Assembly: GCA_947467435.1 (NCBI GenBank)
Contig: CANIIA010000002.1
Location: 20,882 to 84,881 of the forward strand
Origin: Betaproteobacteria bacterium
GTDB taxonomy: Bacteria; Pseudomonadota; Gammaproteobacteria; Burkholderiales; SG8-39
Reading direction: 5' to 3'
DNA length: 64,000 bases
The position numbers and the translations under genes are program-made. The notes beneath the pieces were generated by a model. The model was not told where the DNA came from. It saw only the letters and a program-made list of their open reading frames with translations, and made no database searches. Shown here one piece after another: positions 1 through 64,000 of this stretch (the first letter of the stretch is position 1; every line of letters begins with the position of its first letter).

Positions 1-57
1 CGTAGCACCTCAAGATCAACACTATCCATACAAGTCACCTTCATGCCAGCGGTCGAC

Positions 58-80
58 AAAAGCGGTGCGACCACACCAGC
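58..80 (-). terminator. Candidate intrinsic terminator downstream of the sensor kinase gene
   Basis: On the minus strand, GCUGGUG-UGGUCG-CACCGC (6 bp with one bulge) is followed by UUUUG. It lies about 60 nt 3' of the kinase stop at 140. Confidence 0.3.
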
Positions 81-119
81 GGAGAATACAAACGGAGAAT
101 ACAAAGGGAGAATACAAAG
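81..119. repeat. 13-bp tandem repeat x3, GGAGAATACAAA(C/G)
   Basis: Copies read directly at 81-93, 94-106 and 107-119. They sit between the kinase stop codon and the candidate terminator. Confidence 0.9.
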
Positions 120-139
120 GGTGATTATCCCTCTTTTAG

Positions 140-1546
140 CTACACGTCGGCAGCCGAAAAGCGCACACGCACACAGCAACCGTGGCCAAGCGATGCGTCA
201 AGGATCTCGACCTGCGCGGTGTGTAAGGCGGCAATTTCCGCCACAATCGCCAAGCCCAATCCACTGCCTGTTCCCACCGTGCCCGGCAGCCGATAAAACC
301 GTTCGAGTACGCGCGCGCGCTCGGCCTCCGGTATGCCCGGCCCGTCGTCCTCGACCTCTAACACGCAATACGTGCCGATACGGGTACTGCGCACGGTGAT
401 CCGTCCACCCACCGAACAATATTCAACCGCATTCGCAATTAAATTCACCAAGAGCTCACGCAATAAAAACGCGTCCCCCAACACTGGTGCCGATTGCAGA
501 TCAAAACCCAAATCAATTTCACGCAACAGCGAGCGATGCACCCATTCATCCGCACACTCTGTGGCCACTGCACGCAAATCGACACGCTGCAAAGACATGG
601 CTTGATGACCGCCTGGTTCCGCACGTGCCAGGGCTAACAGTTGATTGGCCAAACGCGCTGTACGAATCGTGGCGCTGTGCACCTGCTCGAGCTCAGCGCG
701 CACACTGTCTGGCGCAGGCTGTGCCAACGCCAGTTCGGTATGTGCTTGTAAACCCGCTAACGGGGTTCGCAACTGATGCGCCGCATTTTCCAAAAACCGT
801 TGTTGATTTAGATTCGCCTCCGCCACGCGACCAAATAATTGATTAATGGCGCGCACCAACGGGCGCACTTCGTTGGGCGCCTCAGCCAAATCAATCGGAC
901 GTAAATCACGCGGTGAACGCGAAGAAATTTCGACGGACAAGCGCGATAGCGGGGTCAATCCTTGGCGCACACCAAACCACAATACGCCCAGCGCAAACGC
1001 GGCCAATAAAATTTGCGGCAATAAACTACCCAGCAAAATTTCGCGCGCCAACCGTACGCGCTTGACAGTGGTTTCGGCCACACGCACTTCACAGATTTGC
1101 CCATCGCAAGGCACATCCAGTTTCACAGCGCGCACCGCCTTTTGACGAAACAGAGCATCATAAAAAACCACACGCTTTGATGCAGGTGCCGCCGTGTTTT
1201 TGAGCGCTTGCGGCGGCCCAACCAACTCCGCCTCACCGCCAAGGAGTTGGCCAGCCGAATTCAAAACGGCAAAGTGCACCGTATCAAACTCATCCGTGCG
1301 TAACACTTGCTCAGCCACCACGGGTAAGTCCAGCACGGTATTTCCATTTTGTGAACGCAATCGCTGTGAAATCGCCAACGCCACATCCGCCAATGCCTGA
1401 TCGTGGGCTTCCGTGGCCACATCAATCGACACGTAATACGCCACCGCCGCCCCCAAAGACAACGCCAGCACGATCGGCGGCAACAACAGACGCAATAGGT
1501 TGCGTCGTAAACTCAGACCAAAGTTAGTCGGCACCATTGCTCCCAT
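140..1546 (-). CDS. Two-component sensor histidine kinase (QseC/TctE-like architecture)
   Basis: 468-aa ORF. Two N-terminal hydrophobic segments (LLLPPIVLALSLGAAVAYYV, LLPQILLAAFALGVLWFGV). H-box NAAHQLRTPLAGL; ATPase boxes LVNLIANAVEY, VEDDGPGIP, GSGLGLAIV. Its start overlaps the stop of the upstream response regulator; an alternative start is M4 at 1537. Confidence 0.92.
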   Translation of the reverse strand: MGAMVPTNFGLSLRRNLLRLLLPPIVLALSLGAAVAYYVSIDVATEAHDQALADVALAISQRLRSQNGNTVLDLPVVAEQVLRTDEFDTVHFAVLNSAGQLLGGEAELVGPPQALKNTAAPASKRVVFYDALFRQKAVRAVKLDVPCDGQICEVRVAETTVKRVRLAREILLGSLLPQILLAAFALGVLWFGVRQGLTPLSRLSVEISSRSPRDLRPIDLAEAPNEVRPLVRAINQLFGRVAEANLNQQRFLENAAHQLRTPLAGLQAHTELALAQPAPDSVRAELEQVHSATIRTARLANQLLALARAEPGGHQAMSLQRVDLRAVATECADEWVHRSLLREIDLGFDLQSAPVLGDAFLLRELLVNLIANAVEYCSVGGRITVRSTRIGTYCVLEVEDDGPGIPEAERARVLERFYRLPGTVGTGSGLGLAIVAEIAALHTAQVEILDASLGHGCCVRVRFSAADV

Positions 1547-2240
1547 CCTCGTTCACCGTGACAGCGTTCGGCGCCACCCACGCTTCGAACAAATAACCAA
1601 ATCCGCGCACTGTTCGAATGCGCAACCCTGCAGGCTCGAGTTTGCTGCGTAAACGCGAGACATACACTTCAATTGCATTCACCGATAAGGCTTCGTCCCA
1701 AGCGGCCATTGATTGAATGATGTGTTCCTTGCTCACCACTTGGTCCACACGCGCCAGCAAAATTTCTAATACTGCCCATTCACGCGCCACCAACTCGAGC
1801 GGCGTACCATTTAAAAAAGCACGGCGCGCCAACACATCGAGCACTAATGGGCCATGGACGCGCTGCGGCCCTGCTTGTGATTGGCTACGACGCAGTAAAG
1901 CGCGGGCACGGGCGGCAAGTTCTGGTATTGCAAAGGGCTTCACCATGTAATCGTCTGCGCCCAAATCTAAGCCACGCACCCGATCATTCACTGCATCGCG
2001 TGCGGTCAACATCATCACAGGCATGGTGCGCTGTTCAGCACGCAAGCGGCGCAGCACTTCAAACCCATCGATTCCAGGTAAGCCAATATCGAGAATGAGT
2101 AAATCGAAGTGCTCTTGCCGTACCGCTAACGCCGCGTGTTCACCATCGCGCATCACATCAACGGCATGGCCATCCGCCTGCAAAATTCGCGACAAGCCCA
2201 AGGCCAACGAATCATCATCTTCAGCGATCAAAATACGCAT
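1524..2240 (-). CDS. OmpR/PhoB-family response regulator (RR1), cognate of the adjacent kinase
   Basis: Receiver motifs ILIAEDDD, LLILDIGLPGIDG and DDYMVKPF. Winged-helix C-terminus LRIRTVRGFGYLF. Translationally coupled to the kinase gene. Confidence 0.95.
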   Translation of the reverse strand: MRILIAEDDDSLALGLSRILQADGHAVDVMRDGEHAALAVRQEHFDLLILDIGLPGIDGFEVLRRLRAEQRTMPVMMLTARDAVNDRVRGLDLGADDYMVKPFAIPELAARARALLRRSQSQAGPQRVHGPLVLDVLARRAFLNGTPLELVAREWAVLEILLARVDQVVSKEHIIQSMAAWDEALSVNAIEVYVSRLRSKLEPAGLRIRTVRGFGYLFEAWVAPNAVTVNEDGSNGAD

Positions 2241-2283
2241 GTGGGTCAGGGTGAGCTCAGGTTGTTCACCTGCGGACGTCTAA

Positions 2284-2330
2284 TTTGTACAGATTTGACG
2301 AACTTTACCGTGATTTGTGGTGCTTTGATC
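2284..2330. promoter_or_regulatory. Five TTTG/TTTA hexamers phased at exactly 10 bp in the divergent RR1 / ACP promoter region
   Basis: TTTGTA at 2284, TTTGAC at 2294, TTTACC at 2304, TTTGTG at 2314, TTTGAT at 2324. Direct repeats with about 10-bp periodicity are the usual geometry of OmpR-family binding sites. They could also produce intrinsic curvature. Confidence 0.4.
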
Positions 2331-2427
2331 CCGAAATGACCTATAACACACGCCAACTTTGCAGGCTTTAAACCAATCTCTCGGTGGTTTTCTGTAAAGT
2401 CAGGACTCAACCAACTGCGCGATTTCG

Positions 2428-2733
2428 ATGCTGTCTCAATTCGATTTCCGCACATCACTCCAGCTACCGATGACCGCACTCAACGAAGACCTGATCTTGC
2501 CACGCGTTCAATCCATGTTGCGTGAGCGTTTTGCCCTCAGCGAGGCGCAAGTCGAGGCAACGCACGCGCTCACCGAATTGGGCGTCGACTCACTTGCGGT
2601 GATTGAGTTTATGTTCGATCTCGAGACTGAGTTTGATATTTCTTTGTCTCAAGAACGCGCGGATATTCACACCATCGGTGACATCGCCGCCCTAGTGCGC
2701 GCGACACTGGATAAAACTACCACGCAAAAATGA
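2428..2733 (+). CDS. Free-standing acyl carrier protein
   Basis: Phosphopantetheine attachment motif LGVDSLAVIEF and an acidic helix-rich sequence. ATGA overlap with the next gene. The start is uncertain (alternative ATG at 2470 gives 87 aa) and there is no clear SD at either. Confidence 0.85.
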   Translation: MLSQFDFRTSLQLPMTALNEDLILPRVQSMLRERFALSEAQVEATHALTELGVDSLAVIEFMFDLETEFDISLSQERADIHTIGDIAALVRATLDKTTTQK

Positions 2734-3974
2734 GGCGTGTTGCCCTCACCGGCGCGGGTGTGATCTCGCCGGTTGGTACCGGCAAAAGTAATTTTTTTCA
2801 GCAAATCAGCGCCGGGATATCTGGTATTCGGCGACTGCAACATCCGGACGCCCAGCGCCTCGGCTTGCAGCTGGCTGGGCAAATCCAAGACTTTGATCCG
2901 AGCCAACACTTTTCTAAAGAGCGGCTCTCAACATTGGATCGCTTTAGTCAGTTTGCCCTGGTTGCTGCACACGAAGCTTGGCAACAAGCTGCCTATCCGT
3001 CGCGCTTTGATCACTCGCGCGGCGGGGTCTTTGTCGGCACCGGCATGGGTGGTGCGAGCACACTCGAAGCGGGCTATGACGCCTTGTTTCGGCAACAGCA
3101 AAACCGCGTGCGTCCAATGTCAGTCATTGCCACCATGCCTAACGCCGCTGCGGCCAACATTGGCATTGAATTTTCATTGCGCGGTCCGTGTTACACCTAC
3201 GCGGTTGCATGCGCTTCAAGCAGCGTGGCGATTGGTGAAGCTGCCCGCGCCATTGCCTACGGTGACCTGGATGTTGCGCTGGCTGGTGGTGCTGAAGCCA
3301 TGCTCTGCCTCGGTGTACTTAAAGGCTGGGAAGCGCTCATGACCCTCGCCATCGAAGACAAGCAAGCGCCCGAACAATCTTGCAAACCGTTTGCAGCGAA
3401 CCGCTGCGGATTTGTACTCGGAGAAGGGGCCGGCATGCTGGTGCTCGAAGACCTCGAACTTGCACAATCTCGCGGCGCGACGATTCTTGCTGAATTGGTC
3501 GGCTACGGCGTATCGAACGATGCGGTACATCTAAGCCGCCCAGAACCGGCTGGACAAGCTGCCGCAATGCGCGCTGCACTCAAGCAAAGTCAACTGCGCG
3601 GTATTCATCTTGAAGACATTGGCTATATCAACGCGCATGGCACAGCCACCAAAGCAGGTGATGCCAGCGAAGTCGCCGCGATCTGCGACGTGTTTGGCGC
3701 GCATCGCACCGCACTTGCCATTAGCTCGACCAAAGCAGTCCACGGACACTTGATGGGCGCTGCAGGCGCGATCGAATTCATTGCCACTGTGTTGGCGCTA
3801 CAAGCGCAGACGCTTCCACCCACGGCACACTTAACCGAACGCGATCCAGCGTTTGATTTAGATTTCGTTCCTCTGCATGCGCGCCCAGCACCTCAACTGC
3901 GCGCCGTGATGTCGAACTCGTTTGCCTTTGGCGGCGCCAACGCCGTCTTGGTTGCCGCACATCCGGACGCTTGA
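2730..3974 (+). CDS. Beta-ketoacyl-ACP synthase, KAS I/II (FabF/NodE-like)
   Basis: 414 aa. N-terminus RRVALTGAGVISPVG. Full Cys-His-His triad context: YAVACASSSVA, INAHGTATKAGD, AVHGHLMGAAG. C-terminus NSFAFGGANAVLV. Confidence 0.93.
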   Translation: MRRVALTGAGVISPVGTGKSNFFQQISAGISGIRRLQHPDAQRLGLQLAGQIQDFDPSQHFSKERLSTLDRFSQFALVAAHEAWQQAAYPSRFDHSRGGVFVGTGMGGASTLEAGYDALFRQQQNRVRPMSVIATMPNAAAANIGIEFSLRGPCYTYAVACASSSVAIGEAARAIAYGDLDVALAGGAEAMLCLGVLKGWEALMTLAIEDKQAPEQSCKPFAANRCGFVLGEGAGMLVLEDLELAQSRGATILAELVGYGVSNDAVHLSRPEPAGQAAAMRAALKQSQLRGIHLEDIGYINAHGTATKAGDASEVAAICDVFGAHRTALAISSTKAVHGHLMGAAGAIEFIATVLALQAQTLPPTAHLTERDPAFDLDFVPLHARPAPQLRAVMSNSFAFGGANAVLVAAHPDA

Positions 3975-3992
3975 CTCACCACACGCCAATTC

Positions 3993-5117
3993 ATGCACAC
4001 ATCTTCAGCACCGCGCATCACCTTACTCGTCACCGGGAGCACCGGATTTCTTGGCAGCGCAATTGTTGCCGAGCTCCTGACTGCGCATCGTGACATCGCT
4101 TTGTTATTTCTGATCCGGGCAGAAAACCCAGAAGCGGGGCGATTGCGTCTAACCCAAAGCGTACGGGGCATGCTTGCCGATCCAGCGTTACTTTCTCATC
4201 TCACGCCAGACATGATTTTGTGCGGAGATCTGCAACACTTTGCTGAGTTACAAAACGATCCACGCGTACAACGCATTACGCATATTTTGCATGCTGCAGC
4301 CTTAGCCTCGTTTGCTTGGAAACCCGAGATTTGGCAAGTCAACGTCGAACAGACCAGTCAGTTCGCACGCGCCGTGGCACAACTGCCCGCCATGCAACGG
4401 TTTTTGCATGTTGGTACCGCAATGATTTCTGGCGACACCACCAATCAGCACGTGCATGAAACTCAGTTCCCTGCCAAGGTGCGTCACTTTGTACCCTACA
4501 CCAAAAGTAAGGCAGAAATCGAACCATTGTTGCCCACCCTGCTCGGTCGCATCCCCGTAGTGATTGCACGACCTTCGATCGTGGTAGGGCATTCGCGTAC
4601 GGGTTGCAGTGCATCGCCGAGTATTTTTTGGGTGTTTCGGATGATTCACGCAGCCAAGCGCGTACCTTTTAAAACCACCAATAAAGTCGACATCATTCCA
4701 GTTGATTTTTGTGCGCGTGCATTAATTACTCTAACGCTGTCAAGCGAATTAGCGCATGCGTGTTATCACATCTCAGCGGGTGACACAGAGAGTTGTACCT
4801 TTGATGAAATTGATGCCGCTTATACACGCGCTGAAGGCCTCGGGCGCGATGCACCGTTGCAACAAATCGACGTCGCCGATCTAAGCGCACTCGAGCCACA
4901 ATTTGAATCGTGGTTCGGCCCATGTGATACCCAACGCATGTCGACGGTAGCCAAGCTGTATCGCATCTTTGCTGGACTCAACGTCACGTTTAACAATCAG
5001 CGCATGCGTGAAGCCGGCATCGCGCCTCCACCTCGCTTTGTCGACTATTTACCGGTGTGCCAACAAACCGGCGAAGATCAACCTATCGCCGAGCAAATGC
5101 TTTACGATTTTCGTTAG
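3993..5117 (+). CDS. Extended-SDR thioester reductase / fatty-acyl reductase-type protein (NAD_binding_4 'male sterility' type)
   Basis: 374 aa. Rossmann motif LLVTGSTGFLGS near the N-terminus and catalytic YTKSK (YxxxK). Size and layout match terminal reductase domains. Co-directional with ACP and KS. Confidence 0.75.
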   Translation: MHTSSAPRITLLVTGSTGFLGSAIVAELLTAHRDIALLFLIRAENPEAGRLRLTQSVRGMLADPALLSHLTPDMILCGDLQHFAELQNDPRVQRITHILHAAALASFAWKPEIWQVNVEQTSQFARAVAQLPAMQRFLHVGTAMISGDTTNQHVHETQFPAKVRHFVPYTKSKAEIEPLLPTLLGRIPVVIARPSIVVGHSRTGCSASPSIFWVFRMIHAAKRVPFKTTNKVDIIPVDFCARALITLTLSSELAHACYHISAGDTESCTFDEIDAAYTRAEGLGRDAPLQQIDVADLSALEPQFESWFGPCDTQRMSTVAKLYRIFAGLNVTFNNQRMREAGIAPPPRFVDYLPVCQQTGEDQPIAEQMLYDFR

Positions 5118-5878
5118 CGCACGACAGACGTCGGCGCTGCGGCCGCAGGGCGATACTCTTCCAACATATAACCAAAGCCACGCACCGTTCGAATACGAAT
5201 ACCTGCGGGCTCTAATTTAGCGCGTAAGCGCGAGATGTACACCTCGATCGCGTTAGCCGATAAATCTTCGGTCCAATGCGTCAGCGACTCGATAAAGGTG
5301 TCTTTGCTCACCACCTTTTCAACATGCTCCAGCAAAATTTGCAGCACCGCCCATTCACGTGCCGCCAATTCAAGCGGCTCATCATTTAAGAACGTCCGTC
5401 GCGCGACAGTATCAAACTCAAGCGGGCCGTGCACCGCGCGCGTAGAGTGATCCACCAGACCGCGCCGAATCAACGCACGTACACGTGCAGACAATTCTGG
5501 AATCGCAAACGGCTTCACCATGTAATCATCAGCGCCTAAATCTAAACCATGCACGCGATCTCCAATGGCATCGCGGGCGGTCAAGATCAATACCGGAATA
5601 CGCTGACCGATGGCGCGTAGTCGACGCAACACTTCAAACCCGTCAATGCCAGGTAAACCGACATCCAACACCATCAAATCAAACGCGGTGGCTTGCAAAC
5701 GCTCTAACGCGAGCTCGCCATTGGCGACACATGCAACTTCATGACCATCTAGCGTCAACGCACGTGTGAGTCCTGCAGTGAGGCTACTATCGTCCTCGAC
5801 AATCAATAGGCGAGCGCTGGAGGCCTCCTGCACTGCGGTTTTTGGTTGTACTTCTGCGGTTATTGGGTCTGACATCAA
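5114..5878 (-). CDS. OmpR/PhoB-family response regulator (RR2), last gene of the czcCBA-like operon, no adjacent kinase
   Basis: Receiver motifs LLIVEDD, LMVLDVGLPGIDG and DDYMVKPF. Winged helix IRIRTVRGFGYML. Starts 18 nt after the czcA-like stop. Long sequence blocks are identical to RR1. Confidence 0.93.
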   Translation of the reverse strand: MMSDPITAEVQPKTAVQEASSARLLIVEDDSSLTAGLTRALTLDGHEVACVANGELALERLQATAFDLMVLDVGLPGIDGFEVLRRLRAIGQRIPVLILTARDAIGDRVHGLDLGADDYMVKPFAIPELSARVRALIRRGLVDHSTRAVHGPLEFDTVARRTFLNDEPLELAAREWAVLQILLEHVEKVVSKDTFIESLTHWTEDLSANAIEVYISRLRAKLEPAGIRIRTVRGFGYMLEEYRPAAAAPTSVVR

Positions 5879-5896
5879 ACTATCCTTTCAATCGCT

Positions 5897-8800
5897 TCAC
5901 GCTACCGGCGGCTCATTCGGTGAACGTAAACTGATACGACCAAATAATAGTGGTAGTAACAGCAACGTAAACACCGTCGCGCTAACGATACCGCCCACAA
6001 TCACCACCGCAAATGGACGCTGCGTTTCAGAGCCAATGCCACTCGATAAGGCCGCCGGCAGCAAGCCCAATCCGGCCATCAATGCCGTCATTAAAATCGG
6101 TCGCAAACGCATCACAGCGCCTTCAACAATCGCCTCTTCCATGCGTTTGCCATGACGAATGAGCTCGATCATCTGCTCAACCATGATCACACCGTTTTGC
6201 ACCGAAATACCCGCCACGGCAATAAAGCCAACAGCGGCCGACACAGACAAATGCAACCCCGCCAATCCCAAGCCGGCAATGCCACCAATTAAAGTAAACG
6301 GCACCATCATCAAAACAACCAGCGCGCTTCTCACTGAACGAAACGCCCAAAACAACAACGAAAAAATAGCCAGCAACGATAACGGCACAACCACTTTTAA
6401 GCGCGCCATCGCACGCTGCTGATTTTCAAACTGCCCACCCCAAGTGACGGTGTAACCCGGCGGTAAGACTACTTTTTCTGCCACCAGCTTTTGCGCTTCA
6501 GCAACAAAGCTACCCTGATCACGACCGGATAAATTTGCTTTTACTGCCACAATACGACCACCGCCCTCACGCGATACGCGTGTGGCCCCTTGCCGGACCT
6601 CGACCTTCGCCACGTCACCCAACGACACAGTGGGCAACAAATTCATACCAGGCGTGGCATTGGCAGGCACAGGCAAAGGAATTTGTAAGTGTGCAATATC
6701 ATCCACCGCATCGCGATATTGGCTTAACAAACGCACCGTCACATCAAAGCGCCGACCACCGTCGTAAAACGTATTCACTGATGCGCCCGCTAGCGCGGTT
6801 TGAATGACGTTATTGACGTCACTCACGTTTAAACCCAGTCGTGCGATTTTATTTCGGTCGACGGTAATGGTGAGTTCACTTTGTCCACCGATACGAAACA
6901 CGGCTACATCCACAGCACCGCGAATGGTATTAAGCACCTCTACAATTTGATCGCCCTTTTCCTGCAAAATTTCAAGGTCAGGGCCAAATACTTTGACCAC
7001 AATTTCCCCGCGCGCACCAGACAACGCCTCTTCGACGTTGTCTTGAATGACTTGCGAAAAATTCGTCGGTACGCCCGGAATACGATGAATGCGCGCGGAC
7101 ATATCGCGTACCAAATCATCTTTGGTGGCAAAACGCCATTCTCCACGCGGCTTGAGCTCAGCCAGTATTTCTAAGTTGTTCGGGCCCTTTGGATCGGTGC
7201 CATCATCGGGTCGGCCCACTTGAGTGACCACCATATTCACTTCAGGGTAGCTGCGCAAAATAGTCCGCACTTCGCGCTCGATATCTTTGGTTTTTTGCAG
7301 GCTACTGGGCGGTGGCATGGTAATGGTCAGCCAGATATTGCCTTCATCGAGTTTGGGTAAAAATTCACTGCCTAACAAAGGCACCACCGCAACAGAGGCG
7401 GCAAGCAAACTCAAGGACACAAAAATCAACTGACGTGCATGCTGATCTAGGGCCAACAAAAAGGCGCGATAGCGTTCTTGTAACGCATGCATCCACGCCG
7501 AGTGTTTTTCAACCATATCACCTGATTTCAAGGCGTAAGTTAGAAGGGTCGGGACAAGAATCAAGGTCAGGATAATTGCGCCAAGCAAAGCAAATGACAG
7601 CGTAAAGGTGACCGGCGTAAAAATTTTTCCTTCTACCCGCTGAAAGGTAAAGATCGGCAGAAAGGCAATAATGATGATGGCCTTTGAAAACAAGATGGGG
7701 TGACACAGCGACACCGCAGTGTGCTTTAGTTCATGTAACCGCCAACCGTACGTGCCATGGGCTGGATTTTTATCGGCTTGACTAAGCGCTAAGCGCACCA
7801 TCAGCGCTTCCACCAGTACCACCGCACTATCGACAATGATGCCGAAGTCAACGGCACCTAACGAAATCAAATTGGCCGATACGCCGCGCGCATCCATCAA
7901 AATAAACGCAAACAAGAGCGACAACGGAATCACTGTGGCGACAATCAGCGCTGCTTTCCAGTTACGCAAAAACAGCATCAACACGCCGATCACCAACAAG
8001 GCGCCCACCAGTAGATTTTCAATCACGGTGTGTACCGTGTGCTCAATCAAATCGGTCCGCTGATAAATCGGCCGGATCTTCACGCCAGGTGGTAATTTGG
8101 TGTTCACCAAATCGACTTTGGCACGCAGATCCTTCACCACCTTGGCGGCGTTTTGCCCCTTGATCATTTGCACAATACCTTCGACCACTTCATCGCGATC
8201 GTTGGCTGCAACAATGCCCTGACGCGGTCGCATGCCAATGCGCACTTGTGCAAGATCAGACACGTAAACCGGGCGCCCACCTGGTGAGGCCACCACCGTG
8301 CGGCCAATGTCGTCGAGATTTTCAAATAAACCTACGCCACGAATCACCAACGCCTCATCACCGCGACGCATTAACCCACCGCCAACGTTCGCGCTGTTAT
8401 TTGCCAAGGCTTGCGAGACTTGATCCAGCGTCACACCGTAGCGCTTCAGCGCAAACGGATCGACCCGCGCTTGGTACTCCTTGACGGCACCACCAAAGCT
8501 AATCACATCCGCAATACCAGGCACGATGCGTAGTGCGGGCTTGATGGTCCAATCTTGAATCGCGCGAATTTCGTATAAAGGCATTTCTGCCGGTGCATCC
8601 AGCACGTAACGATAGATTTCACCCACCGCCGTTGAGAGTGGCGCCAGCTGCGGCTGCGCACCCGTCGGTAGCGTGACGTTGCCCAGTTTTTCTAAGACTT
8701 GCTGACGTGCGAAGTAATCGTCGGTGCCTTCTGCAAAGGTCAGCGTGACCACCGACAATCCAGTAATCGACACTGAACGTAAATTAGTCTGACGCGGTAC

Positions 8801-9025
8801 ACCGCTCATCTCGCGTTCGATGGGTAGCGTGACACTGCGCTCGACTTCTTCGGGTGCCAGCCCCGGCATTTGCGTAACGATTTGCACCTGTACATCCTGC
8901 ACATCCGGAAACGCCTCGATGGGCAAATTTTCAAGTGCTCGAAGACCAAACACCGCGAGTGCAAACGTCAACACCAGCACAAAGACGCGCTGATGCATCG
9001 CAAACGAAATCAGCCGATCAAACAT
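5897..9025 (-). CDS. czcA: Heavy-metal-efflux RND pump, CzcA/CusA family
   Basis: 1042 aa. Starts MFDRLISFAMHQRVFVLVL. 12-TM RND layout with two large periplasmic loops. TM4 segment is VDFGIIVDSAVVLVEA. Confidence 0.93.
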   Translation of the reverse strand: MFDRLISFAMHQRVFVLVLTFALAVFGLRALENLPIEAFPDVQDVQVQIVTQMPGLAPEEVERSVTLPIEREMSGVPRQTNLRSVSITGLSVVTLTFAEGTDDYFARQQVLEKLGNVTLPTGAQPQLAPLSTAVGEIYRYVLDAPAEMPLYEIRAIQDWTIKPALRIVPGIADVISFGGAVKEYQARVDPFALKRYGVTLDQVSQALANNSANVGGGLMRRGDEALVIRGVGLFENLDDIGRTVVASPGGRPVYVSDLAQVRIGMRPRQGIVAANDRDEVVEGIVQMIKGQNAAKVVKDLRAKVDLVNTKLPPGVKIRPIYQRTDLIEHTVHTVIENLLVGALLVIGVLMLFLRNWKAALIVATVIPLSLLFAFILMDARGVSANLISLGAVDFGIIVDSAVVLVEALMVRLALSQADKNPAHGTYGWRLHELKHTAVSLCHPILFSKAIIIIAFLPIFTFQRVEGKIFTPVTFTLSFALLGAIILTLILVPTLLTYALKSGDMVEKHSAWMHALQERYRAFLLALDQHARQLIFVSLSLLAASVAVVPLLGSEFLPKLDEGNIWLTITMPPPSSLQKTKDIEREVRTILRSYPEVNMVVTQVGRPDDGTDPKGPNNLEILAELKPRGEWRFATKDDLVRDMSARIHRIPGVPTNFSQVIQDNVEEALSGARGEIVVKVFGPDLEILQEKGDQIVEVLNTIRGAVDVAVFRIGGQSELTITVDRNKIARLGLNVSDVNNVIQTALAGASVNTFYDGGRRFDVTVRLLSQYRDAVDDIAHLQIPLPVPANATPGMNLLPTVSLGDVAKVEVRQGATRVSREGGGRIVAVKANLSGRDQGSFVAEAQKLVAEKVVLPPGYTVTWGGQFENQQRAMARLKVVVPLSLLAIFSLLFWAFRSVRSALVVLMMVPFTLIGGIAGLGLAGLHLSVSAAVGFIAVAGISVQNGVIMVEQMIELIRHGKRMEEAIVEGAVMRLRPILMTALMAGLGLLPAALSSGIGSETQRPFAVVIVGGIVSATVFTLLLLPLLFGRISLRSPNEPPVA

Positions 9026-9031
9026 AGCGCG

Positions 9032-10195
9032 CTAGCTACCCGAGGCCAACTCTGAAGCAAGTAACAATGCACCGCGCACCACCACGCGCTCGCCCTCTTT
9101 GATACCCTCAGAAACGTAACTAAATTCGCGGTCTTGCACTTCGAGCGTCACTTTACGTTTTTCAAATACACCAGCTTCGCGCTCGATAAAGACAAACGAA
9201 TACAGACCATCACTCACCAACGCGGCGTTAGGAATCCGCCCCGCTGAGCGCCGCGCTTCGGCCAGCAGGCTCACGCGCGCGTACATTTCTGGGCGTAACC
9301 GCAGCAGTTTATTGTCCACTTTGCAACGCACCTGTAAACGGCGCGTCGTCGGATCAACAGCGGGCGCAATGCGCTCAACTGTTCCCGGAAATTTTTCATC
9401 TTTCCAAGCATCCACCTCAACAGACACCTCTTGTCCTACCCGCACTTTGCCGATGTGCGCTTCAGGCAAATCAACCAACACTTGTAAACGCCGTAGATCC
9501 GTAACGATGAATAATGGATCGGCTAAATCTGGGCGCACTTCCATTCCCGGATTGGCTTTTCGATCCACCACCACGCCCGCGATCGGTGTGGTTAAGGTCA
9601 TGCGCTGACCAAGTAAATTTCCACCCCGTGGATTGAGATTGGCTAAACGTAACGCAGCACGTTCTGTCTCGGCGTGCGCTTGCGCTTGATCGGCTTCGAC
9701 CGATTCCAGTTCGCGACGCGACAACACACCACCTTCGGCTAATTCACGCGCACGGCGCAGCGCCAACGCTTTGCGGTTTTCATCTGCGCGCGCCTTGAGT
9801 AAATCTGCTTGAGCCGCGCCCAAATCAGGGGCATCGATCACGGCGAGCGCAGCGCCCGCTTTTACTTCATCACCCAACAAGGTGCGCAGCTCAACCACAC
9901 GACCGGCAATCGGCGCACTGATTCGCGCAGTGGCATTTTCATCAAACACAATCCGCGCATTGAGTGGTTCGGCCAGCGGCACAGGAAACACAACCAAGGG
10001 CTCCACTGAAAGCAACGATAACTGCGACGCACCGTTCGGAAAGCGCAGCACCCCGGGCTCTTTAGCATGCACTTGCGGCGGCTCAGGAGCCACCGCCAGT
10101 GCGGGGCCACGGTTCTTATACCAAACAACCGTCATGGCAATTCCTGCCCCGATCAGCAACAGCAACACAAGCCAGTGCAGACGTTTATTTTTCAT
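9032..10195 (-). CDS. czcB: RND efflux periplasmic adaptor (CzcB/CusB-like membrane fusion protein)
   Basis: ORF 9032..10261. Preferred start is the ATG at 10195 (MKNKRLHWLVLLLLIGAG signal-anchor) with GGAAG just upstream. Coiled-coil hairpin and beta-barrel regions typical of the HlyD/MFP family. Confidence 0.88.
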   Translation of the reverse strand: MKNKRLHWLVLLLLIGAGIAMTVVWYKNRGPALAVAPEPPQVHAKEPGVLRFPNGASQLSLLSVEPLVVFPVPLAEPLNARIVFDENATARISAPIAGRVVELRTLLGDEVKAGAALAVIDAPDLGAAQADLLKARADENRKALALRRARELAEGGVLSRRELESVEADQAQAHAETERAALRLANLNPRGGNLLGQRMTLTTPIAGVVVDRKANPGMEVRPDLADPLFIVTDLRRLQVLVDLPEAHIGKVRVGQEVSVEVDAWKDEKFPGTVERIAPAVDPTTRRLQVRCKVDNKLLRLRPEMYARVSLLAEARRSAGRIPNAALVSDGLYSFVFIEREAGVFEKRKVTLEVQDREFSYVSEGIKEGERVVVRGALLLASELASGS

Positions 10196-10215
10196 GCGCT
10201 TCCAATCACAACAAT

Positions 10216-11502
10216 TCAGGGCGCGACACTTGTGCTTGCCGCAGTGATACTGGCACGCCAAGCATGTAAGGCACGTGCATGCTCTGCACGTGCGGCCAAT
10301 GCTTCGAGTTGTACAGCGCGTAAGGTGCGGCGTGCATCCAACACTTCAAGCACCGACGTGGCGCCGCGCGCAAACGCAAATTCAGCGGCTTCGGCGGTAC
10401 GCTGTGCGGCAGCCAGCAAACTGCCTTCATAGCGCTCGACACGTTCACCTGCGGCGCGCAAATCGCTATCGGCGCGCGCGATTTCGGTGGCTGCAGCAGC
10501 ACGCACGCGGGCGAGTTGATCCAGCGCCGTGTTTCGATCGACCTCAGCACGCTGAATATCGCCAGAAAAATCGTTACCAAAAAATAAAGGCACGGATACG
10601 CCAAAGCCCACGCTATTGGCCGGGACGTTGCCGGCATAGCGTTCAAACTGCGCACCCACAGAGACATCACGCGTGCGCTGACTTCGCGCCAATTCACGTA
10701 AGCGCTCTGCTGCATCAAACCGCGACTGTGCAGCACGCACATCGGCGCGGGCTTCTACTGTCGTTTCAATCGAAGTTGCGCGTACGGGCGCATTGGCTGG
10801 CCATGATTCTGCGGCACGTAGTTGGCTTGCTTGGGCTTCTTCACCAATTAAAAATGCCAACGCAAACTGCGCGCGCACGCGCTCAGCTTCGGCGCCACGC
10901 AAATCGGCCGAAGCGCGCTCTGCATCCACCTGTACACGCGCCACGTCGGCCGGAGAAATATCCCCGGCCTTTAAGCGCGTTTGTGCGACCGCGAGTGTCT
11001 TAGCAAATAATTCTGCGTTTTCACGCATCAGCGTGTTTTTTTCTTGCGCCTGTTGCAAATCAACGTACGCCGAACGCGCCGCCAACAATTGCTGTCGCAA
11101 CACATCTGACACATCGCCACGTGCAGCCATTTCGAGTCGCTGAGCGGCATCGACACGTAACGCACGCTTATTGCCACGCTCAATGGTTTGATCTACGCGG
11201 TAGATGTTATCGATGCGCTTGTTATTCCAACTGCCCGAACCCACGCCTGGGTTGCTATTGATTCCCGTGCTACTGAACGACACCACCGGGTTGGGCAACA
11301 CATCCGCTTGACGAATTTGTGCTTCGGCGCCTTCCAGTGCGCGACGTGCGGCTTGCACATCGCGGTTTGCGCGCAGCACCAACGTTTCAATTTGCGCGAG
11401 CGTGAGTTCGCGCACGGTCGATGATTGAGCGTGAACTGAAAATGCGCTAACAAATAAATATGTTGCGGCTAATAAAGACAACCGCTGGGTTAAACGTCGC
11501 AT
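10216..11502 (-). CDS. czcC: TolC-family outer-membrane efflux protein (CzcC-like)
   Basis: ORF 10216..11556. Preferred start is at 11502 (MRRLTQRLSLLAATYLFVSAFSVHAQS signal peptide). Two OEP-type repeats rich in A/R/E/L. Confidence 0.88.
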   Translation of the reverse strand: MRRLTQRLSLLAATYLFVSAFSVHAQSSTVRELTLAQIETLVLRANRDVQAARRALEGAEAQIRQADVLPNPVVSFSSTGINSNPGVGSGSWNNKRIDNIYRVDQTIERGNKRALRVDAAQRLEMAARGDVSDVLRQQLLAARSAYVDLQQAQEKNTLMRENAELFAKTLAVAQTRLKAGDISPADVARVQVDAERASADLRGAEAERVRAQFALAFLIGEEAQASQLRAAESWPANAPVRATSIETTVEARADVRAAQSRFDAAERLRELARSQRTRDVSVGAQFERYAGNVPANSVGFGVSVPLFFGNDFSGDIQRAEVDRNTALDQLARVRAAAATEIARADSDLRAAGERVERYEGSLLAAAQRTAEAAEFAFARGATSVLEVLDARRTLRAVQLEALAARAEHARALHAWRASITAASTSVAP

Positions 11503-11731
11503 AACAAGAATCCGCTTGCCTCTGTAGACAACGTATTGCCGGGCGCGGATTGTCACACCTTTGCGCTGAATGGGGAACGTACCTTACGCGCCAGGCTTGT
11601 CCACAAGCTTGCGAGAAGCTGTCTAAATTCTGACGTTGCATCGCAACATGATCGAGCGTGTAGCGATCTGTTTGGTTGCGAGGTGCTTGGGGCTGGATTA
11701 GGATCCAACGCACTGTTCCTAGGAGGGTCCG

Positions 11732-12211
11732 ATGACCATCAACGTCTCTATGCAAGTCAATGGCAAAGCCGCCAGCGTGAATGTCGAAGAACGCACGTTA
11801 TTGGTGACCGTGCTGCGCGAAGAACTTCGTCTTACCGGCACGCACGTCGGCTGCGATACCGCCCAGTGCGGTGCATGCACCGTGCATATGAATGGCAAGG
11901 CCGTAAAGTCTTGCTCGATGCTCGCCATGCAAGCCGAGGGTGCGCAAATTTTGACCATCGAAGGTGTTGCCCATGCAGATGGCAGCCTGCATCCAATGCA
12001 GGCGGCGTTTAAAGAGCATCACGGTCTGCAATGCGGTTTTTGTACCCCCGGCATGGTGATGAATGCCATCGATTTAGTGCAAGGTCGACCTAACATCACC
12101 GAAGAAGAAATTCGTCACGGACTCGAAGGTAACTTGTGTCGCTGTACCGGCTATCACAACATTGTGAAGTCGATTGCAGCTGGTGCAAAAGCAATGGCAA
12201 GCGCGAAGTAA
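11732..12211 (+). CDS. coxS: [2Fe-2S] small subunit of a molybdenum hydroxylase (CoxS-like)
   Basis: 159 aa. Motifs [38 protein letters not shown] about 6 nt upstream. Confidence 0.93.
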
Positions 12212-12255
12212 CGCTCAAAAAAACACAACCAAAATAAACGGTTCAGGAGACGACA

Positions 12256-14622
12256 ATGAATGCACCTTTGATCGGCGCACGGGTTGCGCGTAAAGAAGAC
12301 TACCGTTTCCTCACCGGTGCTGGGCAATACACCGATGATGTGAATCTGCCACATCAAACGTACGCCGCCTTTGTTCGTTCACCGCACGCACACGCAAAGT
12401 TAAAGCGCATTCAGACCAGCAAAGCCAAACAACATCCCGGTGTGCTTGCGATTTTTACTGGTGAAGACATGCAGGTGGGCAGTTTGCCTTGCGGTTGGCT
12501 GATTACCGATGTGCATGGCCAACCCATGAAAGAACCGCCGCATCCGCCCTTAGCGCAAGGCAAAGTTCGGCACGTGGGTGACCAGGTCGCGGTGGTAATT
12601 GCAGAAACGCTTTCAGCTGCGCGTGATGCCGCCGAGTTGGTCGAGGTGGAGTACGAGGTCCTTCCAGCAGTGATTGATATGGCCAAGGCCACCGCAGCGG
12701 GCGCCCCGGCCATTCATGACGCTGCGCCAGATAACACCTGCTACGTGTGGGCCTTAGGAGATCAAAGCGCGTGCGACGAAGCGTTTAAAAAAGCGGCGCA
12801 TGTCACACGTCTCAATTTAGTGAATAACCGTCTCATTCCCAATGCCATCGAGCCACGCGCAGTCAACGGCAGTTATTCGCGCGGCGATGATAGCTATACG
12901 CTATACGTCTCGAGTCAAAACCCTCACGTCGAACGTCTTTTGATGACTGCGTTTGTGCTGGGGTTACCCGAGCACAAGGTACGTGTCGTTGCACCTGATG
13001 TGGGTGGTGGGTTTGGCTCAAAAATTTATTTGTACGCTGAAGATGTGGTGGTGACTTGGGCCTCCAAACAAATCGGCGGACGCCCCGTGAAGTGGACTGG
13101 CGATCGCAGCGAATCTTTTTTAAGCGACGCGCATGGTCGCGATCACATCACGCAGGCCGAGTTAGCGCTGGATAAAGACGGAAAATTTCTGGCACTGCGC
13201 GTACACACGACAGCCAATATGGGCGCTTACCTATCCACCTTTGCGTCGTGTATCCCAACGATTTTGTATGCCACGCTGCTGGCAGGCCAATACGCCACGC
13301 CGGCGATTTACTGTGAAGTCAAAGCGGTCTTCACGAACACCGCGCCTGTCGATGCTTATCGTGGCGCAGGCCGTCCTGAGGCGGCGTACGTGGTAGAGCG
13401 CATCGTTGAAACCGCCGCGCGTGAACTGAAGATCGATCCGGCAGAATTACGGCGACGTAATTTCGTGCGTAATTTTCCATATCAAACCCCCGTGGCGCTG
13501 ACCTATGACACGGGTGATTTTCAAGCCACACTCGATGGCGCCATTCAACTGAGCGATGTCGCTGGATTTGCTCAGCGTAGAAAAGCTTCTGAAGCGGCCG
13601 GTAAATTACGCGGCCTCGGCTACGCCGCGTACATCGAAGCTTGCGGCTTGGCCCCTTCGAACATTGCTGGCGCCCTCGGTGCGCGCGCAGGGTTATTTGA
13701 AGCAGGCGAGGTACGTGTACATCCCACCGGATCAGTGACGGTGTTTACTGGATCACACTCACACGGCCAAGGGCACGAAACCACGTTCGCGCAAGTCGTG
13801 GCCGATCGTTTAGGCATGCCGATCGAAAACGTCGATATCGTGCACGGCGATACCTCGAAGGTGGTGTTTGGCATGGGCACTTATGGCTCGCGCTCGCTGT
13901 CGGTGGGTGGTACCGCGATCGTGAAAGCCTTAGACAAAATTATCGCGAAGGGCAAAAAAATAGCAGCGCACTTAATGGAAGCCGCAGAAGCCGATATCGA
14001 TTACGACAGCGGCGTATTCAAAGTGAGTGGCACGGATAAACAAAAAACCTTTGGCGAAGTCGCCTTTGCGGCGTACGTGCCACACAACTATCCGCTCGAT
14101 AAACTCGAACCCGGCCTCAATGAAAATGCGTTTTACGATCCCACCAACTTCACCTACCCCTCTGGTACATACATTTGTGAAGTCGAAGTCGATCCAGACA
14201 CGGGCACCGTGCGCGTCGATCGATTTACGGCTGTTGATGACTTTGGAAAAATCGTCAATCCAATGATTGTCGAGGGACAAGTGCATGGCGGCGTGACCCA
14301 AGGCATCGGTCAAGCCTTACTCGAAGGTTGTCATTACGATACTGAAACCGGTCAATTGATCACTGGCTCGTTTATGGATTACGCCATGCCGCGTGCCGAA
14401 GATGTACCGAGTTATGCGCTAGCAACGCGCGAAACACCGTGCACGCATAATCCGTTAGGCGTGAAAGGTTGCGGTGAGGCTGGCGCGATCGGCGCACCTG
14501 CGGCATTAATGAATGCCATCACCGATGCGCTGAGTATTTACGGTATTCAAGATTTACCGATGCCCGCTAGCCCACAAACTGTGTGGAAAGCGATCCGCGC
14601 CGCGCAACAAAAAGCGGCCTAA
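12256..14622 (+). CDS. coxL: Molybdopterin-binding large subunit, form-II CoxL-like
   Basis: 788 aa. N-terminus [17 protein letters not shown], then VGGGFGSK. Active-site loop [12 protein letters not shown] (AYRGAGR signature of form-II/putative CODH, not the form-I AYRCSFR). Confidence 0.9.
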
Positions 14623-14688
14623 ACGGATACGCATTCAGCACACGCTTTTTTTATTCCACACGAAACAACGCAACACGGAGAAATCAAT

Positions 14689-15489
14689 ATGTACGCATTT
14701 ACTTACCACCGCCCCGCCAGTGCGGCCGATGCCGCAGCGCTCGCACTCAAACACACCGACGGAAAAATTCTTGCTGGAGGACAAAGTTTGGTGCAAGCCA
14801 TGAAACTGCGCCTCGCCTCCCCTAGCGACATTATTGATTTGGGCACCGCCAAAGACCTCGTCGGCATTTCACAAAAAGGCAATCAGATCACGATCGGCGC
14901 GATGACGCGTCACGCCGCAGTTGAGCAAAGTGCTGAAGTCAAACAACTGATTCCTGCATTAGCCGATCTCGCTGGGGGTATTGGCGATCGTCAAGTGCGT
15001 CATATGGGCACACTCGGTGGAGCGCTAGCAAACAACGACCCGGCCGCGTGTTATCCCGCCGCAGTACTTGGCTTAGGCGCAACCATCCAGACCAACAAGC
15101 GCACGATTGCCGCCGATGATTTCTTTAAAGGCTTGTACGAAACCGCACTTGAGTCTAGCGAGATCATCACCGCTGTCACCTTTCCCGCTGCCAAGCGCGC
15201 GGCCTACATCAAGTTTAAAAACCCCGCTTCACGGTTTGCGTTAGTTGGCGTGTTTGTTGCGCAAATGGACCAAGGGGTGCGCTTAGCCGTCACCGGTGCG
15301 GCCTCTTGTGTGTTTCGTGTGCCCGAGATGGAAAAAGCGCTGGGGGCTGCGTTTACGCCAGAGTCAATCGCCAAGATTCATGTGAGCGCCGACGACCTCA
15401 ACTCGGATCTACATGCCGCTGCAGATTACCGCGCCCATCTGATTACCGTGATGGCCAAGCGCGCAGTGAGCAAAGCGCTGGGTCAGTAA
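14689..15489 (+). CDS. coxM: FAD-binding medium subunit (CoxM-like)
   Basis: 266 aa. ILAGGQSLVQAMKLR FAD-binding motif. Completes the S-L-M gene order. Confidence 0.9.
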   Translation: MYAFTYHRPASAADAAALALKHTDGKILAGGQSLVQAMKLRLASPSDIIDLGTAKDLVGISQKGNQITIGAMTRHAAVEQSAEVKQLIPALADLAGGIGDRQVRHMGTLGGALANNDPAACYPAAVLGLGATIQTNKRTIAADDFFKGLYETALESSEIITAVTFPAAKRAAYIKFKNPASRFALVGVFVAQMDQGVRLAVTGAASCVFRVPEMEKALGAAFTPESIAKIHVSADDLNSDLHAAADYRAHLITVMAKRAVSKALGQ

Positions 15490-15502
15490 TTTTTCTGGCT
15501 TC

Positions 15503-15539
15503 AAAAAAAAACGCGCGTCAGGTTTGGCGCGCGTTTTTT
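15503..15539. terminator. Bidirectional intrinsic terminator between convergent coxM and acyl-CoA ligase genes
   Basis: A8-ACGCGCG-tcaggtttgg-CGCGCGT-T6. The GC stem is flanked by an A-tract on one side and a T-tract on the other. Confidence 0.7.
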
Positions 15540-15600
15540 ATTGCGTCAGCAACAACAAAGCAACAACTCCATCTGACGAGTTCAATCACAACAGCCTCAT

Positions 15601-17124
15601 CTACGGGGCAACAAAATTCGCTTTCAGTTGATACTTGAGCACCTTGCCAGAACTATTACGCGGCAAGGCATCCACAAACATCACGTACTTGGGTTTTTTG
15701 TAGCCAGCAATTCGGTTGCGACAGTGCTCGATCAAGGCCTCGGCTACGAGGTGCTCACCAGGGCGCAACTCAACCCACGCGGCAACCGCTTCACCGTACA
15801 TGGCATCTGGCACACCAGCGACTGCGGCATCTTGCACCGCTGGATGTTCAAGTAAGGCGGCCTCAACTTCTTTTGAATAGATGTTGTAGCCGCCGGATAA
15901 CACCATGTCTTTTTTGCGGTCGACAATGTACAAATAGCCCTCAGCATCCCGACGCGCTAAATCCCCAGTGGCAAACCAACCGTCGCGCAGTGCTTCAGCG
16001 GTTTCTTGTGGTCGATTAAAGTACCCACGCAGCGTCACAAAGCGCCCGGGTTCACCGCTACGCACTTGCAACTCGCCAATGGCGTCCTCTTCCGTGACCA
16101 GTTCGCCAGCTGCACTCATCAAACGCACTTCAATGCCGGCAATCGGTCGACCGATCGAGGTGGGACGTGTGAGTTGCTCTTCTGGCGGTAAGTTGGTCAA
16201 CGCGCCACACTCGGTCATCGCAAAGTACGAGTGAATGCCAATTTGCGGCAACGCTTGCATGATGCGCGCCTTCACTTCACGCGGAAACGCCTCGCCCGTG
16301 GCCACCAATAAACGCACTGTGGCAAACGCTTGTGGTTGCGCTTCGATCGCGGGTAGTAACAAGCGACCCACCGTCGGCACCATTCCCAGCACGGTAATAC
16401 CTTCAGTGGCACATAAGCGCGCCGCTTCGTTGGCATCAAAGCGCGGCAAGATCACCAATGGCGAACCAATACACAACATATTAATCACGCGACCAAACGC
16501 CGTCCGGTGCGTGAGCGGTGTGGTGATTAAGTGTTTGTCGTTGGCATTGATGCCCCATTCCAAGGCGTTGATGTAAGCGTTGGGTACAAAATAATTCGAT
16601 TGGGTCAGAATCGCGCCCTTGGGTCGACCGGTGGTGCCTGAGGTGTAGGCGATCATGCAGTCGTCTTGATGGACCGGTAAATCAAATCGCTGCGGGGCAT
16701 GCGCTTGCCATAACGCATCAAAATCTAATTCTTGCCCTTGTGTTTCACCTGCCACCAAGATCACCGGCACATCGTGCGTTGCGCGCTCTAACAACGACCG
16801 CGTCTCTGGATGGATAAACATCGCACGCGGTGCGCAATCGGCCAAAATAAAACTGGCTTCCGAAGGTGTGAGCCGCGTGCCAATCGGTACGGCGATCGCG
16901 CCCACCTTGATGATGGCAAGAAACGCCAACACATATTCCGCGCAGTTGGGTAACAGCACCGCGACGCGATCACCCACACCAACCCCACGTGCGTGTAGTG
17001 CTGCAGCGAGCTGATCACTGCGCGTATCGAGCGCGACAAACGATAAGCGCAACGCACCACAAATTAAGGCTTCACGCTCTGGCGTTGCGCGTGCGTGCGC
17101 CGCCAGAAATGCTGGCAGTTTCAT
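15601..17124 (-). CDS. AMP-dependent acyl-CoA synthetase/ligase
   Basis: 507 aa. Motifs YTSGTTGRPKGA, GWFATGDLARRDAEGYLYIVDRKKD, PRNSSGKVLK. Confidence 0.93.
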   Translation of the reverse strand: MKLPAFLAAHARATPEREALICGALRLSFVALDTRSDQLAAALHARGVGVGDRVAVLLPNCAEYVLAFLAIIKVGAIAVPIGTRLTPSEASFILADCAPRAMFIHPETRSLLERATHDVPVILVAGETQGQELDFDALWQAHAPQRFDLPVHQDDCMIAYTSGTTGRPKGAILTQSNYFVPNAYINALEWGINANDKHLITTPLTHRTAFGRVINMLCIGSPLVILPRFDANEAARLCATEGITVLGMVPTVGRLLLPAIEAQPQAFATVRLLVATGEAFPREVKARIMQALPQIGIHSYFAMTECGALTNLPPEEQLTRPTSIGRPIAGIEVRLMSAAGELVTEEDAIGELQVRSGEPGRFVTLRGYFNRPQETAEALRDGWFATGDLARRDAEGYLYIVDRKKDMVLSGGYNIYSKEVEAALLEHPAVQDAAVAGVPDAMYGEAVAAWVELRPGEHLVAEALIEHCRNRIAGYKKPKYVMFVDALPRNSSGKVLKYQLKANFVAP

Positions 17125-17163
17125 CGGTTATACCAAGACAGTCAGTGAATGAGTGGGAGTGTC

Positions 17164-17601
17164 TTACGCTGGCTCAAAACCAGGCAGATCGTATTCTTCG
17201 GAAAGTTTTTCAAAGCACACTTTCACCGGCATACCGATCTTCACGTCTTCGTTTTTCACGTGATGCAAGTTCACCAACATACGCACGCCCTCTTCTAGCT
17301 CGACCAAGGCGCACAAATACGGCACGCGATCTTCATGACCTGGCCAAGCGCTGTAGGTGTTGGTAAAGCTATACACCGTGCCGCGCCCAGACACTTCACG
17401 CCACTCTAAATTGCGTCGACCATTCACCATGCTCACTGGACGCGGAAAAAACTGCGCGCGACCACTGTCTTTGCAATATTGAACGACGAGTTTTCCTTGA
17501 TGGGCCGCATCCCAAAACGGACGTGTGTCCATGTACACCCCTGGTTTTGGTAGGGGACGTGGAATTTTTTTTGGTTCAGGTTTTTTTGCAACGTCGCTCA
17601 T
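17164..17601 (-). CDS. DUF35 OB-fold protein (acyl-CoA-associated), Zn-ribbon apparently degenerate
   Basis: 145 aa. Core FWDAAHQGKLVVQYCKDSGRAQFFPRPVS...GTVYSFT typical of DUF35. Only one Cys where a four-Cys ribbon is usual. ATGA-type overlap with the upstream thiolase-fold gene. Confidence 0.8.
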   Translation of the reverse strand: MSDVAKKPEPKKIPRPLPKPGVYMDTRPFWDAAHQGKLVVQYCKDSGRAQFFPRPVSMVNGRRNLEWREVSGRGTVYSFTNTYSAWPGHEDRVPYLCALVELEEGVRMLVNLHHVKNEDVKIGMPVKVCFEKLSEEYDLPGFEPA

Positions 17602-18770
17602 GATTGCTCCAGGATCAGCACGTTAGATACACCCCAGTTACGGCCGTAGGGAATGACCCCAATCCCCGTCACCATACAATTGCGCGGGTCGCTGACTTGA
17701 CGGGCACCGGCACCGCCCAACATTTGGCGTACCCCTTCGACCAAATTCAAACCACCCCCCGCCAAGCCAGGTTGGCCAGCAGAAATTTGTCCGCCCGACG
17801 TGTTTAACGGCAGCGTGCCTTTGTAGGTGAAGTCGGTGTTCATCACAAACTCACAGCCTTTACCTTTCGGACAAAAACCAATGTCTTCCAGCGTAATCAC
17901 CAACGCGATCAGAAAATCATCGTAGGGCATGATCATGCGTACATCTTTGGCGGCCATACCGGCTTGCTTTAAGGCACGTGGACCGGCCACAGAAAATCCG
18001 GAGACGGTCATATCGGCCAGCGGATCAGCACCCTTAAAGTTAGTGATCTCGCCATAACCGACCGGATGACACATGCGCTTGGCGCCGTATTTTTTGGCTT
18101 TTTCCGTCGATGTCACTAACACGGCGTTCGCACCATCGCACACCATCACCGAATCCAACATACGTAGTGGCTCAGACACATATTTCGAGCTGAGATACTC
18201 TTCTTCAGTGAGTGGCTTTTGTAATTTGTCGCAGGCGTTGGGGTTCATCAACGCATGATTGCGCTGGGTGATTGCAAGTTTTGCCAGCGCACGATCATCT
18301 AAGCCGTATTGATGACGGTAGCGTTGCGAGAGCAAACCAAACGCACCCACCGGTCCACGTAAGCCTTGTGGGTACTGAAATTCATGACGCTGGCCGCCTT
18401 GCTCAGTCGGTCGCGATGACGATTGCGCATCTGAGGCCAGCACTAACACGGTCTCGCATAGGCCATCACGAATCGCTGCTGCTGCGCGCGCAATACCTCC
18501 AATACCAGAGGCACCGCCCAAGCCATTGAGTTGCATCCAGGTGGGCGAAATGCCAAGCATCTCGCACATGTAAACCCCCCAAAATGGATTGGCAGTTTCG
18601 CTCATGGTTTCAGCGATGGATATGCCATCGATGTCTTTGGGCTCAAGGCCGGTTTGCACCAAGACTTGTTCAAATACTTCGCCAGCCAAATCATAAGAAC
18701 TACGTCCACCCTTTAAGGTGACCTTGGTTTCGCCGTAACCAATGACGGCGATATCTTTACGCGTACTCAT
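17598..18770 (-). CDS. SCP2/Ltp-type thiolase-fold protein lacking the thiolase catalytic Cys and His (possible Ltp2-like aldol-lyase)
   Basis: ORF 17598..18887. Preferred start at 18770 (MSTRKDIAVIGYGETK). Thiolase-fold blocks are present. The nucleophile position reads LNGLGGASG and the GHP position reads SAGQPG (by-eye alignment to SCP2-thiolase motifs NNNCATG / KGHPLGATG). Confidence 0.75.
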   Translation of the reverse strand: MSTRKDIAVIGYGETKVTLKGGRSSYDLAGEVFEQVLVQTGLEPKDIDGISIAETMSETANPFWGVYMCEMLGISPTWMQLNGLGGASGIGGIARAAAAIRDGLCETVLVLASDAQSSSRPTEQGGQRHEFQYPQGLRGPVGAFGLLSQRYRHQYGLDDRALAKLAITQRNHALMNPNACDKLQKPLTEEEYLSSKYVSEPLRMLDSVMVCDGANAVLVTSTEKAKKYGAKRMCHPVGYGEITNFKGADPLADMTVSGFSVAGPRALKQAGMAAKDVRMIMPYDDFLIALVITLEDIGFCPKGKGCEFVMNTDFTYKGTLPLNTSGGQISAGQPGLAGGGLNLVEGVRQMLGGAGARQVSDPRNCMVTGIGVIPYGRNWGVSNVLILEQS

Positions 18771-19010
18771 CGCGCACCACCTTGATTGACGCGCAGCAAA
18801 GTATGTCGCGCTTGTTGGTGTGTTTGCAGCTTCATCTGTGTTCTCCGTGTCTAAATCGTGCAGCGTGATCGCCACCGTTCGCGCCAACGCGCATTGCAGA
18901 CCCCATCGTAAGGCGTTTCCCCGCTGCGATGCAGCGCGTCTGTGAAACTACGCGATACGCGTTCACAATCACCACCGAGCGCGGGCGTGTTGCGAAACGC
19001 AAACCATGCC

Positions 19011-19039
19011 TTGACGCATGCAAATCAGCCGCCTAGTCT
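19011..19039 (+). promoter_or_regulatory. Weak sigma70-like promoter candidate for the ligase/thioesterase/Mo-enzyme operon
   Basis: TTGACG (19011-19016), 17-nt spacer, TAGTCT (19034-19039). The -10 matches only 3/6. A TTGCGAAACGCAA palindrome lies just upstream at 18990-19002. Confidence 0.2.
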
Positions 19040-19072
19040 CGACTGCTATTGCTTGGCGTCTCCAAGGACTGC

Positions 19073-20644
19073 ATGCTCACTCTGCCCACCCTGTTGCGGC
19101 GCACCGCACGCTTGCATGGCAAGCATATCGCCATCCGCGATCCCGAAGGGGATCTGTCGTGGCAGGCCTATCATGCGCGTATCGTGCGCGCTGCAGGCAT
19201 GCTCCGTCATTCTTTGGGGCTTCAGCCTGGTGCGCGCATCGGCATTTTGGCGCGCAATAGTGTGCGACAAGCCGAACTCATCTATGCCGCTTATTGGGCA
19301 GGTGTCGTGCCTGTGCCCGTGAACTTTCGCTTAGCCCCCCCTGAGATTGCCGATTTGCTCGCCGACGCTGAATGTGCGGCGCTCGCCATTGAATCGACGT
19401 TTTTATCGCTCTTCGATCACCACGCACTCACCCAATGGCGTGATCGCGCCATGTTACTTGGGGCAACCAGCACCGCAGCGCAACCCATCGGACTGGGCGC
19501 GTATGACACGCTGCGTGATGCGGCTCCGCCCATCGATGCACACGAACCCGATGAGCATGATGATGCGATTTTGCTATACACCGGCGGTACTACCGGTCGC
19601 GGTAAGGGCGTGCGCATCACGCATCGCAATGTCGTGGCCAATGCAATGCAATTGGCGCATATCATGAATATCGCTGCGCAAGATAGTTACTTGCATGTCT
19701 CACCGATGTTTCATTCCACCGATTTAAAAGCCACTTGTCTCACGCTACATGGTGGCAGCCATGTTTATCTGCCTGAGTTCACACCGGCCGGCGTACTAGA
19801 GGCCATTGCACATTACGGCATCACGATTGGTAGTTTGGTGCCGACCATGATCATTCGTTTGCTACAAGACCCCGCGTTTGGCAAACACGATATCTCTACC
19901 TTACGCGTGATTAGCTACGGCACCTCTCCGATGGCCGCCGAATGGATTCGTCGTACCATAAACGCGTTTCCGAACGTGGCCATGCAACAAGTGTATGGGC
20001 TCACCGAAACTTCACCCGTACTTGCGATTTTGGATGAACACGATCACGCGCGTGCCTTGGCCGGAGAAGAGCACATCTTGCGTGCGGGCGGCCGGCCCGT
20101 GGCGGGCACCGATGTTCGCATCGTCGATGAGAACGGTCATGAAGTGCCGCCTGAAGAAAGTGGCGAAATTTTGGTGCGCGGCCCGCAAGTAGCGAATGGC
20201 TATCACAACCGTCCGCGCGAAACCGCCGAGGTGTTTCGTGATGGCTGGTTACGCACCGGCGATGTCGGGCGGCTCGATGCCGAAGGGTATTTGTACGTAC
20301 TCGATCGCAAAAAAGACATGGTCATCACCGGCGGTGAAAACGTCTACACCTCAGAAGTCGAAGCGGTGTTGTATCAACATCCCGGAGTGCATGAAGTGGC
20401 GGTGATTGGTGTGCCCGATGAACGTTTTGGTGAAGCCCTTTGCGCAGTGATTGTGCCCGCCCCAGGTCACACTTTCAGTGCTGAAGATATTATTCAGCAC
20501 TGTCGTGGGCGTATTGGTGGTTACAAGATTCCACGCCAAGTACGATTCGTCGACGCGTTACCAAAAAGCGCCATGGGAAAAACCCTCAAACAAACGCTAC
20601 GGCAAGAAGCTGTGGCCATGCAATCCGGGTCCCGTACGCCTTAG
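19073..20644 (+). CDS. AMP-dependent acyl-CoA synthetase/ligase
   Basis: ORF from 19049. The ATG at 19073 is preceded by AAGGA at 5-nt spacing. Motifs YTGGTTGRGKGV, GWLRTGDVGRLDAEGYLYVLDRKKD, PKSAMGKTLK. Confidence 0.92.
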   Translation: MLTLPTLLRRTARLHGKHIAIRDPEGDLSWQAYHARIVRAAGMLRHSLGLQPGARIGILARNSVRQAELIYAAYWAGVVPVPVNFRLAPPEIADLLADAECAALAIESTFLSLFDHHALTQWRDRAMLLGATSTAAQPIGLGAYDTLRDAAPPIDAHEPDEHDDAILLYTGGTTGRGKGVRITHRNVVANAMQLAHIMNIAAQDSYLHVSPMFHSTDLKATCLTLHGGSHVYLPEFTPAGVLEAIAHYGITIGSLVPTMIIRLLQDPAFGKHDISTLRVISYGTSPMAAEWIRRTINAFPNVAMQQVYGLTETSPVLAILDEHDHARALAGEEHILRAGGRPVAGTDVRIVDENGHEVPPEESGEILVRGPQVANGYHNRPRETAEVFRDGWLRTGDVGRLDAEGYLYVLDRKKDMVITGGENVYTSEVEAVLYQHPGVHEVAVIGVPDERFGEALCAVIVPAPGHTFSAEDIIQHCRGRIGGYKIPRQVRFVDALPKSAMGKTLKQTLRQEAVAMQSGSRTP

Positions 20645-20698
20645 TACGTCACCGCAGGAGTGCAGCGTTGATTTTTTATTTTTTTTAGGAGACATCGT

Positions 20699-21112
20699 AT
20701 GAAACCCGGATTCACTGTTGGCATGAAAAAAACCGCACGCATCACGGTCGATACTGATCGCACCATCGGCTTTATGGGTGATGCGCTACGCGTATACGCC
20801 ACGCCGATGATGGTGCGCGATGTCGAAATTACCTGCAAAGATTTTCTCGGAGAATTTCTGAGTGCCGAAGAAAACTCTGTGGGCGCGCGCGTCGAAATCG
20901 ATCATCTCGGTCCAACGCTGCGCGATATGTGGGTCGACATCACAGCAACAGTCACCGCCATCGAGGGTCGACGGGTGAATTTTGAAGTCGAAGTACGTGA
21001 TGCGCTCGATACCGTCGGTAAGGTGAAGCACACGCGCTTTATTGTGGAGCTTGCCAAACAAAAAGAGCGCCTCGAAGCCAAGGCCGCCAAGTTAGCTGCG
21101 CTCGGTCATTAA
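20699..21112 (+). CDS. Hotdog-fold thioesterase superfamily protein (FlK-like)
   Basis: 137 aa. Pattern TVD...ATPMMVRDVE...VGARVEIDHLGPT...GRRVNFEVEVRD typical of small acyl-CoA thioesterases. Confidence 0.7.
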   Translation: MKPGFTVGMKKTARITVDTDRTIGFMGDALRVYATPMMVRDVEITCKDFLGEFLSAEENSVGARVEIDHLGPTLRDMWVDITATVTAIEGRRVNFEVEVRDALDTVGKVKHTRFIVELAKQKERLEAKAAKLAALGH

Positions 21113-21205
21113 GAAGACGCACAACGCACGCATTAAGTAACACACCGCATTGCCGGACGTACAGCACGCCATTCAACCTCACTGATCACGGTCCATACAC
21201 CACCC

Positions 21206-23959
21206 ATGTCAACGACAATTCCTGTTCAACCCGTCACCAGCACGGGCGAGTCCAAGATGGTGCCGCTGTATTGCAATCAGTGCGTGTGCGGCCCTGATTT
21301 ATTTAAAGTCGAGGTGCGCGATGGTGTGGCGTTGCGCATGACCCCGAATCACGACCTCGAGGGTATTCATCCAGCCGGTGGTCGCGTATGCGTCAAAGCC
21401 TATGGCTTGGTACAAAAAACCTACAACCCCAATCGCCTGACGCAACCACTGAAACGCACCAACCCTAAAAAAGGTAAAGAACACGATCCCGGCTTTGTAC
21501 CGATTTCGTGGGATGAAGCACTCGACTTGGTGGCAGAAAAATTAAACGCTATTCGCGCCAAGGGCCTGCGAGATGAAGAAGGTTACCCACGCGTAGCAGC
21601 GACCTTTGGTGGTGGCGGCACGCCAACGCGTTACATGGGAACGTTTCCAGCATTTTTGTCCGCGTGGGGCGTTCTGGATCAAGGCTATGGTTCGGGTCAA
21701 GGAGCCAAGTGCTTTCACTCTGAACATTTATATGGTGAGTTTTGGCACCGCGCCTTCACGGTGGTTGTCGATTCACTGAATTGCGATTACGTGATTAACT
21801 TTGGCAGCAATCACGAAGCTTCCGGTGGCGTATCGGGGGTATGGCGACAAGCCGATGCGCGCTCACGCGGCTTAAAACGTGTGCAGGTTGAGCCGCATTT
21901 GTCGGTGACGGGCGCATTGTCCGGTGAATGGGTACCGATCAAACCAAAAACAGATGCTGCATTTTTGTATGGCTTGATTCATCGCATTTTGCTCGAGCGC
22001 GATTGGCAGGCTGTGTGTGATGTGCGTTTTTTAAAAGAAGACACCAATTCGCCGTATTTGGTTGGACCACACGGCTATTTCATGCGCGACACAGTCTCAG
22101 GCAAGCCACTCATTTGGGACACCGCCGCGCAATGCGCCAAGCCCTATGACGCCTCGATTAGCGATGCCGCACTGACGGGTAGCTATTGTGTCAGTGGCGA
22201 AGAACACGGACCCGATGGCGAACGCTGGCAACACACCGAGATCCAAGCGCAACCGTCCTTCGAACGGTTGCGCGAACACATGCGTAAATACACGCCGGAG
22301 TGGGCCGCAGCAGAGTGTGATGTGCCGGTAGAAACCATTCGTCGTGTTGCCGACGAATTTGTCGCGCATGCGCGTGTTGGTGCCACGATTGAAATCGACG
22401 GACAAACCTTACCGCATCGGCCCGTGGGCGTAATGCTAGGTAAAGGCGTGAACAACGGCTGGGGTGGTTATCAAGCGATGTGGGGTCGCACTTTACTCGC
22501 GAGCTTGGTGGGTGCACTCGAAGTGCCAGGTGGCACGATGGGAACCAAAGTGCGCTTGAATCGTCCTGCAGACAATCGACTAAAGAGCGCAACGCATGGC
22601 GAAGACGGATTCATGCACTACCCGTTCAATTCGACATTGAAAGCCGATTGGCAATCCAAGCCGCACATTCGCAATGCCTACAAAATGCTGGTGCCATTGG
22701 CGGCCAATTCGCCTTGGTCGGCCGCCCTGGGCCCCGCCCATTTACCTTGGCTGTTTCAACACAAAGCCCCCGCCCCTTGGCCGCGCCAAACATTGCCTGA
22801 GATGTGGATTTGTTATCGCACCAATCCAGCGATTTCATCTTGGAATGCACCCGAAGTTGCAAAACGAATCGCCGAATTTCCGTTCATGCTGGCCTTTGGT
22901 TATACCCTCGATGAATCCAACTGGATGGCGGATGTGATTTTGCCTGAGGCCAGTGATTTAGAAAGCTGGCAACTCTCACGCATCGGTGGCACCGGGTCGG
23001 CTGAACAGTTCTGGCATCACCAAGGTTGGGCGTTACGACAACCAGCGGTTGCACCCGCCGGTGATTGCAAAGACATGAGCGATATCGCGACTGAACTCGC
23101 GAAACGAACCGGTCTATTACGTGAATATAACGAAGCCATCAATCGCGGTTCTGCGGCGATGGCCTTACGTGGCAAGGACTACGACTACGCGCTCGATCCA
23201 GACATTGCCCACGATTCAAAATCGATTTGGAATGCTGTCGCGAAGGCCGCGAGTCATGAAGTGTCTGCGGGCGCAGACGTTAAAGATCTGGATTGGTTTA
23301 GCGAACACGGATTCATGATTCGTCCGTTTTCGCAACTCGAGTGGTATTTATATCCGCGCATGAAAAGCACCGGTTTACGTTTTGAACTGCCGTATCAAGA
23401 GCGCATTCAACGACATGGCGCACAACTCGAGCGGCGCCTACACGAAGTTGGGATCCAATGGTGGGATCCTCAATTAAAAGAATATGAAGCGCTGCCTGAA
23501 TACTTACGTTTTCCCGATATCTGGGAACACTACGCGACCGAATTAGGACGCGATCCTGCCGAGTTTCCGTTGTGGGCGCTCACCGCACGCAGCATGCAAT
23601 ACGCTTGGGGCGCGAACGTGGGTTTACCTTTGATTCGAGAAGTCGCGCAAAACGTCGCCGGTCACGATGGAGTGATCATTAATCGCGCTACCGCCAAACG
23701 CTTAGGCATTGCGGATGGCGATCCGATTGTTCTTGAATCAGCCAGCGGCACCACCCGGGGTCGCGCCACGCTACGCGAAGGTATTCGTCCCGACACGGTC
23801 TTATTGATTGGACAATTTGATCACTGGGCCACGCCAGTGGCTAAAGATTTTGGTGTCGCCAGTCTCAATTCTCTTACTGATCTTGCGGTCTCTCTCACCG
23901 ATGCAACCGGGAGTGGCGCAGACATCATGCGCGTCAGCGTGAAAAAGGCACCCCGATGA
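21206..23959 (+). CDS. Molybdopterin oxidoreductase large subunit (DMSO reductase family), no signal peptide
   Basis: 917 aa. N-terminal Cys group YCNQCVCGPD...GRVCVKAY (CxxCxC...C, atypical spacing). Molybdopterin-binding blocks. No RRxFLK twin-arginine motif in the first 40 aa. Confidence 0.85.
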   Translation: MSTTIPVQPVTSTGESKMVPLYCNQCVCGPDLFKVEVRDGVALRMTPNHDLEGIHPAGGRVCVKAYGLVQKTYNPNRLTQPLKRTNPKKGKEHDPGFVPISWDEALDLVAEKLNAIRAKGLRDEEGYPRVAATFGGGGTPTRYMGTFPAFLSAWGVLDQGYGSGQGAKCFHSEHLYGEFWHRAFTVVVDSLNCDYVINFGSNHEASGGVSGVWRQADARSRGLKRVQVEPHLSVTGALSGEWVPIKPKTDAAFLYGLIHRILLERDWQAVCDVRFLKEDTNSPYLVGPHGYFMRDTVSGKPLIWDTAAQCAKPYDASISDAALTGSYCVSGEEHGPDGERWQHTEIQAQPSFERLREHMRKYTPEWAAAECDVPVETIRRVADEFVAHARVGATIEIDGQTLPHRPVGVMLGKGVNNGWGGYQAMWGRTLLASLVGALEVPGGTMGTKVRLNRPADNRLKSATHGEDGFMHYPFNSTLKADWQSKPHIRNAYKMLVPLAANSPWSAALGPAHLPWLFQHKAPAPWPRQTLPEMWICYRTNPAISSWNAPEVAKRIAEFPFMLAFGYTLDESNWMADVILPEASDLESWQLSRIGGTGSAEQFWHHQGWALRQPAVAPAGDCKDMSDIATELAKRTGLLREYNEAINRGSAAMALRGKDYDYALDPDIAHDSKSIWNAVAKAASHEVSAGADVKDLDWFSEHGFMIRPFSQLEWYLYPRMKSTGLRFELPYQERIQRHGAQLERRLHEVGIQWWDPQLKEYEALPEYLRFPDIWEHYATELGRDPAEFPLWALTARSMQYAWGANVGLPLIREVAQNVAGHDGVIINRATAKRLGIADGDPIVLESASGTTRGRATLREGIRPDTVLLIGQFDHWATPVAKDFGVASLNSLTDLAVSLTDATGSGADIMRVSVKKAPR

Positions 23960-25554
23960 AACGTTACGGCATGATTGTGGACCTCAACCGCTGCGTCGGT
24001 TGTCAGACCTGCACCATTGCGTGCAAACACAGCAACGACACGCCCCCGGGTGTGCAATGGCGTCGCGTGCTTGATGTCGAGCAAGGACAGTATCCCGATG
24101 TCGAACGGCTGTTTTTAGTCACCGGCTGTCAACATTGCGCCGAACCCTCTTGTGTACCGGTGTGCCCCACGGGTGCGACACGTCAGCGAGAAGATGGCTT
24201 GGTGACCATGAACTACGATTTATGTATTGGCTGCGCTTCGTGTGCGGTGGCATGTCCATATCAAGCACGTACCATCGTGCACGAACAACACGGCTACTAC
24301 GCAGACACCCTCACCAAGCAAGAAGAAAAAACAGCGCATACCGATCGATTGGGTGTGGCCAACAAATGTACCTTTTGTATCGAGCGTATCGATACCGCGC
24401 ATACACAGGGCTTAACGCCGGGCGTTGACCCCGACGTCACACCGGCCTGTGCAGTGTCATGCATCACGCAGGCGATTCGCTTTGGCGATTTTGCCGATCC
24501 CAACAGCACCGTGTCGCAGTTGGCGCGTGATGAACGTTCGTTTCAAATGCATGCCGAACTGGGGAATGATCCGCAGATTAAATATCTGTATGAAGTTCCA
24601 CAAGCCACACCAGGGCGCGGCCCAGACGCCATCGATGTGAGTGATGAACGTTTGTCTGATCCCGCCAATCCACTGGTTGGACAGCGTCAAACATTTTGGG
24701 ACTACCGTGCCGCAATGAATTTTATTTTGGGCGGTATGGCCGCAGGTCTCATGCTGTGCGCGTGGTGGGCCGCGCAATTACAACTGATTGAAGTGCAAGC
24801 GCATCGCCAAATCAATCTTGCTGCAGCGGCAGTCATGGCGATTGGATTGTTTTTTGTGTTTCTAAAAATCGGTCGTAAGTTGCGTTTTCTGTTTGTGTTA
24901 CTGCGTCCGCAAAGCTCATGGATGACGCGCGAAACCTGGTGCGTGGCTGCACTGTATCCTGCCATCGCCATCAGCTTTGTGTGGCCACAAGCCGTTTGGA
25001 TGCATTGCATCGCGCTCGCCGCGGCTGGTTTTTTGTATTGCCAAGGACGCATCTTGCAAGCGAGCAAGGGCATTCCCGCTTGGCGCGTTGCGCGTATGCC
25101 GATGATGTTGATCTGCACCGGCATAGCAGAAGGCATCGGTTTACTTGCACTCTTGACGGCCCAATACACAACACAAAACACGCTGCCAATGTATCTTTGC
25201 ATCGCGGGGGCGTTATTCGCGCTACTCAACGCGGTATTCTGGTGGCAGTATGTACGTCAAGCACGGGCAAACGGCATCGGTCCACTAGCCCGCGCAGATT
25301 TGATCAAGGCCACCCCAATCGTGCACGGACTCGCCCATTTAGCCCCGCTAGGTTTATACGCCCTCGCCTTAGCTAAACCTGAAACGATGCACGCGCTCAC
25401 TGCGATCGCAGGACTCTGTGCAGTCGCTGGTGGTGCATGGTGGAAATTCGTCGTCATCACCCGGGCTTGTCACCAACAAGGCTTTGCCTTGCCGATGGTG
25501 CCGCAGCGCGGTTCGGGTCAGCGTGCCGCTCCAGCGCGCTACGCGCTAAATTAA
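23956..25554 (+). CDS. Fusion protein: four-cluster [4Fe-4S] ferredoxin (DmsB-like) plus polytopic membrane anchor (DmsC/NrfD-like)
   Basis: 532 aa. N-terminal half has CVGCQTCTIAC, CQHCAEPSCVPVCP, CIGCASCAVACP, CTFC...CAVSC. The C-terminal ~290 aa has about 8 hydrophobic helices (FILGGMAAGLMLCAWW...). ATGA overlap with the Mo subunit. Confidence 0.85.
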   Translation: MKRYGMIVDLNRCVGCQTCTIACKHSNDTPPGVQWRRVLDVEQGQYPDVERLFLVTGCQHCAEPSCVPVCPTGATRQREDGLVTMNYDLCIGCASCAVACPYQARTIVHEQHGYYADTLTKQEEKTAHTDRLGVANKCTFCIERIDTAHTQGLTPGVDPDVTPACAVSCITQAIRFGDFADPNSTVSQLARDERSFQMHAELGNDPQIKYLYEVPQATPGRGPDAIDVSDERLSDPANPLVGQRQTFWDYRAAMNFILGGMAAGLMLCAWWAAQLQLIEVQAHRQINLAAAAVMAIGLFFVFLKIGRKLRFLFVLLRPQSSWMTRETWCVAALYPAIAISFVWPQAVWMHCIALAAAGFLYCQGRILQASKGIPAWRVARMPMMLICTGIAEGIGLLALLTAQYTTQNTLPMYLCIAGALFALLNAVFWWQYVRQARANGIGPLARADLIKATPIVHGLAHLAPLGLYALALAKPETMHALTAIAGLCAVAGGAWWKFVVITRACHQQGFALPMVPQRGSGQRAAPARYALN

Positions 25555-25691
25555 TCGGCGTTACGCGCAACACCAAGCACTGCCAATGCTGATCAGCGCA
25601 AACGTTGCGAGCTGCGTTTAGAAACACCGCTCACACGAATGACATGTTAAGCCGGTCTATCGAGCCGGCATATTGATCGAAGGAGATTGAC

Positions 25692-26696
25692 TTGCATCAC
25701 ACCCCTCGTCGTTACTACAAAAAGCTATCCCAAATTTTTGTATGGCTTGTATTGGGCGCCCAGTTACTCATGGCCCATGCTTTTGCACAATCGGAAAACT
25801 GGCCAACACGCCCACTCAAACTGATCGTGCCTTACGCAGCCGGCGGATCCACCGATATCGTGGGACGAACCTTTGCGCAAAAAATGACCGAAGCCACTGG
25901 ACACAGCATTGTGGTTGAAAATCGCGGGGGGGCTGCAGGCAGTGTGGCGACGGCGTTATACGCAAAATCAGCTATGGATGACCATACCTTTTTAATGGTC
26001 ACCGTCGGACAACTCTCGATCAACCAGTGGATTTATAAATCGCTCGGCTACGATCCAGAAGCCGACTTACAGCCTGTTGGCCTGGTTGGACAAGTAGCAA
26101 ACGTGATGGTGGTCAACCCCAGCGCCCCTTGGAAAACCGCGCGCGAGTTGTTTGATTATGGTCGTGCCAACCCAGAAAAACTCAATTTTGCGAGCGCCGG
26201 CATTGGCTCTACCGGACACTTACTCAACGAACTGATTGCCACGCGCTTAGGCATGAAGCTGGTGCACATTCCGTACAAAGGTAATGGCCCTGCCATGCAA
26301 GCGTTACTCGCCAATGAGGTGCAGTTCAACACCGAAAACATGCCGCAATTGTTACCGCAAATTCGTGCGGGCGCGTTGCGTCCGCTGGCAGTCTCCTCGG
26401 AGAAACGCTGGTTTCAGTTGCCCGATGTACCCACCTTTGCTGAATTGGGTTATCCAGAGATCACCACCATGGTGTGGTTTGGTGTGGTGGCGCATGCAAA
26501 AATGCCCAAGCCCATCATCAACAAATTAAATCGTGAGATGGTGCAAGTCATCAAACGACCCGATGTCACCGCGCGCTTTCGTGAGCTGAGTATGGAAAAC
26601 ATCACGAGCACTCCAGAAGAAATGCTGGCGCTAGCGCGACGTGAACGCACACGCTGGCAAAAAATCGCCATTGATTCGGGTGCGCGCGCAGATTAA
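25692..26696 (+). CDS. Bug/TctC-family periplasmic solute-binding protein (orphan; no tctA/tctB nearby)
   Basis: 334 aa. TTG start 6 nt after AAGGAG. Signal peptide IFVWLVLGAQLLMAHAFA. Motifs VPYAAGGSTDIVGR, NRGGAAG, ASAGIGSTGHL. Confidence 0.9.
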   Translation: MHHTPRRYYKKLSQIFVWLVLGAQLLMAHAFAQSENWPTRPLKLIVPYAAGGSTDIVGRTFAQKMTEATGHSIVVENRGGAAGSVATALYAKSAMDDHTFLMVTVGQLSINQWIYKSLGYDPEADLQPVGLVGQVANVMVVNPSAPWKTARELFDYGRANPEKLNFASAGIGSTGHLLNELIATRLGMKLVHIPYKGNGPAMQALLANEVQFNTENMPQLLPQIRAGALRPLAVSSEKRWFQLPDVPTFAELGYPEITTMVWFGVVAHAKMPKPIINKLNREMVQVIKRPDVTARFRELSMENITSTPEEMLALARRERTRWQKIAIDSGARAD

Positions 26697-26787
26697 ATCA
26701 ACGCGACAGAGGTGTGTATTCACCTGCGCGCTGAGGGAAACGTAAGCATAGCGTCACCGCCACAGGTTTTTGCTTGAGGTAATTACG

Positions 26788-27813
26788 TTACGTTTTTGCT
26801 TTACGTTGAAGTGTCGCGGCAGCGATGCGCGTGGATGGCGATTTGCGACCGTTGCGATCGTAAGCCCGCGCTTGCAAGGTCACAAACTGCGAAATCAGTA
26901 CATCGCGCAACCAGCGATTGCCTGGATCGTTATGCACACTACGATGCCAATGCATATTGACTTGAAACGTGGGCGGAACAAAGGGTAACGGCACCTGACA
27001 CAACCCACGCTGCGTGGTGATGAAATCTGCCAACGCTTGCGGCACGATCGCCACCACGTCGGTACTCGCCACAATGACTGGCACGCTCATAAAGTGCGGG
27101 GTATGTAACACCACACGCCGCTGGATGCGGTGGCTACGAAAAAATTTTTCGAGCACTTCTTGGCTACGGCCAGAGGCTTCAATGACCACATGACCCAGTC
27201 CAGCAAACTGCGCCAGACTCATCCGTTTGCCCGCGAGCGGATGGTCACTGCGCATGATGCAAGCAAATGAATGTAAACCCACCCGCCGGTGCAAATATTC
27301 CCCGGTACGAATATCCGGGAAATAACCTACCGCAAGATCCACTTCTCCTGCATCCATGGCTTGCGCCAATGCCTGCGGTGAAAGCGTCACCGATCGCACC
27401 CGTGCGCCTGGTGCCTCTTGCGCCACGCGTTGCAACACCAAGGGTAAATAAATCCCCTCGCCAATATCTGAAAGCGCTAAACGAAATTCACGCTGCGTAT
27501 TCGTCGGATTAAATTCGGGCGGGGTAAAAAGCTGCGCTTGCACTGTGTCTAAGATGGAGCGAATAGGTTCAATCAACGCGCGCGCACGCGTGGTGGGCTC
27601 CATGCCACGCGCAGTTTTGATAAACAGCGGATCATCCAATAGCGTCCGTAAGCGCGCCAACGCAGTACTTAGCCCAGGCTGACTCATTGCAAGTTGTTGT
27701 GCAGCGCGCACCACACCACGCGTTTCAAACACGGCAATAAATACGCGCAGCAACGCCAAATCCAGATGGCGCAAACGGGTGTCGCTGTGCGATACGACGG
27801 ATCGTCGCTTCAT
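26788..27813 (-). CDS. LysR-family transcriptional regulator
   Basis: 341 aa. N-terminal HTH LRVFIAVFETRGVVRAAQQLAMSQPGLSTALARLR. Divergent from the Rieske oxygenase genes. Confidence 0.92.
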   Translation of the reverse strand: MKRRSVVSHSDTRLRHLDLALLRVFIAVFETRGVVRAAQQLAMSQPGLSTALARLRTLLDDPLFIKTARGMEPTTRARALIEPIRSILDTVQAQLFTPPEFNPTNTQREFRLALSDIGEGIYLPLVLQRVAQEAPGARVRSVTLSPQALAQAMDAGEVDLAVGYFPDIRTGEYLHRRVGLHSFACIMRSDHPLAGKRMSLAQFAGLGHVVIEASGRSQEVLEKFFRSHRIQRRVVLHTPHFMSVPVIVASTDVVAIVPQALADFITTQRGLCQVPLPFVPPTFQVNMHWHRSVHNDPGNRWLRDVLISQFVTLQARAYDRNGRKSPSTRIAAATLQRKAKT

Positions 27814-27838
27814 GGTTATCTCAAATTAAGATACTGAA

Positions 27839-27853
27839 TATCTATTTTATTGC
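27839..27853. promoter_or_regulatory. Candidate LysR-type operator, AGATA-N5-TATCT
   Basis: Dyad with perfect 5-bp arms (a T-N11-A pattern sits inside it). It lies in the divergent LysR / Rieske-alpha intergenic region, about 70 nt upstream of the alpha ATG. Confidence 0.4.
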
Positions 27854-27922
27854 ATTGTCAGATATATGTTCGGGCCGTACGATACGGGCTACATCGTCTC
27901 ACCTACGTACGGAGTCACTCAG

Positions 27923-29212
27923 ATGTCTGCCACCCCTTCTGCGAGCACCGCGCACAGCACCGGTCCTGTTTCGGCCCCGTTATCGGCGCCCCTCGATTGG
28001 CCTGCCGAAGGCGTAGCGCGTGTGCCATTTCGGGTGTTCTCCGACCCAGAGATTTACGCCCAAGAACAAGAACGGATCTTCCGCGGGCCAATCTGGAATT
28101 TTGTGTGCATGGAAGCCGACGTCGCGCAACCCGGCGATATCCGCACGGCTTGGGTCGGTGAAACGCCCGTGGTGGTGACGCGTGATCATGATCAAAAGCT
28201 TCACGTCATGATCAATCGTTGCGCGCACAAAGGCGCGCTCGTGTGCTTAAAACAGCGCGACAAACAAGACTCCCTCACCTGCGTGTATCACGCGTGGAAC
28301 TATGGGCTAGATGGACAACTCAAAACCGTTGCTTTCCGACATGGCCTGAAGGGCAAAGGCGGCATGCCCGAGGATTTTGATTCGACCAAACACCGCTTGC
28401 AGCCGCTACGCGTAGCGACTTTTTGCGGCTTGGTGTTTGCAACGTTTTCTGATCAAACCGAACCCTTGGATCAATATTTGGGCGCACCGATGTCGAAGTT
28501 TCTGGAGCGTAATTTAGGCCGTCCGCTCAAGATCCTGGGTGTACACAGCCAGATGATTCACAACAATTGGAAGCTGTACGCCGAAAACGTGCGTGACTCC
28601 TATCACGCGACGCTGCTACACACCTTCTACACGACGTTTAAAGTCAATCGTCTCGATATGGATGGCGGCATTATTCTGTCGGACAAAAAATGGCATCACA
28701 TCAGTTATGCCAAACGCGCCACGCTGGACCAAGCGGGTGAATATAAAAATGCCAATGTGCACTCAGCCAAATTTGAATCGAATTTGGCGGGCCCCGAGTT
28801 GCTCAAAGCGTGGGACGAATTTGAAGACGGCATCACCCATAGCATTCAAACCGTGTTTCCCACCTTGGTGGTGCACTTCACGCTGAACTCTCTAGCGGTA
28901 CGCTATTTTGTGCCGCGTGGCGTTGATAAAACAGAATTGTTTTGGGTATTTCTGGGCTATGAACGTGACGATGCCGCACAAGAAAAAATGCGCGTGATGC
29001 AAGGCAACCTCACTGGTGCTGCCGGCCTTGTGTCCTTGGAAGATGGCTGTATCAACGAGTTCGTACAACGCGGCTCAACCACCAGCCCCGACAAACGGGC
29101 ATTTATTGAAATGGGTGGAAAAGTGGCCGAATCGAATGAATCTTCACGCGCCACCGAGGCCTCTGTTCGTGGCTTTTGGCACGGCTACCGCAACATTATG
29201 GGATTCAATTAA
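27923..29212 (+). CDS. Rieske non-heme iron aromatic ring-hydroxylating oxygenase, alpha subunit
   Basis: ORF from 27866. The ATG at 27923 is preceded by GGAG. Rieske motif CAHKGALVC...CVYHAWNY. Mononuclear iron motif NVRDSYHATLLH. Confidence 0.92.
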   Translation: MSATPSASTAHSTGPVSAPLSAPLDWPAEGVARVPFRVFSDPEIYAQEQERIFRGPIWNFVCMEADVAQPGDIRTAWVGETPVVVTRDHDQKLHVMINRCAHKGALVCLKQRDKQDSLTCVYHAWNYGLDGQLKTVAFRHGLKGKGGMPEDFDSTKHRLQPLRVATFCGLVFATFSDQTEPLDQYLGAPMSKFLERNLGRPLKILGVHSQMIHNNWKLYAENVRDSYHATLLHTFYTTFKVNRLDMDGGIILSDKKWHHISYAKRATLDQAGEYKNANVHSAKFESNLAGPELLKAWDEFEDGITHSIQTVFPTLVVHFTLNSLAVRYFVPRGVDKTELFWVFLGYERDDAAQEKMRVMQGNLTGAAGLVSLEDGCINEFVQRGSTTSPDKRAFIEMGGKVAESNESSRATEASVRGFWHGYRNIMGFN

Positions 29213-29219
29213 ACGCACC

Positions 29220-29729
29220 ATGTCTACACCGTCCGTCACTGCACACGCCACCCACGCGGTGGATGCAAACACACACCACCGCATCAGCACGTTGTTCACG
29301 CAGTATGCACACTGCCTCGATGATGATCGCACCGATGATTGGCCGGGGTTTTTTACCGCCGATGGGCTGTATCAAATCACGACGCGCGAAAACGAGGCCG
29401 CTGGCTACCCGATTGGGCTCATGCGATGTGAAGGTCGCGGCATGATGGAAGACCGAATGCTGGCACTCAAAATTGCCAACATCTACGAACCCCAACACGC
29501 TTGCCACTTGCTGGGGCCTGCAGAAATTCATCCACACACCGATGGTAGTTATCACGCACGCTCAAATTTCAGCGTGTTTCGTACCATGCAAAGCGGTGAT
29601 GCGAGCTTGTTTGCCACCGGCAAATATCTCGATCACGTGGTCAACGAAAACGGCCAGCTGCGCTTTCAATCACGCCGCGTGATTATCGACTCACGCTGCA
29701 TCGATGTGTTGTTGGTTTTGCCGCTTTAA
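29220..29729 (+). CDS. Ring-hydroxylating oxygenase beta subunit (SnoaL/NTF2-like)
   Basis: 169 aa from the ATG at 29220, 8 nt after the alpha stop. Pattern LFTQYAHCLDDDRTDDWPGFFTADGLYQI...RFQSRRVIIDS typical of small subunits. Confidence 0.85.
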   Translation: MSTPSVTAHATHAVDANTHHRISTLFTQYAHCLDDDRTDDWPGFFTADGLYQITTRENEAAGYPIGLMRCEGRGMMEDRMLALKIANIYEPQHACHLLGPAEIHPHTDGSYHARSNFSVFRTMQSGDASLFATGKYLDHVVNENGQLRFQSRRVIIDSRCIDVLLVLPL

Positions 29730-29760
29730 TTCTGTCGCTTTAATTCTGTTGCTTTATTTC
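29723..29760. repeat. 14-bp tandem repeat GCTTTAATTCTGT(C/T) x2 plus a partial copy
   Basis: Copies at 29723-29736 and 29737-29750, partial copy at 29751-29760. The first copy contains the beta-subunit TAA. The partial copy contains the stop of the convergent CoxG-like gene. Confidence 0.85.
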
Positions 29761-30224
29761 GGCGCTGGATGCGCTTGGGTCTCAGCAATGTGCTTTTCGA
29801 GCGCTTTAAAAAAACGACCGACTAAAAATTTAGCGACGCCAGAGAGCACACGTTGGCCCACACCAGCCACGACACCACCCACCTCACCACTGCCTGTGTA
29901 GAGTAAGCGGGTTTGAGCGTCACTCACCACCTCGAGATCGAACGCGGCGTGGCCTTTCATAAAACCAATCGAGCCCTGACCTTCGACACTTAAGATGTAA
30001 TGCGCGGGCTCACGTTTTTCTTCAATCGCGACCGTACCCACGTATTCACCTGAAACATTGGCCACTTGCAGCTTCAGGCCCATTTCATAGCGATCCGGGC
30101 CCACTTCACGCACCGTATTACATCCAGGAATTGTCTTCGCTAAAACAGCCGGATCGTTCAGCAGCGCCCATAACGTGGCTTGGCTCACGGGGAGGGTTTG
30201 TTCACCTTTGAGTTCGATGGCCAT
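29754..30224 (-). CDS. CoxG-family SRPBCC protein
   Basis: 156 aa. Starts MAIELKGEQTLPVSQATLWALLNDPAVLAKTIPGC. Last gene of the minus-strand catabolic operon. Confidence 0.8.
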   Translation of the reverse strand: MAIELKGEQTLPVSQATLWALLNDPAVLAKTIPGCNTVREVGPDRYEMGLKLQVANVSGEYVGTVAIEEKREPAHYILSVEGQGSIGFMKGHAAFDLEVVSDAQTRLLYTGSGEVGGVVAGVGQRVLSGVAKFLVGRFFKALEKHIAETQAHPAPK

Positions 30225-30227
30225 GGT

Positions 30228-31229
30228 CTAGCTCCGGCACCAGCAATCGGCGCGCACACGAAAAATGTGTTGTGCGGTTCCGCCGAGGATCGCGTCACGT
30301 TCTTTGGCATCCACATGCGCTGCATGAATTAATTTTTGCGGCTCTAAATCACCAATCGGGAATGGCATGTCTGAGCCGAGCATGATACGGCCTGGGCCTG
30401 ATTTTTTAGCTAAAAATTCAAACGCATCGACATCAAACACCACCGAATCAAAATACAAAGCCTCAAATCCAGCGCGCGGATCAGCGTATTTGCCTTGCGC
30501 AATGGTGAAGTTACGCGCCAACCGTCCGAGCACAAATGGTAGCGCTGCACCGCCATGCGAGAGCACTAATTTCACACCCGGAAATTTCAGTAGATGACCA
30601 GAAAATAATAGGCGCGCTACTGCAATCGAGGTATCAGCAACACGACCAATGGCATTGACTAAATCGTATTCTGCTAATCGTGGTTCGCCGCATAAAAACA
30701 TCGGATGCAACACCACCGCGGCTTTTAAATCCGAGGCGGCTTGCCAGAATGGATCGAGATTGGGGTCATCTAAATTTCCGCCTTGGCCCTTAGGCAAGGT
30801 CCCAATCATGATGCCGCCAAAACCATCGGCCATCACTTCGCGCAACACTTGCGCGGCCATTGCGCCATCTTGTAAGGGCACGGTAGCCAAGGGTGTAAAG
30901 CGCGTTTCATTGACCAGCGCGTCTTTCATGCACTGATTGATAAAACGACTCCAAGCCAAGCCCTCTGCAGGCGGTAATTCGTAACCAAAGCTATCGAGCC
31001 ATCCCCCCACGAGTTGATGATCGATGCCGTTTTTATCCATCCATGCACGACGATCATCCAGATCAGAAAGCTTCGGCATGATCGGACGCGTCATCTCTCC
31101 GCCCGGAAATTGCATGCGTCGACCTTTGTCGTCTTGCACCAACTTCACGCCAGGAAAACGCGCGTGTTCGGTAGCAAATCGATCAAAGACAAGCTTGGGA
31201 ATGTAATGGGCGTGAATATCGATAATCAT
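30228..31229 (-). CDS. Amidohydrolase-2 family protein (ACMSD/LigW-type non-oxidative decarboxylase fold)
   Basis: 333 aa. Starts MIIDIHAHYIP (HxH metal motif). Later VLHPMF, LSHGGAALP, LGSDMPFP. Confidence 0.85.
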   Translation of the reverse strand: MIIDIHAHYIPKLVFDRFATEHARFPGVKLVQDDKGRRMQFPGGEMTRPIMPKLSDLDDRRAWMDKNGIDHQLVGGWLDSFGYELPPAEGLAWSRFINQCMKDALVNETRFTPLATVPLQDGAMAAQVLREVMADGFGGIMIGTLPKGQGGNLDDPNLDPFWQAASDLKAAVVLHPMFLCGEPRLAEYDLVNAIGRVADTSIAVARLLFSGHLLKFPGVKLVLSHGGAALPFVLGRLARNFTIAQGKYADPRAGFEALYFDSVVFDVDAFEFLAKKSGPGRIMLGSDMPFPIGDLEPQKLIHAAHVDAKERDAILGGTAQHIFRVRADCWCRS

Positions 31230-32656
31230 GCGTGCAACCTTTCGTGAGAAACCGTTTGAATCATTGTCGACATCGCTGTACGGCCAGCAATACGACCAAA
31301 AACCAGCGCGCGTAATACCGCAACTGCGTTGGGTGCGCTATCGTAAAAATGTCCGGTGATTTCACCAGCGGCAAACAACCCCGCGATGGGTGTTGCATCC
31401 ATACCAGCGCGTAAGACGCGCGCTTGCGTATCGGTGGCTAAGCCACCAAAGGTGTAGGCAATCGCACCAACCAATGGATACGCAATGAATGGCGCGCGTT
31501 CGATCGGACACGCCCAATTCGATTTAGGCGGCTGTAATTGACTGGTACTGGCCAGGCCATCCACACGCGTCGCATCAAAGTGTTTGGTGTCGCCAAGACA
31601 CGCAGCGTTGTAAGCACGCACCGTTACCTGCAATCCCGCGCGATCAATACCGGTACGTTGTGCCAACGCATCAAGCGTCTCAGCTTGGATCGGGGCGACA
31701 TCAGAACGGACCGCACGAGCCAATCCCGGAATATCCAGCGCGCGTGCATCGAGGATTGCCCAGGCTTGGCGCGCTGCCGTCTTGAAATGAATATCGCGCG
31801 AAAAATATTCCCACGTTTCATGCACGAGACCAGCACCTTCATCAATAAATCGCTGGCCTGCTTGATCCACCACAATGCCATACGGATACACCAACACCAC
31901 AGGCGCTGAGGCGGTGCTACGTGCATCAACCGGTTCGCTATGCATGCCTGCCCAATTGCCCGACGTGCGTGCACCAATGGCTTGCGCCATGCGAATTCCG
32001 GCACCATCATTCATTGCAGAGCCTGGCGAAATCGGTCGCAGTGTTTCAGCACCTGCCCCGAGGTGTTCACGGAGCATGTGTGGATTCCCTTGAAATCCGC
32101 CACTGGCGAGCACGACACGTGGGGTATGTAAGCTTCGGCGCTTTGCGTGCTGCGTGATATCGATGCCAATGATCGCGCCGCTTGCATCGCAACGTAGTTG
32201 TTCTGCACGACAGTCATACCAAAACGTCACCCCTGCTGCATGGGCTGCTTGCATCAATCCAGACACGATACTGGCACCACCGCCCTGCGGTTGAATGCGG
32301 GGTGGACCCGCACTCATGTAATACCCCGGTGCATGGAACTGCACACCATGCGCTTCAACCCATTGCAGCGTCGCTGGCGCTTCTTTGGCCAGACATTCAA
32401 AGTAATCAGCATCGTGACGCGTACCGTTCGCCAAGTGCATATCGCGCAAAAAATCTGGCGCAAGCGCGTGTACCGATTGCATTCTTAAATTTGCAGGGCT
32501 CCAACGAGTACCACCACCACACTGCTCGGGGGAGGCTTGTTCTAGCACTACGATGCGTGCCTGCGTCGCGGCTTCTGCCGCAGCCAGTGCAGCGGCCAAA
32601 CCAGCAGCGCCGTGCCCGACAACGACCAGATCAAAGGTGTCTTGCAACGCGTTCAC
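31226..32656 (-). CDS. FAD-dependent oxidoreductase (fumarate reductase / TcuA / KstD-like flavoprotein)
   Basis: 476 aa. N-terminal FDLVVVGHGAAGLAAALAAAE and C-terminal GLFAAGEITGHFY. ATGA overlap with the amidohydrolase gene. Confidence 0.85.
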   Translation of the reverse strand: MNALQDTFDLVVVGHGAAGLAAALAAAEAATQARIVVLEQASPEQCGGGTRWSPANLRMQSVHALAPDFLRDMHLANGTRHDADYFECLAKEAPATLQWVEAHGVQFHAPGYYMSAGPPRIQPQGGGASIVSGLMQAAHAAGVTFWYDCRAEQLRCDASGAIIGIDITQHAKRRSLHTPRVVLASGGFQGNPHMLREHLGAGAETLRPISPGSAMNDGAGIRMAQAIGARTSGNWAGMHSEPVDARSTASAPVVLVYPYGIVVDQAGQRFIDEGAGLVHETWEYFSRDIHFKTAARQAWAILDARALDIPGLARAVRSDVAPIQAETLDALAQRTGIDRAGLQVTVRAYNAACLGDTKHFDATRVDGLASTSQLQPPKSNWACPIERAPFIAYPLVGAIAYTFGGLATDTQARVLRAGMDATPIAGLFAAGEITGHFYDSAPNAVAVLRALVFGRIAGRTAMSTMIQTVSHERLHA

Positions 32657-32707
32657 AAGAAAAACAAATCGAGCATGGATTGATGCGAATTAGATTCAGT
32701 CGGATGT

Positions 32708-33679
32708 TCAGTTCAGCTTGATATTCGCTGCTTTAACCAAGGCCGCATTGCGCGCCAAGTCATCGCGTAAATACGCATCAAATTGTTCTGGCGAAAACAC
32801 GCGCGAATCCTGACCCAAACTGGCCCAACGTGTACGAATCTCTGGCGAGTTCAGTGCTTTGAGTGTTTCTGCGTGCAACTTGTTGACGATGTCACGCGGC
32901 GTTTTTGCATGCACGCCCATACCCACCCAGAAGTTCTGCGCAGAATTTGGTACGCCAGCTTCCTCGGTGGTGGGCACATCCGGTAAACCCGATGAGCGAC
33001 GACTCGAGCCCACGGCCAGCGCCAGCAAACGACCGTCTTTCACCATCGGAATGACATTGGTGGCTGGGCAGAAACAAAAATCGACACGGCCACTGATCAC
33101 ATCGGTGAGTGCCTCGGGTGTACCTTTATAAGGCACCGAGGTCACATCAATGCCTGTGCCCAAACGAAAACGTTCGGTGGTGAGATGCGTGGCACTGCCA
33201 GTGCCAATAACGGCGGCGTTCATTTTTCCGGGATTGGCCTTTGCATACGCAACCAAATCTTTCACCGATTTAATGTTGCGATCAGTCTTCACGGCAAGTG
33301 CGTTGGCAATATCGGCAAGCATCGTGACACCGGCCAAATCTTTTAAGGTGTCGTAAGGCAAATTCGCGACAGTCACCGGCGTCACGGTCCACGAGGAGGA
33401 CATAATCAAAATCGTGTAGCCATCCGGATCAGCTTTAGCCACGGCATTCATTCCAATACTGCCGCTACCGCCCGGGCGATTTTCAACAACGAACGTCTGA
33501 CCAGTTTGCGCAGACAAACGCTCTGCAATCGCGCGGCCGGTGATATCAGTGCCACTACCGGGGGGCAAAGGCACGATGACCTTCACCGGTTTGGTAGGCC
33601 ACGACTGTGCGTTTACTAGGCAGGTAAATACCCCAAAGGAAAAGAACAGGATGCAGCGTAAGAAAACGCGTTGGTTCAT
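32708..33679 (-). CDS. Bug/TctC-family periplasmic solute-binding protein (second orphan copy)
   Basis: 323 aa. Signal peptide ILFFSFGVFTCLVNAQS. Motifs VPLPPGSGTDITGR, NRPGGSGSIG, GTGSATHL. Confidence 0.9.
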   Translation of the reverse strand: MNQRVFLRCILFFSFGVFTCLVNAQSWPTKPVKVIVPLPPGSGTDITGRAIAERLSAQTGQTFVVENRPGGSGSIGMNAVAKADPDGYTILIMSSSWTVTPVTVANLPYDTLKDLAGVTMLADIANALAVKTDRNIKSVKDLVAYAKANPGKMNAAVIGTGSATHLTTERFRLGTGIDVTSVPYKGTPEALTDVISGRVDFCFCPATNVIPMVKDGRLLALAVGSSRRSSGLPDVPTTEEAGVPNSAQNFWVGMGVHAKTPRDIVNKLHAETLKALNSPEIRTRWASLGQDSRVFSPEQFDAYLRDDLARNAALVKAANIKLN

Positions 33680-33743
33680 GACAACACCCCTTGTTTGTGC
33701 ATGTGACTAAATAAATGATTCATTGGTTTGATTCATCACGTAC

Positions 33744-33792
33744 AAAAAAACCTGACGCCCATACATTCAGTACGTATGGAAGAAGCTGCGTC
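33744..33792 (-). terminator. Candidate intrinsic terminator/attenuator after the Mo-hydroxylase large subunit
   Basis: Minus-strand RNA reads GACGC-agcttctt-CCATAC-guacugaau-GUAUGG-GCGUC-agg-U7. The stem is imperfect and interrupted. Confidence 0.4.
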
Positions 33793-33793
33793 G

Positions 33794-36187
33794 TTATTTC
33801 ATCGAACCCGCGCTCTGCAGCGTGCTCCATATGGCCATCGGTGTCATGGGTAATTCATCGAGCGCGTGGCCACTGGGGGCCAAGGCATCGTTGATTGCAC
33901 ATGCAATGGCTGCAGGCGCACCCAAATAGCCTGCCTCACCCGAGCCCTTTTGACCAAACACCGTCAGTGGCGACGGGGTGCAGTGATCGACAATATCGAC
34001 CGAAGGTACTTCCATTGCACTGGGCATCAAATAATCCATAAACGTTTGGCTCGCCAATTGCCCGTTTTCGCTGAAGGCAAATTTTTCATACAGCGCGGCA
34101 CCAATGCCATGTGCAATACCACCCCACGTCATGCCGTGGACAATTTGCGGGCTGATCATCGTGCCGCAATCGTGGCCAATAGCGTAGCGTGTGAGTGTTG
34201 GTTGACCAGTGGCTGGATCAATTTCAACCAATACGACGTGCGCTTCAAATGAATAACATGGATACATCTGCACACGACCATCGGCCGTTGGCAACCCGCC
34301 ACCCGTGGGCACTTCAAACACAAACTTTGCTTGCAAGCCTGGCTCGAGCCCCGGGGGCATTTGATGAATGCGCCGGTGCGCAATCTCAATCAACGCATCC
34401 CAATCCATGACGCGCGATGGTTCTGCTTTCACGGACACATGACCGTCGCGATACACCAAATCATCGAGCGGGCACTTCAGGTTGTGCGCCGCAATCGCCA
34501 TCAAATTGGCTTTGATTATTTTTGCAGCACCCGCTGCAGCACTGCCTAACATGATGGCCATGCGCGAACCCACCGGACTGTTGGAGGGCAAGGCGTTCAG
34601 CGAATCCGCATGCACCACACGAATGTCAGCAGGGTCACGTTCAAGAATTTCACCAACCACGGTGGACACTAAGGTTTCATGACCCTGCCCCGAAGTGGAG
34701 GTATTCATGACACCAGTAATGGCACCGGATAAATCGACACGCACTAAACACGAATCCATCCAGGTGGTGGTGAGATTTTTTGGATTAAACAAGGGCTCAA
34801 ACGACGAGTTACCGCCCGAAGGCTCCAGACACGTTGCAATGCCGATGCCCGCCAACTTCCCAGCTGCACGCGCCGCATCACGCGCTGCCACCAACGCGGG
34901 GTAATCAGCAGCAGCCATCGCTTTATCCAGCACCGTATGGTAATCCCCACTATCGTAGGTGGTGCCACTCGGAATCAAATACGGAAATTGGTCTTTGCGA
35001 ATCAGGTTGTGTCGACGTAGCGCCACGCGATCCATGTTGAGATGACGCGCAACACGATCAATGGCAGATTCAATGGCAAAGTTAGTGGGGGCTTGACCAA
35101 AGCCACGCACCGCTTCTTGCGCGGTTTTATTGGTCAACACCGAAATGGGTTCGTATTCGACGCTGTGAATTTGATATGGCCCGACAATCGCGCCCACCGG
35201 TTTACCCAACTGCAACGGCGAGCGACCCGCATAGGCACCCACATCATCCAGCGCGCGAATTTTTAGCGCACGAATGGTGCCGTCGTTTTCAAAGGCGACT
35301 TGCATATCGAAGATCCGATCGGGGCCATGCATATCGCCACCGCGCATGTTTTCGAGTCGGTCTTCAATAAAGCGAATGGGCATCCCCAATTTACGCGCGA
35401 GATAACCCACCAACACCGTGTGTTTAATGCCGCGTTTGACGCCGTAACTGCCGCCCACATCTACATCAAAATGCACGCGTACGGCATTGCCCGGCAAACG
35501 CAAGGTGCGTGCAATTTGGTCCGGATATTTCGGCATCTGAATCGAGGCCCAGACATCCAGCAGCTGCTGCGCCGGGTCCCAACGTGCAGTGACACCAAAG
35601 GTTTCGATGGGCACCGTGGCGCTACGCGCCCAACGACAACGAAAAGACAAGGTCTGCGCCGCTGCAGCGAAATCTTCTTCGACTGCGCCCCAAACAAATT
35701 TCCGCCGATACAACACATTGGATCCATGCGCGGGATGCACTAGATGCGCATCCGGGTTCAACGCCGCTTCGGGATCGAGCAAACAAGGCAGCGTTTCGTA
35801 TTCCACCTCAACGCGTTCGGCGGCGTCTTCTGCTAACGCACGCGTATCTGCAACCACCGCCGCAACCCACTCACCGGCATAGCGCACCACTTCATGCGCT
35901 AACGGATAGCGCTTCACCAAGGGCGTATCCACGCCAACCATTAACGCTTCCGTGGCGGCGACTAGCTCTGCCCCAGTGAGCACGTAATGCACACCATCCA
36001 TGGCCAGTGCACGATCGGCATGAATCGCTTTGATGCGTGCCGACGCATGTGGACTGGCCACCAACGCTACGTGCTTCATACCCGGCACCACAATGTCGGC
36101 CACGTAACGACCGCGACCCGTTACAAAACGCGGATCTTCTTTGGTGCGACGATGCTGACCGATATAACGAAATTTACTGTTACTCAT
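33794..36187 (-). CDS. Molybdopterin-binding large subunit of a xanthine-dehydrogenase-family hydroxylase (not CODH-type)
   Basis: ORF to 36268. Preferred ATG at 36187 (MSNSKFRYIGQHRRTKEDPRFVTGRGRYVAD) forms an ATGA overlap with the small-subunit stop. The loop equivalent to the CoxL signature reads EAVRGFGQAP. The GGGFG block reads VGGSYGVK. Confidence 0.88.
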   Translation of the reverse strand: MSNSKFRYIGQHRRTKEDPRFVTGRGRYVADIVVPGMKHVALVASPHASARIKAIHADRALAMDGVHYVLTGAELVAATEALMVGVDTPLVKRYPLAHEVVRYAGEWVAAVVADTRALAEDAAERVEVEYETLPCLLDPEAALNPDAHLVHPAHGSNVLYRRKFVWGAVEEDFAAAAQTLSFRCRWARSATVPIETFGVTARWDPAQQLLDVWASIQMPKYPDQIARTLRLPGNAVRVHFDVDVGGSYGVKRGIKHTVLVGYLARKLGMPIRFIEDRLENMRGGDMHGPDRIFDMQVAFENDGTIRALKIRALDDVGAYAGRSPLQLGKPVGAIVGPYQIHSVEYEPISVLTNKTAQEAVRGFGQAPTNFAIESAIDRVARHLNMDRVALRRHNLIRKDQFPYLIPSGTTYDSGDYHTVLDKAMAAADYPALVAARDAARAAGKLAGIGIATCLEPSGGNSSFEPLFNPKNLTTTWMDSCLVRVDLSGAITGVMNTSTSGQGHETLVSTVVGEILERDPADIRVVHADSLNALPSNSPVGSRMAIMLGSAAAGAAKIIKANLMAIAAHNLKCPLDDLVYRDGHVSVKAEPSRVMDWDALIEIAHRRIHQMPPGLEPGLQAKFVFEVPTGGGLPTADGRVQMYPCYSFEAHVVLVEIDPATGQPTLTRYAIGHDCGTMISPQIVHGMTWGGIAHGIGAALYEKFAFSENGQLASQTFMDYLMPSAMEVPSVDIVDHCTPSPLTVFGQKGSGEAGYLGAPAAIACAINDALAPSGHALDELPMTPMAIWSTLQSAGSMK

Positions 36188-36684
36188 TTCGCACCGCCAG
36201 TTGCGCGTAATTTTTCTGCCGCCAGTTTCACAGCAGCAACAATCTGTACGTAACCCGTGCAACGACATAAGTTGCCGCCGATGGCGTCACGAATATCCGC
36301 TTCAGTTGGATTGAGATTGGTTTGTAACAAGGCATGCGCAGAAATCAACATACCGGGTGTGCAATATCCGCATTGCATGCCGTGGGTTTCACAAAACGCG
36401 TCTTGTAAAACACCTGGCGTGCCATCGGGCTGACTCAGGCCTTCCACCGTTGTGATGGCACAGGCATCGGCTTGCACGGCGTACATCAAACACGAACGCA
36501 CGGGTTCACCATCAAGCATCACCGAGCAGGCGCCACAAATACCGTGTTCGCAACCGACGTGCGTGCCGGTTAAACCGAGTGTGTCGCGTAAAAAATCAAC
36601 CAATGACGTGCGCGCAGGCACCGCAGCGCTACGCGGCTGACCATTCACCATCAAAGTGACGACATGTAATTTTTCAGCACTCAT
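36184..36684 (-). CDS. [2Fe-2S] small subunit of the second Mo hydroxylase
   Basis: 166 aa. Motifs [30 protein letters not shown]. Confidence 0.92.
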   Translation of the reverse strand: MSAEKLHVVTLMVNGQPRSAAVPARTSLVDFLRDTLGLTGTHVGCEHGICGACSVMLDGEPVRSCLMYAVQADACAITTVEGLSQPDGTPGVLQDAFCETHGMQCGYCTPGMLISAHALLQTNLNPTEADIRDAIGGNLCRCTGYVQIVAAVKLAAEKLRATGGAK

Positions 36685-37562
36685 GCCTTGGCCTTTTCAC
36701 AAGCGGCACGCAACACGCGGCCAAGTAACACCTGCGCGAGGTGTCGACGATATTCTGCGCTGGCGTGTAAGTCGCCTTCCGGATCAAGTGCCGCTGCCGC
36801 AGCTGCGGCCAATGCATCTAAATTTGTTGCGTTCGCAGATTGGCCGACCAATTGCGCAGCAACTTCAGGCAGGGCCTGCGGGATCGGCGCTGCACCCCCT
36901 ACACCAACGACACAGCGCGTCACCACACCCGCTGCATCGAGGGCCACTTGCGCGCAGGCCGAGGCCAAAGCGAAATCACCGTGTCGGATACTGATTTCAT
37001 CAAACGCACTACCAACATGCGCGTCACGCCACACTGGAAAACGCACAGCAACCAAACATTGGTCTGGCGCAATCGCCGTCACCATGGGGGCATAAAAAAA
37101 TTCGGCAGCACTGAGTTCGCTGCTGCCGTTGGCATCTTGCAACTCCAACGTGGCTTCCAGTACTGCAGCCACCAGCGGAATTTCTGCCGACGGATCGGCG
37201 TGCACAATCGATCCACCCAAGGTGCCACGATTGCGCGTTTGCACGTGCCCCACCCAACGCATCGCTTGAATCAACAAAGGTAACTCGCGCTGCACCAAGG
37301 CATCGGCCTGGACATGGGCTTGACGCGTGGTCGCGCCAATACGCACGCCTTCATCACAAACTGTAATGCCTTGCAGATCGGCGATGCGACCAATGTCGAT
37401 GAGTACCGCAGGGCGAGCTAAACGCATGGCCATCATCGGCACTAAGCTCTGACCACCAGCGATGAGTTTGGCATCTGCGCCATGCTCAGCGAGCAACGCA
37501 CAGGCTTGCGCAACCGAGGTCACGCGTTGATATTCAAAAGCGGCTGATTTCATAGACGACAT
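36681..37562 (-). CDS. FAD-binding medium subunit of the second Mo hydroxylase
   Basis: ORF to 37676. Probable start at 37562 or 37553 (MSSMKSAAFEYQRV). Motif LIAGGQSLVPMMAMR. ATGA overlap with the small subunit. Confidence 0.85.
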   Translation of the reverse strand: MSSMKSAAFEYQRVTSVAQACALLAEHGADAKLIAGGQSLVPMMAMRLARPAVLIDIGRIADLQGITVCDEGVRIGATTRQAHVQADALVQRELPLLIQAMRWVGHVQTRNRGTLGGSIVHADPSAEIPLVAAVLEATLELQDANGSSELSAAEFFYAPMVTAIAPDQCLVAVRFPVWRDAHVGSAFDEISIRHGDFALASACAQVALDAAGVVTRCVVGVGGAAPIPQALPEVAAQLVGQSANATNLDALAAAAAAALDPEGDLHASAEYRRHLAQVLLGRVLRAACEKAKA

Positions 37563-37633
37563 GATGCCTGTGATCACGCCGCCATGGGCGATGCAATGGG
37601 CGCTGTTTTGCAGCAATTTCACTGTTCGATATG

Positions 37634-37657
37634 GGTGCGCGATGCGGCACGCGCACC
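37634..37657. promoter_or_regulatory. Perfect 8-bp inverted repeat GGTGCGCG-N8-CGCGCACC in the divergent hydroxylase / coxD promoter region
   Basis: Read directly. About 72 nt from the FAD-subunit start and about 90 nt from the coxD-like start. Confidence 0.3.
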
Positions 37658-37747
37658 AAACACCCCGCATTTGCAAGACGCAACTAGCGTCCCCCCCGTA
37701 AATGACTGAAAATGGCGGTCCTTTTTTTGTCGCCGACCCCCGCCACT

Positions 37748-38668
37748 ATGTCTGCCGCCTCCGTTGCCCTGCCCACCACGATCGATGCCACCTTAAAACT
37801 GCTGACCTCGGCCGATTATGTGGCGGATCGCAGCCTGGCCACGTCTGTTTTCCTCGCGCTCAGCATGCATCGCCCGCTGTTTTTGGAGGGCGAAGCCGGC
37901 GTGGGTAAAACCGAAATCGCTAAAGTGCTCGCTAGCGCGCTAGGCCGAGATTTGATTCGCTTGCAATGCTATGAAGGCCTCGACATCGCGCAGGCTGCCT
38001 ACGAATGGAATTACTCGCGCCAGATGATTGAAATTCGTTTGGCTGAAGCCGCGGGCAATCAATCGCGCGAGCAACTGTCTTCCGATATTTATTCGGAGCG
38101 TTTTTTGATTAAGCGCGCGTTACTCAAAGCACTCGAAGGCAAACCGGGTCAAGCGCCGGTACTGCTAATTGATGAGCTCGATCGCACTGACGAGCCGTTT
38201 GAAGCCTATTTACTCGAAGTGTTGTCCGACTTTCAAATTACCATTCCGGAAACAGGCACCTTCAAAGCGGTCGATACCCCGATCGTCATCATCACCTCGA
38301 ATCGTACCCGCGAAATTCACGACGCGGTCAAACGCCGTTGTCTGTATCACTGGGTCGATTACCCAGACGCACAACGCGAACTCGACATCTTGCGTCGTAA
38401 AGCGCCCCAAGCAGCCGAGGCGTTAACACGAGAAATTGTGCGCTTTGTGCAAGCCTTACGCGGGATCGATTTATTTAAACTTCCAGGCGTGGCCGAAACC
38501 ATCGACTGGGCCAATGCGATGGTGGCACTCGATCAACTCGCGCTCGACCCACAAACCGTCAACGACACGCTGGGCGTGTTACTCAAATATCAAGACGACA
38601 TAGAGCGCGTACGTGGCGATGAAGCCGCGCGGCTCACCGCGTTGGCTAAAGCGACGCCCGCCAGCTGA
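37748..38668 (+). CDS. coxD: MoxR-type AAA+ ATPase (CoxD-like)
   Basis: ORF from 37712; ATG at 37748 preferred. Walker A GEAGVGKT, Walker B VLLIDELDR. Followed by a VWA-domain gene. Confidence 0.88.
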   Translation: MSAASVALPTTIDATLKLLTSADYVADRSLATSVFLALSMHRPLFLEGEAGVGKTEIAKVLASALGRDLIRLQCYEGLDIAQAAYEWNYSRQMIEIRLAEAAGNQSREQLSSDIYSERFLIKRALLKALEGKPGQAPVLLIDELDRTDEPFEAYLLEVLSDFQITIPETGTFKAVDTPIVIITSNRTREIHDAVKRRCLYHWVDYPDAQRELDILRRKAPQAAEALTREIVRFVQALRGIDLFKLPGVAETIDWANAMVALDQLALDPQTVNDTLGVLLKYQDDIERVRGDEAARLTALAKATPAS

Positions 38669-38676
38669 GCGACGCC

Positions 38677-39894
38677 ATGTTGGCCCTTCCGCAAGCGCAT
38701 CACGGTCGCGGCAAATTCGCCGAGAACGTCATGCACTTTGCGCGCTTGTTGCGCGGCGCAGGTTTGCGTGTCGGACCTGATCGTGTGATTGATTGCACCC
38801 GAGCCATTGAACTCGCGGGGACTGCGCGGCGCGACGATTTTTACTGGACGCTTTCTGCGGTCTTGTTATCACGCGAAGAACAACGCCCCATTTTTGATCA
38901 AGCGTTTGAATTATTTTGGCGGGACCCCAAGCTCATCGAAAAAATGATGCAAGCGCTGTTGCCTGCTGCGCACGGCAAAACGCAACGCGAAGAACAAGAG
39001 CAAAGCCAACGACTCACGGATGCATTATTCAATCAGCCCAAGCGTGACGTACCACAAGAAGAAGAACAAAAAATTGAGCTCGATGCCAAGCTCACTTTTT
39101 CTTCACGTGAAGTGTTGCAGCGCATGGACTTTGACACCATGTCAGCCGCCGAATTAGCGGAAGCAAAAAAAATGCTGTTGCAGCTTCGGTTACCCTTACC
39201 CGAAATTACCACGCGTCGCTTTCGGGTCGATCCGCGTGGACAGCGTGTCGATCTTCGCGCATCGCTACGCACCAGTTTGCGTAAAGGTGGCGATCTGATT
39301 CCATTAATACGTACCGCGCCCAAACAATTACATCCACCCTTGGTGGTGTTATGCGATATCTCCGGTTCGATGAATCCGTATGCGCGCATGTTTCTGCATT
39401 TCTTACATGCGATCACCAACGACCGCGATCGTGTGACGGTCTTTGTGTTTGGCACGCGCCTCACTAACGTCACGCGGCAATTACGTCATCGCGATGTTGA
39501 TGTCGCCATGCAACGCGTGGCAGAAGCCATCAAAGACTGGTCAGGCGGTACGCGCATTGGTCGCTGTCTACACGAATTTAATTATCGCTGGGCGCGCCGC
39601 GTATTCGGGCAAAATGCTTGCTTACTATTAGTCACGGACGGGCTAGACCGCGAAGCAGGTGAAGGTCTCGCTGAAGAAATGCAACGTATCGCGCTGTCGT
39701 GTCGTCATGTGATCTGGCTCAATCCATTACTGCGTTACGATCAATTTGAAGCCAAACCTGCCGGTGTGCGCGCAATGTTGCCCTACGTTGATCGCTTCCT
39801 TCCGGTTCATAATCTTAAAAGTCTGATTGACCTTTCGCATGCCATGCAACAACCGGTCATGCGTTCACACCCTGGAGAAAAACGATGGAAATGA
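38677..39894 (+). CDS. coxE: VWA-domain protein (CoxE-like)
   Basis: 405 aa. MIDAS-type DISGSM in VVLCDISGSMNPY. C-terminal IWLNPLL motif typical of CoxE-type proteins. Confidence 0.85.
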   Translation: MLALPQAHHGRGKFAENVMHFARLLRGAGLRVGPDRVIDCTRAIELAGTARRDDFYWTLSAVLLSREEQRPIFDQAFELFWRDPKLIEKMMQALLPAAHGKTQREEQEQSQRLTDALFNQPKRDVPQEEEQKIELDAKLTFSSREVLQRMDFDTMSAAELAEAKKMLLQLRLPLPEITTRRFRVDPRGQRVDLRASLRTSLRKGGDLIPLIRTAPKQLHPPLVVLCDISGSMNPYARMFLHFLHAITNDRDRVTVFVFGTRLTNVTRQLRHRDVDVAMQRVAEAIKDWSGGTRIGRCLHEFNYRWARRVFGQNACLLLVTDGLDREAGEGLAEEMQRIALSCRHVIWLNPLLRYDQFEAKPAGVRAMLPYVDRFLPVHNLKSLIDLSHAMQQPVMRSHPGEKRWK

Positions 39895-40514
39895 CGGGCG
39901 AGCAACTGATTCACGCCTCGCAAGCGGACACCTGGACAGCGCTGAATGATCCAGAGATTCTCAAAGCCTGTGTGCCTGGCTGTGAGTCGATTGAACGCAT
40001 CGGAGACAACGCGTATCAAGTGCTGATGACCGCGCGGATTGGTCCTGTAGCGGCAAAATTTAAAGGCAAATTAGCGCTCTCAGATATTCAAGCGCCCAAT
40101 TCATACGCCATTGCATTTGAAGGCCAAGGTGGCGTGGCCGGTTTTGGTAAAGGCGGCGCACAGGTGCAATTGGCCACAGAAGGCCAGCACACGCGACTGT
40201 CGTATCAAGTCAAAGCCAGCGTGGGTGGCAAGCTTGCGCAAATTGGTTCGCGATTGGTGGATGCTGCTGCTAAAAAAATCTCTGAAGATTTTTTTAAAGC
40301 CTTCAATGAAAAAGTGGCAAGCCTACATCCAGCTGCACAGAGTTCAAACGAAGCCACCGGCGCGCATGCACCGACACATGCTGATCACGACGATCACCAC
40401 CCCGAACCTGTCGCTGATGATCCAGACAAACCGCAAGTCAGCACCGCAACATTGCGTTGGCTCGCTGCCGGTGCATTGGTGGTGCTCATTGCCATTCTCG
40501 CCACCAGCTTCTAG
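39885..40514 (+). CDS. coxG: CoxG-family SRPBCC protein with His/Asp-rich linker and C-terminal transmembrane tail
   Basis: 209 aa. SRPBCC core QLIHASQADTWTALNDPEILKACVPGC. Then HAPTHADHDDHHPEPVADDPDKP, then LRWLAAGALVVLIAILATSF. Overlaps the coxE stop. Confidence 0.8.
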   Translation: MEMTGEQLIHASQADTWTALNDPEILKACVPGCESIERIGDNAYQVLMTARIGPVAAKFKGKLALSDIQAPNSYAIAFEGQGGVAGFGKGGAQVQLATEGQHTRLSYQVKASVGGKLAQIGSRLVDAAAKKISEDFFKAFNEKVASLHPAAQSSNEATGAHAPTHADHDDHHPEPVADDPDKPQVSTATLRWLAAGALVVLIAILATSF

Positions 40515-40529
40515 GACACGCTGCGCGGG

Positions 40530-41216
40530 TTAGTTGCTTGCTTGGCGGATCGCTGCAATCAGTGCTTCGGGGGCTTGCGCCCCCGAGACGCCGAGCTTGC
40601 GCTCTAAAATAAAAAAAGGCACACCGGAAATATCAAGCGCACGCATTTGCTGTTCTGTTTCAGCGACGTCGCGGGCTACAGCGCCTGCATCCCACATCGC
40701 CGTCACGCTTTCAGCCTCAAGCCCGCTGCGTTGAGCGATCTGCAGCAACTCGTCGCGCGATCCCACATCACGGCCTTGTAAAAAATAGGCTGAAAAAATA
40801 TCTTCGACCACGGCATCGCCGACCTGCTTAGATTGCGCGTAAGCAATCATTTGATGCGCCAGCTGTGTATTGGGCGTGATGGTGACGCGCGAAAAATCAA
40901 AGGCCAAACCTTCACGTGCGGCCTCAGCGGACATGCGCGCATCTAAGGCTTGGGCTTTTTCTACACTGCCAAACTTAGCACTGCGATATGTCGCACGCGG
41001 CATGCCGCTGGTAGGCATGTCGGGATTGAGCTGAAACGGCAACCAACGCACCACGCATTGCTGCGTACTCGCCAACGCTGCGATGGCTTTTTCCAAACGA
41101 CGCTTACCAATAAAACACCAAGGGCAAATCACATCAGAGACCACGTCGATGTGAACCACAGGCGGGGTGTGATGAGTGGCTGGCGCGGTCATGTGGTGGG
41201 CTTTAGTTGCCGGCAA
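40530..41216 (-). CDS. DsbA-family thiol oxidoreductase/isomerase (FrnE / HCCA-isomerase-like)
   Basis: 228 aa. Thioredoxin-fold motif VSDVICPWCFIGKRRL. Alternative start M9 at 41192 would remove the overlap with pmbA. Confidence 0.85.
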   Translation of the reverse strand: MPATKAHHMTAPATHHTPPVVHIDVVSDVICPWCFIGKRRLEKAIAALASTQQCVVRWLPFQLNPDMPTSGMPRATYRSAKFGSVEKAQALDARMSAEAAREGLAFDFSRVTITPNTQLAHQMIAYAQSKQVGDAVVEDIFSAYFLQGRDVGSRDELLQIAQRSGLEAESVTAMWDAGAVARDVAETEQQMRALDISGVPFFILERKLGVSGAQAPEALIAAIRQASN

Positions 41217-42558
41217 TCGTCATCGAATCGATCAAGATCGATCCGGTCGAACGCGAGCCACGCACCAAGGTATCCGCACCAACCTCAACAATGCCTTGAA
41301 ACATTTGCCCCAAGTGCCCGGCGATGGTGATTTCTTCAACCGGATAAGCGATCTCGCCGTTTTCAACCCAATACCCGGCAGCGCCACGCGAATAATCTCC
41401 GGTGAGTAAGTTGATGCCATGACCCAGTAATTCAGTCACAAATAATCCGCGATGCATCTGCCGTAACAACGCGGGCAAATCACGCGTGCCTGGGCGCAAA
41501 ATTAGGTTGTGATTCCCGCCAGCGCTTCCGGTGCTACGTAAGCCGAGTTTGCGCGCTGAGTAACTACCTAAAAAATAATCTTGCACCACACCTGCCGACA
41601 CAATGGCGCGCTCGCGCGTCGCCACGCCTTCTTCATCAAATGGCGCACTGGCCAAGCCTTGCGCTAACCATGGCTGTTCATCCAAAAAAACATTGGGCGA
41701 AAATATTTGCTTGCCTAAGCTATCTACAAGAAACGACGACTTGCGATATAAATTGCCGCCAGAAATCGCCGAAATAAAATGTCCGATCAACCCGCCCGCA
41801 AGTGGCGCTTCAAATAACACCGGTGCTTGGCAGGTTTTAATTTTGCGTGCGCCCAAGCGTGATAACGCGCGCTCTGCGGCATAGCGTCCTAAGCGGGTGG
41901 GATCAGCCAATGCAGACGCGACGCGCGCCGAACTGTACCAATCATCGCGTTGCATCAAGCCCTGATCCTCCGCGATCAATGAGCACGACAACGAATGTCG
42001 ACTGGTGGCATAGCCGGACAGAAAGCCCAAGCTATTGGCCAACACAAATTGCGCGTGTTGCGCTGAGACCGAGGCGCCCTCAGAGTTTTTAATTTTTTTG
42101 GATACCGCCAAGCCGGCCGATTCGCAGCGCTGTGCAATCTCAATGGCTGCCTCGGGAGTAACCGCCCAGGGATGAAATAAATCTAAATCAGGGGTGTGTT
42201 TGGCCAGTAACTCGGCATCGGGCAAGCCAGCACAATCATCTTCTGCAGTGTGTCGTGCAATTTCTACTGCTGCGGCCACTGTTTCGCGGATGGCTTGAGC
42301 TGAAAAATCCGAGGTGCTGGCATGCCCACGTTTGACACGTGGCCGATCACCCATGTAGACGGTGACACCTAAGCCCTTGTCGCGATTGTGCTCGAGCGTT
42401 TCAACGGCGCCTTGGCGCACACTCACCGACAAGCCATAGGCCTCTGAAACATCGCATTCGCAGCCACTGGCACCTAGGGTGCGAGCGTGCGCCAACGCCA
42501 ACTGCGCACATTCGCGCAATTGCGTTTCACTTTGCAAGAAACGAGAAGAATTAGACAT
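41203..42558 (-). CDS. pmbA: Metalloprotease PmbA/TldE
   Basis: 451 aa. Conserved C-terminus GDYSRGAAGYWVENGEIAYPVEEITIAGHLGQMF. Divergent from yjgA, as in E. coli. Confidence 0.92.
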   Translation of the reverse strand: MSNSSRFLQSETQLRECAQLALAHARTLGASGCECDVSEAYGLSVSVRQGAVETLEHNRDKGLGVTVYMGDRPRVKRGHASTSDFSAQAIRETVAAAVEIARHTAEDDCAGLPDAELLAKHTPDLDLFHPWAVTPEAAIEIAQRCESAGLAVSKKIKNSEGASVSAQHAQFVLANSLGFLSGYATSRHSLSCSLIAEDQGLMQRDDWYSSARVASALADPTRLGRYAAERALSRLGARKIKTCQAPVLFEAPLAGGLIGHFISAISGGNLYRKSSFLVDSLGKQIFSPNVFLDEQPWLAQGLASAPFDEEGVATRERAIVSAGVVQDYFLGSYSARKLGLRSTGSAGGNHNLILRPGTRDLPALLRQMHRGLFVTELLGHGINLLTGDYSRGAAGYWVENGEIAYPVEEITIAGHLGQMFQGIVEVGADTLVRGSRSTGSILIDSMTIAGN

Positions 42559-43114
42559 GGCGCGCTATGATAGCAGCGCTATGCATCCTACTGACCCGCA
42601 CGAAGACGAAGCGCTCGAAAATTTCGACGCACCGCTGAGTAAAACCCGTCGCAAACAACAAATGCACGAGCTGCAATTGCTGGGGGCGGCCCTGGTGGAC
42701 TTATCCAAAGAACGTCTCACACAACTGACGCTACCCGAGACGCTGCTCACGGCAGTGCGCGAAGCGCAACGCATCACCGCACACGAAGGACGACGCCGAC
42801 AGATGCAATACATCGGCAAGCTGATGCGCGATGTCGACCCCGAACCGATCCGCGAACGCTTGGCGGCTTGGAGCGGACAATCACGCGCCGAAATTGTCCG
42901 TCAGCACGCGATGGAACGCTGGCGCACGCGGCTGGTCGAAGACGACACGGCGCTCACCGAGTTTTTACAGCTCTATCCCAACTTAGATGCGCAGGTCTTG
43001 CGCAACCACATTCGTAACGCGCGCCGCGAGCAAGCCGCCGGCAAACCGCCGCGTGCGTATCGTGAACTGTTTCGCATTGTGCGCGATGCCTTCGCCCAGA
43101 ATGCGTCGACGTAA
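42557..43114 (+). CDS. yjgA: Ribosome-associated DUF615 protein YjgA
   Basis: 185 aa from the ATG at 42557 (ORF from 42479). Pattern LSKTRRKQQMHELQLLGAALVDL...RRRQMQYIGKLMR. Confidence 0.85.
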   Translation: MARYDSSAMHPTDPHEDEALENFDAPLSKTRRKQQMHELQLLGAALVDLSKERLTQLTLPETLLTAVREAQRITAHEGRRRQMQYIGKLMRDVDPEPIRERLAAWSGQSRAEIVRQHAMERWRTRLVEDDTALTEFLQLYPNLDAQVLRNHIRNARREQAAGKPPRAYRELFRIVRDAFAQNAST

Positions 43115-43173
43115 CGCTAAAGTGAAATGTTTTTTAGCGCATCTGAACCCATGTTTATTCCTCATTGATCCTT

Positions 43174-43818
43174 ATGTCTAACGTACCCGAACTGCGCATC
43201 GGCCTCGTCTCCATTAGCGACCGCGCCTCCGCTGGTGTCTACAAAGATGAAGGCATCCCCGCGCTAAAAACTTGGCTCACTGAAACCATCACAGCGCCAA
43301 GTTGGCGCGATGAAACGCGGCTCATTCCAGACGAGCCATCGGTGATTGAACAAACTTTGCGTGAACTGGTCGACAGCGTCGGATGCCAGCTCGTACTGAC
43401 CACCGGTGGCACGGGTCCGGCCTTGCGTGACGTGACCCCAGAAGCCACGCTGGCCGTGGCTGATAAGGTCATGCCCGGCTTTGGCGAGCAAATGCGCGCC
43501 CTCTCGTTACGCTTTGTGCCCACCGCGATTCTGTCAAGGCAAGTGGCTGTGATTCGATATCGCCGTGATGCCGCGCAACCGGGGGCCGGTGCATTGATTA
43601 TTAATTTGCCCGGACAACCGAAATCGATTCGCGAAACACTCGAAGGATTGCGTGACGAACAAGGGCAACCCCTTGTCGCCGGTATTTTTGCGGCCGTGCC
43701 GTATTGCATCGATTTAATTCATGGTCCTTACATCGAAACCGATCCCACCCGCTGCAAATGTTTTCGTCCCAAGAGCGCGCTGCGACCCACACCGACTCAC
43801 ATTACAATGACCAAATGA
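43174..43818 (+). CDS. mogA: Molybdopterin adenylyltransferase MogA
   Basis: ATG at 43174. Motifs LRIGLVSISDRASAGVYKDEGIPAL, LVLTTGGTGPALRDVTPEAT, INLPGQPKSI. Confidence 0.9.
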   Translation: MSNVPELRIGLVSISDRASAGVYKDEGIPALKTWLTETITAPSWRDETRLIPDEPSVIEQTLRELVDSVGCQLVLTTGGTGPALRDVTPEATLAVADKVMPGFGEQMRALSLRFVPTAILSRQVAVIRYRRDAAQPGAGALIINLPGQPKSIRETLEGLRDEQGQPLVAGIFAAVPYCIDLIHGPYIETDPTRCKCFRPKSALRPTPTHITMTK

Positions 43819-44486
43819 ACACGACGCTACTGCCTTGCATCGAACTAGAAACCGGCCCGACACCGCGCGCGAGTGTCATTTGGTTACATGGACTCGGCGC
43901 AGACGGACATGATTTCGAACCCATTGTGCAGGCGCTGCGCTTACCAAGTACACCTGCCATCCGTTTTGTTTTTCCGCACGCACCGCAACGTCCCGTGACC
44001 ATTAATGGCGGCATGCGCATGCGCGCTTGGTACGACATCTTTCAAATGGGCGGCGGCCCTGAAGATGCCGATGGAATTCACGCTTCACAAGCACAACTCA
44101 ACGCACTCATTACTCGCGAAACCCAACGCGGCGTCGCGCCCTCACACATCGTACTCGCGGGGTTTTCGCAAGGCGGCGCCATCGTGTTGCAAACCGGCTT
44201 ACGACATGCCGAGCGCCTGGGCGGCATTCTTGCACTTTCCACGTATCTACCGTTGGCATCCACCGTCGCACAAGAAGCCGCGCCCGCCAATCGTTCGCTG
44301 CCAATTTTTATGGCCCATGGGCAATACGATCCAGTGATTGCGCTGCCTCGTGCCGAACATTCTCGCGACGCGTTACAAGCACTTGGTTATGCCATCGATT
44401 GGCATGTGTATGACATGGAACACGCCGTTTGCCCGGAAGAACTAGGTGATCTGCGCGCTTGGTTAATGAACATTGTGAATCGCTAG
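43815..44486 (+). CDS. Alpha/beta-hydrolase carboxylesterase/phospholipase family protein
   Basis: ATG at 43815 forms an ATGA overlap with the mogA stop. Motifs [14 protein letters not shown] and nucleophile elbow [10 protein letters not shown]-terminal His in YDMEHAV. Confidence 0.85.
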
Positions 44487-44490
44487 TCCA

Positions 44491-45327
44491 ATGCATGCGC
44501 AGACACAACCTCAGTCGGTGATCAACCCAGGCGAGCAGCAGTACCTCGACTTACTGGCCCACGTACTAACCGAGGGCAGCGAAAAAACCGATCGCACCGG
44601 CACCGGGACGCGTTCGGTCTTTGGCGCGCAAATGCGCTTTGCACTGGCGCATGAATTTCCGTTGCTCACCACCAAAAAACTGCACCTAAAATCGATCATT
44701 TACGAGCTGCTTTGGTTTATTTCTGGCAACACCAATGTGCGCTGGTTACAAGAACATGGTGTCAGTATTTGGGATGAATGGGCCAATGCCGAAGGCGAGC
44801 TCGGACCAGTGTACGGGTATCAGTGGCGGCACTGGCGCACGCCCGATGGCCGCGAAATCGACCAACTGCGTCAGGTCATTGACACGTTGCGCACGCGCCC
44901 CGATTCACGCCGACACATCGTTACTGCATGGAATCCTGCGGACGTTGATCAAATGGCGTTACCGCCCTGCCACGCGCTTTTTCAGTTTTATGTGGCCGAT
45001 GGAAAACTGTCTTGCCAGATGTATCAGCGCAGCGCAGATTTATTTTTGGGTGTGCCCTTCAATATCGCCTCGTATGCGTTACTTACATTGATGATGGCGC
45101 AAGTATGCAATCTACAACCCGGGGATTTTGTACACACGCTGGGTGATGCGCATTTGTATTCCAATCATTTAGCGCAAACCCAGTTGCAGCTTACTCGCAC
45201 GCCACGGGCATTTCCGAAGATGCGCTTAAACCCCAAGGTCACGGATCTGTTTGCCTTTCAGTTTGAAGATTTCACGCTCGAACACTACGACCCGCATCCG
45301 GGCATTGCAGCGCCCATCGCGGTTTGA
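44491..45327 (+). CDS. thyA: Thymidylate synthase
   Basis: 278 aa. Motifs [44 protein letters not shown]. Confidence 0.97.
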
Positions 45328-45824
45328 GTACACCGCGCATTAGCCTGATCGCCGCCCTTGCACGCAATCGAGTGATTGGTGCAGGTAATCGCATGCCTTG
45401 GCATCTACCCGAAGACCTGCGTTTTTTTAAAGCCACCACCTTGGGGCACCCGGTCATCATGGGACGCAAAACCTACGCCTCGATTGGCCGCGCGTTGCCG
45501 GGTCGACGCAACGTGGTCGTGAGTCGACAAGCCAATTTACAGATCGACGGTGTTGAGATCGCGCACAGTCTTGAGGCTGCAGTCGCGCTATGCGCAGAAG
45601 CGACAGAAGTATTCGTGATTGGCGGGGGCGAGCTCTACGCACTCGCCTTACCGCTTGCCACGCGTATGGTACTCACTGAAATCGACACCGAACTAACGGG
45701 TGACACTTACTTTCCCGCGTGGGACCCCACGCAGTGGAAAGAGGTTGCAAGACAGGCAGGCCCTGCAGAGGCAGCACTACGGTTTTCGTTTGTCGATTAC
45801 TGTCGCACGCAATCAACAAAGTAG
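45324..45824 (+). CDS. folA: Dihydrofolate reductase
   Basis: 166 aa. Apparent TTG start overlapping the thyA stop (TTGA). Motifs [43 protein letters not shown]. Confidence 0.93.
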
Positions 45825-48046
45825 TGCGTCACGCCAGCTTGATCTGGCTCTTCGACCAAACCATGAATGTCAGTTTCAAAACCAGGAAACTTGGCATTGA
45901 ATTCACGCGCAAATTGTAAGTAGCGCACGATGGTCTTGTTGAAACGTTCGCCGGGAATCAACAACGGAATACCAGGAGGGTATGGCGTTAACAACACACT
46001 CGTGACGCGCCCCTCGAGTTGATCAATCGCCACGCGATCGATTTCACGATGCGCCATGGCAGCAAACGCATCCGACGGTTTCATTGCCGGTTGCATATCA
46101 GACAGATACATTTCAGTGGTCAAGCGCGCCACGTCGTTGGCTTTGTACATGCCATGAATTTGCTCACATAAATCCTTGAGGCCTAGGCGTTCATAGCGCG
46201 GTTGGCTTGCGCAAAATTCGGGCAGCACGCGCCAAAGCGGTTGGTTTTTATCGTAATCGTCTTTGAACTGCTGTAACGCAGCCACCAAGGTGTTCCAGCG
46301 CCCTTTGGTGATGCCGATCGTGAACATAATGAAGAACGAATACAACCCGGTTTTTTCAACGATCACACCGTGCTCAGCCAAGTATTTGGTGACGATGGAT
46401 GCCGGAATGCCGCTACGCGCGAACTTGCCCGACACATCCAATCCTGGCGTGATGATGGTGGCTTTGATCGGATCGAGCATGTTAAAGCCCGAGGCCAAAT
46501 TACCAAAGCCATGCCATTTTTCATTGGCCTTTAACACCCACTCTTCGCGCGAGCCAATGCCATCGGTGGCGACCTTATCTGGTCCCCACACTTTAAACCA
46601 CCAATCTTTGCCCCATTCATCATCGACTTTTTTCATGGCGCGCCGAAAATCCAGCGCTTCAAAAATCGACTCTTCCACCAACGCGGTGCCACCCGGTGGT
46701 TCCATCATCGCCGCGGCCACATCACACGAGGCGATGATGGCGTACTGCGGACTGGTCGAGGTATGCATCAAATACGCCTCATTAAACATGTGGCGATCAA
46801 GTTTTCGTGTTTGCGATTCTTGCACCAAGATTTGTGATGCTTGAGAAATACCCGCCAAGAGTTTATGCGTCGAGTGCGTTGCAAAGATCAGCGGGTCTTT
46901 GGGTCGAGGACGATCACCACCGATCGCGTGCATGTTTTTATAAAAATCATGGAAGGTGGCGTGCGGCAGCCACGCTTCATCAAAATGCAAGGTGTCAATC
47001 GAGGAGTTGAGTGTTTCTTTCAGCATCTCGACGTTGTACAACACACCATCGTAGGTACTTTGCGTAATAGTCAAAATGCGCGGTTTGCGACTACGCGCAC
47101 GACTGGCAAACGGATTGGCGTCGATTTTCTTTTGAATGTTTTCAGGACGAAATTCTTCTAGCGGAATCGGACCAATAATGCCCAAGTGATTACGCGTCGG
47201 GGTCAGAAAGACGGGAATCGCACCAGTCATGGTGATGGCATGCAGAATCGATTTGTGACAGTTGCGATCGACCACCACGATGTCATCGGGCGCAACGTTG
47301 GCATGCCACACCATTTTGTTTGAGGTCGACGTACCGTTAGTGACAAAGAAACAATGATCGGCACCAAAGATGCGTGCTGCATTGCGCTCTGATGCGGCGA
47401 CCGGCCCTGTGTGATCGAGCAGCTGACCGAGTTCATCTACTGCGTTACACACGTCAGCGCGCAGCATGTTTTCACCAAAGAACTGATGAAACATTTGTCC
47501 CACTGGGCTTTTCAAAAAAGCCACCCCACCCGAATGCCCAGGGCAATGCCACGAATATGAACCATCTTGCGCGTAATGCGTCAACGCTCTAAAAAATGGC
47601 GGGGCCAAACCATCAAGATAAGCCTTCGCTTCACGAATAATGTGACGCGCCACAAACTCAGGCGTGTCTTCAAACATATGAATAAACCCATGCAACTCGC
47701 GCAAAATGCCATTCGGGATATGACGCGACGTGCGCGTTTCGCCGTACAAATAAATTGGAATATCGGCGTTACGAAAACGAATTTCTTCAATAAAGGTACG
47801 CAGTTTTAACACCGCCGGATCTAGCTCTGGGCCGGGCGTAAATTCCTCATCATCGATCGACAAAATAAACGCACTGGCACGCGACTGTTGTTGCGCAAAC
47901 TGCGAGAGATCGCCATAGCTGGTGACACCCAACACTTCCATGCCCTCTTCTTCGATGGCTTTGGCTAACGCGCGAATGCCTAAGCCGCTGGTGTTCTCGG
48001 AGCGGAAGTCCTCGTCAATGATGACGATTGGAAAGCGAAATTTCAT
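45797..48046 (-). CDS. Orn/Lys/Arg decarboxylase, large fold-I PLP enzyme with N-terminal wing domain
   Basis: 749 aa. Starts MKFRFPIVIIDEDF. PLP-lysine region ATHSTHKLLAG. Substrate (Arg, Lys or Orn) cannot be told from sequence by eye. Confidence 0.9.
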   Translation of the reverse strand: MKFRFPIVIIDEDFRSENTSGLGIRALAKAIEEEGMEVLGVTSYGDLSQFAQQQSRASAFILSIDDEEFTPGPELDPAVLKLRTFIEEIRFRNADIPIYLYGETRTSRHIPNGILRELHGFIHMFEDTPEFVARHIIREAKAYLDGLAPPFFRALTHYAQDGSYSWHCPGHSGGVAFLKSPVGQMFHQFFGENMLRADVCNAVDELGQLLDHTGPVAASERNAARIFGADHCFFVTNGTSTSNKMVWHANVAPDDIVVVDRNCHKSILHAITMTGAIPVFLTPTRNHLGIIGPIPLEEFRPENIQKKIDANPFASRARSRKPRILTITQSTYDGVLYNVEMLKETLNSSIDTLHFDEAWLPHATFHDFYKNMHAIGGDRPRPKDPLIFATHSTHKLLAGISQASQILVQESQTRKLDRHMFNEAYLMHTSTSPQYAIIASCDVAAAMMEPPGGTALVEESIFEALDFRRAMKKVDDEWGKDWWFKVWGPDKVATDGIGSREEWVLKANEKWHGFGNLASGFNMLDPIKATIITPGLDVSGKFARSGIPASIVTKYLAEHGVIVEKTGLYSFFIMFTIGITKGRWNTLVAALQQFKDDYDKNQPLWRVLPEFCASQPRYERLGLKDLCEQIHGMYKANDVARLTTEMYLSDMQPAMKPSDAFAAMAHREIDRVAIDQLEGRVTSVLLTPYPPGIPLLIPGERFNKTIVRYLQFAREFNAKFPGFETDIHGLVEEPDQAGVTHYFVDCVRQ

Positions 48047-48047
48047 T

Positions 48048-48611
48048 TCAAATCCTGGGTAAGGTCACACCGGTTTGTCCCTGATATTTTCCGCCGCGGT
48101 CTTTGTACGAGGTTTCGCACACTTCGTCGGATTCCAGAAACAACACTTGGGCCACACCTTCGTTGGCATAAATTCGCGCGGGTAACGGTGTGGTATTCGA
48201 AAATTCGAGGGTCACATGCCCTTCCCATTCGGGCTCAAGCGGAGTGACATTCACGATGATGCCGCAGCGCGCGTACGTCGACTTACCTAGACAAATCGTC
48301 AAGACGTTGCGTGGAATACGAAAATATTCAACGGTACGAGCGAGCGCAAATGAGTTGGGCGGAATGATGCACTCAGAGCCCTTAAAGTCGACGAAATTTT
48401 TTTCATCGAAGGCTTTGGGATCGATGATCGTCGAGTTGATGTTGGTAAAGATCTTAAATTCATCTGAGCAGCGAATGTCGTAGCCATAACTTGACGTGCC
48501 GTAGGACACGATGCGCCGGCCTTCGACCGAGCGCACCTGACCAGACTCAAACGGACGAATCATGCCCTGCGCCGCCATGCGACGGATCCACAAATCGGAT
48601 TTGATACTCAT
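48048..48611 (-). CDS. dcd: dCTP deaminase
   Basis: 187 aa. Starts [13 protein letters not shown]. Later [25 protein letters not shown]. Confidence 0.95.
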
Positions 48612-48747
48612 GCGAGTTGGCCAACATCGAAAAAGACAGAAGGCCGCGATTCTAACCCCAGCACTGCGCTCGCTGGGTGGGTGTGGAAAGCCTTTTTTTA
48701 GTCCCTCAGCATTGGCTTGCTGGGGCTGGGGCCGGCGCGCTGCGCGT

Positions 48748-49839
48748 TTAGGTGTTTTGCACCACGATATTGGGAAATTTCCCGCTCAAGTCTTTTTGCG
48801 ACTCGGCGATTTTGACCGCGCAACGACGTGCAATCGACTTGTAAATCGCCGCCACCTGCCCATCGGGATCGGCCACCACGGTGGGCTTGCCAGAATCGGC
48901 CTGTTCGCGGATCGCCACATCCAGTGGCAGGCTGCCCAACAGCTCCACGCCGTAATCCGAGGCCATGCGCTGCGCGCCACCGCTGCCAAAGATATGTTCT
49001 TCGTGACCACACTTTGAGCAGATATGCGTGCTCATGTTTTCGACCACACCCAGAATTGGGATCCCCACCTTCTCAAACATCTTGAAGCCCTTGCGTGCAT
49101 CGATTAAGGCGATGTCTTGCGGGGTGGTGACGATGACCGCGCCGGTGACCGGTACTTTTTGCGCTAGCGTCAGTTGAATGTCGCCCGTACCAGGAGGCAG
49201 ATCGATGATCAAATAATCCAGCGCACGCCAGTGCGTGTCTTTGAGTAATTGCTCTAGAGCCTGCGTCACCATCGGCCCGCGCCACACCATGGGTGTGTCG
49301 GCATCAATTAAAAACCCGATCGAAATCGCCTGTAGGCCATGACCCTCCATGGGCTCGAGCATCTTACCGTCGGGGGATTCTGGACGCCCTTGAATCCCCA
49401 GCATCGTGGGTTGTGAGGGTCCATAGATATCGGCATCCAACATGCCCACACTCGCGCCTTCGGCGGCTAAAGCCAAAGCCAAGTTCACCGCCGTGGTGCT
49501 TTTACCAACGCCACCTTTGCCAGAGGCCACTGCGATGATGTTTTTGATATTCGGAATTAATTTCACGCCGCGCTGTACCGCATGGGCGACCACTTTGCTA
49601 CTCACACTCACCTTGACCGATCCGACACCGGGCAAGGCACGTAAGGCGGTTTCGACCTGGCGCTGGATGGGCGCAAATTGGCTGCGACCCGGATAACTTA
49701 ACTCAATCTCCACGCGCACTTCATTGCCCTCGATCTGCAGCTGACGCACCGCGCGTGACGCGACAAAGTCTTTGCCCGTGTTTTGATCAATGAGAGTGCT
49801 GAGGGTGGACTGAACTTGGGCTTGCGTAACTGAGGACAT
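48748..49839 (-). CDS. apbC: Fe-S cluster carrier ATPase ApbC/Mrp
   Basis: ORF to 49980. Preferred ATG at 49839 ([13 protein letters not shown]). Deviant Walker [12 protein letters not shown]. CxxC in HICSKCGH. Confidence 0.92.
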
Positions 49840-50107
49840 GGCGGCTCGCGTAACGTAAAGAAAAAGTTGGGGGTAAAGATAAACCGAAAGGTAAGGGTAA
49901 GGATAAAGGTGAAGGGGCGGTAACGGCTTGGGTTGACTGCGTCGAGCGCAGCGCAGCGAAACGCATTTGCGCAGAGGCATCAGCGGCTCATGTGGGCTCG
50001 GGTAAACAGTGTACCCAACTCAACGACCCTGCGACGAGCAATGCCGCAAATTCAACGCGAATGACCCCACACGGTTTGCTAGAATTATCTTTTCAGTTTG
50101 ACGCGCC

Positions 50108-52216
50108 ATGAACGCACAACGCAGCCTCTTTGTTACCACGGCGCTCCCGTACGCCAATGGGCCGTTTCACGTCGGCCACATCATGGAGTACATACAAGCC
50201 GATATTTGGGTGCGCTTCCAGCGCATGCAAGGTCATCGCGTGCATTTTGTCTGCGCCGATGATGCGCACGGCGCACCGATCATGCTGAAGGCACACGCTG
50301 AAGGCCTGACCCCCGAAGCGCTGGTGGCCAATATCGCGGCCGGTCGCAAACAATATCTCGATGGATTTGGCATCGACTTTAATCATTGGCACTCAACACA
50401 CTCGCCAGAAAATACCGCCCTGTCGCAGGATATTTTTCGTCGTCTGAATGCAGGCGGATTGATCGAACGTAAACCGGTCGAACAGTTTTACGATCCGGTC
50501 AAAGGGATGTTTCTCGCAGACCGCTACATCAAAGGCACCTGCCCGAAGTGTCATGCAAAAGAACAATATGGTGATGCGTGTGAAGTGTGTGGTGCGGTCT
50601 ATGCGCCCATCGAACTGATTGACCCTTACTCGACTTTGTCCGGCGCTGCACCGATCCGCAAGTCTTCCGATCATTATTTTTTTCGGCTCTCCGATCCACG
50701 CTGTACCGCGTTTTTGCGATCTTGGCTCGATAAGAGTGAACGTTTGCAGCCACAAGTGGCCAATAAAGCGCGCGAGTGGCTCAGCGGAACCGATGAACAA
50801 AAATTAGGCGACTGGGATATCTCGCGCGACGCCCCGTATTTTGGGATTCGCATTCCCGATATTGCGGAAGAAAAATATTTCTATGTTTGGCTCGATGCGC
50901 CTGTTGGCTATTTAGCGAGTCTGAAAAATTATTTCGATCGCGGCAAAGCGCGCGCGCAAGGTGAAACGCGCAGCTTCGAAGAATTTTTAAGCGCGCCCAA
51001 CACAGAGCAAGTGCATTTCATTGGCAAAGATATTATTTATTTTCATACCTTGTTTTGGCCTGCGATGTTGCACTTTGCGGGCACCCCATACAAAGTGCCA
51101 GATCATGTGTATGTGCATGGCTTTATCACCGTGTCTGGCGAAAAAATGTCGAAAAGTCGCGGCACGGGGATTAGCCCGTTACGCTATCTCGAACTGGGCT
51201 TGAATCCAGAATGGCTGCGCTATTACATCGCGGCAAAACTCAACGCCAATGTCGAAGATGTCGACTTCAATCCGGATGATTTTGTCGCGCGGGTCAATAG
51301 TGATTTAGTGGGTAAATACGTCAACATCGTGAGCCGCGTTGCCGGCTTTTTAAGTAAACGATTTGACGGGCAACTCGCGCCGCAAGGCGATGCTGCTGGC
51401 GAGGCCTTGCTACAGACCTTGCGTGCGGCACGCGAAGAATTAGCCAGCGCCTACGAAGCACGCGAATTTGGCAAAGTGGTACGCGAAGTAATGCGACTTG
51501 CCGATCTGACCAATCAATATGCCGACAGCGCACGCCCTTGGGACTTAGCAAAAGATCCTGCGCGCGCCGATGAGTTGCATCGAGCGTGCAGCACGCTGAC
51601 GCGCGCCTTTGAAGTGCTGACACGCTACTTGGCGCCGATCCTACCGAAACTCGCCGCCCAAGCTGCTGACATTCTGAATGTCGATTTTTCGCGCTGGGAA
51701 CAGGCCACACCGCTCACCCAGATCAAACCGTATTCACACCTCACGACTCGCGTTGATCCCAAACAAATGGATGCGCTGTTTGCGTTACCAACGGCTGCAG
51801 ATCAAGGCAGCGGGAGCGCAGTCAAACCCAAGACGAAAGAAACACCCACGATGTCTACCTCGCCAACTGATGATGTAGCCACTGCGCCCACCTATGCGAG
51901 CATCACCGATTTTCAGAAACTCGATTTACGTATTGCACGGATTACGGCTGCAAGCACGGTGGATGGTTCGGACAAATTACTCAAGCTCACGCTCGACTTG
52001 GGCAATGAAACACGCACCGTGTTTTCTGGCATCCAGTCGGCGTATCAACCAGAGCAATTGGTCGGACGACTGACGGTAATGATCGCCAATCTTGCACCGC
52101 GAAAAATGCGCTTTGGCATTTCTGAGGGGATGGTGCTTGCCGCCTCAGATGATGGCCCCGGCGTTTTTCTGCTTTCACCCGATACCGGTGCCCTGCCTGG
52201 TATGCGCGTCGAGTAA
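50108..52216 (+). CDS. metG: Methionyl-tRNA synthetase
   Basis: 702 aa. HIGH-type [12 protein letters not shown], Zn knuckle [24 protein letters not shown]-terminal tRNA-binding (EMAP/Trbp111-like) domain. Confidence 0.97.
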
Positions 52217-52228
52217 CCCGCCCCACCG

Positions 52229-53878
52229 ATGTTGGGTTTTCGCTTCCGTCCACGTTTAGTCGATGCGCTCAAGGATTATTCGCGCACGCACTTTGCACAC
52301 GATTTCAGCGCAGGTCTCACAGTTGGCATTGTTGCCCTCCCGCTGGCCATGGCTTTTGCGATCGCCAGCGGCGTCTCACCACAAGCAGGCATTTACACCG
52401 CCATCATCGCGGGATTTTTAATCTCAGCACTTGGTGGATCGCGGGTACAAATTGGCGGGCCGGCAGGCGCCTTCATCGTCATTATCTACGGCATCATTCA
52501 AAAATATGGTCTCGCTAATTTATTGATCTCCACGCTCTTTGCAGGCATGTTGTTGTTTGCCATGGGCGCATTACGCTTAGGCAGTTTGATTCGATTTATT
52601 CCTGTTGCTGTCGTGATCGGTTTTACAAATGGCATTGCCGTCTTGATTGCCGTTTCACAACTCAAGGATGCGCTCGGTTTACCGATCAAAACACTGCCGG
52701 CTGATTTTTTTTCGTCGATCGAACTCATTGCCCTTCACTTGCCATCGACTGATTGGCGCCCCATGTTGTTATGTGCTGTTGGAATGCTCGTCATCATCTG
52801 GTGGCCGAAATCTTTTCAATCACCACGCAGCCCTTGGCAACGCTACCTTGGCATGATCCCTGGCACCATCGTGGTGTTGATTGGCGCCACCCTCTTTGTG
52901 CGTTTCAGTGGCATCGAACTCGACACCATCGGCACACGTTTTGGTGGCATTCCGCAAGGCCTGCCTGAGATAGCGTTTCCGGCGTTTAGTTGGGCGCTGG
53001 TCAAACAATTGGTTGCCCCGACACTCACGATCGCTTTATTGGGCGCGGTCGAGTCGTTATTGTGTGCACGCGTGGCTGACAGCATGACTGATGATCGACA
53101 CGATCCAAATCAAGAGTTAATGGCCCAAGGGATCGCGAATGTTGTGACGCCATTTTTTGGCGGTATACCTGCCACCGGCACCATCGCCCGCACCGTCACC
53201 AATGTTCGTAGCGGTGCCACCTCGCCGATCGCGGGCATGGTGCATGCGGGCACGTTATTAATGATGATCTTAGTCGCTGCACCGTTGGCCGAACACATTC
53301 CACTTGCTGCGCTTTCTGCCATCTTATTGATGGTGGCATGGAATATGGGCGAGTGGCGCGAGTTTTCGCGCTTGCGTCAATTTAATCCGACCTACCGTGC
53401 CGTGATGTTGTCGACTTTTTTTCTGACCGTGATTTTTGATTTAACGGTCGCGGTGGAAGTCGGCTTAGTGCTCGCGAGTTTATTTTTTATCTACCGAATT
53501 TCTAGCTTAACGCGTGTGGAGCGCATCCACGATCTCGGCGCGTTACCTGCACAGGTTGAGGCTTATCGGTTGTATGGATCGTTGTTTTTTGGGGCAGTCG
53601 ATAAGCTCGAAGTGCTCATGGATCCACAAAGCACGCCGATCCGCGTTTTAATTTTAGATTTACAGCCGCTGCTGAACCTGGACACCACTGGACTCGAGAC
53701 GCTACACGCGCTACAAAAAAATCTACAACGTCGCGGTGCGCAACTCGTGTTAGCAGGCGCCACCGAGCAACCGCAGTCCTTGTTACAACGTTCGGGGTTT
53801 ATCTCGACCTTAGGTGCGGAAAACGTAGTGGCTGATGTGACCTTAGCCATCCACCGCGCACGCGCGATCTGTGGTTGA
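52229..53878 (+). CDS. SulP-family anion transporter with C-terminal STAS domain
   Basis: 549 aa. Motifs DFSAGLTVGIVALPLAMAFAIASG, multiple TM helices, STAS region VLILDLQPLLNLDTTGLETL. Confidence 0.92.
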   Translation: MLGFRFRPRLVDALKDYSRTHFAHDFSAGLTVGIVALPLAMAFAIASGVSPQAGIYTAIIAGFLISALGGSRVQIGGPAGAFIVIIYGIIQKYGLANLLISTLFAGMLLFAMGALRLGSLIRFIPVAVVIGFTNGIAVLIAVSQLKDALGLPIKTLPADFFSSIELIALHLPSTDWRPMLLCAVGMLVIIWWPKSFQSPRSPWQRYLGMIPGTIVVLIGATLFVRFSGIELDTIGTRFGGIPQGLPEIAFPAFSWALVKQLVAPTLTIALLGAVESLLCARVADSMTDDRHDPNQELMAQGIANVVTPFFGGIPATGTIARTVTNVRSGATSPIAGMVHAGTLLMMILVAAPLAEHIPLAALSAILLMVAWNMGEWREFSRLRQFNPTYRAVMLSTFFLTVIFDLTVAVEVGLVLASLFFIYRISSLTRVERIHDLGALPAQVEAYRLYGSLFFGAVDKLEVLMDPQSTPIRVLILDLQPLLNLDTTGLETLHALQKNLQRRGAQLVLAGATEQPQSLLQRSGFISTLGAENVVADVTLAIHRARAICG

Positions 53879-54181
53879 TGGTTGGCGACGCGTCATCTTC
53901 AATGTCGACACCACTTCGAAACAATTTGGAACGACGCGAAGACCGAGAGAAAAAAACTGCACCGGACGCGCACCAGAGATGAGGGAGCCGACGAGAGTCA
54001 GCGCCCCCGCGCCCTCCGTCGCACTCCCAGCCCCGAGACCCTCATTCCAGTTCGCGTCCGGCCGCCGGCAAATTAGCACGCGATACTGAATTTCTTACGT
54101 TTGGCAGACGTAATAATTTGATAAAAATTGATCAAGTACCGAGCGACTCTAGACTTGGTGCTTTAGCGAAGAACTGCTTAC

Positions 54182-54304
54182 CGGTTTAGGGTACGCGCAC
54201 CTGACGGTTTAGGGTACGTGCACCTGACGGTTTAGGGTACGTGCACCTGACGGTTTAGGGCACGCGCACCTGACGGTTTGGGGCACGTGCACCTGACAGG
54301 TTAG
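54182..54304. repeat. 23-bp tandem direct repeat, 5 full copies plus a partial sixth
   Basis: Unit CGGTTTAGGGTACG(C/T)GCACCTGA at 54182, 54205, 54228, 54251 and 54274, with a partial CAGGTTAG at 54297. Variable positions are 7 (A/G), 11 (T/C) and 15 (C/T). The partial copy contains the fdrA stop codon. Confidence 0.95.
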
Positions 54305-55779
54305 AGACGCACACACTGTGCGGCAAGCCGAGCCGCTTGGGCGTTTGACCCCGCCACAATCACGCCGGCAGCGCGCAGGCGTTCAACTTGCACACGAAAG
54401 TTTTGTGGGTCTGCATCCGTACCTGTCACTGATGCAATGATCGGTACATCACTCGATCCAACCGATCGTAGTGCGTTGACAATCAATCCAGCTGGATCCG
54501 CGTGTGCACCATATCCAATCACCAAATCAATCATCACTGCTGCGGTATCCGCGGCGGCGAGTACCTGCAACAACAATTCATTGCGCAGATCGGGTTCGAT
54601 CATCGGATGCGGGCGACCTCGCGTGTAATCGTCATCACCCAAATCAATCATGGTATGCGCCGCCCCTTGCGGTCGATCCACATGCGATGCGCCCGGCACG
54701 GGCACATTCGATTGCACATCGGCAAGTCCAAGTTCTGCCAAAACGATTTGCGCTTCACTGCATAACGTGCCGCCACAAAACAATCCACGCAGCCAGCCTG
54801 AACGTGTTGCCAATGCGGGTGCCCCCGCATCATCCAACGCACGCCCAAGCACCACTTGTACCGCTGCACTCAGCGTTGCAGCGTGCGTCACGTGCTTTGG
54901 TAATTGCATGCTGGGCGCACCCAATAAACACAAAGTCACTGGTTTTTTACAAGCACTTGCACGGGCCACGATACGCGCAGTTACTGCTGCGGCGGGTGGT
55001 TTTGAAATAATCACGATATGTCGTGTGGCTGGGTCGGCTTCTAGCGCATCAAACGCGGCCATTGTCATTAATCCACCCACGGCCTCTTTTAGATCACGTC
55101 CCCCCACGCCGATGCCATGAGAAACACCACGACCATTACGCGCAAGTAACGTACTAACCTCTTGCAAGCCCGTACCCGATGCAGCAATCAAGCCGACATC
55201 GCCCCGTGGCACCACGTTGGCAAATGCGACCGGCGCACCCGCAATCAATGCTGTGCCGCAGTCCGGTCCCATCATCAGCAATCCACGCGAGATCGCAAAT
55301 TGTTTGAGTGCAATTTCATCTTCGACGGTGACGTTGTCGGAGAACATCATCACGTGCAATCCGCGTGCAAGGGCGGCACGCGCTTCGGCTGCTGCAAATT
55401 CTCCGGGTACAGAAATCACCGCTAAATTTGCATCTGGCATGATCTCTAAGGCTGCGCGCATCGAGCGCACAGTGGTCATACCGGCATCAGCGCTCGCTTG
55501 TGCACCACCAGAGAGTCGGGCTTCGGATTCGCTCAACGCGGCTGTTGCACTCACCGTATCAACCGCACGAATCGCAATAATTAAATCATCGGCCTGCGCC
55601 TTCGCGCCTTCGACATCCAATAAACCAGAGCCTTCTAATAACGCACGATTACTCGGCGTGCCAATCATCAACGACGCTTCAAGTACGCCGTCGATTGCAT
55701 TTAGGGCGCGCGAAATTCGCATTAATGCCACTGAGTCAGCATAAAAGCCACGACGTACTCGGTTCACCACCACGCTCAC
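54301..55779 (-). CDS. fdrA: FdrA-family protein (CoA-ligase alpha-like; AllF-like)
   Basis: 492 aa. Starts MSVVVNRVRRGFYADSVALMRISRAL, characteristic of FdrA. Succinyl-CoA-synthetase-alpha-like central region. Confidence 0.88.
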   Translation of the reverse strand: MSVVVNRVRRGFYADSVALMRISRALNAIDGVLEASLMIGTPSNRALLEGSGLLDVEGAKAQADDLIIAIRAVDTVSATAALSESEARLSGGAQASADAGMTTVRSMRAALEIMPDANLAVISVPGEFAAAEARAALARGLHVMMFSDNVTVEDEIALKQFAISRGLLMMGPDCGTALIAGAPVAFANVVPRGDVGLIAASGTGLQEVSTLLARNGRGVSHGIGVGGRDLKEAVGGLMTMAAFDALEADPATRHIVIISKPPAAAVTARIVARASACKKPVTLCLLGAPSMQLPKHVTHAATLSAAVQVVLGRALDDAGAPALATRSGWLRGLFCGGTLCSEAQIVLAELGLADVQSNVPVPGASHVDRPQGAAHTMIDLGDDDYTRGRPHPMIEPDLRNELLLQVLAAADTAAVMIDLVIGYGAHADPAGLIVNALRSVGSSDVPIIASVTGTDADPQNFRVQVERLRAAGVIVAGSNAQAARLAAQCVRL

Positions 55780-57236
55780 GACTGCACCCCCAAGGTGAGC
55801 GCAAACGCTTTCAAGCCTTGTTCAAAGCACGCCAGCGGTGCACGCGATACACCGGCACCCACCTGACCAACACCCGGTTGCCGATGTGCAATGCCGGTGT
55901 TAATGGCCGGTTGAATGCCTGTTTCAACCACGCGACGGACATCAATGCCTGTGGGGACACCTTCAAAATCTAGTGCAGGGATGGTCCATTTTGGATTGCG
56001 CGCAAGCGTAATTTCAGACATCGCACGCGTGAAGCCCAACGCATCGCTCGCGCCTCCTGCGCCAATAAATCCAACCACCGCCGGTGCAGCCGCCATCGCA
56101 AAGGCACCCACACCAATGGTTTCCATAATGGCTGAATCACCCATATCGGGGTTGGCGTCGGCCTCTGTGTAACCAGGAAAATACAAGCCTTGCGGCATTT
56201 CAACCGGTGCGGTGAACCACACATCCCCTGTACCGGAAAGACGCACACCAAAATCAGTGCCGTTTCGACACATCGCGGTCACCATCGTACTTCCAGCAAT
56301 GCCACGTGCGGGATCGGCAATGCTTTTACCCATCGCCATCCCAATATTCAAAAAGAACTGCTCGTTGCCCGCAATAAACGCCAACATCTTGGCGAGCGCT
56401 TCGCCATCGCTGACCACCCGCGCAAAATGCGGTGCTAACGCCCGTAACACGAGCGCTGAACACGCCACGTTGCGTTGATGCATTTCGTCGCCCATGGCCA
56501 ATCCGCGCGAAATCAACGGGATCAAATCTAATCCACCGGCGGCACGCAACGCTGCACCCAAAGCAGGACCAAACGAATCCGCTAACCAATGCAACCGATC
56601 GACCACCTCAGCATCATTTGCGCCAAAGCGCATCACCTTACCAAGGCCTTCATTGATCATGCAAAACGCGCGATTTCCAAACGTGCGGTTCTCTACGATC
56701 ATGACTGGCATCGAGCGTGTGGTCATACCGGTCATCGGACCCACGGCATCAAAATGATGATTCGGATGAAACGCCACACCGCCGTTGGCGGCTAATTTTG
56801 TTGCTGCAGCAAGATCGGGCGCCCAGCCTTCAAACACAATGGCACCCGCTACCGCGCCTTGCATTGGTCCGCACATGCGATCCCAAGTGATCGGCGGGCC
56901 TGCATGCAAAATCACGCGCTCACCTAATCCTGGAATCACTTGGCCAGCAGGCTGCACATCCACAAGGACCGGGGCGGCATCTAACATGCGTTTTAATGCT
57001 TGCGCATTGGCCTCTGCAATCTGCGTTTCATATGCCGCAAGACGCGCCAGCAACTCTGCTAACTGCCGCTGACCACCTGCAGGAGGACGCCAGTCAACTT
57101 GCACAACCGAAATTTGTTGCGCCGCCATCTCTTGCGCAAAACTGGAGAGCCCAATGTTGATCACACGCGGGGTGGCGCTAAGGAGTTGCTGAATTGCAGA
57201 CAGCGATGGTTGCTCAGGCGATTGATGGTTTGACAT
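55776..57236 (-). CDS. DUF1116 protein (YlbE/AllG-like)
   Basis: 486 aa. ATGA-type overlap with fdrA. The call rests mainly on its conserved pairing with fdrA, DUF2877 and carbamate kinase. Confidence 0.75.
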   Translation of the reverse strand: MSNHQSPEQPSLSAIQQLLSATPRVINIGLSSFAQEMAAQQISVVQVDWRPPAGGQRQLAELLARLAAYETQIAEANAQALKRMLDAAPVLVDVQPAGQVIPGLGERVILHAGPPITWDRMCGPMQGAVAGAIVFEGWAPDLAAATKLAANGGVAFHPNHHFDAVGPMTGMTTRSMPVMIVENRTFGNRAFCMINEGLGKVMRFGANDAEVVDRLHWLADSFGPALGAALRAAGGLDLIPLISRGLAMGDEMHQRNVACSALVLRALAPHFARVVSDGEALAKMLAFIAGNEQFFLNIGMAMGKSIADPARGIAGSTMVTAMCRNGTDFGVRLSGTGDVWFTAPVEMPQGLYFPGYTEADANPDMGDSAIMETIGVGAFAMAAAPAVVGFIGAGGASDALGFTRAMSEITLARNPKWTIPALDFEGVPTGIDVRRVVETGIQPAINTGIAHRQPGVGQVGAGVSRAPLACFEQGLKAFALTLGVQS

Positions 57237-57264
57237 GATGTGTTAAGTATACCGTTGCACTGCT

Positions 57265-58242
57265 ATGATCGCTACGATGAAACCGACTATTCCGCAAATT
57301 CCTGATCGTCTTGTGGTGGCGATTGGCGGCAACGCCACCCACCCCGAAAATATCCGCGGCACCACCGAGGAACAAGAGCTCGTGGCGGCTCGCGCAGCAC
57401 GCTCATTAGCACCGCTGCTGCAACGACACAACCAATTGATCCTCACACACGGTAACGGTCCGGTCGTCGGAAAAATTTTGCTGCGCCAATACTACGCACG
57501 CGAACATGTTCCTCCGATGCGCCTTGATGTGTGTGTTGCGCATAGCCAAGGCGGCATTGCACATTTGATGATGCAAGGACTCGAAGACGAGTTAAATCGC
57601 GCACAATATGATCGGCGTGTCGCCTGCGTCATTACCCGCGTCGAGGTCGATCCACAAGACCCAGGATTTTTACATCCGTCCAAACCGATTGGTCCGTTTT
57701 TTAGTGAAGAAGAAGCACGCCATCTGCAAGCGCAATTGGGCTGGAGCATGATGGAAGATGCAGGACGCGGTTGGCGATACATCGTCGCTTCACCCAGACC
57801 ACGTCGCGTGCTCGATCTTGAATTAATCGATTCGCTCTCACGTCAAGGCATTGCAGTGATTGCCGCCGGTGGTGGTGGCATTCCAGTGATCCAACGTGCA
57901 GATGGATCGCATTGCGGTGTACCGGCGGTCATCGACAAAGACTTAACTTCGGCGCATCTGGCCAATGCGCTGGGCATTGAGACGCTGATGATTTTGACGG
58001 CCGTGCAAAAAGTTGCCATTCATTTTGGTCAACCAGAGCAACAATGGTTAGACACCGTCACCGCCAGCGACATGCAACGTTACATGACTGAAGGTCATTT
58101 CGCCAAAGGCAGTATGGCGCCAAAAATCGACGCGGCACTACGCTTTCTTGCCGGTGGCGGTAAGCGCGCCATCATCGCGCATTTAGATGAAGCGTTACCC
58201 GCGATTGAAGGCAACGCCGGTACGCATGTCATCGCCGACTAA
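57265..58242 (+). CDS. Carbamate kinase (YbcF/AllK/ArcC family)
   Basis: 325 aa. Motifs LVVAIGGNA, LTHGNGPVVG, AAGGGGIPV, GSMAPKI. Alternative start at 57277. Confidence 0.92.
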   Translation: MIATMKPTIPQIPDRLVVAIGGNATHPENIRGTTEEQELVAARAARSLAPLLQRHNQLILTHGNGPVVGKILLRQYYAREHVPPMRLDVCVAHSQGGIAHLMMQGLEDELNRAQYDRRVACVITRVEVDPQDPGFLHPSKPIGPFFSEEEARHLQAQLGWSMMEDAGRGWRYIVASPRPRRVLDLELIDSLSRQGIAVIAAGGGGIPVIQRADGSHCGVPAVIDKDLTSAHLANALGIETLMILTAVQKVAIHFGQPEQQWLDTVTASDMQRYMTEGHFAKGSMAPKIDAALRFLAGGGKRAIIAHLDEALPAIEGNAGTHVIAD

Positions 58243-59083
58243 CGCGATCACGGTTCTGCATCTCACACATTGGGGACGGGCCGCAGAAGCGGCACTCACT
58301 CAGCATACGCAGGCTCAGGTGTTTGCAGTATTTCAGCGCAGCGCCTATTTAGAAACGAATGACGGTTTATGTTGTATTGGCAGCGACACGCTAGGCGAAG
58401 GGCCCTTAAATGCGTGGTGCCAATCGATGCCGCCTCTCACGGTTGGGCAAACCGTGCAACTCGATCAAGTGCATACACAGCGTTGGCCGATCGCACCGTG
58501 GCCAACATTTGCCCATCCATATTTTTCGCGCACACTCCACGCATTACAACAAGCAGCGCAAGGGCATCGACCGAACGATGGCTTTGGTGCATGGATTGAA
58601 GATCCGATCCACTGGCGTGTCCCTCAGGCCATGCACATGGCGCAGGTCGCGTGCGATGCGTTACAACAGTGGTTATCACAACCCAACGTTGCACTGCACT
58701 CAATACACGCGTTACTTGGTTTGGGTCCAGGGTTAACACCCTCGGGCGATGATCTAATTGGTGGTGTGCTCTGTGCGTTACATGCGGTGGGAGAAACGCA
58801 ACGTGCCAACCACCTCGCGCAACACGTGCTGCCGTTGGCCGAGACGCACACCAATCGCATCAGTCGCGCGCATTTGGCTTGCGCAGCACAAGGCGAATGT
58901 CGCGCCGATTTACGCAGCCTCCTGTGTGCCTTGTTACAAGCACGCACTGACTTCGCCGCGCTACTAGCAGCTGTTGATCAAATTGGACACACGTCTGGCT
59001 GGGATACGCTCGCCGGCATGGTGTTGGTATTGCATCATTACGCTCAGCAACGCCAGGAGCCAGCACAGCAACAACAGACTTAA
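58226..59083 (+). CDS. DUF2877 protein (YlbF/AllH-like)
   Basis: ORF from 58187. The first ATG at 58226 overlaps the carbamate kinase end by 17 nt. Motif LLGLGPGLTPSGDDLIGGVLCALHA typical of DUF2877. Confidence 0.75.
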   Translation: MSSPTNAITVLHLTHWGRAAEAALTQHTQAQVFAVFQRSAYLETNDGLCCIGSDTLGEGPLNAWCQSMPPLTVGQTVQLDQVHTQRWPIAPWPTFAHPYFSRTLHALQQAAQGHRPNDGFGAWIEDPIHWRVPQAMHMAQVACDALQQWLSQPNVALHSIHALLGLGPGLTPSGDDLIGGVLCALHAVGETQRANHLAQHVLPLAETHTNRISRAHLACAAQGECRADLRSLLCALLQARTDFAALLAAVDQIGHTSGWDTLAGMVLVLHHYAQQRQEPAQQQQT

Positions 59084-62000
59084 TCTGTTGCACTCGCCGA
59101 TGCGCTGGCGTATTGCACCTGAACGTTTTGTGGTGTGAGCCAAGCAACTAAGCGGCTAAACAATTCATCCTCAGGGCGCACGCGCCAGGCATCGCCAAGG
59201 TTGACTTCCACCTCAGCCTGCCCGTTGTTGTAATGCACCTGGACCGGACAACCTTCAGTGCGACTTTGCGCTCGAAATTCGTTCAGCAATTGCTTTAGGC
59301 GCGCCGCATCGGCTTGACCATTCATGGCTAAGCGTAAACGACGGGCATAGCGTAAACGCAACGTGGCCAAATCAAGAATATCTTCAGCACTCACGCGCAA
59401 TCCACCAGAAAATTCATCGCGCTGCACTTTACCTAAGACAATCAGCAAGCTGTCTTCTTTTAATTTATCGCGATGCCGATCATATAACTCACTAAACACC
59501 GTAATTTCAATCTGCGCGCTGGCATCATCGAGCATGACAACTAACATCTTGCCGCGACGCGTCATTTGCGTACGTGCCGATTGCACGATACCAGCGAGCC
59601 AGACGACCCCCTGACCCGGTGCAAGTCGTGCAAGCGGCGTGCGAGAAAAACCAGCCAGCAACGGGTCGTACACAGAAAACAAATGCCCCGAGAGGGTAAA
59701 GCCCAGCGCAACCTTTTCTTCGACGAGGCGTTGTCGCGCATCCCACGCCGGGACATTCAATAAACGCAATGACGCACTACGCGACTCCGAGGGGTCACCA
59801 AACAAACTGACCTGTGATGCTTGGCGTTCGTCTTGTTCTGCTGCTTCGATGGCCAAGCCCACACTGGCCAGGAGCGCCGCACGCTCGGTGCTTAGTGCAT
59901 CAAACGCGCCAGCGCGAATCAACGCTTCGATCACACGACGGTTCACGATACGTTTATCCACACGCCGACAAAAATCAAACAAGTCAGTAAAGGGTGCATC
60001 GCGACGCGCAAGCAATAGGTTTTGGATCGCCGACTCACCCGTGCCGCGTATACCACCCAGGCCATATCGAATCGTTTTGGTATCCACAGGCACAAAGCGG
60101 TAGTCCGAAGCGTTGACATCGGGGGGCAAGACAACCAACCCGTTAGCCAAACAATCTTCATGTAAGGCACGCACCTTGTCGGTGTCGTCCATCACGGCGG
60201 TAAAGTTCGCTGCCATAAACGCAGCCGCATGATGCGTTTTTAAATACGCTGTGTGATACGCCACCAACGCGTACGCAGCCGCATGCGATTTATTAAAACC
60301 ATAACCCGCAAAACGCTCCATGTAATCGAAGATTTCATTGGCTTTGTGGGTGTTAATATTTTTTTCTGCTGCGCCTGTGACAAAAATTTCGCGTTGCTGC
60401 GCCATCTCTTCGGGTTTTTTCTTGCCCATCGCGCGACGCAATAAGTCTGCACCCCCCAACGAATAGCCGGCACACAACTGTGCGGCCTGCATCACTTGCT
60501 CTTGATACACCATGATCCCGTAGGTAGGCGCCAAAATTGGTTCAAGCAGAGGGTGTAAGTAATCAAAACGTTTACCGTGTTTGCGATCGATGTAATCCGG
60601 GATCAGATCCATCGGACCAGGTCGATACAAGGCCACCAAGGCGATGATGTCCTCAAAGCGATCTGGACGTGCGCGACGAATCATGTCGCGCATGCCGCGC
60701 GATTCCAACTGAAACACCGCCGTCGTGTTTCCTGAAGCAAGTAATTGGTAAGTCGCGCGATCATCCAACGCGAGCGTCTGTAAATCGAGTCCTACACCAC
60801 CCATTGCATGTATATCGCGCACCGCCCAATCGAGAATGGTTAGCGTGGTGAGCCCAAGAAAATCAAACTTCACCAACCCCATCGCCTCGACATCGTCTTT
60901 GTCTAGTTGCGAGATTACGTTCTCGGTGCCCTCGGCTGCATAGAGTGGACAAAAATCGGTGAGCTTGCCGGGTGCGATCAACACACCGCCAGCATGCATT
61001 CCGACGTTACGCACCAAGCCCTCCAGCTTGCCGCCCAACGCCAGTAGCTCGCGGACTTCGTCTTCATTGCGCTCACGTTCTGCTAATAATGGTTCAGCCA
61101 ACAAGGCATCTTGTAGCGTGACTGTTTTGCCAGGCTGCACCGGAATCAAGCGCGCAATTTGATCGCAAAAACCGTAACCCAAGTCGAGCACCCGACCGGC
61201 ATCCCGCACCACCGCACGCGCAGCCATCGTGCCAAAGGTGGCGATTTGCGACACGCTCTGCGCGCCATATTTTTCACGCACATAAGCAATGACCCGGTCC
61301 CGACCTTGCTGACAAAAATCAATATCAAAGTCGGGCATCGACACGCGCTCAGGATTTAAAAAACGCTCAAACAGCAAGTCGTATTTCAAAGGATCTAAAT
61401 CCGTGATTCCCAACACATACGCCACCAACGAACCCGCCCCCGATCCACGACCCGGACCCACTGGTACGCCGTGGTTCTTTGCCCAGTTAATAAAGTCCGC
61501 CACAATCAAAAAGTAACCAGCAAACCCCATCTGTACGATGGTTTGAATTTCAAATACCAAGCGCGCGGCATAACGCGGTTCTGCCGTTGCACGTTCGGCT
61601 TCTTGCGGATACAACTGCGTTAAGCGTCGCGCTAAACCTTGCGCTGATTCACGCTCAAGGTGCGCTTCAACGCTGACGCCTTCAGGCGTTGGAAAAGCCG
61701 GTAGACGGGTGGTACCCAACTCAATTTCTAAATTACAACGACGCGCGATTTCTACTGCATTGATGAGCGCTTGCGGTAAGTCAGCAAAAAGCGCCTGCAT
61801 TTCTGCAGTACTTTTAAAATACTGATCTTCGGTGAAGTGACGTACGCGACGCTGATCGCCCAACACCTGACCTTGGGCAATACATACGCGTGCTTCATGC
61901 GCCTTAAATTCATCGGGCTGCATGAATTGCACCGGATGGGTGGCCACCACTGGAAGCTGTGTTGCTTTGGCGAGCGCTACGGTGCGTGCGACCAGGGTTT

Positions 62001-62535
62001 CACCTTGCGCAAATCCAGCGCGCTGAACTTCAAGATAGAAACGTCCCGGAAAATCTTTGGCCCACGCTTGTGCAAGCTGATGCGCCAACGTCGTTTGCTG
62101 ATCACTCAGCGCTTGTCCAATGTCGCCCAAGTGGGCGCCAGACAACGCAATCAGTCCTTCGGTGGATTCGCTAAACCAAGCTTTACGTAACTCCGCGCGG
62201 CCACGTGATTGATTTTCTAACCACGCACGAGAAAGTAAGGCGCATAAGCGCAAATAGCCCGCGTGGTTCGCTGCCAGCAACAAGATGCGCGACGGTTTTT
62301 CGCGGTCTGTTTCGTTACGCACCCAACAATCTGCGCCAATTAACGGCTTGACCCCTTTGGCGCGTGCCGCACGATAAAACTTCACCAACCCAAAGAGATT
62401 TCCTAAGTCTGTCAGCGCCAACGCTGGCATGTGATCTTCAGCCGCGCGCGCCACAGCCGCATCCAGACGCACCAAGCCATCACTCACCGAATATTCGCTG
62501 TGTAATCGCAGATGCACAAAAGCGGAGGCACTCAT
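59080..62535 (-). CDS. dnaE: DNA polymerase III alpha subunit
   Basis: ORF to 62871. Conserved PHP-domain start MSASAFVHLRLHSEYS at 62535 gives 1151 aa. Motifs GPGRGSGAGSLVAY, PDFDIDF, FNKSHAAAYAL. Confidence 0.97.
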   Translation of the reverse strand: MSASAFVHLRLHSEYSVSDGLVRLDAAVARAAEDHMPALALTDLGNLFGLVKFYRAARAKGVKPLIGADCWVRNETDREKPSRILLLAANHAGYLRLCALLSRAWLENQSRGRAELRKAWFSESTEGLIALSGAHLGDIGQALSDQQTTLAHQLAQAWAKDFPGRFYLEVQRAGFAQGETLVARTVALAKATQLPVVATHPVQFMQPDEFKAHEARVCIAQGQVLGDQRRVRHFTEDQYFKSTAEMQALFADLPQALINAVEIARRCNLEIELGTTRLPAFPTPEGVSVEAHLERESAQGLARRLTQLYPQEAERATAEPRYAARLVFEIQTIVQMGFAGYFLIVADFINWAKNHGVPVGPGRGSGAGSLVAYVLGITDLDPLKYDLLFERFLNPERVSMPDFDIDFCQQGRDRVIAYVREKYGAQSVSQIATFGTMAARAVVRDAGRVLDLGYGFCDQIARLIPVQPGKTVTLQDALLAEPLLAERERNEDEVRELLALGGKLEGLVRNVGMHAGGVLIAPGKLTDFCPLYAAEGTENVISQLDKDDVEAMGLVKFDFLGLTTLTILDWAVRDIHAMGGVGLDLQTLALDDRATYQLLASGNTTAVFQLESRGMRDMIRRARPDRFEDIIALVALYRPGPMDLIPDYIDRKHGKRFDYLHPLLEPILAPTYGIMVYQEQVMQAAQLCAGYSLGGADLLRRAMGKKKPEEMAQQREIFVTGAAEKNINTHKANEIFDYMERFAGYGFNKSHAAAYALVAYHTAYLKTHHAAAFMAANFTAVMDDTDKVRALHEDCLANGLVVLPPDVNASDYRFVPVDTKTIRYGLGGIRGTGESAIQNLLLARRDAPFTDLFDFCRRVDKRIVNRRVIEALIRAGAFDALSTERAALLASVGLAIEAAEQDERQASQVSLFGDPSESRSASLRLLNVPAWDARQRLVEEKVALGFTLSGHLFSVYDPLLAGFSRTPLARLAPGQGVVWLAGIVQSARTQMTRRGKMLVVMLDDASAQIEITVFSELYDRHRDKLKEDSLLIVLGKVQRDEFSGGLRVSAEDILDLATLRLRYARRLRLAMNGQADAARLKQLLNEFRAQSRTEGCPVQVHYNNGQAEVEVNLGDAWRVRPEDELFSRLVAWLTPQNVQVQYASASASATD

Positions 62536-62638
62536 CCTTTGAATTTTATCACTCAGGGGGCGCGTCGCTGCGCACGTCTTCAGGCCGCATTCAAACCAGT
62601 CGGGTGAGCATCGCGCGCGCCTGTTACGATGCATTGTC

Positions 62639-63553
62639 ATGCCCACACAATCCTCAACCGACGCGCACGCCGCTTTGTCGCAGCCTCGCACTGGCGTTGC
62701 ATTTGCCGCGTTGTTGGCTGGCGCAACGTGCATCGCGCTGTCGCCGATTTTTGTGCGCTTATCCGAGGCAGGTCCCACTGCAACTGCTTTTTGGCGCGTG
62801 GCGTTGGCCGTGCCTTTGTTGTGGTTGTTACGTGGCCTGGTGCTGCGACAGTCTGCCGAGGTGACACCCATTCCAATTCCAACCTACGCTTTACTCGCGG
62901 CCGGTGTTGCGTTTGCAGGCGATTTAGCGTTTTGGCATATCTCGATCAAATTTACTTCGGTGGCTAATTCAACGCTGTTGGCGAATCTTGCCGTGCTGTT
63001 TGTCACCTTTGCGGTGTGGGTGCTGTATGGTCAAAAACCCACGCGCGGTTTTACGCTTGGGCTAACGGCAGCGCTGATTGGTATTGCCATGCTTGTGGCC
63101 AGTAGCGTGCAGTTTTCATCCACCGCGCTGCTTGGTGATTTGTTGGGCGTCATTACAGCGATGTTTTATGCGTGGTACATCCTCAGCGTCAAACGCTTAC
63201 GCGATGCTGGTGTGCACACGCTGCATTTAATGGCGGTGACAACCACCATCACCGCGGTGTTATTACTTCCGGTGGCCTTGTTCAGTGGCGAAACACTCTG
63301 GCCACACAGCCTGCACGGTTGGGGCGTACTGCTGGGCATTGCGTGGATTTCTCATACCGCCGGTCAAAGCTTGATTGCTTGGGCGCTGGCGCATCTGCCC
63401 GCGGCATTTTCTTCGGTGAGTTTGTTACTGCAACCAGTGCTTGCGGGCGTGTTTGCTTGGACGCTGCTTGCCGAACCATTAAGCACACTGCAAATCGTTG
63501 GCGGCATTATTGTACTGATCGGGATCGCGCTGGCTCGACGTGCCAGCGTGTAA
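62639..63553 (+). CDS. DMT-superfamily (EamA-type) transporter
   Basis: 304 aa. About 10 hydrophobic helices in two similar halves. Confidence 0.85.
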   Translation: MPTQSSTDAHAALSQPRTGVAFAALLAGATCIALSPIFVRLSEAGPTATAFWRVALAVPLLWLLRGLVLRQSAEVTPIPIPTYALLAAGVAFAGDLAFWHISIKFTSVANSTLLANLAVLFVTFAVWVLYGQKPTRGFTLGLTAALIGIAMLVASSVQFSSTALLGDLLGVITAMFYAWYILSVKRLRDAGVHTLHLMAVTTTITAVLLLPVALFSGETLWPHSLHGWGVLLGIAWISHTAGQSLIAWALAHLPAAFSSVSLLLQPVLAGVFAWTLLAEPLSTLQIVGGIIVLIGIALARRASV

Positions 63554-63561
63554 CCGCTACG

Positions 63562-64000
63562 TTAAACCACCACCGTTTGTTCGCCCTCGCCGGCGTCAAT
63601 CTCACCGATGGTGTAGACGGTTTCACCATGTGCTGTGAGCACTTCGGTCGCGCGCGATACGTCGTCTCGTGACACCACCACTACCATGCCGATGCCACAA
63701 TTAAATACGCGATGCATTTCTTCTTCTGCGACACCACCCTCGCGCTGCAACCACTCAAATAGTGCGGGTCGTTTCCAACTCGAGGACTGAATCACTGCGC
63801 GCAGCCCAGGTTGCAAGACACGCGGCACATTCCCGGTGATACCACCACCAGTAATGTGCGCCATCCCCTTGACCGTCAGTGTCTGCATTAAGGCGAGTAG
63901 CGATTTCACGTAAATGCGGGTCGGTGCCATGATCACTTCAGCCAATGGCCGGTCGTCAAACGCTGCCTGTAAATCGGGTTGCGCGCGATCAATAATTTTT
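63562..64000 (-). CDS. purM: Phosphoribosylformylglycinamidine cyclo-ligase (AIR synthetase), C-terminal part, truncated by the window edge
   Basis: Motifs [18 protein letters not shown] and [12 protein letters not shown]. The reading frame stays open to position 64000. Confidence 0.9.

What the first reader, a model, noticed from the sequence alone, without database searches (positions are those of the whole stretch)
140..5878. Biosynthetic cassette bracketed by two directly oriented, highly similar response-regulator genes, only one of which has a kinase
RR1 (1524-2240) and RR2 (5114-5878) are both on the minus strand. They share long identical blocks:
- GLPGIDGFEVLRRLRA
- GLDLGADDYMVKPFAIPEL
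- NAIEVY(V/I)SRLR(S/A)KLEPAG(L/I)RIRTVRGFGY

By eye roughly two thirds of residues match, and the DNA is also visibly similar. RR2 ends a czcCBA-R operon but has no kinase. RR1 is translationally coupled to the only kinase.

The 2.9-kb ACP-KS-reductase operon lies exactly between them on the other strand. This looks like a czcCBA-RS locus that was split by duplication of R and acquisition of a cassette. It predicts cross-talk, with one kinase serving two regulators. It also predicts possible loss of the cassette by recombination between the paralogs.
Basis: partly seen in the sequence, partly recalled or inferred. Interest (0 to 1): 0.6.

Follow-up and report, generated by a model that had tools for sequence, protein, structure and literature searches.

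The report
Duplicated regulators flank CprA-type lipid operon
An uncultured betaproteobacterium has a metal-efflux locus in which one sensor kinase sits with two old duplicate response regulators, and between them lies an operon joining a carrier protein and a chain-extending enzyme to a relative of CprA/HlyF, an enzyme family linked to antimicrobial-peptide resistance whose substrate is still unknown.

Summary
RR1 (1524-2240) and RR2 (5114-5878) are same-strand paralogues, 63% identical, bracketing ACP-KS-reductase. No other kinase or receiver gene lies in the 64 kb.

- **Duplication:** Phylogeny shows a lineage-specific duplication. Kinase-coupled and pump-coupled regulators form sister clades (59/60 and 60/60 bootstraps). 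Their nearest relatives are single regulators in czcCBA-R-S operons.
- **Timing:** The split predates the cassette. Five related loci keep pump-RR-[slot]-RR, four of them showing the single kinase. One has both window flanks. One has three regulators and one kinase. Their slot holds an LtaS/OpgB-like transferase, sometimes with a PAP2 phosphatase or an ACP.
- **Cassette:** It is not random cargo. The reductase fits the HlyF/CprA family, PmrAB-regulated in Pseudomonas. ACP-KS-linked members form their own clade (50/50). CprA-type genes adjoin this pump subfamily in about eight arrangements.
- **Excision:** Recombination between the paralogues is unlikely now (62% DNA identity, longest identical run 17 bp). 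Regulator 3' relics in two sister loci show it happened earlier.
- **Shared kinase:** Plausible, untested.

This is a new variant of known kinds. Its main value is the suggestion that CprA/HlyF enzymes act on carrier-protein thioesters.

The parts
140..1546 (-). Sensor histidine kinase (2CSK_N periplasmic domain, HisKA, HATPase_c). The likely start is the ATG at 1537. It is the only kinase in the window.
   Evidence: Pfam. NCBIfam best hits are QseC, heavy-metal HK and PmrB, all below cutoff. No other HK found by tblastn. The DHp helix AAHQLRTPLAGLQAHTELA and a periplasmic P-C-x4-C motif are shared with the kinases of all multi-regulator sister loci.
1524..2240 (-). RR1, an OmpR-family response regulator of the kinase-coupled type. 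Its 3' end overlaps the kinase start.
   Evidence: Pfam Response_reg + Trans_reg_C. The RR1-type clade has 97/100 and 59/60 bootstrap support.
2284..2333 (+). Five TTT(G/A)NN units at an exact 10-bp period in the 187-bp divergent RR1/ACP spacer. The array overlaps a 15-nt palindrome at 2277-2300. It is a candidate operator for an OmpR-family regulator.
   Evidence: Unique in the window, with 0 of 100 shuffles giving a match. Repeats listed. Present in same-species L003. Not found upstream of ACP in other cassette loci.
2428..2733 (+). Dedicated acyl carrier protein with the DSL phosphopantetheine-attachment serine.
   Evidence: Pfam PP-binding. DSL at residue 54. ATGA stop/start overlap with KS.
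2730..3974 (+). FabF-like beta-ketoacyl-ACP synthase II with an intact Cys-His-His triad.
   Evidence: Pfam ketoacyl-synt N and C domains. NCBIfam PRK07314 scores 431.8 against a cutoff of 387. C160, H303 and H339 are present.
3993..5117 (+). HlyF/CprA-family short-chain dehydrogenase (a FAR-N / thioester-reductase-like enzyme), belonging to the ACP-KS-linked 'DFR' subclade.
   Evidence: Pfam NAD_binding_4. 44-45% identical to Pseudomonas proteins named CprA. 41.6% identical to the E. coli plasmid SDR between omptin and mig-14. Motifs TGSTGFLG, YTKSK and C-terminal DFR. Clade support 50/50. Nearest solved structures are carrier-protein thioester reductases.
5114..5878 (-). RR2, an OmpR-family response regulator of the pump-coupled type. 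It is the last gene of the pump operon, has no adjacent kinase and carries a 22-residue N-terminal extension.
   Evidence: Pfam. The RR2-type clade has 100/100 and 60/60 bootstrap support. An 18-bp gap with a Shine-Dalgarno-like sequence follows czcA. The phospho-acceptor pocket is intact.
5897..9025 (-). CusA/CzcA-family RND permease of a distinct subfamily whose TM4 signature is DFG-DSA-VEA.
   Evidence: NCBIfam TIGR00914 scores 1019 against a cutoff of 701. Signature survey across orthologues. Canonical motif from PMC3637150.
9032..10261 (-). CzcB-type periplasmic adaptor.
   Evidence: Pfam HlyD_D23 and HlyD_3. NCBIfam RND_mfp is met; the CzcB/NccB model is below cutoff.
10216..11556 (-). 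CzcC/TolC-type outer-membrane factor. The likely start is 11502, as called on the parent contig.
   Evidence: Pfam OEP. Gene call on L001.

Best explanation
SHOWN:
- The locus is a conserved betaproteobacterial module with the layout [HME-type RND pump + pump-coupled regulator] x 1-2, then a variable slot of envelope-lipid genes, then a kinase-coupled regulator and one sensor kinase.
- RR1 (kinase-coupled) and RR2 (pump-coupled) arose by duplication of the regulator of an ancestral czcCBA-R-S operon. The duplication happened before the window organism diverged from several relatives.
- In the window lineage the slot holds ACP-KS-reductase, transcribed divergently from RR1-HK. In the five sister loci it holds a sulfatase-superfamily transferase, with a PAP2 phosphatase in one (L176) and an ACP in another (L177).
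- The reductase is a member of the HlyF/CprA family. Its ACP-KS-linked relatives form their own clade.

INFERRED:
- The single kinase senses a periplasmic cation or envelope signal through its 2CSK_N domain and phosphorylates both regulator types, giving a branched pathway.
- The two regulators have the same recognition helix and dimerisation face, so they probably read the same or similar operators and may form heterodimers.
- RR2 is made only when the pump operon is transcribed, so it would add a pump-linked feed-forward or tuning layer.
- RR1-P, RR2-P or both would act at the phased 10-bp array between RR1 and ACP to control both RR1-HK and the cassette.
- The KS would load an acyl chain onto the dedicated ACP by one malonyl extension. 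The CprA-type reductase would then release it reductively as an aldehyde or alcohol lipid that remodels the outer membrane.
- That would parallel the PmrAB-controlled cprA and eptA responses, coupling lipid remodelling to cation efflux.
For: - **Layout and paralogy:**
- **Duplication:** the RR1 and RR2 clades are sisters (joint clade 100/100; 59/60, 60/60 and 60/60). The outgroup is single regulators in czcCBA-R-S operons (sister placement of L021/L071 74/100 but only 19/60).
- **Conserved multi-regulator layout:** pump-RR-[slot]-RR in L004, L174, L175, L176 and L177, with a single kinase shown in the first four. L174 has identical outer flanks, and L176 has three regulators to one kinase.
- **RR2 is under selection:** it is 72-76% identical to its orthologues against 72-78% for RR1, and its D/D/D51/T79/K101 pocket is intact.
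- **Shared surfaces:** the alpha4-beta5-alpha5 face and the recognition helix NAIEVY(V/I)SRLRxKLEP are the same in both clades.
- **Kinases:** those of all multi-regulator loci share one DHp helix and a P-C-x4-C motif.
- **Slot contents are all envelope or lipid enzymes:** Sulfatase PF00884 of LtaS/OpgB-like type, PAP2 and ACP.
- **Reductase is HlyF/CprA family:**, using the family definition and the PmrAB regulation reported in PMC11752146.
- **Recurrent linkage:** CprA-type genes lie next to CzcA orthologues (63-78% identical) in the window/L003, L005, L085, L087, L100, L117/L120, L125 and L141. They lie next to 2CSK_N-type or other OmpR-family two-component systems in L090, L092 and L118.
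- **Cassette enzymes look active:**
- **Operator candidate:** a unique phased array in the divergent spacer.
- **No sign of recent transfer:** cassette GC and GC3 match the neighbours.
Against: - Phosphotransfer from the kinase to RR2 is not shown. Helix alpha1, the main determinant of kinase-partner specificity, differs consistently between the clades at positions 19, 21 and 22 (RIL(E/Q)A against mostly RAL(G/T)(L/M)). That pattern is also what insulation of paralogues would look like. An orphan kinase elsewhere in the genome cannot be excluded from 64-107 kb of contig.
- No significant copy of the array motif occurs in the czcC promoter (rank about 15 in the window). The array is not conserved in other cassette loci. 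No shared operator has been demonstrated.
- The signal is unknown. The two-component system misses every curated family cutoff.
- The chemistry of the cassette is inferred from domain families only, and the CprA/HlyF substrate is unknown in the literature I could search.
- Trees are neighbour-joining with 40-100 bootstraps, not maximum likelihood.
Confidence: 0.55

Rival explanations
1. There are two insulated systems side by side. RR1-HK controls only the divergent lipid cassette. RR2 is an orphan regulator served by a different kinase encoded elsewhere, so there is no cross-talk.
For: Clade-specific, conserved differences in helix alpha1 (I19 against A/G, plus positions 21 and 22) and in DNA-binding-domain helix alpha2 are the kind of changes that insulate paralogous pathways after duplication (my knowledge of the Laub-lab work, not checked here). 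Only part of the genome is visible.
Against: The kinase-less pump-coupled regulator is conserved next to a single kinase in four related loci (a fifth, L177, is cut off before any kinase gene), including one with three regulators and one kinase. No second kinase lies within 64 kb. The other alpha1 contact positions (S11, L12, G15, R18) are the same in RR1 and RR2, although R18 varies in the second pump-coupled sub-branch. The recognition helix is identical, so the outputs would still converge on the same DNA sites.
Confidence: 0.22
2. RR2 is a modulator, not a signalling output. It would act as a phosphate sink or as a competitor or heterodimer partner that tunes RR1 activity in proportion to pump-operon transcription.
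For: RR2 is co-transcribed with the pump, 18 bp after czcA. It has the same dimerisation face and recognition helix as RR1. It differs around the alpha2-alpha3 region, which in OmpR/PhoB-family proteins contacts RNA polymerase (my knowledge; differences shown).
Against: The full DNA-binding domain is conserved at 72-76% identity across genomes. That argues for a DNA-binding role, not a pure sink. There is no direct evidence either way.
Confidence: 0.12
3. One reading: a recently acquired biosynthetic cassette bracketed by recombinogenic direct repeats and therefore prone to precise excision.
For: The two regulator genes are direct repeats around the cassette. Regulator 3' relics upstream of the slot gene in L176 and L177 show past rearrangement through regulator genes.
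Against: DNA identity is 62%, third codon positions match at 41% and the longest identical run is 17 bp. That run is shorter than the roughly 25 bp or more of identity RecA-dependent recombination needs in E. coli (my knowledge). Composition matches the neighbours. The two-regulator layout predates the cassette. A same-species genome (L003) keeps the same layout.
Confidence: 0.04
4. The cassette makes a small polyketide-like metabolite such as a metal chelator or a signal, unrelated to envelope lipids, and the pump exports it.
For: ACP + KS + terminal reductase is also the minimal architecture of reductive-release PKS modules. The nearest solved structures are PKS/NRPS terminal reductase domains. 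In two lineages the cassette sits in the same operon as czcBA.
Against: The reductase sits within the HlyF/CprA family (41-45% identity and most defining motifs), whose known effects are on membrane lipids and vesicles. The KS is FabF-like, not PKS-like. There are no acyltransferase, tailoring or adenylation genes.
Confidence: 0.07

Closest known systems
PmrAB (BasRS) regulon: the pmrCAB/eptA-pmrA-pmrB operon of enterobacteria and PmrAB-controlled cprA of Pseudomonas aeruginosa
   Same: It has an OmpR-family regulator and a periplasm-sensing kinase. Both window regulators score best against PmrA in NCBIfam. In sister loci a sulfatase-superfamily membrane transferase lies directly upstream of RR-HK, the gene order of pmrCAB (the pmrCAB order is from my knowledge). 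A CprA-family reductase lies next to the regulator, and cprA is directly PmrAB-regulated in P. aeruginosa (PMC11752146).
   Different: PmrA and PmrB scores are far below the curated cutoffs (216 against 330; 164 against 314). The slot transferase is LtaS/OpgB-like, not EptA. There are two or three regulators per kinase. The system is embedded in an RND pump locus. The reductase has its own ACP and KS, whereas Pseudomonas cprA stands alone.
HlyF/CprA family of cytoplasmic SDRs (Goman et al. 2025, PMC11752146)
   Same: 374 residues, TGxTGFxG and YTxSK motifs, a conserved C-terminal QM..DF(K/R), and 41-45% identity to HlyF and Pseudomonas CprA over about 97% of the length.
   Different: The window protein belongs to a separate, well-supported subclade (50/50) that ends in DFR, not DFK, and is always preceded by ACP and KS genes. 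That context is not mentioned in the papers I could search. The organism is environmental, not a pathogen. Vesicle and autophagy phenotypes are untested.
czcCBA-czcRS heavy-metal efflux loci (Cupriavidus metallidurans, Pseudomonas)
   Same: A tripartite CzcC/CzcB/CzcA-type pump followed by a two-component system on the same strand. Many relatives have exactly czcCBA-R-S. The permease passes the CusA/CzcA family cutoff.
   Different: TM4 reads DFG-DSA-VEA, not DFG-DGA-VEN. The regulator and kinase fail the heavy-metal TCS models TIGR01387 and TIGR01386, and the kinase has a 2CSK_N sensor domain. The regulator is duplicated. Metal specificity is unknown.
Branched or cross-regulating two-component systems (e.g. 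E. coli CusSR/HprSR sharing one DNA box; cyanobacterial Hik33/NblS with RpaB and SrrA) - from my knowledge, not checked here
   Same: More than one OmpR-family regulator is tied to one kinase or one operator. The paralogous regulators have the same recognition helix.
   Different: Here the extra regulators are each physically attached to an efflux-pump operon, and the whole set is one contiguous, syntenically conserved locus. Phosphotransfer is not demonstrated.

Membership tests
HlyF/CprA SDR family (definition in PMC11752146) | Length 360-385 residues | tested here: met
   374 residues.
HlyF/CprA SDR family (definition in PMC11752146) | At least 40% identity to CprA/HlyF | tested here: met
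   44-45% to Pseudomonas proteins named CprA over 97-98% of the query. 41.6% over 97% to the E. coli plasmid SDR flanked by omptin and mig-14.
HlyF/CprA SDR family (definition in PMC11752146) | NAD(P)H site TG.TGF.G and catalytic YT.SK | tested here: met
   TGSTGFLG at residue 14 and YTKSK at residue 169. Both are conserved across alignment A2.
HlyF/CprA SDR family (definition in PMC11752146) | Conserved C-terminal D-F/Y-K | tested here: inconclusive
   The protein ends in D-F-R, a conservative Lys-to-Arg change. Every member of the ACP-KS-linked subclade has DFR and all others have DFK.
HlyF/CprA SDR family (definition in PMC11752146) | Induces outer-membrane vesicles and contributes to polymyxin resistance; PmrAB-regulated | not testable with these tools
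   This needs expression and phenotype assays. The only evidence here is adjacency to a PmrA-like regulator.
CusA/CzcA heavy-metal efflux RND (HME) | NCBIfam TIGR00914 curated cutoff | tested here: met
   1019 bits against a cutoff of 701.
HME1/HME2 (CzcA, CnrA, NccA) | TM4 signature DFG-DGA-VEN | tested here: not met
   The window and all 66-100% orthologues read DFG-D(S/G)A-VEA. Co-resident paralogous pumps read DFG-DGA-VEN. The motif definition is from PMC3637150. The two Asp and the Glu needed for proton relay are kept.
Heavy-metal two-component system (CzcRS/CusRS/CopRS) | NCBIfam TIGR01387 (regulator) and TIGR01386 (kinase) cutoffs | tested here: not met
   RR1 scores 180.8 and RR2 173.8 against a cutoff of 279.2. 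The kinase scores 177.3 against 292.55.
PmrA/PmrB (BasR/BasS) | NCBIfam equivalog cutoffs NF007928 and NF008025 | tested here: not met
   RR1 scores 216.4 and RR2 212.1 against 330. The kinase scores 164.1 against 314. PmrA is nevertheless the top-scoring model for both regulators.
Branched two-component pathway (one kinase, several regulators) | Several regulators with intact phospho-acceptor residues and a single kinase gene in the locus, conserved across genomes | tested here: met
   Two regulators to one kinase in the window, L003, L004, L174 and L175, and three to one in L176; L177 has three regulators but is cut off before any kinase gene. The acceptor pocket is intact.
Branched two-component pathway (one kinase, several regulators) | Phosphotransfer from the one kinase to each regulator | not testable with these tools
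   This needs in vitro phosphotransfer profiling. Sequence evidence is mixed: most contact positions are shared, but alpha1 positions 19, 21 and 22 differ.
Beta-ketoacyl-ACP synthase II (FabF-like) | Curated cutoff and Cys-His-His triad | tested here: met
   PRK07314 subfamily scores 431.8 against 387. The FabF equivalog TIGR03150 scores 444.9, below its cutoff of 493.75, so this is a FabF-like paralogue and not FabF itself. C160, H303 and H339 are present.
EptA/PmrC phosphoethanolamine transferase (for the slot gene of sister loci) | Match to an EptA-type model | tested here: not met
   Pfam finds only the Sulfatase domain. The best NCBIfam hits are phosphoglycerol transferase I and LtaS, at 59-65 bits against cutoffs of 572-970. 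The resemblance to pmrC is by enzyme superfamily and gene order only.

The most novel reading that the evidence does not exclude
HlyF/CprA enzymes are reductases of carrier-protein-bound acyl thioesters. In this betaproteobacterial clade they come with their own ACP and chain-extending KS. Their reduced lipid product is functionally tied to the unusual VEA-type 'CzcA' pump: either the pump handles the lipid, or the lipid protects the outer membrane against the cation the pump expels. The whole unit would be run by one kinase through two or three paralogous regulators. That would make the locus a lipid-remodelling and efflux unit, and not simply a metal-resistance operon with an inserted cassette.
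Probability: 0.15. Interest if true: 0.8.

Novelty: new variant of a known kind. Interest (0 to 1): 0.5.

Why it matters
There are two reasons.

First, the enzymatic substrate and lipid product of the HlyF/CprA family are still unidentified in the literature I could search. This family contributes to colistin and antimicrobial-peptide resistance and to vesicle-mediated virulence in P. aeruginosa, E. coli and other bacteria. A well-supported subclade that is always fused in an operon with a dedicated ACP and a FabF-like KS points to ACP thioesters as the substrate class. It also offers a self-contained three-gene system for reconstitution.

Second, the locus family is a natural series in which one kinase is kept while its regulator has been duplicated one or two times and attached to efflux-pump operons. 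The slot between the regulators swaps envelope-lipid genes. That makes it a tractable case for studying how paralogous regulators are either kept on one kinase or insulated after duplication, and how cation efflux is coupled to outer-membrane remodelling.

Tried and rejected
- **Shared operator in the czcC promoter.** The 11-mer AATTTNNACAG occurs in both promoter regions, but 14 of 100 shuffles do as well. A weight matrix built from the five array units ranks the czcC promoter only about 15th in the window. Rejected as evidence.
- **Array upstream of ACP in other cassette loci.** Absent. Phased TTTR triplets are also absent from the sister loci.
- **An apparent TTTGTATCGATTTGTCC match upstream of czcC in L004**. 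This probably lies inside the signal-peptide coding sequence, so I did not count it.
- **First metagenome scan with the single reductase protein.** It found nothing. The second scan, with alignment A2, worked.
- **Consensus promoter and terminator scan.** Uninformative: 3 promoter-like sites against 7.9 expected, and no terminator at gene ends apart from a weak one after the kinase at 62-78.
- **Rfam.** No family reaches its gathering score anywhere in the window.
- **Empty-site search for the whole block between coxSLM and xdhC-mocA.** No fetched locus has these genes adjacent without the block.
- **Co-variation between the kinase DHp helix and regulator helix alpha1.** The kinases of two-regulator genomes read ..GLQAHTE.. 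and those of single-regulator relatives ..GLQTQ.E... However, Ile at alpha1 position 19 also occurs with TQ-type kinases, so no inference was drawn.
- **Relics of regulator or kinase genes in the window's non-coding DNA.** None found with a low-stringency tblastn. The 12 in-frame codons upstream of the RR1 start that BLAST aligned to the RR2 N-terminal extension are too weak to count.
- **Recent horizontal transfer of the cassette.** Rejected, because its GC and GC3 match the neighbours.

Full report
**1. What is in the sequence**

- On the minus strand are a kinase (140-1546; 2CSK_N, HisKA, HATPase_c) and RR1 (1524-2240).
- On the plus strand are an ACP (2428-2733), a KS (2730-3974) and an NAD_binding_4 reductase (3993-5117).
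- Back on the minus strand are RR2 (5114-5878), czcA (5897-9025), czcB and czcC.

RR1 and RR2 are 63% identical, E = 7e-102. At the DNA level they are only 62% identical. Third codon positions match at 41%, and the longest identical run is 17 bp. This is an old duplication, not a recent repeat.

tblastn with the kinase and both regulators finds no other kinase or receiver gene in the 64 kb. The junctions are tight:
- RR1 overlaps the kinase start.
- ACP and KS share an ATGA stop/start overlap.
- czcA and RR2 are 18 bp apart, with a Shine-Dalgarno-like sequence in the gap.
- The reductase and RR2 stop codons share TTAG at 5114-5117.

The cassette's GC and GC3 match its neighbours. The window is part of a metagenome contig. 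Beyond the kinase lie xdhC, mocA, glyA, nrdR and ribD.

**2. Are the two regulators a local duplication?**

I anchored on CzcA and fetched 80 orthologous loci from species-representative genomes. I then mapped all nine window proteins onto them.
- About a dozen relatives carry a plain czcCBA-RR-HK operon. Others have HK-RR divergent from czcC.
- L003, from the same species, repeats the window layout.
- L004 (CzcA 81%) has two regulators separated by a different gene.

A neighbour-joining tree of 37 regulators gives RR1-type 97/100, RR2-type 100/100 and the two together 100/100. The single regulators of Sulfuriferula czcCBA-R-S operons are the sister group, at 74/100; the later tree with more sequences recovers that sister placement in only 19 of 60 bootstraps.

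A protein search with RR2 found many 70-76% relatives. Four context look-ups were decisive.
- **L174** has coxMLS on one side and xdhC-mocA...glyA-nrdR-ribD on the other, exactly the window's flanks. Its layout is czcCBA-RR-[646-aa sulfatase-family gene]-RR-HK.
- **L175** has the same layout.
- **L176** has czcBA-RR-czcBA-RR-PAP2-sulfatase-RR-HK, which is three regulators and one kinase.
- **L177** has czcCBA-RR, an Nramp gene, then czcBA-RR-ACP-sulfatase-RR. The locus ends before any kinase gene.

With these sequences added, the kinase-coupled regulators form one clade (59/60) and all pump-following regulators form another (60/60). Together they are monophyletic (60/60). The duplication is real and happened in place. 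It is older than the cassette, because in the sister loci the slot holds a membrane-anchored sulfatase-superfamily transferase. The best NCBIfam matches for that transferase are phosphoglycerol transferase I and LtaS, far below their cutoffs.

**3. The cassette**

The reductase's homologues at 44-45% identity are named 'cationic peptide resistance protein CprA' in Pseudomonas. It is 41.6% identical over 97% of its length to an SDR carried by 663 E. coli plasmids, lying between an omptin gene and mig-14. From my knowledge, that is the hlyF neighbourhood.

Goman et al. (PMC11752146) define the HlyF/CprA family by four features: 360-385 residues, at least 40% identity, the TG.TGF.G and YT.SK motifs, and a conserved C-terminal D-F/Y-K. 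They also report that cprA is directly regulated by PmrAB and that the substrate is unknown. Later preprints still call the lipid species unidentified.

The window protein has TGSTGFLG and YTKSK and ends in DFR. The nearest solved structures are carrier-protein thioester reductase domains: MxaA, Mtb Nrp and AusA. The KS has its Cys-His-His triad and passes the KS II subfamily cutoff, and the ACP has its DSL serine.

**4. The cassette is not random cargo**

Context look-ups and a metagenome scan show the following.
- ACP-KS-reductase lies directly downstream of czcBA on the same strand in L085 and L087.
- It is convergent with a 2CSK_N kinase-regulator pair in L090.
- It stands alone in L083, L091 and L094.
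- CprA-type genes without ACP-KS lie next to CzcA orthologues (63-78% identical to the window's) in L005, L100, L117/L120, L125 and L141.
- CprA-type genes lie next to two-component systems in L092 and L118.
- L018 has hydrolase-ACP-KS-RR-HK-czcCBA.
- Pseudomonas cprA stands alone.

In a tree of 32 family members, the ACP-KS-linked genes form one clade (50/50 bootstraps), and all of them end in DFR. A czc- or TCS-linked DFK clade has 49/50 support. The linkage between this enzyme family, this pump subfamily and this type of two-component system has therefore arisen or been kept in about eight different arrangements. That argues for a functional connection.

**5. The pump and the two-component system**

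The permease passes the CusA/CzcA cutoff. However, it and all of its 66-100% orthologues read DFG-D(S/G)A-VEA in TM4. Paralogous pumps in the same loci have the canonical DFG-DGA-VEN.

The regulators score best against PmrA, TctD and QseB, and the kinase against QseC, heavy-metal kinases and PmrB. All are below the curated cutoffs. 'czcR' and 'czcS' are therefore convenient labels, not family assignments.

The kinases of all multi-regulator loci share the DHp helix AAHQLRTPLAGLQAHTELA and a periplasmic P-C-x4-C motif. Single-regulator relatives lack both.

**6. One kinase for two regulators?**

Several observations favour a shared kinase:
- The kinase-less regulator is conserved at 72-76% identity across genomes.
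- Its acceptor pocket is intact.
- At the four other alpha1 contact positions I compared, RR1 and RR2 are identical (S, L, G, R), although R18 varies in the second pump-coupled sub-branch.
- The alpha4-beta5-alpha5 face and the recognition helix are essentially identical in both clades.

Against it, or at least left open, alpha1 positions 19, 21 and 22 differ consistently between the clades. Only part of the genome is visible. I rate a shared kinase as the most likely arrangement, but it is inference.

**7. Operators**

The 187-bp RR1/ACP spacer holds five TTT(G/A)NN units at an exact 10-bp period (2284-2333). The array is unique in the window, with 0 of 100 shuffles matching. It overlaps a palindrome. 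That spacing fits tandem OmpR-family half-sites. The array would sit over the RR1 promoter and upstream of the ACP promoter. I found no significant copy in the czcC promoter and none in other cassette loci.

**8. Recombination**

Present-day excision through RR1/RR2 homology is unlikely, given 62% DNA identity and 17-bp runs. However, L176 carries a 26-residue regulator C-terminus relic (LASTGWAIRTVRGFGYMLEDFREHGA, 62% identical to RR2) between PAP2 and the sulfatase gene. L177 has a decayed copy at the same position. The slot has therefore been remodelled through regulator genes in the past.

**9. Verdict**

The locus is best described as follows: a conserved pump-plus-regulator module, a variable envelope-lipid slot that here holds an ACP-KS-CprA operon, and a terminal regulator-kinase pair. 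It most likely works as a branched cation or envelope-stress pathway. It is a new variant of known kinds. The most useful lead is the ACP-KS context, which bears on the unknown CprA/HlyF substrate.

Noticed in passing
L176:10477-10554; L177: about 16620-16660: A relic of a response-regulator 3' end lies in the gap just upstream of the slot's sulfatase-family gene. In L176 it reads LASTGWAIRTVRGFGYMLEDFREHGA, 62% identical to the RR2 C-terminus. The L177 copy is frameshifted and more decayed. This implies past rearrangement through regulator genes.
   Followed up: partly
window 5897-9025 (CzcA residues about 389-410) and all orthologues in L003-L082: The whole CzcA subfamily has the TM4 signature DFG-D(S/G)A-VEA. 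Paralogous pumps in the same loci have the canonical DFG-DGA-VEN. The Asn-to-Ala change is invariant across 66-100% orthologues, and its functional meaning is unknown.
   Followed up: partly
window 140-1546 (kinase residues about 146-152); kinases of L004, L174, L175 and L176: A periplasmic P-C-x4-C motif (PCDGQIC, PCGPAIC, PCGAGTC, PCGTGVC) is conserved only in the kinases of multi-regulator loci. It is absent from kinases of single-regulator relatives. It could be a metal-binding or redox site.
   Followed up: partly
window 2277-2333: Five 10-bp-phased TTT(G/A)NN units overlap a 15-nt, 87% palindrome (CGTCTAATTTGTACA / TGTACAGATTTGACG). The element is unique in the window and present in same-species L003, but not in other loci.
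   Followed up: yes
window 5114-5117: The convergent reductase and RR2 genes share their stop codons in the four bases TTAG. There is no spacer or terminator between the pump operon and the cassette, so each transcript would read into the antisense strand of the other.
   Followed up: no
window 11732-14622 and beyond; L001:4427-6037; L174 and L175: The whole pump-regulator-slot-regulator-kinase block sits between the structural genes of a CoxSLM-type molybdenum hydroxylase and its maturation genes xdhC and mocA. This holds in the window, L174 and L175. L004 shares only the xdhC side. No empty site was found.
   Followed up: partly
L173 (E. coli plasmid NZ_CP103534.1, 160-8257): The E. coli plasmid homologue (the hlyF position) is flanked by an omptin protease and mig-14, which is annotated as an antimicrobial resistance protein. 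Omptins also defend against antimicrobial peptides (my knowledge). The family thus keeps company with peptide-resistance genes there as well.
   Followed up: no
L004:16015-16020; L174, L175 and L176, about 37-45 bp upstream of the RR1-type start codon: A conserved TATCAT, resembling a -10 element, lies upstream of the kinase-coupled regulator gene in all four sulfatase-slot loci. This suggests an internal promoter for RR-HK. The window has TACAAAT at a similar distance, inside the repeat array.
   Followed up: no
L083:4078-6042: A 654-residue ORF with no Pfam match lies directly upstream of an ACP-KS-reductase cassette that has no pump or two-component system nearby.
   Followed up: no
window 2241-2276: BLAST extends the RR2-RR1 alignment 12 in-frame codons upstream of the RR1 ATG, into sequence that weakly resembles the RR2 N-terminal extension (3 of 12 identical). 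This may be a trace of a longer ancestral 5' end, but it is too weak to rely on.
   Followed up: partly

Follow-up and report, generated by a model that had tools for sequence, protein, structure and literature searches.

A CprA/HlyF-family reductase encoded in one operon with a dedicated acyl carrier protein and a FabF-like ketosynthase

The 64-kb stretch of DNA analysed here—in the following called the window—carries three consecutive genes for an acyl carrier protein (ACP), a ketosynthase (KS) and an extended SDR. The features of this locus and of its upstream region are:

140..1546, minus strand: PmrB/QseC-type sensor histidine kinase, partner of the response regulator on the next line (2CSK_N, HAMP, HisKA and HATPase_c domains)
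1524..2240, minus strand: OmpR-family response regulator, oriented away from the triad (Pfam Response_reg and Trans_reg_C)
2241..2427, no strand assigned: divergent intergenic region, presumed promoter/operator (ATTTG at 2283, 2293 and 2313; CTTTG at 2324)
2428..2733, plus strand: dedicated ACP, open reading frame of 101 residues (Pfam PP-binding, 9e-10; attachment serine in GVDSL)
2730..3974, plus strand: FabF-like elongating beta-ketoacyl synthase, 414 residues (Cys161-His303-His340, Lys335)
3993..5117, plus strand: CprA/HlyF-family extended SDR, 374 residues (TGSTGFLG at 14-21, YTKSK at 169-173, C-terminal DFR)

An initial annotation had read the three open reading frames of the triad at these positions of the plus strand, and they are found there. 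The same holds for the ATGA overlap at 2730-2733, in which the ATG of the KS gene is shared with the stop of the ACP gene and which hence indicates translational coupling of the two. The KS gene ends with TGA at 3972-3974, and the reductase gene starts with ATG at 3993. A response-regulator gene converges on the reductase gene from the far side, and its stop and the reductase TAG at 5115-5117 have a 4-nt overlap. All motifs that had been named are recovered in the translations: ELGVDSLAVIEFMF in the ACP, VACASS, NAHGTATKAGD and VHGHLMGAAG in the KS, and TGSTGFLG and YTKSK in the reductase. The operon is also as minimal as had been described, with no acyltransferase, ketoreductase (KR), dehydratase (DH), enoyl reductase, adenylating enzyme, PPTase or exporter between the flanking regulator genes. 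No further KS, ACP or reductase is encoded elsewhere in the 64-kb window, and no fab genes were found near the KS. The base composition (GC 0.52-0.59 over the region) gives no sign of a recent acquisition, no clear Shine-Dalgarno sequence was seen for the triad genes, and an Rfam scan of positions 2000-5400 returned no match. A consensus scan found 10 terminator-like sites inside genes with 6.0 ± 2.5 expected, which is not a convincing excess. The three-gene operon is confirmed as real and self-contained.

The identity of the first gene as a free-standing ACP follows from the PF00550 match together with the serine of the DSL motif; this GVDSL/DSL motif is conserved among the ACPs of related triads (alignment A4). 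The ACP scores under every NCBIfam AcpP equivalog cutoff and, therefore, is not the housekeeping ACP. Its homologues comprise 82-87 residues; hence, the true start is probably the second ATG at 2470—not that at 2428—which would give a protein of 87 residues. An HMM built for the ACP of this module matches at KS-linked CprA loci only.

The KS carries both Pfam domains at full length (ketoacyl-synt, 2e-47; Ketoacyl-synt_C, 9e-34), and Cys161, His303, His340 and Lys335 are invariant in alignment A2, as expected for a decarboxylating condensing enzyme. It passes the PRK07314 subfamily model (432 bits, cutoff 387), whereas the FabF equivalog TIGR03150 is missed (444.9 bits, cutoff 493.75). As the gene does not occupy the fab cluster position after acpP either, it does not qualify as a housekeeping FabF. 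The best PDB matches are FabF structures with up to 332 bits, and relatives within its own clade reach 450-590 bits. In a neighbor-joining tree, the KS branches separately from the KSs of the acpP-fabF type, and the clade of window-type KSs has a bootstrap of 200/200. The same tree groups all reductase-linked KSs, but with a bootstrap of only 41/200, and a single origin of the linkage was not retained.

The third gene was where the initial annotation called for a profile-based decision between thioester reductases and sugar epimerases. By Pfam, NAD_binding_4 spans residues 13-243 with 5.8e-31 (108 bits) against 1.2e-14 (55 bits) for Epimerase, and no additional domain is matched. A PDB sequence search (E<=1e-3) matches only the R domains of MxaA, Mtb NRP and AusA. 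With an AF2 model (pLDDT 92.9), Foldseek fills the first 22 ranks with reductases of PCP/ACP thioesters and the plant fatty-acyl reductase DPW; epimerases start at rank 23, with a modest margin of 1e-18 versus 1e-14. The C-terminal part of about 120 residues aligns with the C-terminal subdomains of R domains (TMq 0.73 versus 0.62). Profiles, PDB sequence search and fold rank thus all side with thioester reductases: in sequence as in modelled fold, the protein stands nearest to the thioester reductase domains that serve carrier proteins and not to sugar epimerases. All three gene identities given at the outset—free-standing ACP, complete Cys-His-His condensing enzyme and extended SDR of the thioester-reductase/FAR type—are borne out by profiles, PDB and fold.

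The best sequence and structure matches among R domains (MxaA 4u7w, Mtb NRP 4dqv, CAR 5msv and PKS TR 8v1x) have an extended-SDR core of the Thr-Tyr-Lys type and a C-terminal subdomain in common with the reductase of the window and act on phosphopantetheine-bound thioesters. However, they are fused to their carrier protein in megasynthases, whereas the protein of the window stands by itself and has only about 20% identity to them. With 87.4 bits it falls below the cutoff of the curated thioester-reductase model TIGR01746 (213.35), so that it is homologous at the domain level but no member by the curated rule. Fatty acyl-CoA/ACP reductases—like DPW (7eoz, rank 13, TMq 0.75) or Marinobacter-type FAR—resemble it in the N-terminal NAD_binding_4 domain and in the expected product class, a fatty aldehyde or alcohol; unlike them, it lacks the FAR_C ('Sterile') domain. 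A homologue considered as a carrier-protein fusion of the 'Rosetta stone' type (P0078, 452 residues) was discarded, as it bears an adenylation-domain tail and no ACP.

Within the SDRs, the term 'orphan' that had been applied to this operon proved wrong for the reductase. The described CprA/HlyF family is defined by a length of 360-385 residues, at least 40% identity, the motifs TG.TGF.G and YT.SK and a C-terminal D-F/Y-K, and its members are extended SDRs of the FAR-N type with FAR_C absent (PMC11752146). By its sequence, the reductase of the window is a clear member: it agrees in size, is 44-46% identical to proteins from Pseudomonas that bear the name CprA and 41.6% identical to HlyF of E. 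coli plasmids (residues 11-374, 97% of its length), and likewise bears no FAR_C. In a 64-sequence alignment, G15, T17, G18, G21, Y169, T170, S172 and K173 of both motifs are invariant. The alignment runs on through the C-terminal 120 residues, in which D372 and F373 are invariant; the last residue differs, being R where the family has K—a conservative change found in most of the reductase clade of the window.

CprA of P. aeruginosa and HlyF of E. coli ColV-type plasmids are cytoplasmic SDRs (PMC11752146; bioRxiv 10.1101/2025.03.27.645671; 10.64898/2026.09.18.752599). Their expression induces vesicles of the outer membrane by which host autophagy is blocked, and it contributes to resistance against polymyxin or antimicrobial peptides; the vesicle phenotype arises when HlyF or CprA is expressed alone in E. 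coli (PMC11752146). Family members have been reported as virulence and antimicrobial-peptide-resistance factors in E. coli, P. aeruginosa, Yersinia, Klebsiella and Ralstonia; in papers of 2025-2026, neither the enzymatic substrate nor the 'toxic' lipid is named yet. The described genes are solitary in Pseudomonas, Yersinia, Serratia and Ralstonia and lie in ompT-hlyF-mig14 in E. coli, whereas the reductase of the window and its clade are encoded last in an operon, after a dedicated ACP and a FabF-like KS. A literature search found nothing that joins HlyF/CprA with an ACP or a KS, although few subscription journals were covered and this absence is not proof.

The gene neighborhoods were surveyed for 80 of 457 genome matches. 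No ACP or KS was found near the homologues of Pseudomonas, Yersinia, Serratia, E. coli and Ralstonia, and most family members have none within 8 kb. Since HlyF and CprA act alone and most members lack these partners, a private ACP–KS pair is not needed for the basic activity of the family. The triad itself is an autonomous cassette: among Betaproteobacteria it recurs in eight or more flanking contexts that are unrelated, with wholly different flanks at loci L003-L007, L083, L085, L087, L088 and L177, and the reductases of the triad loci form one clade. Two loci (L055 and L011) show the alternative order reductase–ACP–KS; at L011, an 83-residue open reading frame upstream of the KS was tried as the ACP and turned out not to be one, the real ACP lying in another frame. 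As the triad recurs in many independent contigs, its genes usually overlapping or closely spaced, the association is far beyond chance. Two of the outcomes that the initial annotation had named as refuting can thereby be set aside: the reductase does not cluster with epimerases, and in the contexts examined the triad lies within no larger FAS/PKS locus.

Members of the triad also occur in other combinations. At L176, the reductase is followed by a KS with no ACP between, and at L094 the ACP–KS pair is kept while the reductase has decayed to a remnant of 35 residues, so that an independent role of the pair is possible. Related ACP–KS pairs lie directly after a HlyC-type, acyl-ACP-dependent acyltransferase (L093) and after alpha/beta-hydrolases (L095, L134 and L103). 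Because pairs of the same kind adjoin both enzyme types, the ACP–KS pair has the look of a module for acyl-ACP supply that is portable.

That the operon would make a regulated product, as had been suggested from its position, has found some support, whereas the proposed link to the metal-efflux genes is not established. The divergent response regulator matches best the NCBIfam model of PmrA (216 bits, cutoff 330), followed by TctD and QseB, and the kinase those of QseC (187 bits), a heavy-metal sensor (177 bits) and PmrB (164 bits); the kinase and both regulators flanking the triad stay below every equivalog cutoff. A pair of 2CSK_N kinase and OmpR-type regulator also flanks the triad at L177, in an unrelated context (regulator 54%, kinase 42% identical to those of the window), and in the Negativicutes loci L008 and L009 a two-component system lies directly upstream of the reductase; such a system is beside the triad in some contexts only. 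In P. aeruginosa, PmrAB controls cprA directly (PMC11752146). Expression of the triad would probably be under the adjacent PmrA/QseB-like two-component system. In the intergenic region 2241..2427, ATTTG/CTTTG repeats are spaced by about 10-11 bp or multiples thereof. The arrangement ATTTG-N5-ATTTG, which the window has only once, at 2283-2297, was considered as a PmrA box; since at least one match occurs in 36% of shuffles (0.42 expected), the pair is not evidence for one. A consensus scan of 2241..2427 found no sigma-70 consensus or promoter-like site.

The Cys-His-His active site of the KS is intact, the attachment serine of the ACP is present, and the genes are inherited together in unrelated contexts. 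Our favored reading, to which we give somewhat better than even credence, is that the triad works as a single autonomous operon for the synthesis of a specialised envelope lipid. The dedicated ACP would rely on the housekeeping enzymes AcpS for activation and FabD for malonylation. From the general fatty-acid pool, the KS would then draw an acyl chain for condensation with malonyl-ACP, which would shift the chain to the private ACP and lengthen it by two carbons. The beta-keto group could be processed by housekeeping FabG, FabZ and FabI, comparable to systems of the NodF/NodE type. Finally, the CprA-like reductase would use NAD(P)H to free the ACP-bound chain, giving a fatty aldehyde and, if it reduces this further, possibly an alcohol. 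If the product acts like that of CprA and HlyF, it would alter the properties of the outer membrane and of vesicles. Expression would probably respond to the neighboring PmrA/QseB-like system.

Private ACP systems are established for NodF/NodE, which serve the acyl chain of the rhizobial Nod factor, and for AcpXL with FabF paralogues, which serve the very-long-chain fatty acid of lipid A. Both divert and extend chains of the general fatty-acid pool, borrow housekeeping FabD, FabG, FabZ and FabI, and pass the acyl-ACP to the acyltransferases NodA and LpxXL. The operon of the window bears the same private ACP followed by a FabF-like KS, but its conserved partner is a reductase and not an acyltransferase. 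The comparison with NodF/NodE drawn in the initial annotation holds for this layout and no further: the ACP-then-KS order is all that both have in common, no nod genes occur in any context examined, and no NodE- or AcpXL-specific model is among the listed NCBIfam matches.

Several other readings have to be weighed against this favored one. The genes might be co-regulated without a shared intermediate, with the ACP and KS as an auxiliary pair for fatty-acid elongation that adjusts membrane acyl chains and the reductase using the general acyl-CoA/AcpP pool independently, as in Pseudomonas and E. coli. Most CprA/HlyF genes are indeed solitary yet functional, ACP–KS pairs without a reductase exist at L093, L095 and L094, and L176 has no ACP. 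However, the translational coupling indicated by the ATGA overlap, a linkage that is strict across the whole reductase clade in unrelated contexts, with the matching KS clade at 200/200, and that persists in the second gene order, and the finding that the other partners of ACP–KS pairs are also enzymes expected to use acyl-ACP make this reading unlikely.

The SDR could also be the beta-ketoreductase that the cassette lacks, reducing 3-oxo- to 3-hydroxyacyl-ACP for acyltransferases of lipid A, ornithine lipid or similar that are encoded elsewhere, with no reductive release of the chain. Extended SDRs do include ketone reducers, and there are weak matches to 3Beta_HSD (5e-6) and to the 2-alkyl-3-oxoalkanoate reductase OleD (~1e-5). 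Yet thioester/acyl reductases account for all of the best matches in sequence and in fold, no acyltransferase is conserved beside the triad in the contexts examined, and stand-alone family members function without any KS; we consider this role improbable.

We see little chance for an iterative KS that builds a chain on the private ACP like a minimal type II polyketide system, with the reductase freeing a poly-beta-keto or polyene aldehyde as a signal or pigment precursor. The layout of free ACP, KS and terminal reductase does resemble PKS reductive release, and R domains of PKS and NRPS are among the top fold matches. Against this, the triad contexts examined all lack a chain-length factor, a cyclase, a KR and a DH, the KS matches FabF best (332 bits) with the actinorhodin KS far behind (222 bits), and a related ACP–KS pair directly follows a HlyC-type acyltransferase, an enzyme that uses ordinary fatty acyl chains.

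Next to no credence remains for a nucleotide-sugar epimerase/dehydratase that modifies LPS sugars beside an incidental ACP–KS pair: many homologues are named 'nucleoside-diphosphate-sugar epimerase' (several JGI annotations included) and there are the Epimerase profile match and the epimerase folds from rank 23, but the NAD_binding_4 score is double, no sugar epimerase appears in the PDB sequence search at E<=1e-3, the C-terminal residues fit R-domain subdomains, and GalE and RmlB score a tiny 27 and 24 bits with cutoffs above 260.

Reading the triad as one envelope-lipid operon, its genes point to a carrier-bound fatty acyl chain as the substrate of the CprA/HlyF family. An operon with its own ACP and KS hence turns into a testable hypothesis, with an acyl-ACP thioester as family substrate and a fatty aldehyde or alcohol as product, and it is a cleaner experimental system because the private ACP makes the intermediate traceable. 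A wider proposal is put forward tentatively, as a possibility that we would not yet expect to hold in full: that ACP–KS is a portable acyl-ACP module for reductases, HlyC acyltransferases and hydrolases, that CprA/HlyF substrates are ACP-bound fatty acyl thioesters, and that an aldehyde or alcohol of defined chain length, or a beta-oxygenated one, remodels the outer membrane under PmrAB-like control. If this module reading is true, the operon would reveal the long-sought substrate class of a virulence and polymyxin-resistance family. ACP–KS pairs might then be interchangeable acyl donors for other enzymes, including the acyltransferase of RTX toxins, of which no earlier description was found; a search on HlyC with ACP and KS, covering few subscription journals, gave nothing relevant. 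Among the matches listed from a KS-anchored scan of metagenome contigs, most are ordinary relatives at FabF level with 38-50% identity, and further cases of alpha/beta-hydrolase–ACP–KS are present.

Three open reading frames on the plus strand encode an acyl carrier protein (ACP), a β-ketoacyl synthase (KS), and an extended SDR reductase—at the coordinates proposed in the initial annotation and with every motif quoted there present in the translations. This triad and its surroundings are arranged as follows.

140–1546, minus strand: sensor kinase, divergent from the triad, with the 2CSK_N domain of PmrB/QseC-type sensors
1524–2240, minus strand: response regulator, divergent from the triad; best NCBIfam model PmrA
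2428–2733, plus strand: ACP (Pfam PP-binding, 9e-10)
2730–3974, plus strand: KS (Pfam ketoacyl-synt, 2e-47; Ketoacyl-synt_C, 9e-34)
3993–5117, plus strand: reductase, extended SDR (Pfam NAD_binding_4, 5.8e-31, 108 bits)
5114–5878, minus strand: second response regulator, PmrA-like, 63% identical to the regulator at 1524–2240

Read base by base, the ACP and KS genes share an ATGA overlap at 2730–2733, the KS stop lies at 3972–3974 with the reductase ATG 18 nt downstream, and the reductase TAG (5115–5117) overlaps by 4 nt with the stop of the convergent response-regulator gene. As homologous ACPs comprise 82–87 residues, the true ACP start is probably the ATG at 2470. No other fatty-acid or polyketide-like gene is found between the flanking regulator genes, and no second KS, ACP, or reductase within the 64-kb window. 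The metagenome scaffold L001 is identical to the window over the shared 21 kb, an uncultured-bacterium MAG (L003) carries a copy 96–98% identical to it, and the nearest named relatives are Betaproteobacteria/Burkholderiales MAGs.

The reductase finds full-length homologues in a large protein collection, and many of those from Pseudomonas (up to ∼45% identity) are named "cationic peptide resistance protein CprA"; HlyF of E. coli virulence plasmids is 41.6% identical over residues 11–374. The CprA/HlyF family is marked by a length of 360 to 385 residues, an identity of at least 40%, the motifs TG.TGF.G and YT.SK, a conserved C-terminus with D-F/Y-K, and a FAR-N domain without FAR_C (PMC11752146). 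The window reductase bears all of these marks except the last residue, which is Arg (DFR), likewise in most of its clade. Judged by sequence, it is a member of this known family. Its Pfam match to NAD_binding_4 (108 bits) leads that to Epimerase (1.2e-14, 55 bits), and its sequence matches among solved structures are terminal thioester-reductase (R) domains only: MxaA (2.7e-13), the M. tuberculosis NRP R domain, and AusA R. The AlphaFold2 model is confident (pLDDT 92.9, pTM 0.93), and in a Foldseek search against the PDB ranks 1 to 22 are R domains of PKS, NRPS, and carboxylic-acid reductases together with the rice fatty-acyl reductase DPW—several of the top-ranked R-domain structures including their carrier domain—while nucleotide-sugar epimerases follow from rank 23 with lower TM-scores (0.62 versus 0.73). 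A sugar epimerase is thus very unlikely, given the Pfam lead, the R-domain sequence matches, and the Foldseek ranks. The reductase does not cluster with epimerases, and the earlier assignment to the thioester-reductase type holds. Its score is below the curated TIGR01746 cutoff, which makes it a relative of the R domains and not a member by that rule. One CprA-family homologue (P0078, 452 residues as called) is extended at its N-terminus by 80 residues that resemble the last part of an adenylation domain (GEICIGTSGVARGY); the extension may stem from a wrong gene call or be what is left of a neighboring acyl-AMP ligase or NRPS gene.

Eighty species-level genome loci with reductase relatives, out of 457 genome matches, were each searched for the KS and ACP of the window. 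Among these, the order ACP–KS–reductase is present in all five closest loci (L003–L007, 49–96% identity); it recurs in the metagenomic loci L083, L085/L086, L087, L088, and L177. The flanks differ between all contexts: a tRNA methyltransferase and racemases in one, an RND pump and OprB in another, elsewhere SMR and MFS transporters, DMSO-reductase-like genes and EamA, or DAHP synthase and PhaC. The triad is therefore an autonomous cassette, and in the contexts inspected it is nowhere part of a larger FAS/PKS locus, the setting that would have spoken against the initial annotation. In neighbor-joining (NJ) trees, the triad KSs form one clade (bootstrap 200/200), and the triad reductases form one clade that is sister to a Negativicutes clade. 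The order reductase–ACP–KS occurs in L055 and L011, which lie elsewhere in the reductase tree, and a single origin of both orders reaches a bootstrap of only 41/200 (NJ). CprA-family reductases also occur in diderm Firmicutes, namely, Pelosinus MAGs (Negativicutes; 46–47% identical); the published CprA/HlyF survey comprises Gamma- and Betaproteobacteria only, with a non-functional Porphyromonas protein as outgroup.

Parts of the triad are also found alone. A reductase–KS pair with 64 nt between the genes (L176:4262–6748) has no ACP on its 7.5-kb contig, and its reductase shares the extended C-terminus DFKGISTRA... with that of L011. In L094:7756–9436, an intact ACP and KS precede a 35-residue N-terminal reductase remnant, 57% identical to residues 10–44 of the window reductase, followed 3′ by small ORFs, EamA, and a FemAB-like gene. 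As its KS falls inside the triad KS clade, L094 is, from its sequence remains, a decayed triad. No KS or ACP lies within 8 kb of the reductase in any Pseudomonas, Yersinia, Serratia, Pantoea, Enterobacter, or Verrucomicrobia locus among the 80 inspected of 457, nor within 8 kb of E. coli hlyF (ompT–hlyF–mig14) or R. solanacearum hlyF. Solitary family members are functional (PMC11752146). Hence—given these, L176 without ACP, and L094 without reductase—the coupling of ACP–KS to the reductase is not obligatory across the family. In the MAG Kiruna2_bin-4101, one CprA-family reductase belongs to a reductase–ACP–KS operon (L055:1579–4266) and a closely related paralogue is solitary (L076:8001–9095); private-ACP and general-pool versions of the reductase may coexist there.

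Both KS and ACP belong to known superfamilies. C161, H303, H340, and K335 are invariant in the alignment of the FabF-like KS, which scores 445 bits, below the FabF equivalog cutoff of 494. It matches a large set of betaproteobacterial relatives with 450–590 bits and any solved FabF with at most 332 bits; the matches listed in a KS-anchored metagenome census are mostly ordinary FabF-level relatives (38–50% identity) rather than the close ones. ACP–KS pairs are also found with other partners. In Candidatus Ferrigenium straubiae (L093), ACP and KS come directly after an HlyC-family acyltransferase gene, at spacings of 23 and 7 nt—the KS being FabF-like and 56% identical to that of the window—and the set adjoins type I secretion genes (ABC, MFP) and a giant RTX/cadherin-repeat protein (L093:4289–9245 and 10887–17245). 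The acyl donor of HlyC-type enzymes is acyl-ACP, and the arrangement suggests that the RTX protein might be acylated from a private acyl-ACP pool. A literature search covering few subscription journals gave no description of HlyC together with ACP and KS. The CprA homologue of this organism is at another locus, L072, without a KS. An α/β-hydrolase directly precedes ACP–KS in L095:6872–9242, L134:3862–6218, and L103:3879–6218, and precedes a KS in L120:766–3111, where no ACP was detected; the four hydrolases are 34–72% identical to each other. These partner enzymes have one trait in common, namely, that their expected substrate is an acyl-ACP thioester. Because of this, the ACP–KS pair can be read as a putative module supplying a private acyl-ACP, and the reductase as an enzyme that would reduce acyl-ACP.

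Functional statements on the triad draw on sequence, predicted structure, and gene context: in hand are the gene identities, intact catalytic and attachment residues, a predicted thioester-reductase-type fold, and the conserved three-gene linkage. The ACP would be primed by the housekeeping AcpS and FabD, and the KS would condense an acyl chain from the pool with malonyl-ACP, leaving the chain longer by two carbons on the private ACP. Housekeeping FabG/FabZ/FabI may process the β-keto group, as is accepted for NodF/NodE, and reductive release by the CprA-like enzyme would yield an aldehyde or alcohol. The HlyC-linked relative argues for an ordinary, fully processed chain; the absence of a β-ketoreductase leaves the option that the chain is released still in its β-keto form. 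By analogy with CprA and HlyF, the product would have its effect at the outer membrane or in vesicles; the lipid species has not yet been identified in the 2025–2026 papers on these proteins.

An operon combining HlyF or CprA with ACP or KS was not found in the literature, most subscription journals lying outside the search. Private ACP–KS pairs are known in principle. FAR-like activity on lipids has already been suspected for the CprA/HlyF family (PMC11752146). For these two reasons the triad is not categorically new; it turns the question of the HlyF/CprA substrate into a directly testable hypothesis and is a natural system whose private carrier protein is traceable.

PmrA is the best NCBIfam model for the regulator at 1524–2240, with all scores below equivalog cutoffs. 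In the otherwise unrelated L177, a homologous regulator/kinase pair (54% and 42% identical) is convergent to the triad, and in Pelosinus MAGs (L008:4232–7460, L009:5866–9098) a regulator–kinase pair lies directly upstream of, and co-oriented with, the reductase. In P. aeruginosa, cprA is under direct PmrAB regulation (PMC11752146). With a two-component system adjoining in the window, L177, and Pelosinus, and PmrAB control of cprA, regulation of the triad by its neighbor is plausible; an adjacent system is absent from most triad contexts. The divergent promoter region (2283–2328) contains ATTTG at 2283, 2293, and 2313 and CTTTG at 2324, in steps of about one or two helical turns, which could be a candidate response-regulator binding site; the ATTTG repeats are not significant against shuffled sequence. 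The paralogous regulators bracket the triad, likewise in L003. That at 5114–5878 has no kinase of its own and is the last gene of a czcCBA-like operon (5897–11556), and the triad seems to separate a regulator from its possible former kinase operon.

Three betaproteobacterial contexts have a CO-dehydrogenase-like molybdenum hydroxylase cluster of the coxSML type close to a CprA-family locus: in the window (11732–15489) it is 6.6 kb away from the triad, in L094:1–7477 it directly adjoins ACP–KS, and on the R. solanacearum megaplasmid (L090:1–5569) it is immediately upstream of hlyF. This proximity may reflect ancestral synteny. CzcB/RND-type efflux genes near ACP–KS(–reductase) are found in the window (5897–11556), L085:1–6339, L094:15864–17242, and L095:16340–17242, which may be chance, RND pumps being common; those of L085 lie on the same strand, directly 5′ of the triad.

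What the first reader, a model, noticed from the sequence alone, without database searches (positions are those of the whole stretch)
17164..18770. Thiolase-fold protein lacking catalytic Cys and His, paired with a DUF35 protein whose zinc ribbon is degenerate
The thiolase-fold protein aligns by eye with SCP2-type thiolases. Where these carry the nucleophilic Cys (NNNCATG) it reads GLGGASG. Where they carry the catalytic His (KGHPLGATG) it reads AGQPGLAGG. Loss of these residues is what distinguishes the Ltp2-ChsH2(DUF35) steroid side-chain aldolase from true thiolases. This pair is therefore more likely a retro-aldol (C-C lyase) enzyme on a hydroxyacyl-CoA than a thiolase.

The partner DUF35 protein retains the OB-fold core but has a single Cys where a four-Cys ribbon is normal. 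No MaoC-type hydratase or acyl-CoA dehydrogenase accompanies them. The source of the hydroxyacyl-CoA substrate is therefore unexplained, unless the divergent Mo enzyme supplies it.
Basis: partly seen in the sequence, partly recalled or inferred. Interest (0 to 1): 0.65.

Follow-up and report, generated by a model that had tools for sequence, protein, structure and literature searches.

The report
Cysteine-free thiolase-like aldolase with zinc-free partner
This gene pair most likely encodes a two-protein enzyme that looks like a thiolase but has lost the thiolase machinery and probably cuts a two-carbon unit off a hydroxy-acyl-CoA by an aldolase reaction; it belongs to a widespread, uncharacterised sister branch of the known bacterial bile-acid side-chain aldolase.

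Summary
The 390-aa thiolase-fold protein (17598-18770, minus strand) has Gly where thiolases have the nucleophilic Cys. It has YDDF where SCP2 thiolases have HDCF, and GQP where they have GHP. The 145-aa DUF35 partner (17164-17601, 4-bp ATGA overlap) keeps one of four zinc-ligand cysteines.

These are family traits, not local decay. They are invariant or nearly so in about 120 homologues of each protein.

The closest characterised relative, by sequence and by predicted fold for both proteins, is the Comamonas Sal-Shy(DUF35) bile-acid aldolase (PDB 9MYR), not Ltp2. The Sal catalytic Tyr and its two Gln are kept, but the Sal catalytic Cys is Asp.

In a neighbour-joining tree the protein falls in a clade of 30 sequences, 29 of them YDD[FY], beside the Sal-like YDC group.

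Orthologues in Variovorax, Pigmentiphaga, Tardiphaga and Pseudonocardia sit with a CoA ligase and a crotonase, mostly also an acyl-CoA dehydrogenase and an aldehyde dehydrogenase. That is the gene set expected for aldolytic side-chain shortening.

This window has only the ligase. No hydratase or acyl-CoA dehydrogenase was found in 64 kb.

Homologues of the neighbouring Mo enzyme are named phenylacetyl-CoA:acceptor oxidoreductase. That enzyme oxidises the alpha carbon and is an unlikely source of the 3-hydroxyacyl-CoA.

Verdict: a new variant of a known kind. Activity and substrate are untested.

The parts
17598..18770 (-). Thiolase-fold (SCP2-type) protein, 390 aa, proposed catalytic subunit of a retro-aldol lyase acting on an acyl-CoA
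   Evidence: Pfam Thiolase_C_1 and Thiolase_N. Best solved relative is 9myr_A, CtSal (phmmer E 9e-57; Foldseek TM 0.86, E 1e-38). AF2 model pLDDT 86, pTM 0.89.
18504..18524 (-). GLGGASG: the site where thiolases carry the nucleophilic Cys. G86 aligns with that Cys and with Gly89 of CtSal.
   Evidence: G85, G86 and S88 are invariant in 118 homologues.
17913..17924 (-). YDDF motif. Y283 corresponds to the CtSal catalytic base Tyr302. D285 replaces the CtSal catalytic acid Cys304 (His296 in Ltp2; Cys of HDCF in SCP2 thiolases).
   Evidence: All four residues are invariant in 118 homologues. Residue roles are from PMC12329534.
17754..17804 (-). NTSGGQISAGQPGLAGG loop. Q328 and Q333 correspond to CtSal Gln347 and Gln352. 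Q333 sits where thiolases have the catalytic His of GHP.
   Evidence: Nearly invariant in the family. Residues 329-335 have low confidence in the AF2 model.
17164..17601 (-). Stand-alone DUF35 protein, 145 aa (N-terminal helix, ribbon, OB fold), proposed non-catalytic partner subunit. Its start overlaps the upstream stop (ATGA).
   Evidence: Pfam OB_ChsH2_C E 3e-24. Best solved relatives are 9myr_B and 6ok1_B. AF2 pLDDT 88. Adjacent to the thiolase-fold gene in 27 of 28 related genome loci.
17422..17475 (-). Degenerate zinc ribbon CKDSGRAQFFPRPVSMVN: one Cys (C43) of four ligand positions; the others are S46, S57 and N60.
   Evidence: 119 of 120 homologues have exactly one Cys in this segment. 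C43 and S57 are invariant. The region is still modelled with high confidence.
15601..17124 (-). AMP-forming acyl-CoA ligase (Lig1), 507 aa, directly downstream on the same strand. Proposed to activate the carboxylic-acid substrate.
   Evidence: Pfam AMP-binding. A ligase 50-67% identical lies in 22 of 28 related genome loci and in further fetched contexts.
18771..19048 (.). 278-bp intergenic region shared with the divergently transcribed ligase/thioesterase/Mo-enzyme operon. Presumed to hold the promoters.
   Evidence: Gene layout. The same divergent layout occurs in L012, L013, L023 and L039. The consensus promoter scan found nothing above chance.
19049..25554 (+). Neighbouring module, functional link only inferred: acyl-CoA ligase (Lig2), FlK-type thioesterase, Mo-bisPGD catalytic subunit, and a fused 4Fe-4S/membrane subunit. 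It resembles phenylacetyl-CoA:acceptor oxidoreductase PadBCD.
   Evidence: JGI gives that name to homologues 67-75% identical. The module is found without the pair in L050 and L051.
11732..15489 (+). Neighbouring CoxS/CoxL/CoxM-type molybdenum hydroxylase. CoxL carries AYRGAGR, not the CO-dehydrogenase loop. Possible aldehyde-oxidising partner; this is an inference only.
   Evidence: An XDH-family enzyme also lies next to the pair in L048, L034 and L035, but at only 30-35% identity for the large subunit where one was found.

Best explanation
The two overlapping genes encode a heteromeric enzyme, by analogy an alpha2-beta2 complex. A thiolase-fold subunit that can no longer perform thiolysis is held by a zinc-free DUF35 subunit. 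The complex cleaves a 3-hydroxyacyl-CoA by a retro-aldol reaction into an aldehyde (or ketone) plus acetyl-CoA.

Proposed chemistry:
- Tyr283 (equivalent to Tyr302 of the Comamonas bile-acid aldolase Sal) removes the proton of the beta-hydroxyl and triggers C-C cleavage.
- The backbone at Gly86, which replaces the thiolase nucleophile, helps hold the hydroxyl.
- Asp285, flanked by Gln328 and Gln333, replaces the Cys304 of Sal as the acid that protonates the acetyl-CoA enolate.

The downstream ligase makes the CoA thioester of a carboxylic-acid substrate, probably an aromatic or alicyclic acid with a side chain. In this organism the desaturation and hydration steps must be encoded elsewhere, or the acid is taken up already hydroxylated.

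Shown: loss of all thiolase catalytic residues; closest relationship to Sal; conservation of the Tyr/Asp/Gln set; the zinc-free ribbon; gene coupling; and the context in orthologues. Inferred: complex formation, the reaction, the role of Asp285, and the substrate.
For: - Thiolase residues are absent. G86, Y283, D285 and Q333 sit opposite the nucleophilic Cys, the His and Cys of HDCF, and the His of GHP.
- The closest characterised relatives are aldolases. CtSal: phmmer E 9e-57, BLASTP 36% identity over 355 aa, Foldseek TM 0.86 as top hit. Ltp2 ranks fourth. The DUF35 model matches 9myr_B and then 6ok1_B/D best.
- CtSal Tyr302, Gly89, Gln347 and Gln352 are conserved. Their roles come from mutagenesis in PMC12329534.
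- Selection is purifying. YDDF, GG.S and GGQISAGQPGLAGG are invariant or nearly so in 118 homologues at 67-100% identity. Against orthologues dN is 0.08-0.26 while synonymous sites are saturated.
- The protein lies in a clade of 30 sequences, 29 of them YDD[FY], next to the Sal-like YDC group.
- Context of orthologues about 70% identical: Variovorax has ECH, the pair, ligase, ACAD, TetR, ALDH. Pigmentiphaga has ECH, the pair, ligase, ACAD. Pseudonocardia has the pair, ligase, ECH, ACAD, ALDH. Tardiphaga has ALDH, ECH, the pair, TetR, ligase.
- Plasmid relatives at 47-54% identity, all YDDF with one-Cys DUF35 partners, sit with ligase or CoA-transferase, mostly with ACAD and crotonase, and in Bosea with ALDH.
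- The two genes are translationally coupled and adjacent in 27 of 28 genome loci.
Against: - No enzyme activity, complex or metal content was measured.
- In CtSal the Cys304 to Ala, Ser and His variants were all inactive, and the authors concluded that the thiol is specifically required. Asp was not tested, so its competence here is an assumption.
- CtSal Gln161 (proposed oxyanion hole) and Tyr165 are not conserved: they align with P140 and F144.
- The loop carrying Q333 is modelled with low confidence.
- This window has no hydratase, acyl-CoA dehydrogenase or ALDH-family aldehyde dehydrogenase.
- Among the 28 Burkholderiales genome loci only 4 show a crotonase and 1 an ALDH within the flanks fetched.
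- Some relatives' clusters contain SDR genes that could be 3-hydroxyacyl-CoA dehydrogenases.
Confidence: 0.62

Rival explanations
1. The reaction is still a retro-aldol, but the substrate arises as in the ibuprofen IpfABDEF system. A Rieske dioxygenase hydroxylates the ring carbon that carries the acyl-CoA side chain of an arylacetyl- or arylpropionyl-CoA. The pair then removes the acyl-CoA from that tertiary alcohol. This would explain why no hydratase or acyl-CoA dehydrogenase is needed.
For: - A Rieske dioxygenase alpha/beta pair lies at 27866-29729. Its homologue (81-85% identity) travels with the cluster in L013, L023, L036 and L039.
- A 60% homologue lies near the Pigmentiphaga pair.
- The pJP4 homologue sits as ligase, pair, then a convergent Rieske oxygenase.
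- IpfD also lacks the Cys, and IpfE also lacks the Cys ribbon. The ipf gene order is seen. The pathway as described here is partly from my own knowledge of Murdoch and Hay 2013, cited in PMC9195938.
Against: - IpfD is only 33% identical, less than CtSal. It belongs to the Ltp2-like type, with YDAF plus a Tyr in the GG..YLQG loop.
- The window's Rieske alpha subunit is 26% identical to IpfA and about 47% identical to Rhodococcus plasmid dioxygenases. I take these to be phthalate-type from memory; the records name them only as ring-hydroxylating dioxygenase alpha subunits.
- The Rieske genes lie 9 kb away, beyond a LysR gene, and so are not in the same operon.
- The orthologues in cultured genomes carry crotonase, and mostly an acyl-CoA dehydrogenase, instead.
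Confidence: 0.1
2. The Tyr/Asp active site performs a different reaction on a CoA ester. One option is combined hydration and cleavage of an enoyl-CoA in one site, as in the crotonase-type hydroxycinnamoyl-CoA hydratase-lyase. Other options are decarboxylation or hydrolysis.
For: - A carboxylate replaces the thiol that CtSal strictly needs.
- Many Burkholderiales loci have an acyl-CoA dehydrogenase but no hydratase within the flanks.
- The Sal-like protein TbSLP shows weak malonyl-CoA decarboxylase activity.
Against: - In the best-resolved orthologous operons a separate crotonase lies immediately next to the pair.
- The Tyr and both Gln of the Sal site are conserved.
- No precedent for hydratase activity in this fold was found in the papers read.
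Confidence: 0.12
3. The thiolase-fold protein is a non-catalytic pseudoenzyme or scaffold. For example, it could organise the ligases or bind an acyl-CoA, with DUF35 as an adaptor.
For: All canonical catalytic residues are missing. DUF35 proteins act as scaffolds in other complexes.
Against: The residues that line the former active site (YDDF, GGQISAGQPG, GG.S) are the most conserved parts of the protein across phyla. Homologues with the same Tyr are proven enzymes.
Confidence: 0.06
4. It is a true thiolase or acyltransferase that uses a non-canonical nucleophile.
For: Some YDDF relatives (pJP4, Bosea, P0121) carry a Cys one residue after the nucleophile position. C211 and C300 are invariant in the family.
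Against: - In this protein and its 118 close homologues that +1 position is Ala, Thr, Gly or Ser, never Cys.
- The activating His and the acid/base Cys are also missing.
- C211 lies in the VCDG motif, which a true thiolase (7yvy) shares as a non-catalytic position. The non-catalytic status is from my own knowledge.
Confidence: 0.04

Closest known systems
Sal-Shy(DUF35) bile-acid side-chain aldolase of Comamonas testosteroni (PDB 9MYR; PMC12329534)
   Same: - SCP2-thiolase fold with Gly at the nucleophile position.
- The Tyr of the YDxx motif and both Gln of the GGQ...GQ loop are conserved.
- A DUF35 partner is present.
- It is the best hit for both proteins by sequence and by predicted structure.
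   Different: - The essential Cys304 is Asp285 here. Gln161 and Tyr165 are not kept.
- The DUF35 is a separate 145-aa protein, not the C-terminal domain of a MaoC hydratase.
- It has no Cys3His zinc site.
- No steroid-degradation genes were found in the window.
- Identity is only 36%.
Ltp2-ChsH2(DUF35) steroid C3 side-chain aldolase of Thermomonospora curvata (PDB 6OK1)
   Same: Same fold, no nucleophilic Cys, a conserved first Tyr (YDHF versus YDDF), and a DUF35 partner.
   Different: - The catalytic acid Tyr344 and the oxyanion-hole His296 are absent. The loop is Sal-like (GQPGLAGG), not the shorter Ltp2 form ending in ...AYIHG.
- The ChsH2 DUF35 has a Cys4 zinc ribbon.
- Identity is 28%.
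IpfD/IpfE of the ibuprofen pathway (plasmid pIBU218, Rhizorhabdus wittichii MPO218; PMC9195938)
   Same: - A Cys-less thiolase-fold protein plus a DUF35 protein without a Cys ribbon.
- They are encoded next to an acyl-CoA ligase in a xenobiotic-acid pathway.
   Different: - Motif YDAF with an Ltp2-like Tyr in the second loop.
- 33% identity over 300 aa.
- Tightly clustered with a Rieske dioxygenase.
- Genetic evidence only.
SCP2-type thiolases with DUF35 partners (BbsAB benzoylsuccinyl-CoA thiolase 7PXP; archaeal thiolase/HMG-CoA synthase complex 6ESQ; P. furiosus thiolase 7YVY)
   Same: Same fold and the same kind of DUF35 partner. Foldseek TM 0.83-0.87.
   Different: They keep the nucleophilic Cys, the GHP His and a Cys4 zinc ribbon. 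The query has none of these.

Membership tests
Thiolase (SCP2-type, thiolytic) | Nucleophilic Cys at the start of helix N-alpha3 (NNNCATG / aaCasg) | tested here: not met
   Query G86 aligns with the Cys of 7yvy. Gly is invariant in 118 homologues. The +1 residue is Ala, Thr, Gly or Ser.
Thiolase (SCP2-type, thiolytic) | His of the GHP loop and His/Cys of the HDCF motif | tested here: not met
   GQ333P aligns opposite GHP of 7yvy and 7pxp. YDDF aligns opposite HDAF of 7yvy; the SCP2 consensus HDCF is taken from the paper.
Thiolase superfamily fold | Five-layer alpha-beta-alpha-beta-alpha thiolase fold of about 390 aa | tested here: met
   Pfam Thiolase_N and Thiolase_C_1. AF2 pTM 0.89. Foldseek TM 0.8-0.87 to many thiolase-fold chains.
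Sal-type acyl-CoA aldolase (CtSal) | Catalytic base Tyr302 in the YDCY motif | tested here: met
   Y283 aligns with Tyr302 and is invariant in the family.
Sal-type acyl-CoA aldolase (CtSal) | Catalytic acid Cys304 (Ala, Ser and His variants are inactive) | tested here: not met
   D285 aligns with Cys304. Asp is invariant in 118 homologues and in the YDD clade.
Sal-type acyl-CoA aldolase (CtSal) | Gln347 and Gln352 flanking the catalytic acid; Gly89 at the former nucleophile site | tested here: met
   They align with Q328, Q333 and G86.
Sal-type acyl-CoA aldolase (CtSal) | DUF35 partner supplied by the MaoC hydratase Shy, with a Cys3His zinc site | tested here: not met
   The DUF35 here is a stand-alone protein with one Cys and no His at the ligand position. 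No MaoC domain was found in the window.
Sal-type acyl-CoA aldolase (CtSal) | Retro-aldol cleavage of a 3-hydroxyacyl-CoA to an aldehyde plus acetyl-CoA | not testable with these tools
   Supported only indirectly, by the ligase/crotonase gene sets (mostly with ACAD and ALDH) around orthologues.
Ltp2-type aldolase | Tyr294 of YDHF together with the second catalytic Tyr344 and His296 | tested here: not met
   The first Tyr is kept. His296 is replaced by Asp285. The Tyr344 loop is replaced by the Sal-like GQPGLAGG.
DUF35 (ChsH2-type OB-fold protein) | C-terminal OB fold (PF01796) | tested here: met
   E 3e-24 over the full profile length. AF2 pLDDT 88. Foldseek matches 9myr_B and 6ok1_B.
DUF35 (ChsH2-type OB-fold protein) | Cys4 (CxxC...CxxC) rubredoxin-like zinc ribbon | tested here: not met
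   Only C43 remains; the other ligand positions are S46, S57 and N60. 119 of 120 homologues have a single Cys.
Phenylacetyl-CoA:acceptor oxidoreductase PadBCD (neighbouring module, considered as source of the substrate) | Mo-bisPGD subunit plus FeS subunit plus membrane subunit, next to an aryl-acid CoA ligase; oxidises C-alpha of phenylacetyl-CoA | tested here: inconclusive
   The subunit types are present, with the FeS and membrane parts fused. JGI gives this name to homologues 67-75% identical. No comparison with the biochemically studied Thauera or Aromatoleum sequences was possible. The padEFGHI genes are absent from the window.

The most novel reading that the evidence does not exclude
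The YDD[FY] thiolase-fold proteins with zinc-free DUF35 partners form a separate, widespread class of acyl-CoA C-C lyases. They use a Tyr/Asp pair instead of the Tyr/Cys pair of Sal or the Tyr/Tyr pair of Ltp2, and they act on non-steroid substrates, probably aryl-alkanoates.

In this Burkholderiales lineage the class would be wired, through a shared divergent promoter region, to an oxygen-independent PadBCD-like alpha-oxidation module. Side chains would then be trimmed first by aldol cleavage and next by alpha-oxidation.

A bolder version is that the Asp lets the enzyme both hydrate and cleave an enoyl-CoA, which would explain the clusters that lack a hydratase.
Probability: 0.25. Interest if true: 0.6.

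Novelty: new variant of a known kind. Interest (0 to 1): 0.45.

Why it matters
Thiolase-fold aldolases are known from only two biochemically studied steroid enzymes, each with a different catalytic pair. A third solution (Tyr/Asp), conserved across Proteobacteria and Actinobacteria and carried on catabolic plasmids such as pJP4, would have three consequences:
- It would show that this fold has been repurposed for C-C lyase chemistry more often, and on more substrates, than is recognised.
- It would correct the blanket annotation of these genes as "acetyl-CoA acetyltransferase/thiolase".
- It would offer new aldolases for biocatalysis.

The zinc-free ribbon also gives a natural test of what the zinc site in DUF35 partners is for.

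Tried and rejected
- **Mo enzyme as hydroxyl donor.** Rejected as the best reading. Homologues are named phenylacetyl-CoA:acceptor oxidoreductase, an alpha-carbon oxidiser. The module occurs without the pair in L050 and L051. Only 5 of 28 related genome loci carry it beside the pair.
- **FlK-like hotdog protein (20699-21112) as a hidden MaoC-type hydratase.** Rejected. It matches only the FlK and 4HBT thioesterase families and keeps the FlK Thr/Glu/His triad.
- **IpfDE-type system.** Kept only as a minor rival. IpfD is more distant than Sal and of the Ltp2-like type, and the window's Rieske subunit is only 26% identical to IpfA.
- **Local gene decay or pseudogene.** Rejected. The unusual residues are invariant across the family, and dN is low while synonymous sites are saturated.
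- **Promoter and terminator scan of 15300-19300.** It gave nothing above the shuffled background.
- **Ligase substrate clues.** PDB matches for both ligases are generic: FadD5/FadD13, with feruloyl-CoA synthetase at E 2e-68 for Lig1 and 1e-88 for Lig2. They are not decisive.
- **Literature searches for a characterised YDD-type or non-steroid DUF35 aldolase.** They found only the steroid enzymes and the ipf genetics.
Full report
**What is there**

The region holds three co-directional genes on the minus strand:
- a 390-aa thiolase-fold protein (17598-18770);
- a 145-aa DUF35 protein (17164-17601), whose ATG overlaps the upstream stop (ATGA);
- a 507-aa AMP-forming acyl-CoA ligase (15601-17124).

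Gene callers on six metagenome contigs with identical synteny use the same starts. Pfam gives Thiolase_C_1 (E 8e-37) and Thiolase_N for the first protein. It gives OB_ChsH2_C (E 3e-24) and a weak zf-ChsH2 hit (E 1e-5) for the second.

**Check of the observation**

HMMER alignments to solved structures give three placements:
- G86 of GLGGASG lies opposite the nucleophilic Cys of a true thiolase (7yvy, aaCasg).
- YDDF lies opposite its HDAF.
- GQ333P lies opposite the GHP of 7yvy and of BbsB (7pxp).

Independent MAFFT alignments agree. Translations of the exact coordinates were verified.

In the DUF35 protein the ribbon reads CKDSGRAQFFPRPVSMVN. Only the first of the four ligand positions is Cys. 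The others are Ser46, Ser57 and Asn60.

**A family trait, not decay**

More than 1,700 proteins match the thiolase-fold protein at E below 1e-10. Across 118 near-full-length homologues of 67-100% identity:
- G85, G86, S88 and Y283-D284-D285-F286 are invariant;
- GGQISAGQPGLAGG is nearly invariant;
- the residue after G86 is never Cys.

The homologues include Tardiphaga, Variovorax, Pigmentiphaga and Pseudonocardia.

Among 120 DUF35 homologues, 119 have exactly one Cys in the ribbon, and C43 and S57 are invariant. The same holds for partners read directly from 30 loci.

Against orthologues, non-synonymous divergence is 0.08-0.26 while synonymous sites are saturated. Both proteins are thus under strong purifying selection with this unusual residue set.

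**Closest known relatives**

By sequence, the best solved match of the thiolase-fold protein is 9myr_A (E 9e-57; BLASTP 36% identity over 355 aa). Next come 4u4e (an uncharacterised Cys-less "thiolase") and 6ok1_A, Ltp2. The best match of the DUF35 protein is 9myr_B (E 4e-19), then 6ok1_B.

9MYR is the Sal-Shy(DUF35) bile-acid aldolase of Comamonas testosteroni.

The AlphaFold2 models have pLDDT 86 / pTM 0.89 and pLDDT 88. Searched against the PDB, they again return 9myr_A (TM 0.86) and 9myr_B (TM 0.77) as top hits, with Ltp2-ChsH2 close behind. The ribbon is modelled with high confidence despite the missing cysteines.

**Mapping the Sal active site**

The Sal paper shows that Tyr302 and Cys304 of the YDCY motif are essential. 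C304A, C304S and C304H are inactive. Gln347 and Gln352 are proposed to tune Cys304. A Gly occupies the position of the thiolase nucleophile.

| CtSal residue | Residue here |
|---|---|
| Tyr302 | Y283 |
| Cys304 | D285 |
| Tyr305 | F286 |
| Gln347 | Q328 |
| Gln352 | Q333 |
| Gly89 | G86 |
| Gln161 | P140 (not kept) |
| Tyr165 | F144 (not kept) |

The Ltp2 solution is absent. That solution uses Tyr294 with Tyr344, plus His296.

**A distinct clade**

The exhaustive search of 50%-identity representatives shows that almost all of the nearest 150 clusters lack the nucleophilic Cys and carry YDxF or YDxY.

In a neighbour-joining tree the query lies in a clade of 30 sequences, 29 of which are YDD[FY]. 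The next node out adds CtSal and the YDC sequences.

Plasmid relatives from Bosea (54%), Sphingobium baderi (49%) and pJP4 (47%) are also YDDF and also have one-Cys DUF35 partners. I found no paper on a YDD-type enzyme.

**Genomic context elsewhere**

Orthologues about 70% identical lie in these arrangements:
- Variovorax: crotonase, the pair, ligase, ACAD, TetR, ALDH.
- Pigmentiphaga: crotonase, the pair, ligase, ACAD.
- Pseudonocardia: the pair, ligase, crotonase, ACAD, ALDH.
- Tardiphaga: ALDH, crotonase, the pair, TetR, ligase.

This is the gene set expected when an acid is activated, desaturated, hydrated, split into aldehyde plus acetyl-CoA, and the aldehyde re-oxidised. The Sal pathway has the same logic.

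In 28 Burkholderiales genome loci:
- the pair is adjacent in 27;
- a Lig1-type ligase is present in 22;
- an ACAD-like gene is present in 15;
- a crotonase is present in 4;
- an ALDH is present in 1.

Surrounding genes repeatedly point to aromatic acids. They include Rieske oxygenases, UbiD/UbiX, tfdA and 4-hydroxyphenylacetate hydroxylase.

**Context in this window**

No crotonase, MaoC or acyl-CoA dehydrogenase was found in the 64 kb. This rests on Pfam scans of nearly all ORFs of at least 200 aa and on reading the start of small gap ORFs. The cluster here is a reduced version: close relatives L013, L023 and L039 carry an extra ligase, an ACAD and a TctC gene between DUF35 and Lig1.

A similar minimal layout occurs in L048: TctC, the pair and a ligase beside an XDH-family enzyme. 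The 3-hydroxyacyl-CoA must therefore arise in one of two ways:
- enzymes encoded elsewhere make it;
- a hydroxy-acid is activated directly by the ligase.

The adjacent CoxSLM-type molybdenum hydroxylase could oxidise the aldehyde product. Its CoxL carries AYRGAGR, which I recall as the non-CO-dehydrogenase form. This role is only an inference. The XDH-family enzymes near the pair in other loci are just 30-35% identical in the large subunit where one was found.

**The divergent Mo enzyme**

The operon at 19049-25554 encodes a ligase, a FlK-type thioesterase, a Tat-less Mo-bisPGD subunit, and a fused 4Fe-4S/NrfD-like membrane subunit.

Homologues of the Mo subunit at 67-75% identity are named phenylacetyl-CoA:acceptor oxidoreductase by JGI. 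This is the PadBCD enzyme of anaerobic phenylacetate metabolism. Its gene set is described in PMC4453571. Its conversion of phenylacetyl-CoA to phenylglyoxylate by oxidation at C-alpha is from my own knowledge of Rhee and Fuchs 1999, which that paper cites.

Such an enzyme would not make a 3-hydroxyacyl-CoA. The module also occurs without the pair in other genomes. The name is a lead, not a test: I could not compare the subunit with the biochemically studied sequences.

A sequential arrangement is possible but untested. In it, aldol cleavage yields an arylacetaldehyde, this is oxidised to arylacetate, and the arylacetate is activated by Lig2 and alpha-oxidised.

**Mechanism proposed**

A DUF35-braced dimer of the thiolase-fold subunit binds a 3-hydroxyacyl-CoA.
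1. Tyr283 deprotonates the hydroxyl.
2. The C2-C3 bond breaks.
3. Asp285, held by Gln328 and Gln333, protonates the acetyl-CoA enolate.

The residue pattern, homology, conservation, gene coupling and context are shown. Complex formation, the reaction, the role of Asp and the substrate are inferred.

The main weakness is that Sal does not tolerate Ala, Ser or His at this position and Asp has not been tested. I put the confidence at about 0.6.

Rivals are an Ipf-like route through ring dihydroxylation, a different reaction at the Tyr/Asp site, a pseudoenzyme, and a non-canonical thiolase.

**Verdict**

The pair is best described as a member of an uncharacterised YDD[FY] sister clade of Sal-type aldolases with a zinc-free DUF35 partner: a new variant of a known kind. 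Interest is moderate. It is a clear, testable lead for enzymologists working on thiolase-fold lyases, but not a new category of system.

Noticed in passing
window 19049-25554 (+): Operon of acyl-CoA ligase, FlK-type thioesterase (Thr/Glu/His triad kept), Mo-bisPGD subunit without a twin-arginine signal, and a fused 4Fe-4S/NrfD-like membrane subunit. Homologues of the Mo subunit at 67-75% identity are named phenylacetyl-CoA:acceptor oxidoreductase (PadBCD). The core FlK-Mo-FeS/membrane set recurs in L050 and L051 (L051 also has the ligase). The best solved structure, ArrA, matches mainly the first ~270 residues.
   Followed up: partly
window 11732-15489 (+); 33794-40514: Two xanthine-dehydrogenase-family enzymes. 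One is a CoxS/L/M set whose large subunit has AYRGAGR rather than the CO-dehydrogenase loop. The other has a large subunit (33794-36268) and an FAD subunit (36681-37676), followed by CoxD/CoxE/CoxG-like accessory genes. XDH-family genes also sit beside the Pad-like module in L050 and L051.
   Followed up: partly
window 27866-29729 (+), with LysR at 26788-27813 (-): Rieske ring-hydroxylating dioxygenase alpha and beta subunits, about 47% identical to Rhodococcus plasmid dioxygenase alpha subunits. Homologues at 81-85% identity travel with the Mo operon in L013, L023, L036 and L039.
   Followed up: partly
L041 (plasmid pJP4) 7445-11668: On the 2,4-D plasmid pJP4, directly after tfdA, lie an acyl-CoA synthetase, a YDDF thiolase-fold protein (47% identical) and a one-Cys OB-fold protein, facing a Rieske oxygenase gene. 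This set appears to be uncharacterised.
   Followed up: partly
L041 9001-10155; L043 6601-7758; protein P0121: Some YDDF-clade members (pJP4, Bosea, P0121) carry a Cys one residue after the former nucleophile position (GGC). The window protein and its close family have Ala, Thr, Gly or Ser there.
   Followed up: no
L028 6348-7570: A second copy of the thiolase-fold gene, in the same MAG as L020, is followed directly by a ligase. No DUF35 gene was detectable between them.
   Followed up: no
L010/L049 and L046, L047: Genomes carrying the YDDF pair often carry a second, different thiolase-fold/DUF35 pair nearby. One example is an Ltp2-like YDNF type with a full Cys4 ribbon, flanked by CoA-transferases.
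   Followed up: no
window 54301-59083: Cluster with AllG and AllH (oxamate carbamoyltransferase subunits), a CoA-ligase-like protein (Ligase_CoA and CoA_binding domains) and an amino-acid (carbamate-type) kinase.
   Followed up: no
window 2428-5117 (+): A small ACP-like ORF, a beta-ketoacyl synthase and an NAD_binding_4 (fatty-acyl reductase-like) protein sit between two-component regulator genes and an RND efflux system (5897-11556).
   Followed up: no
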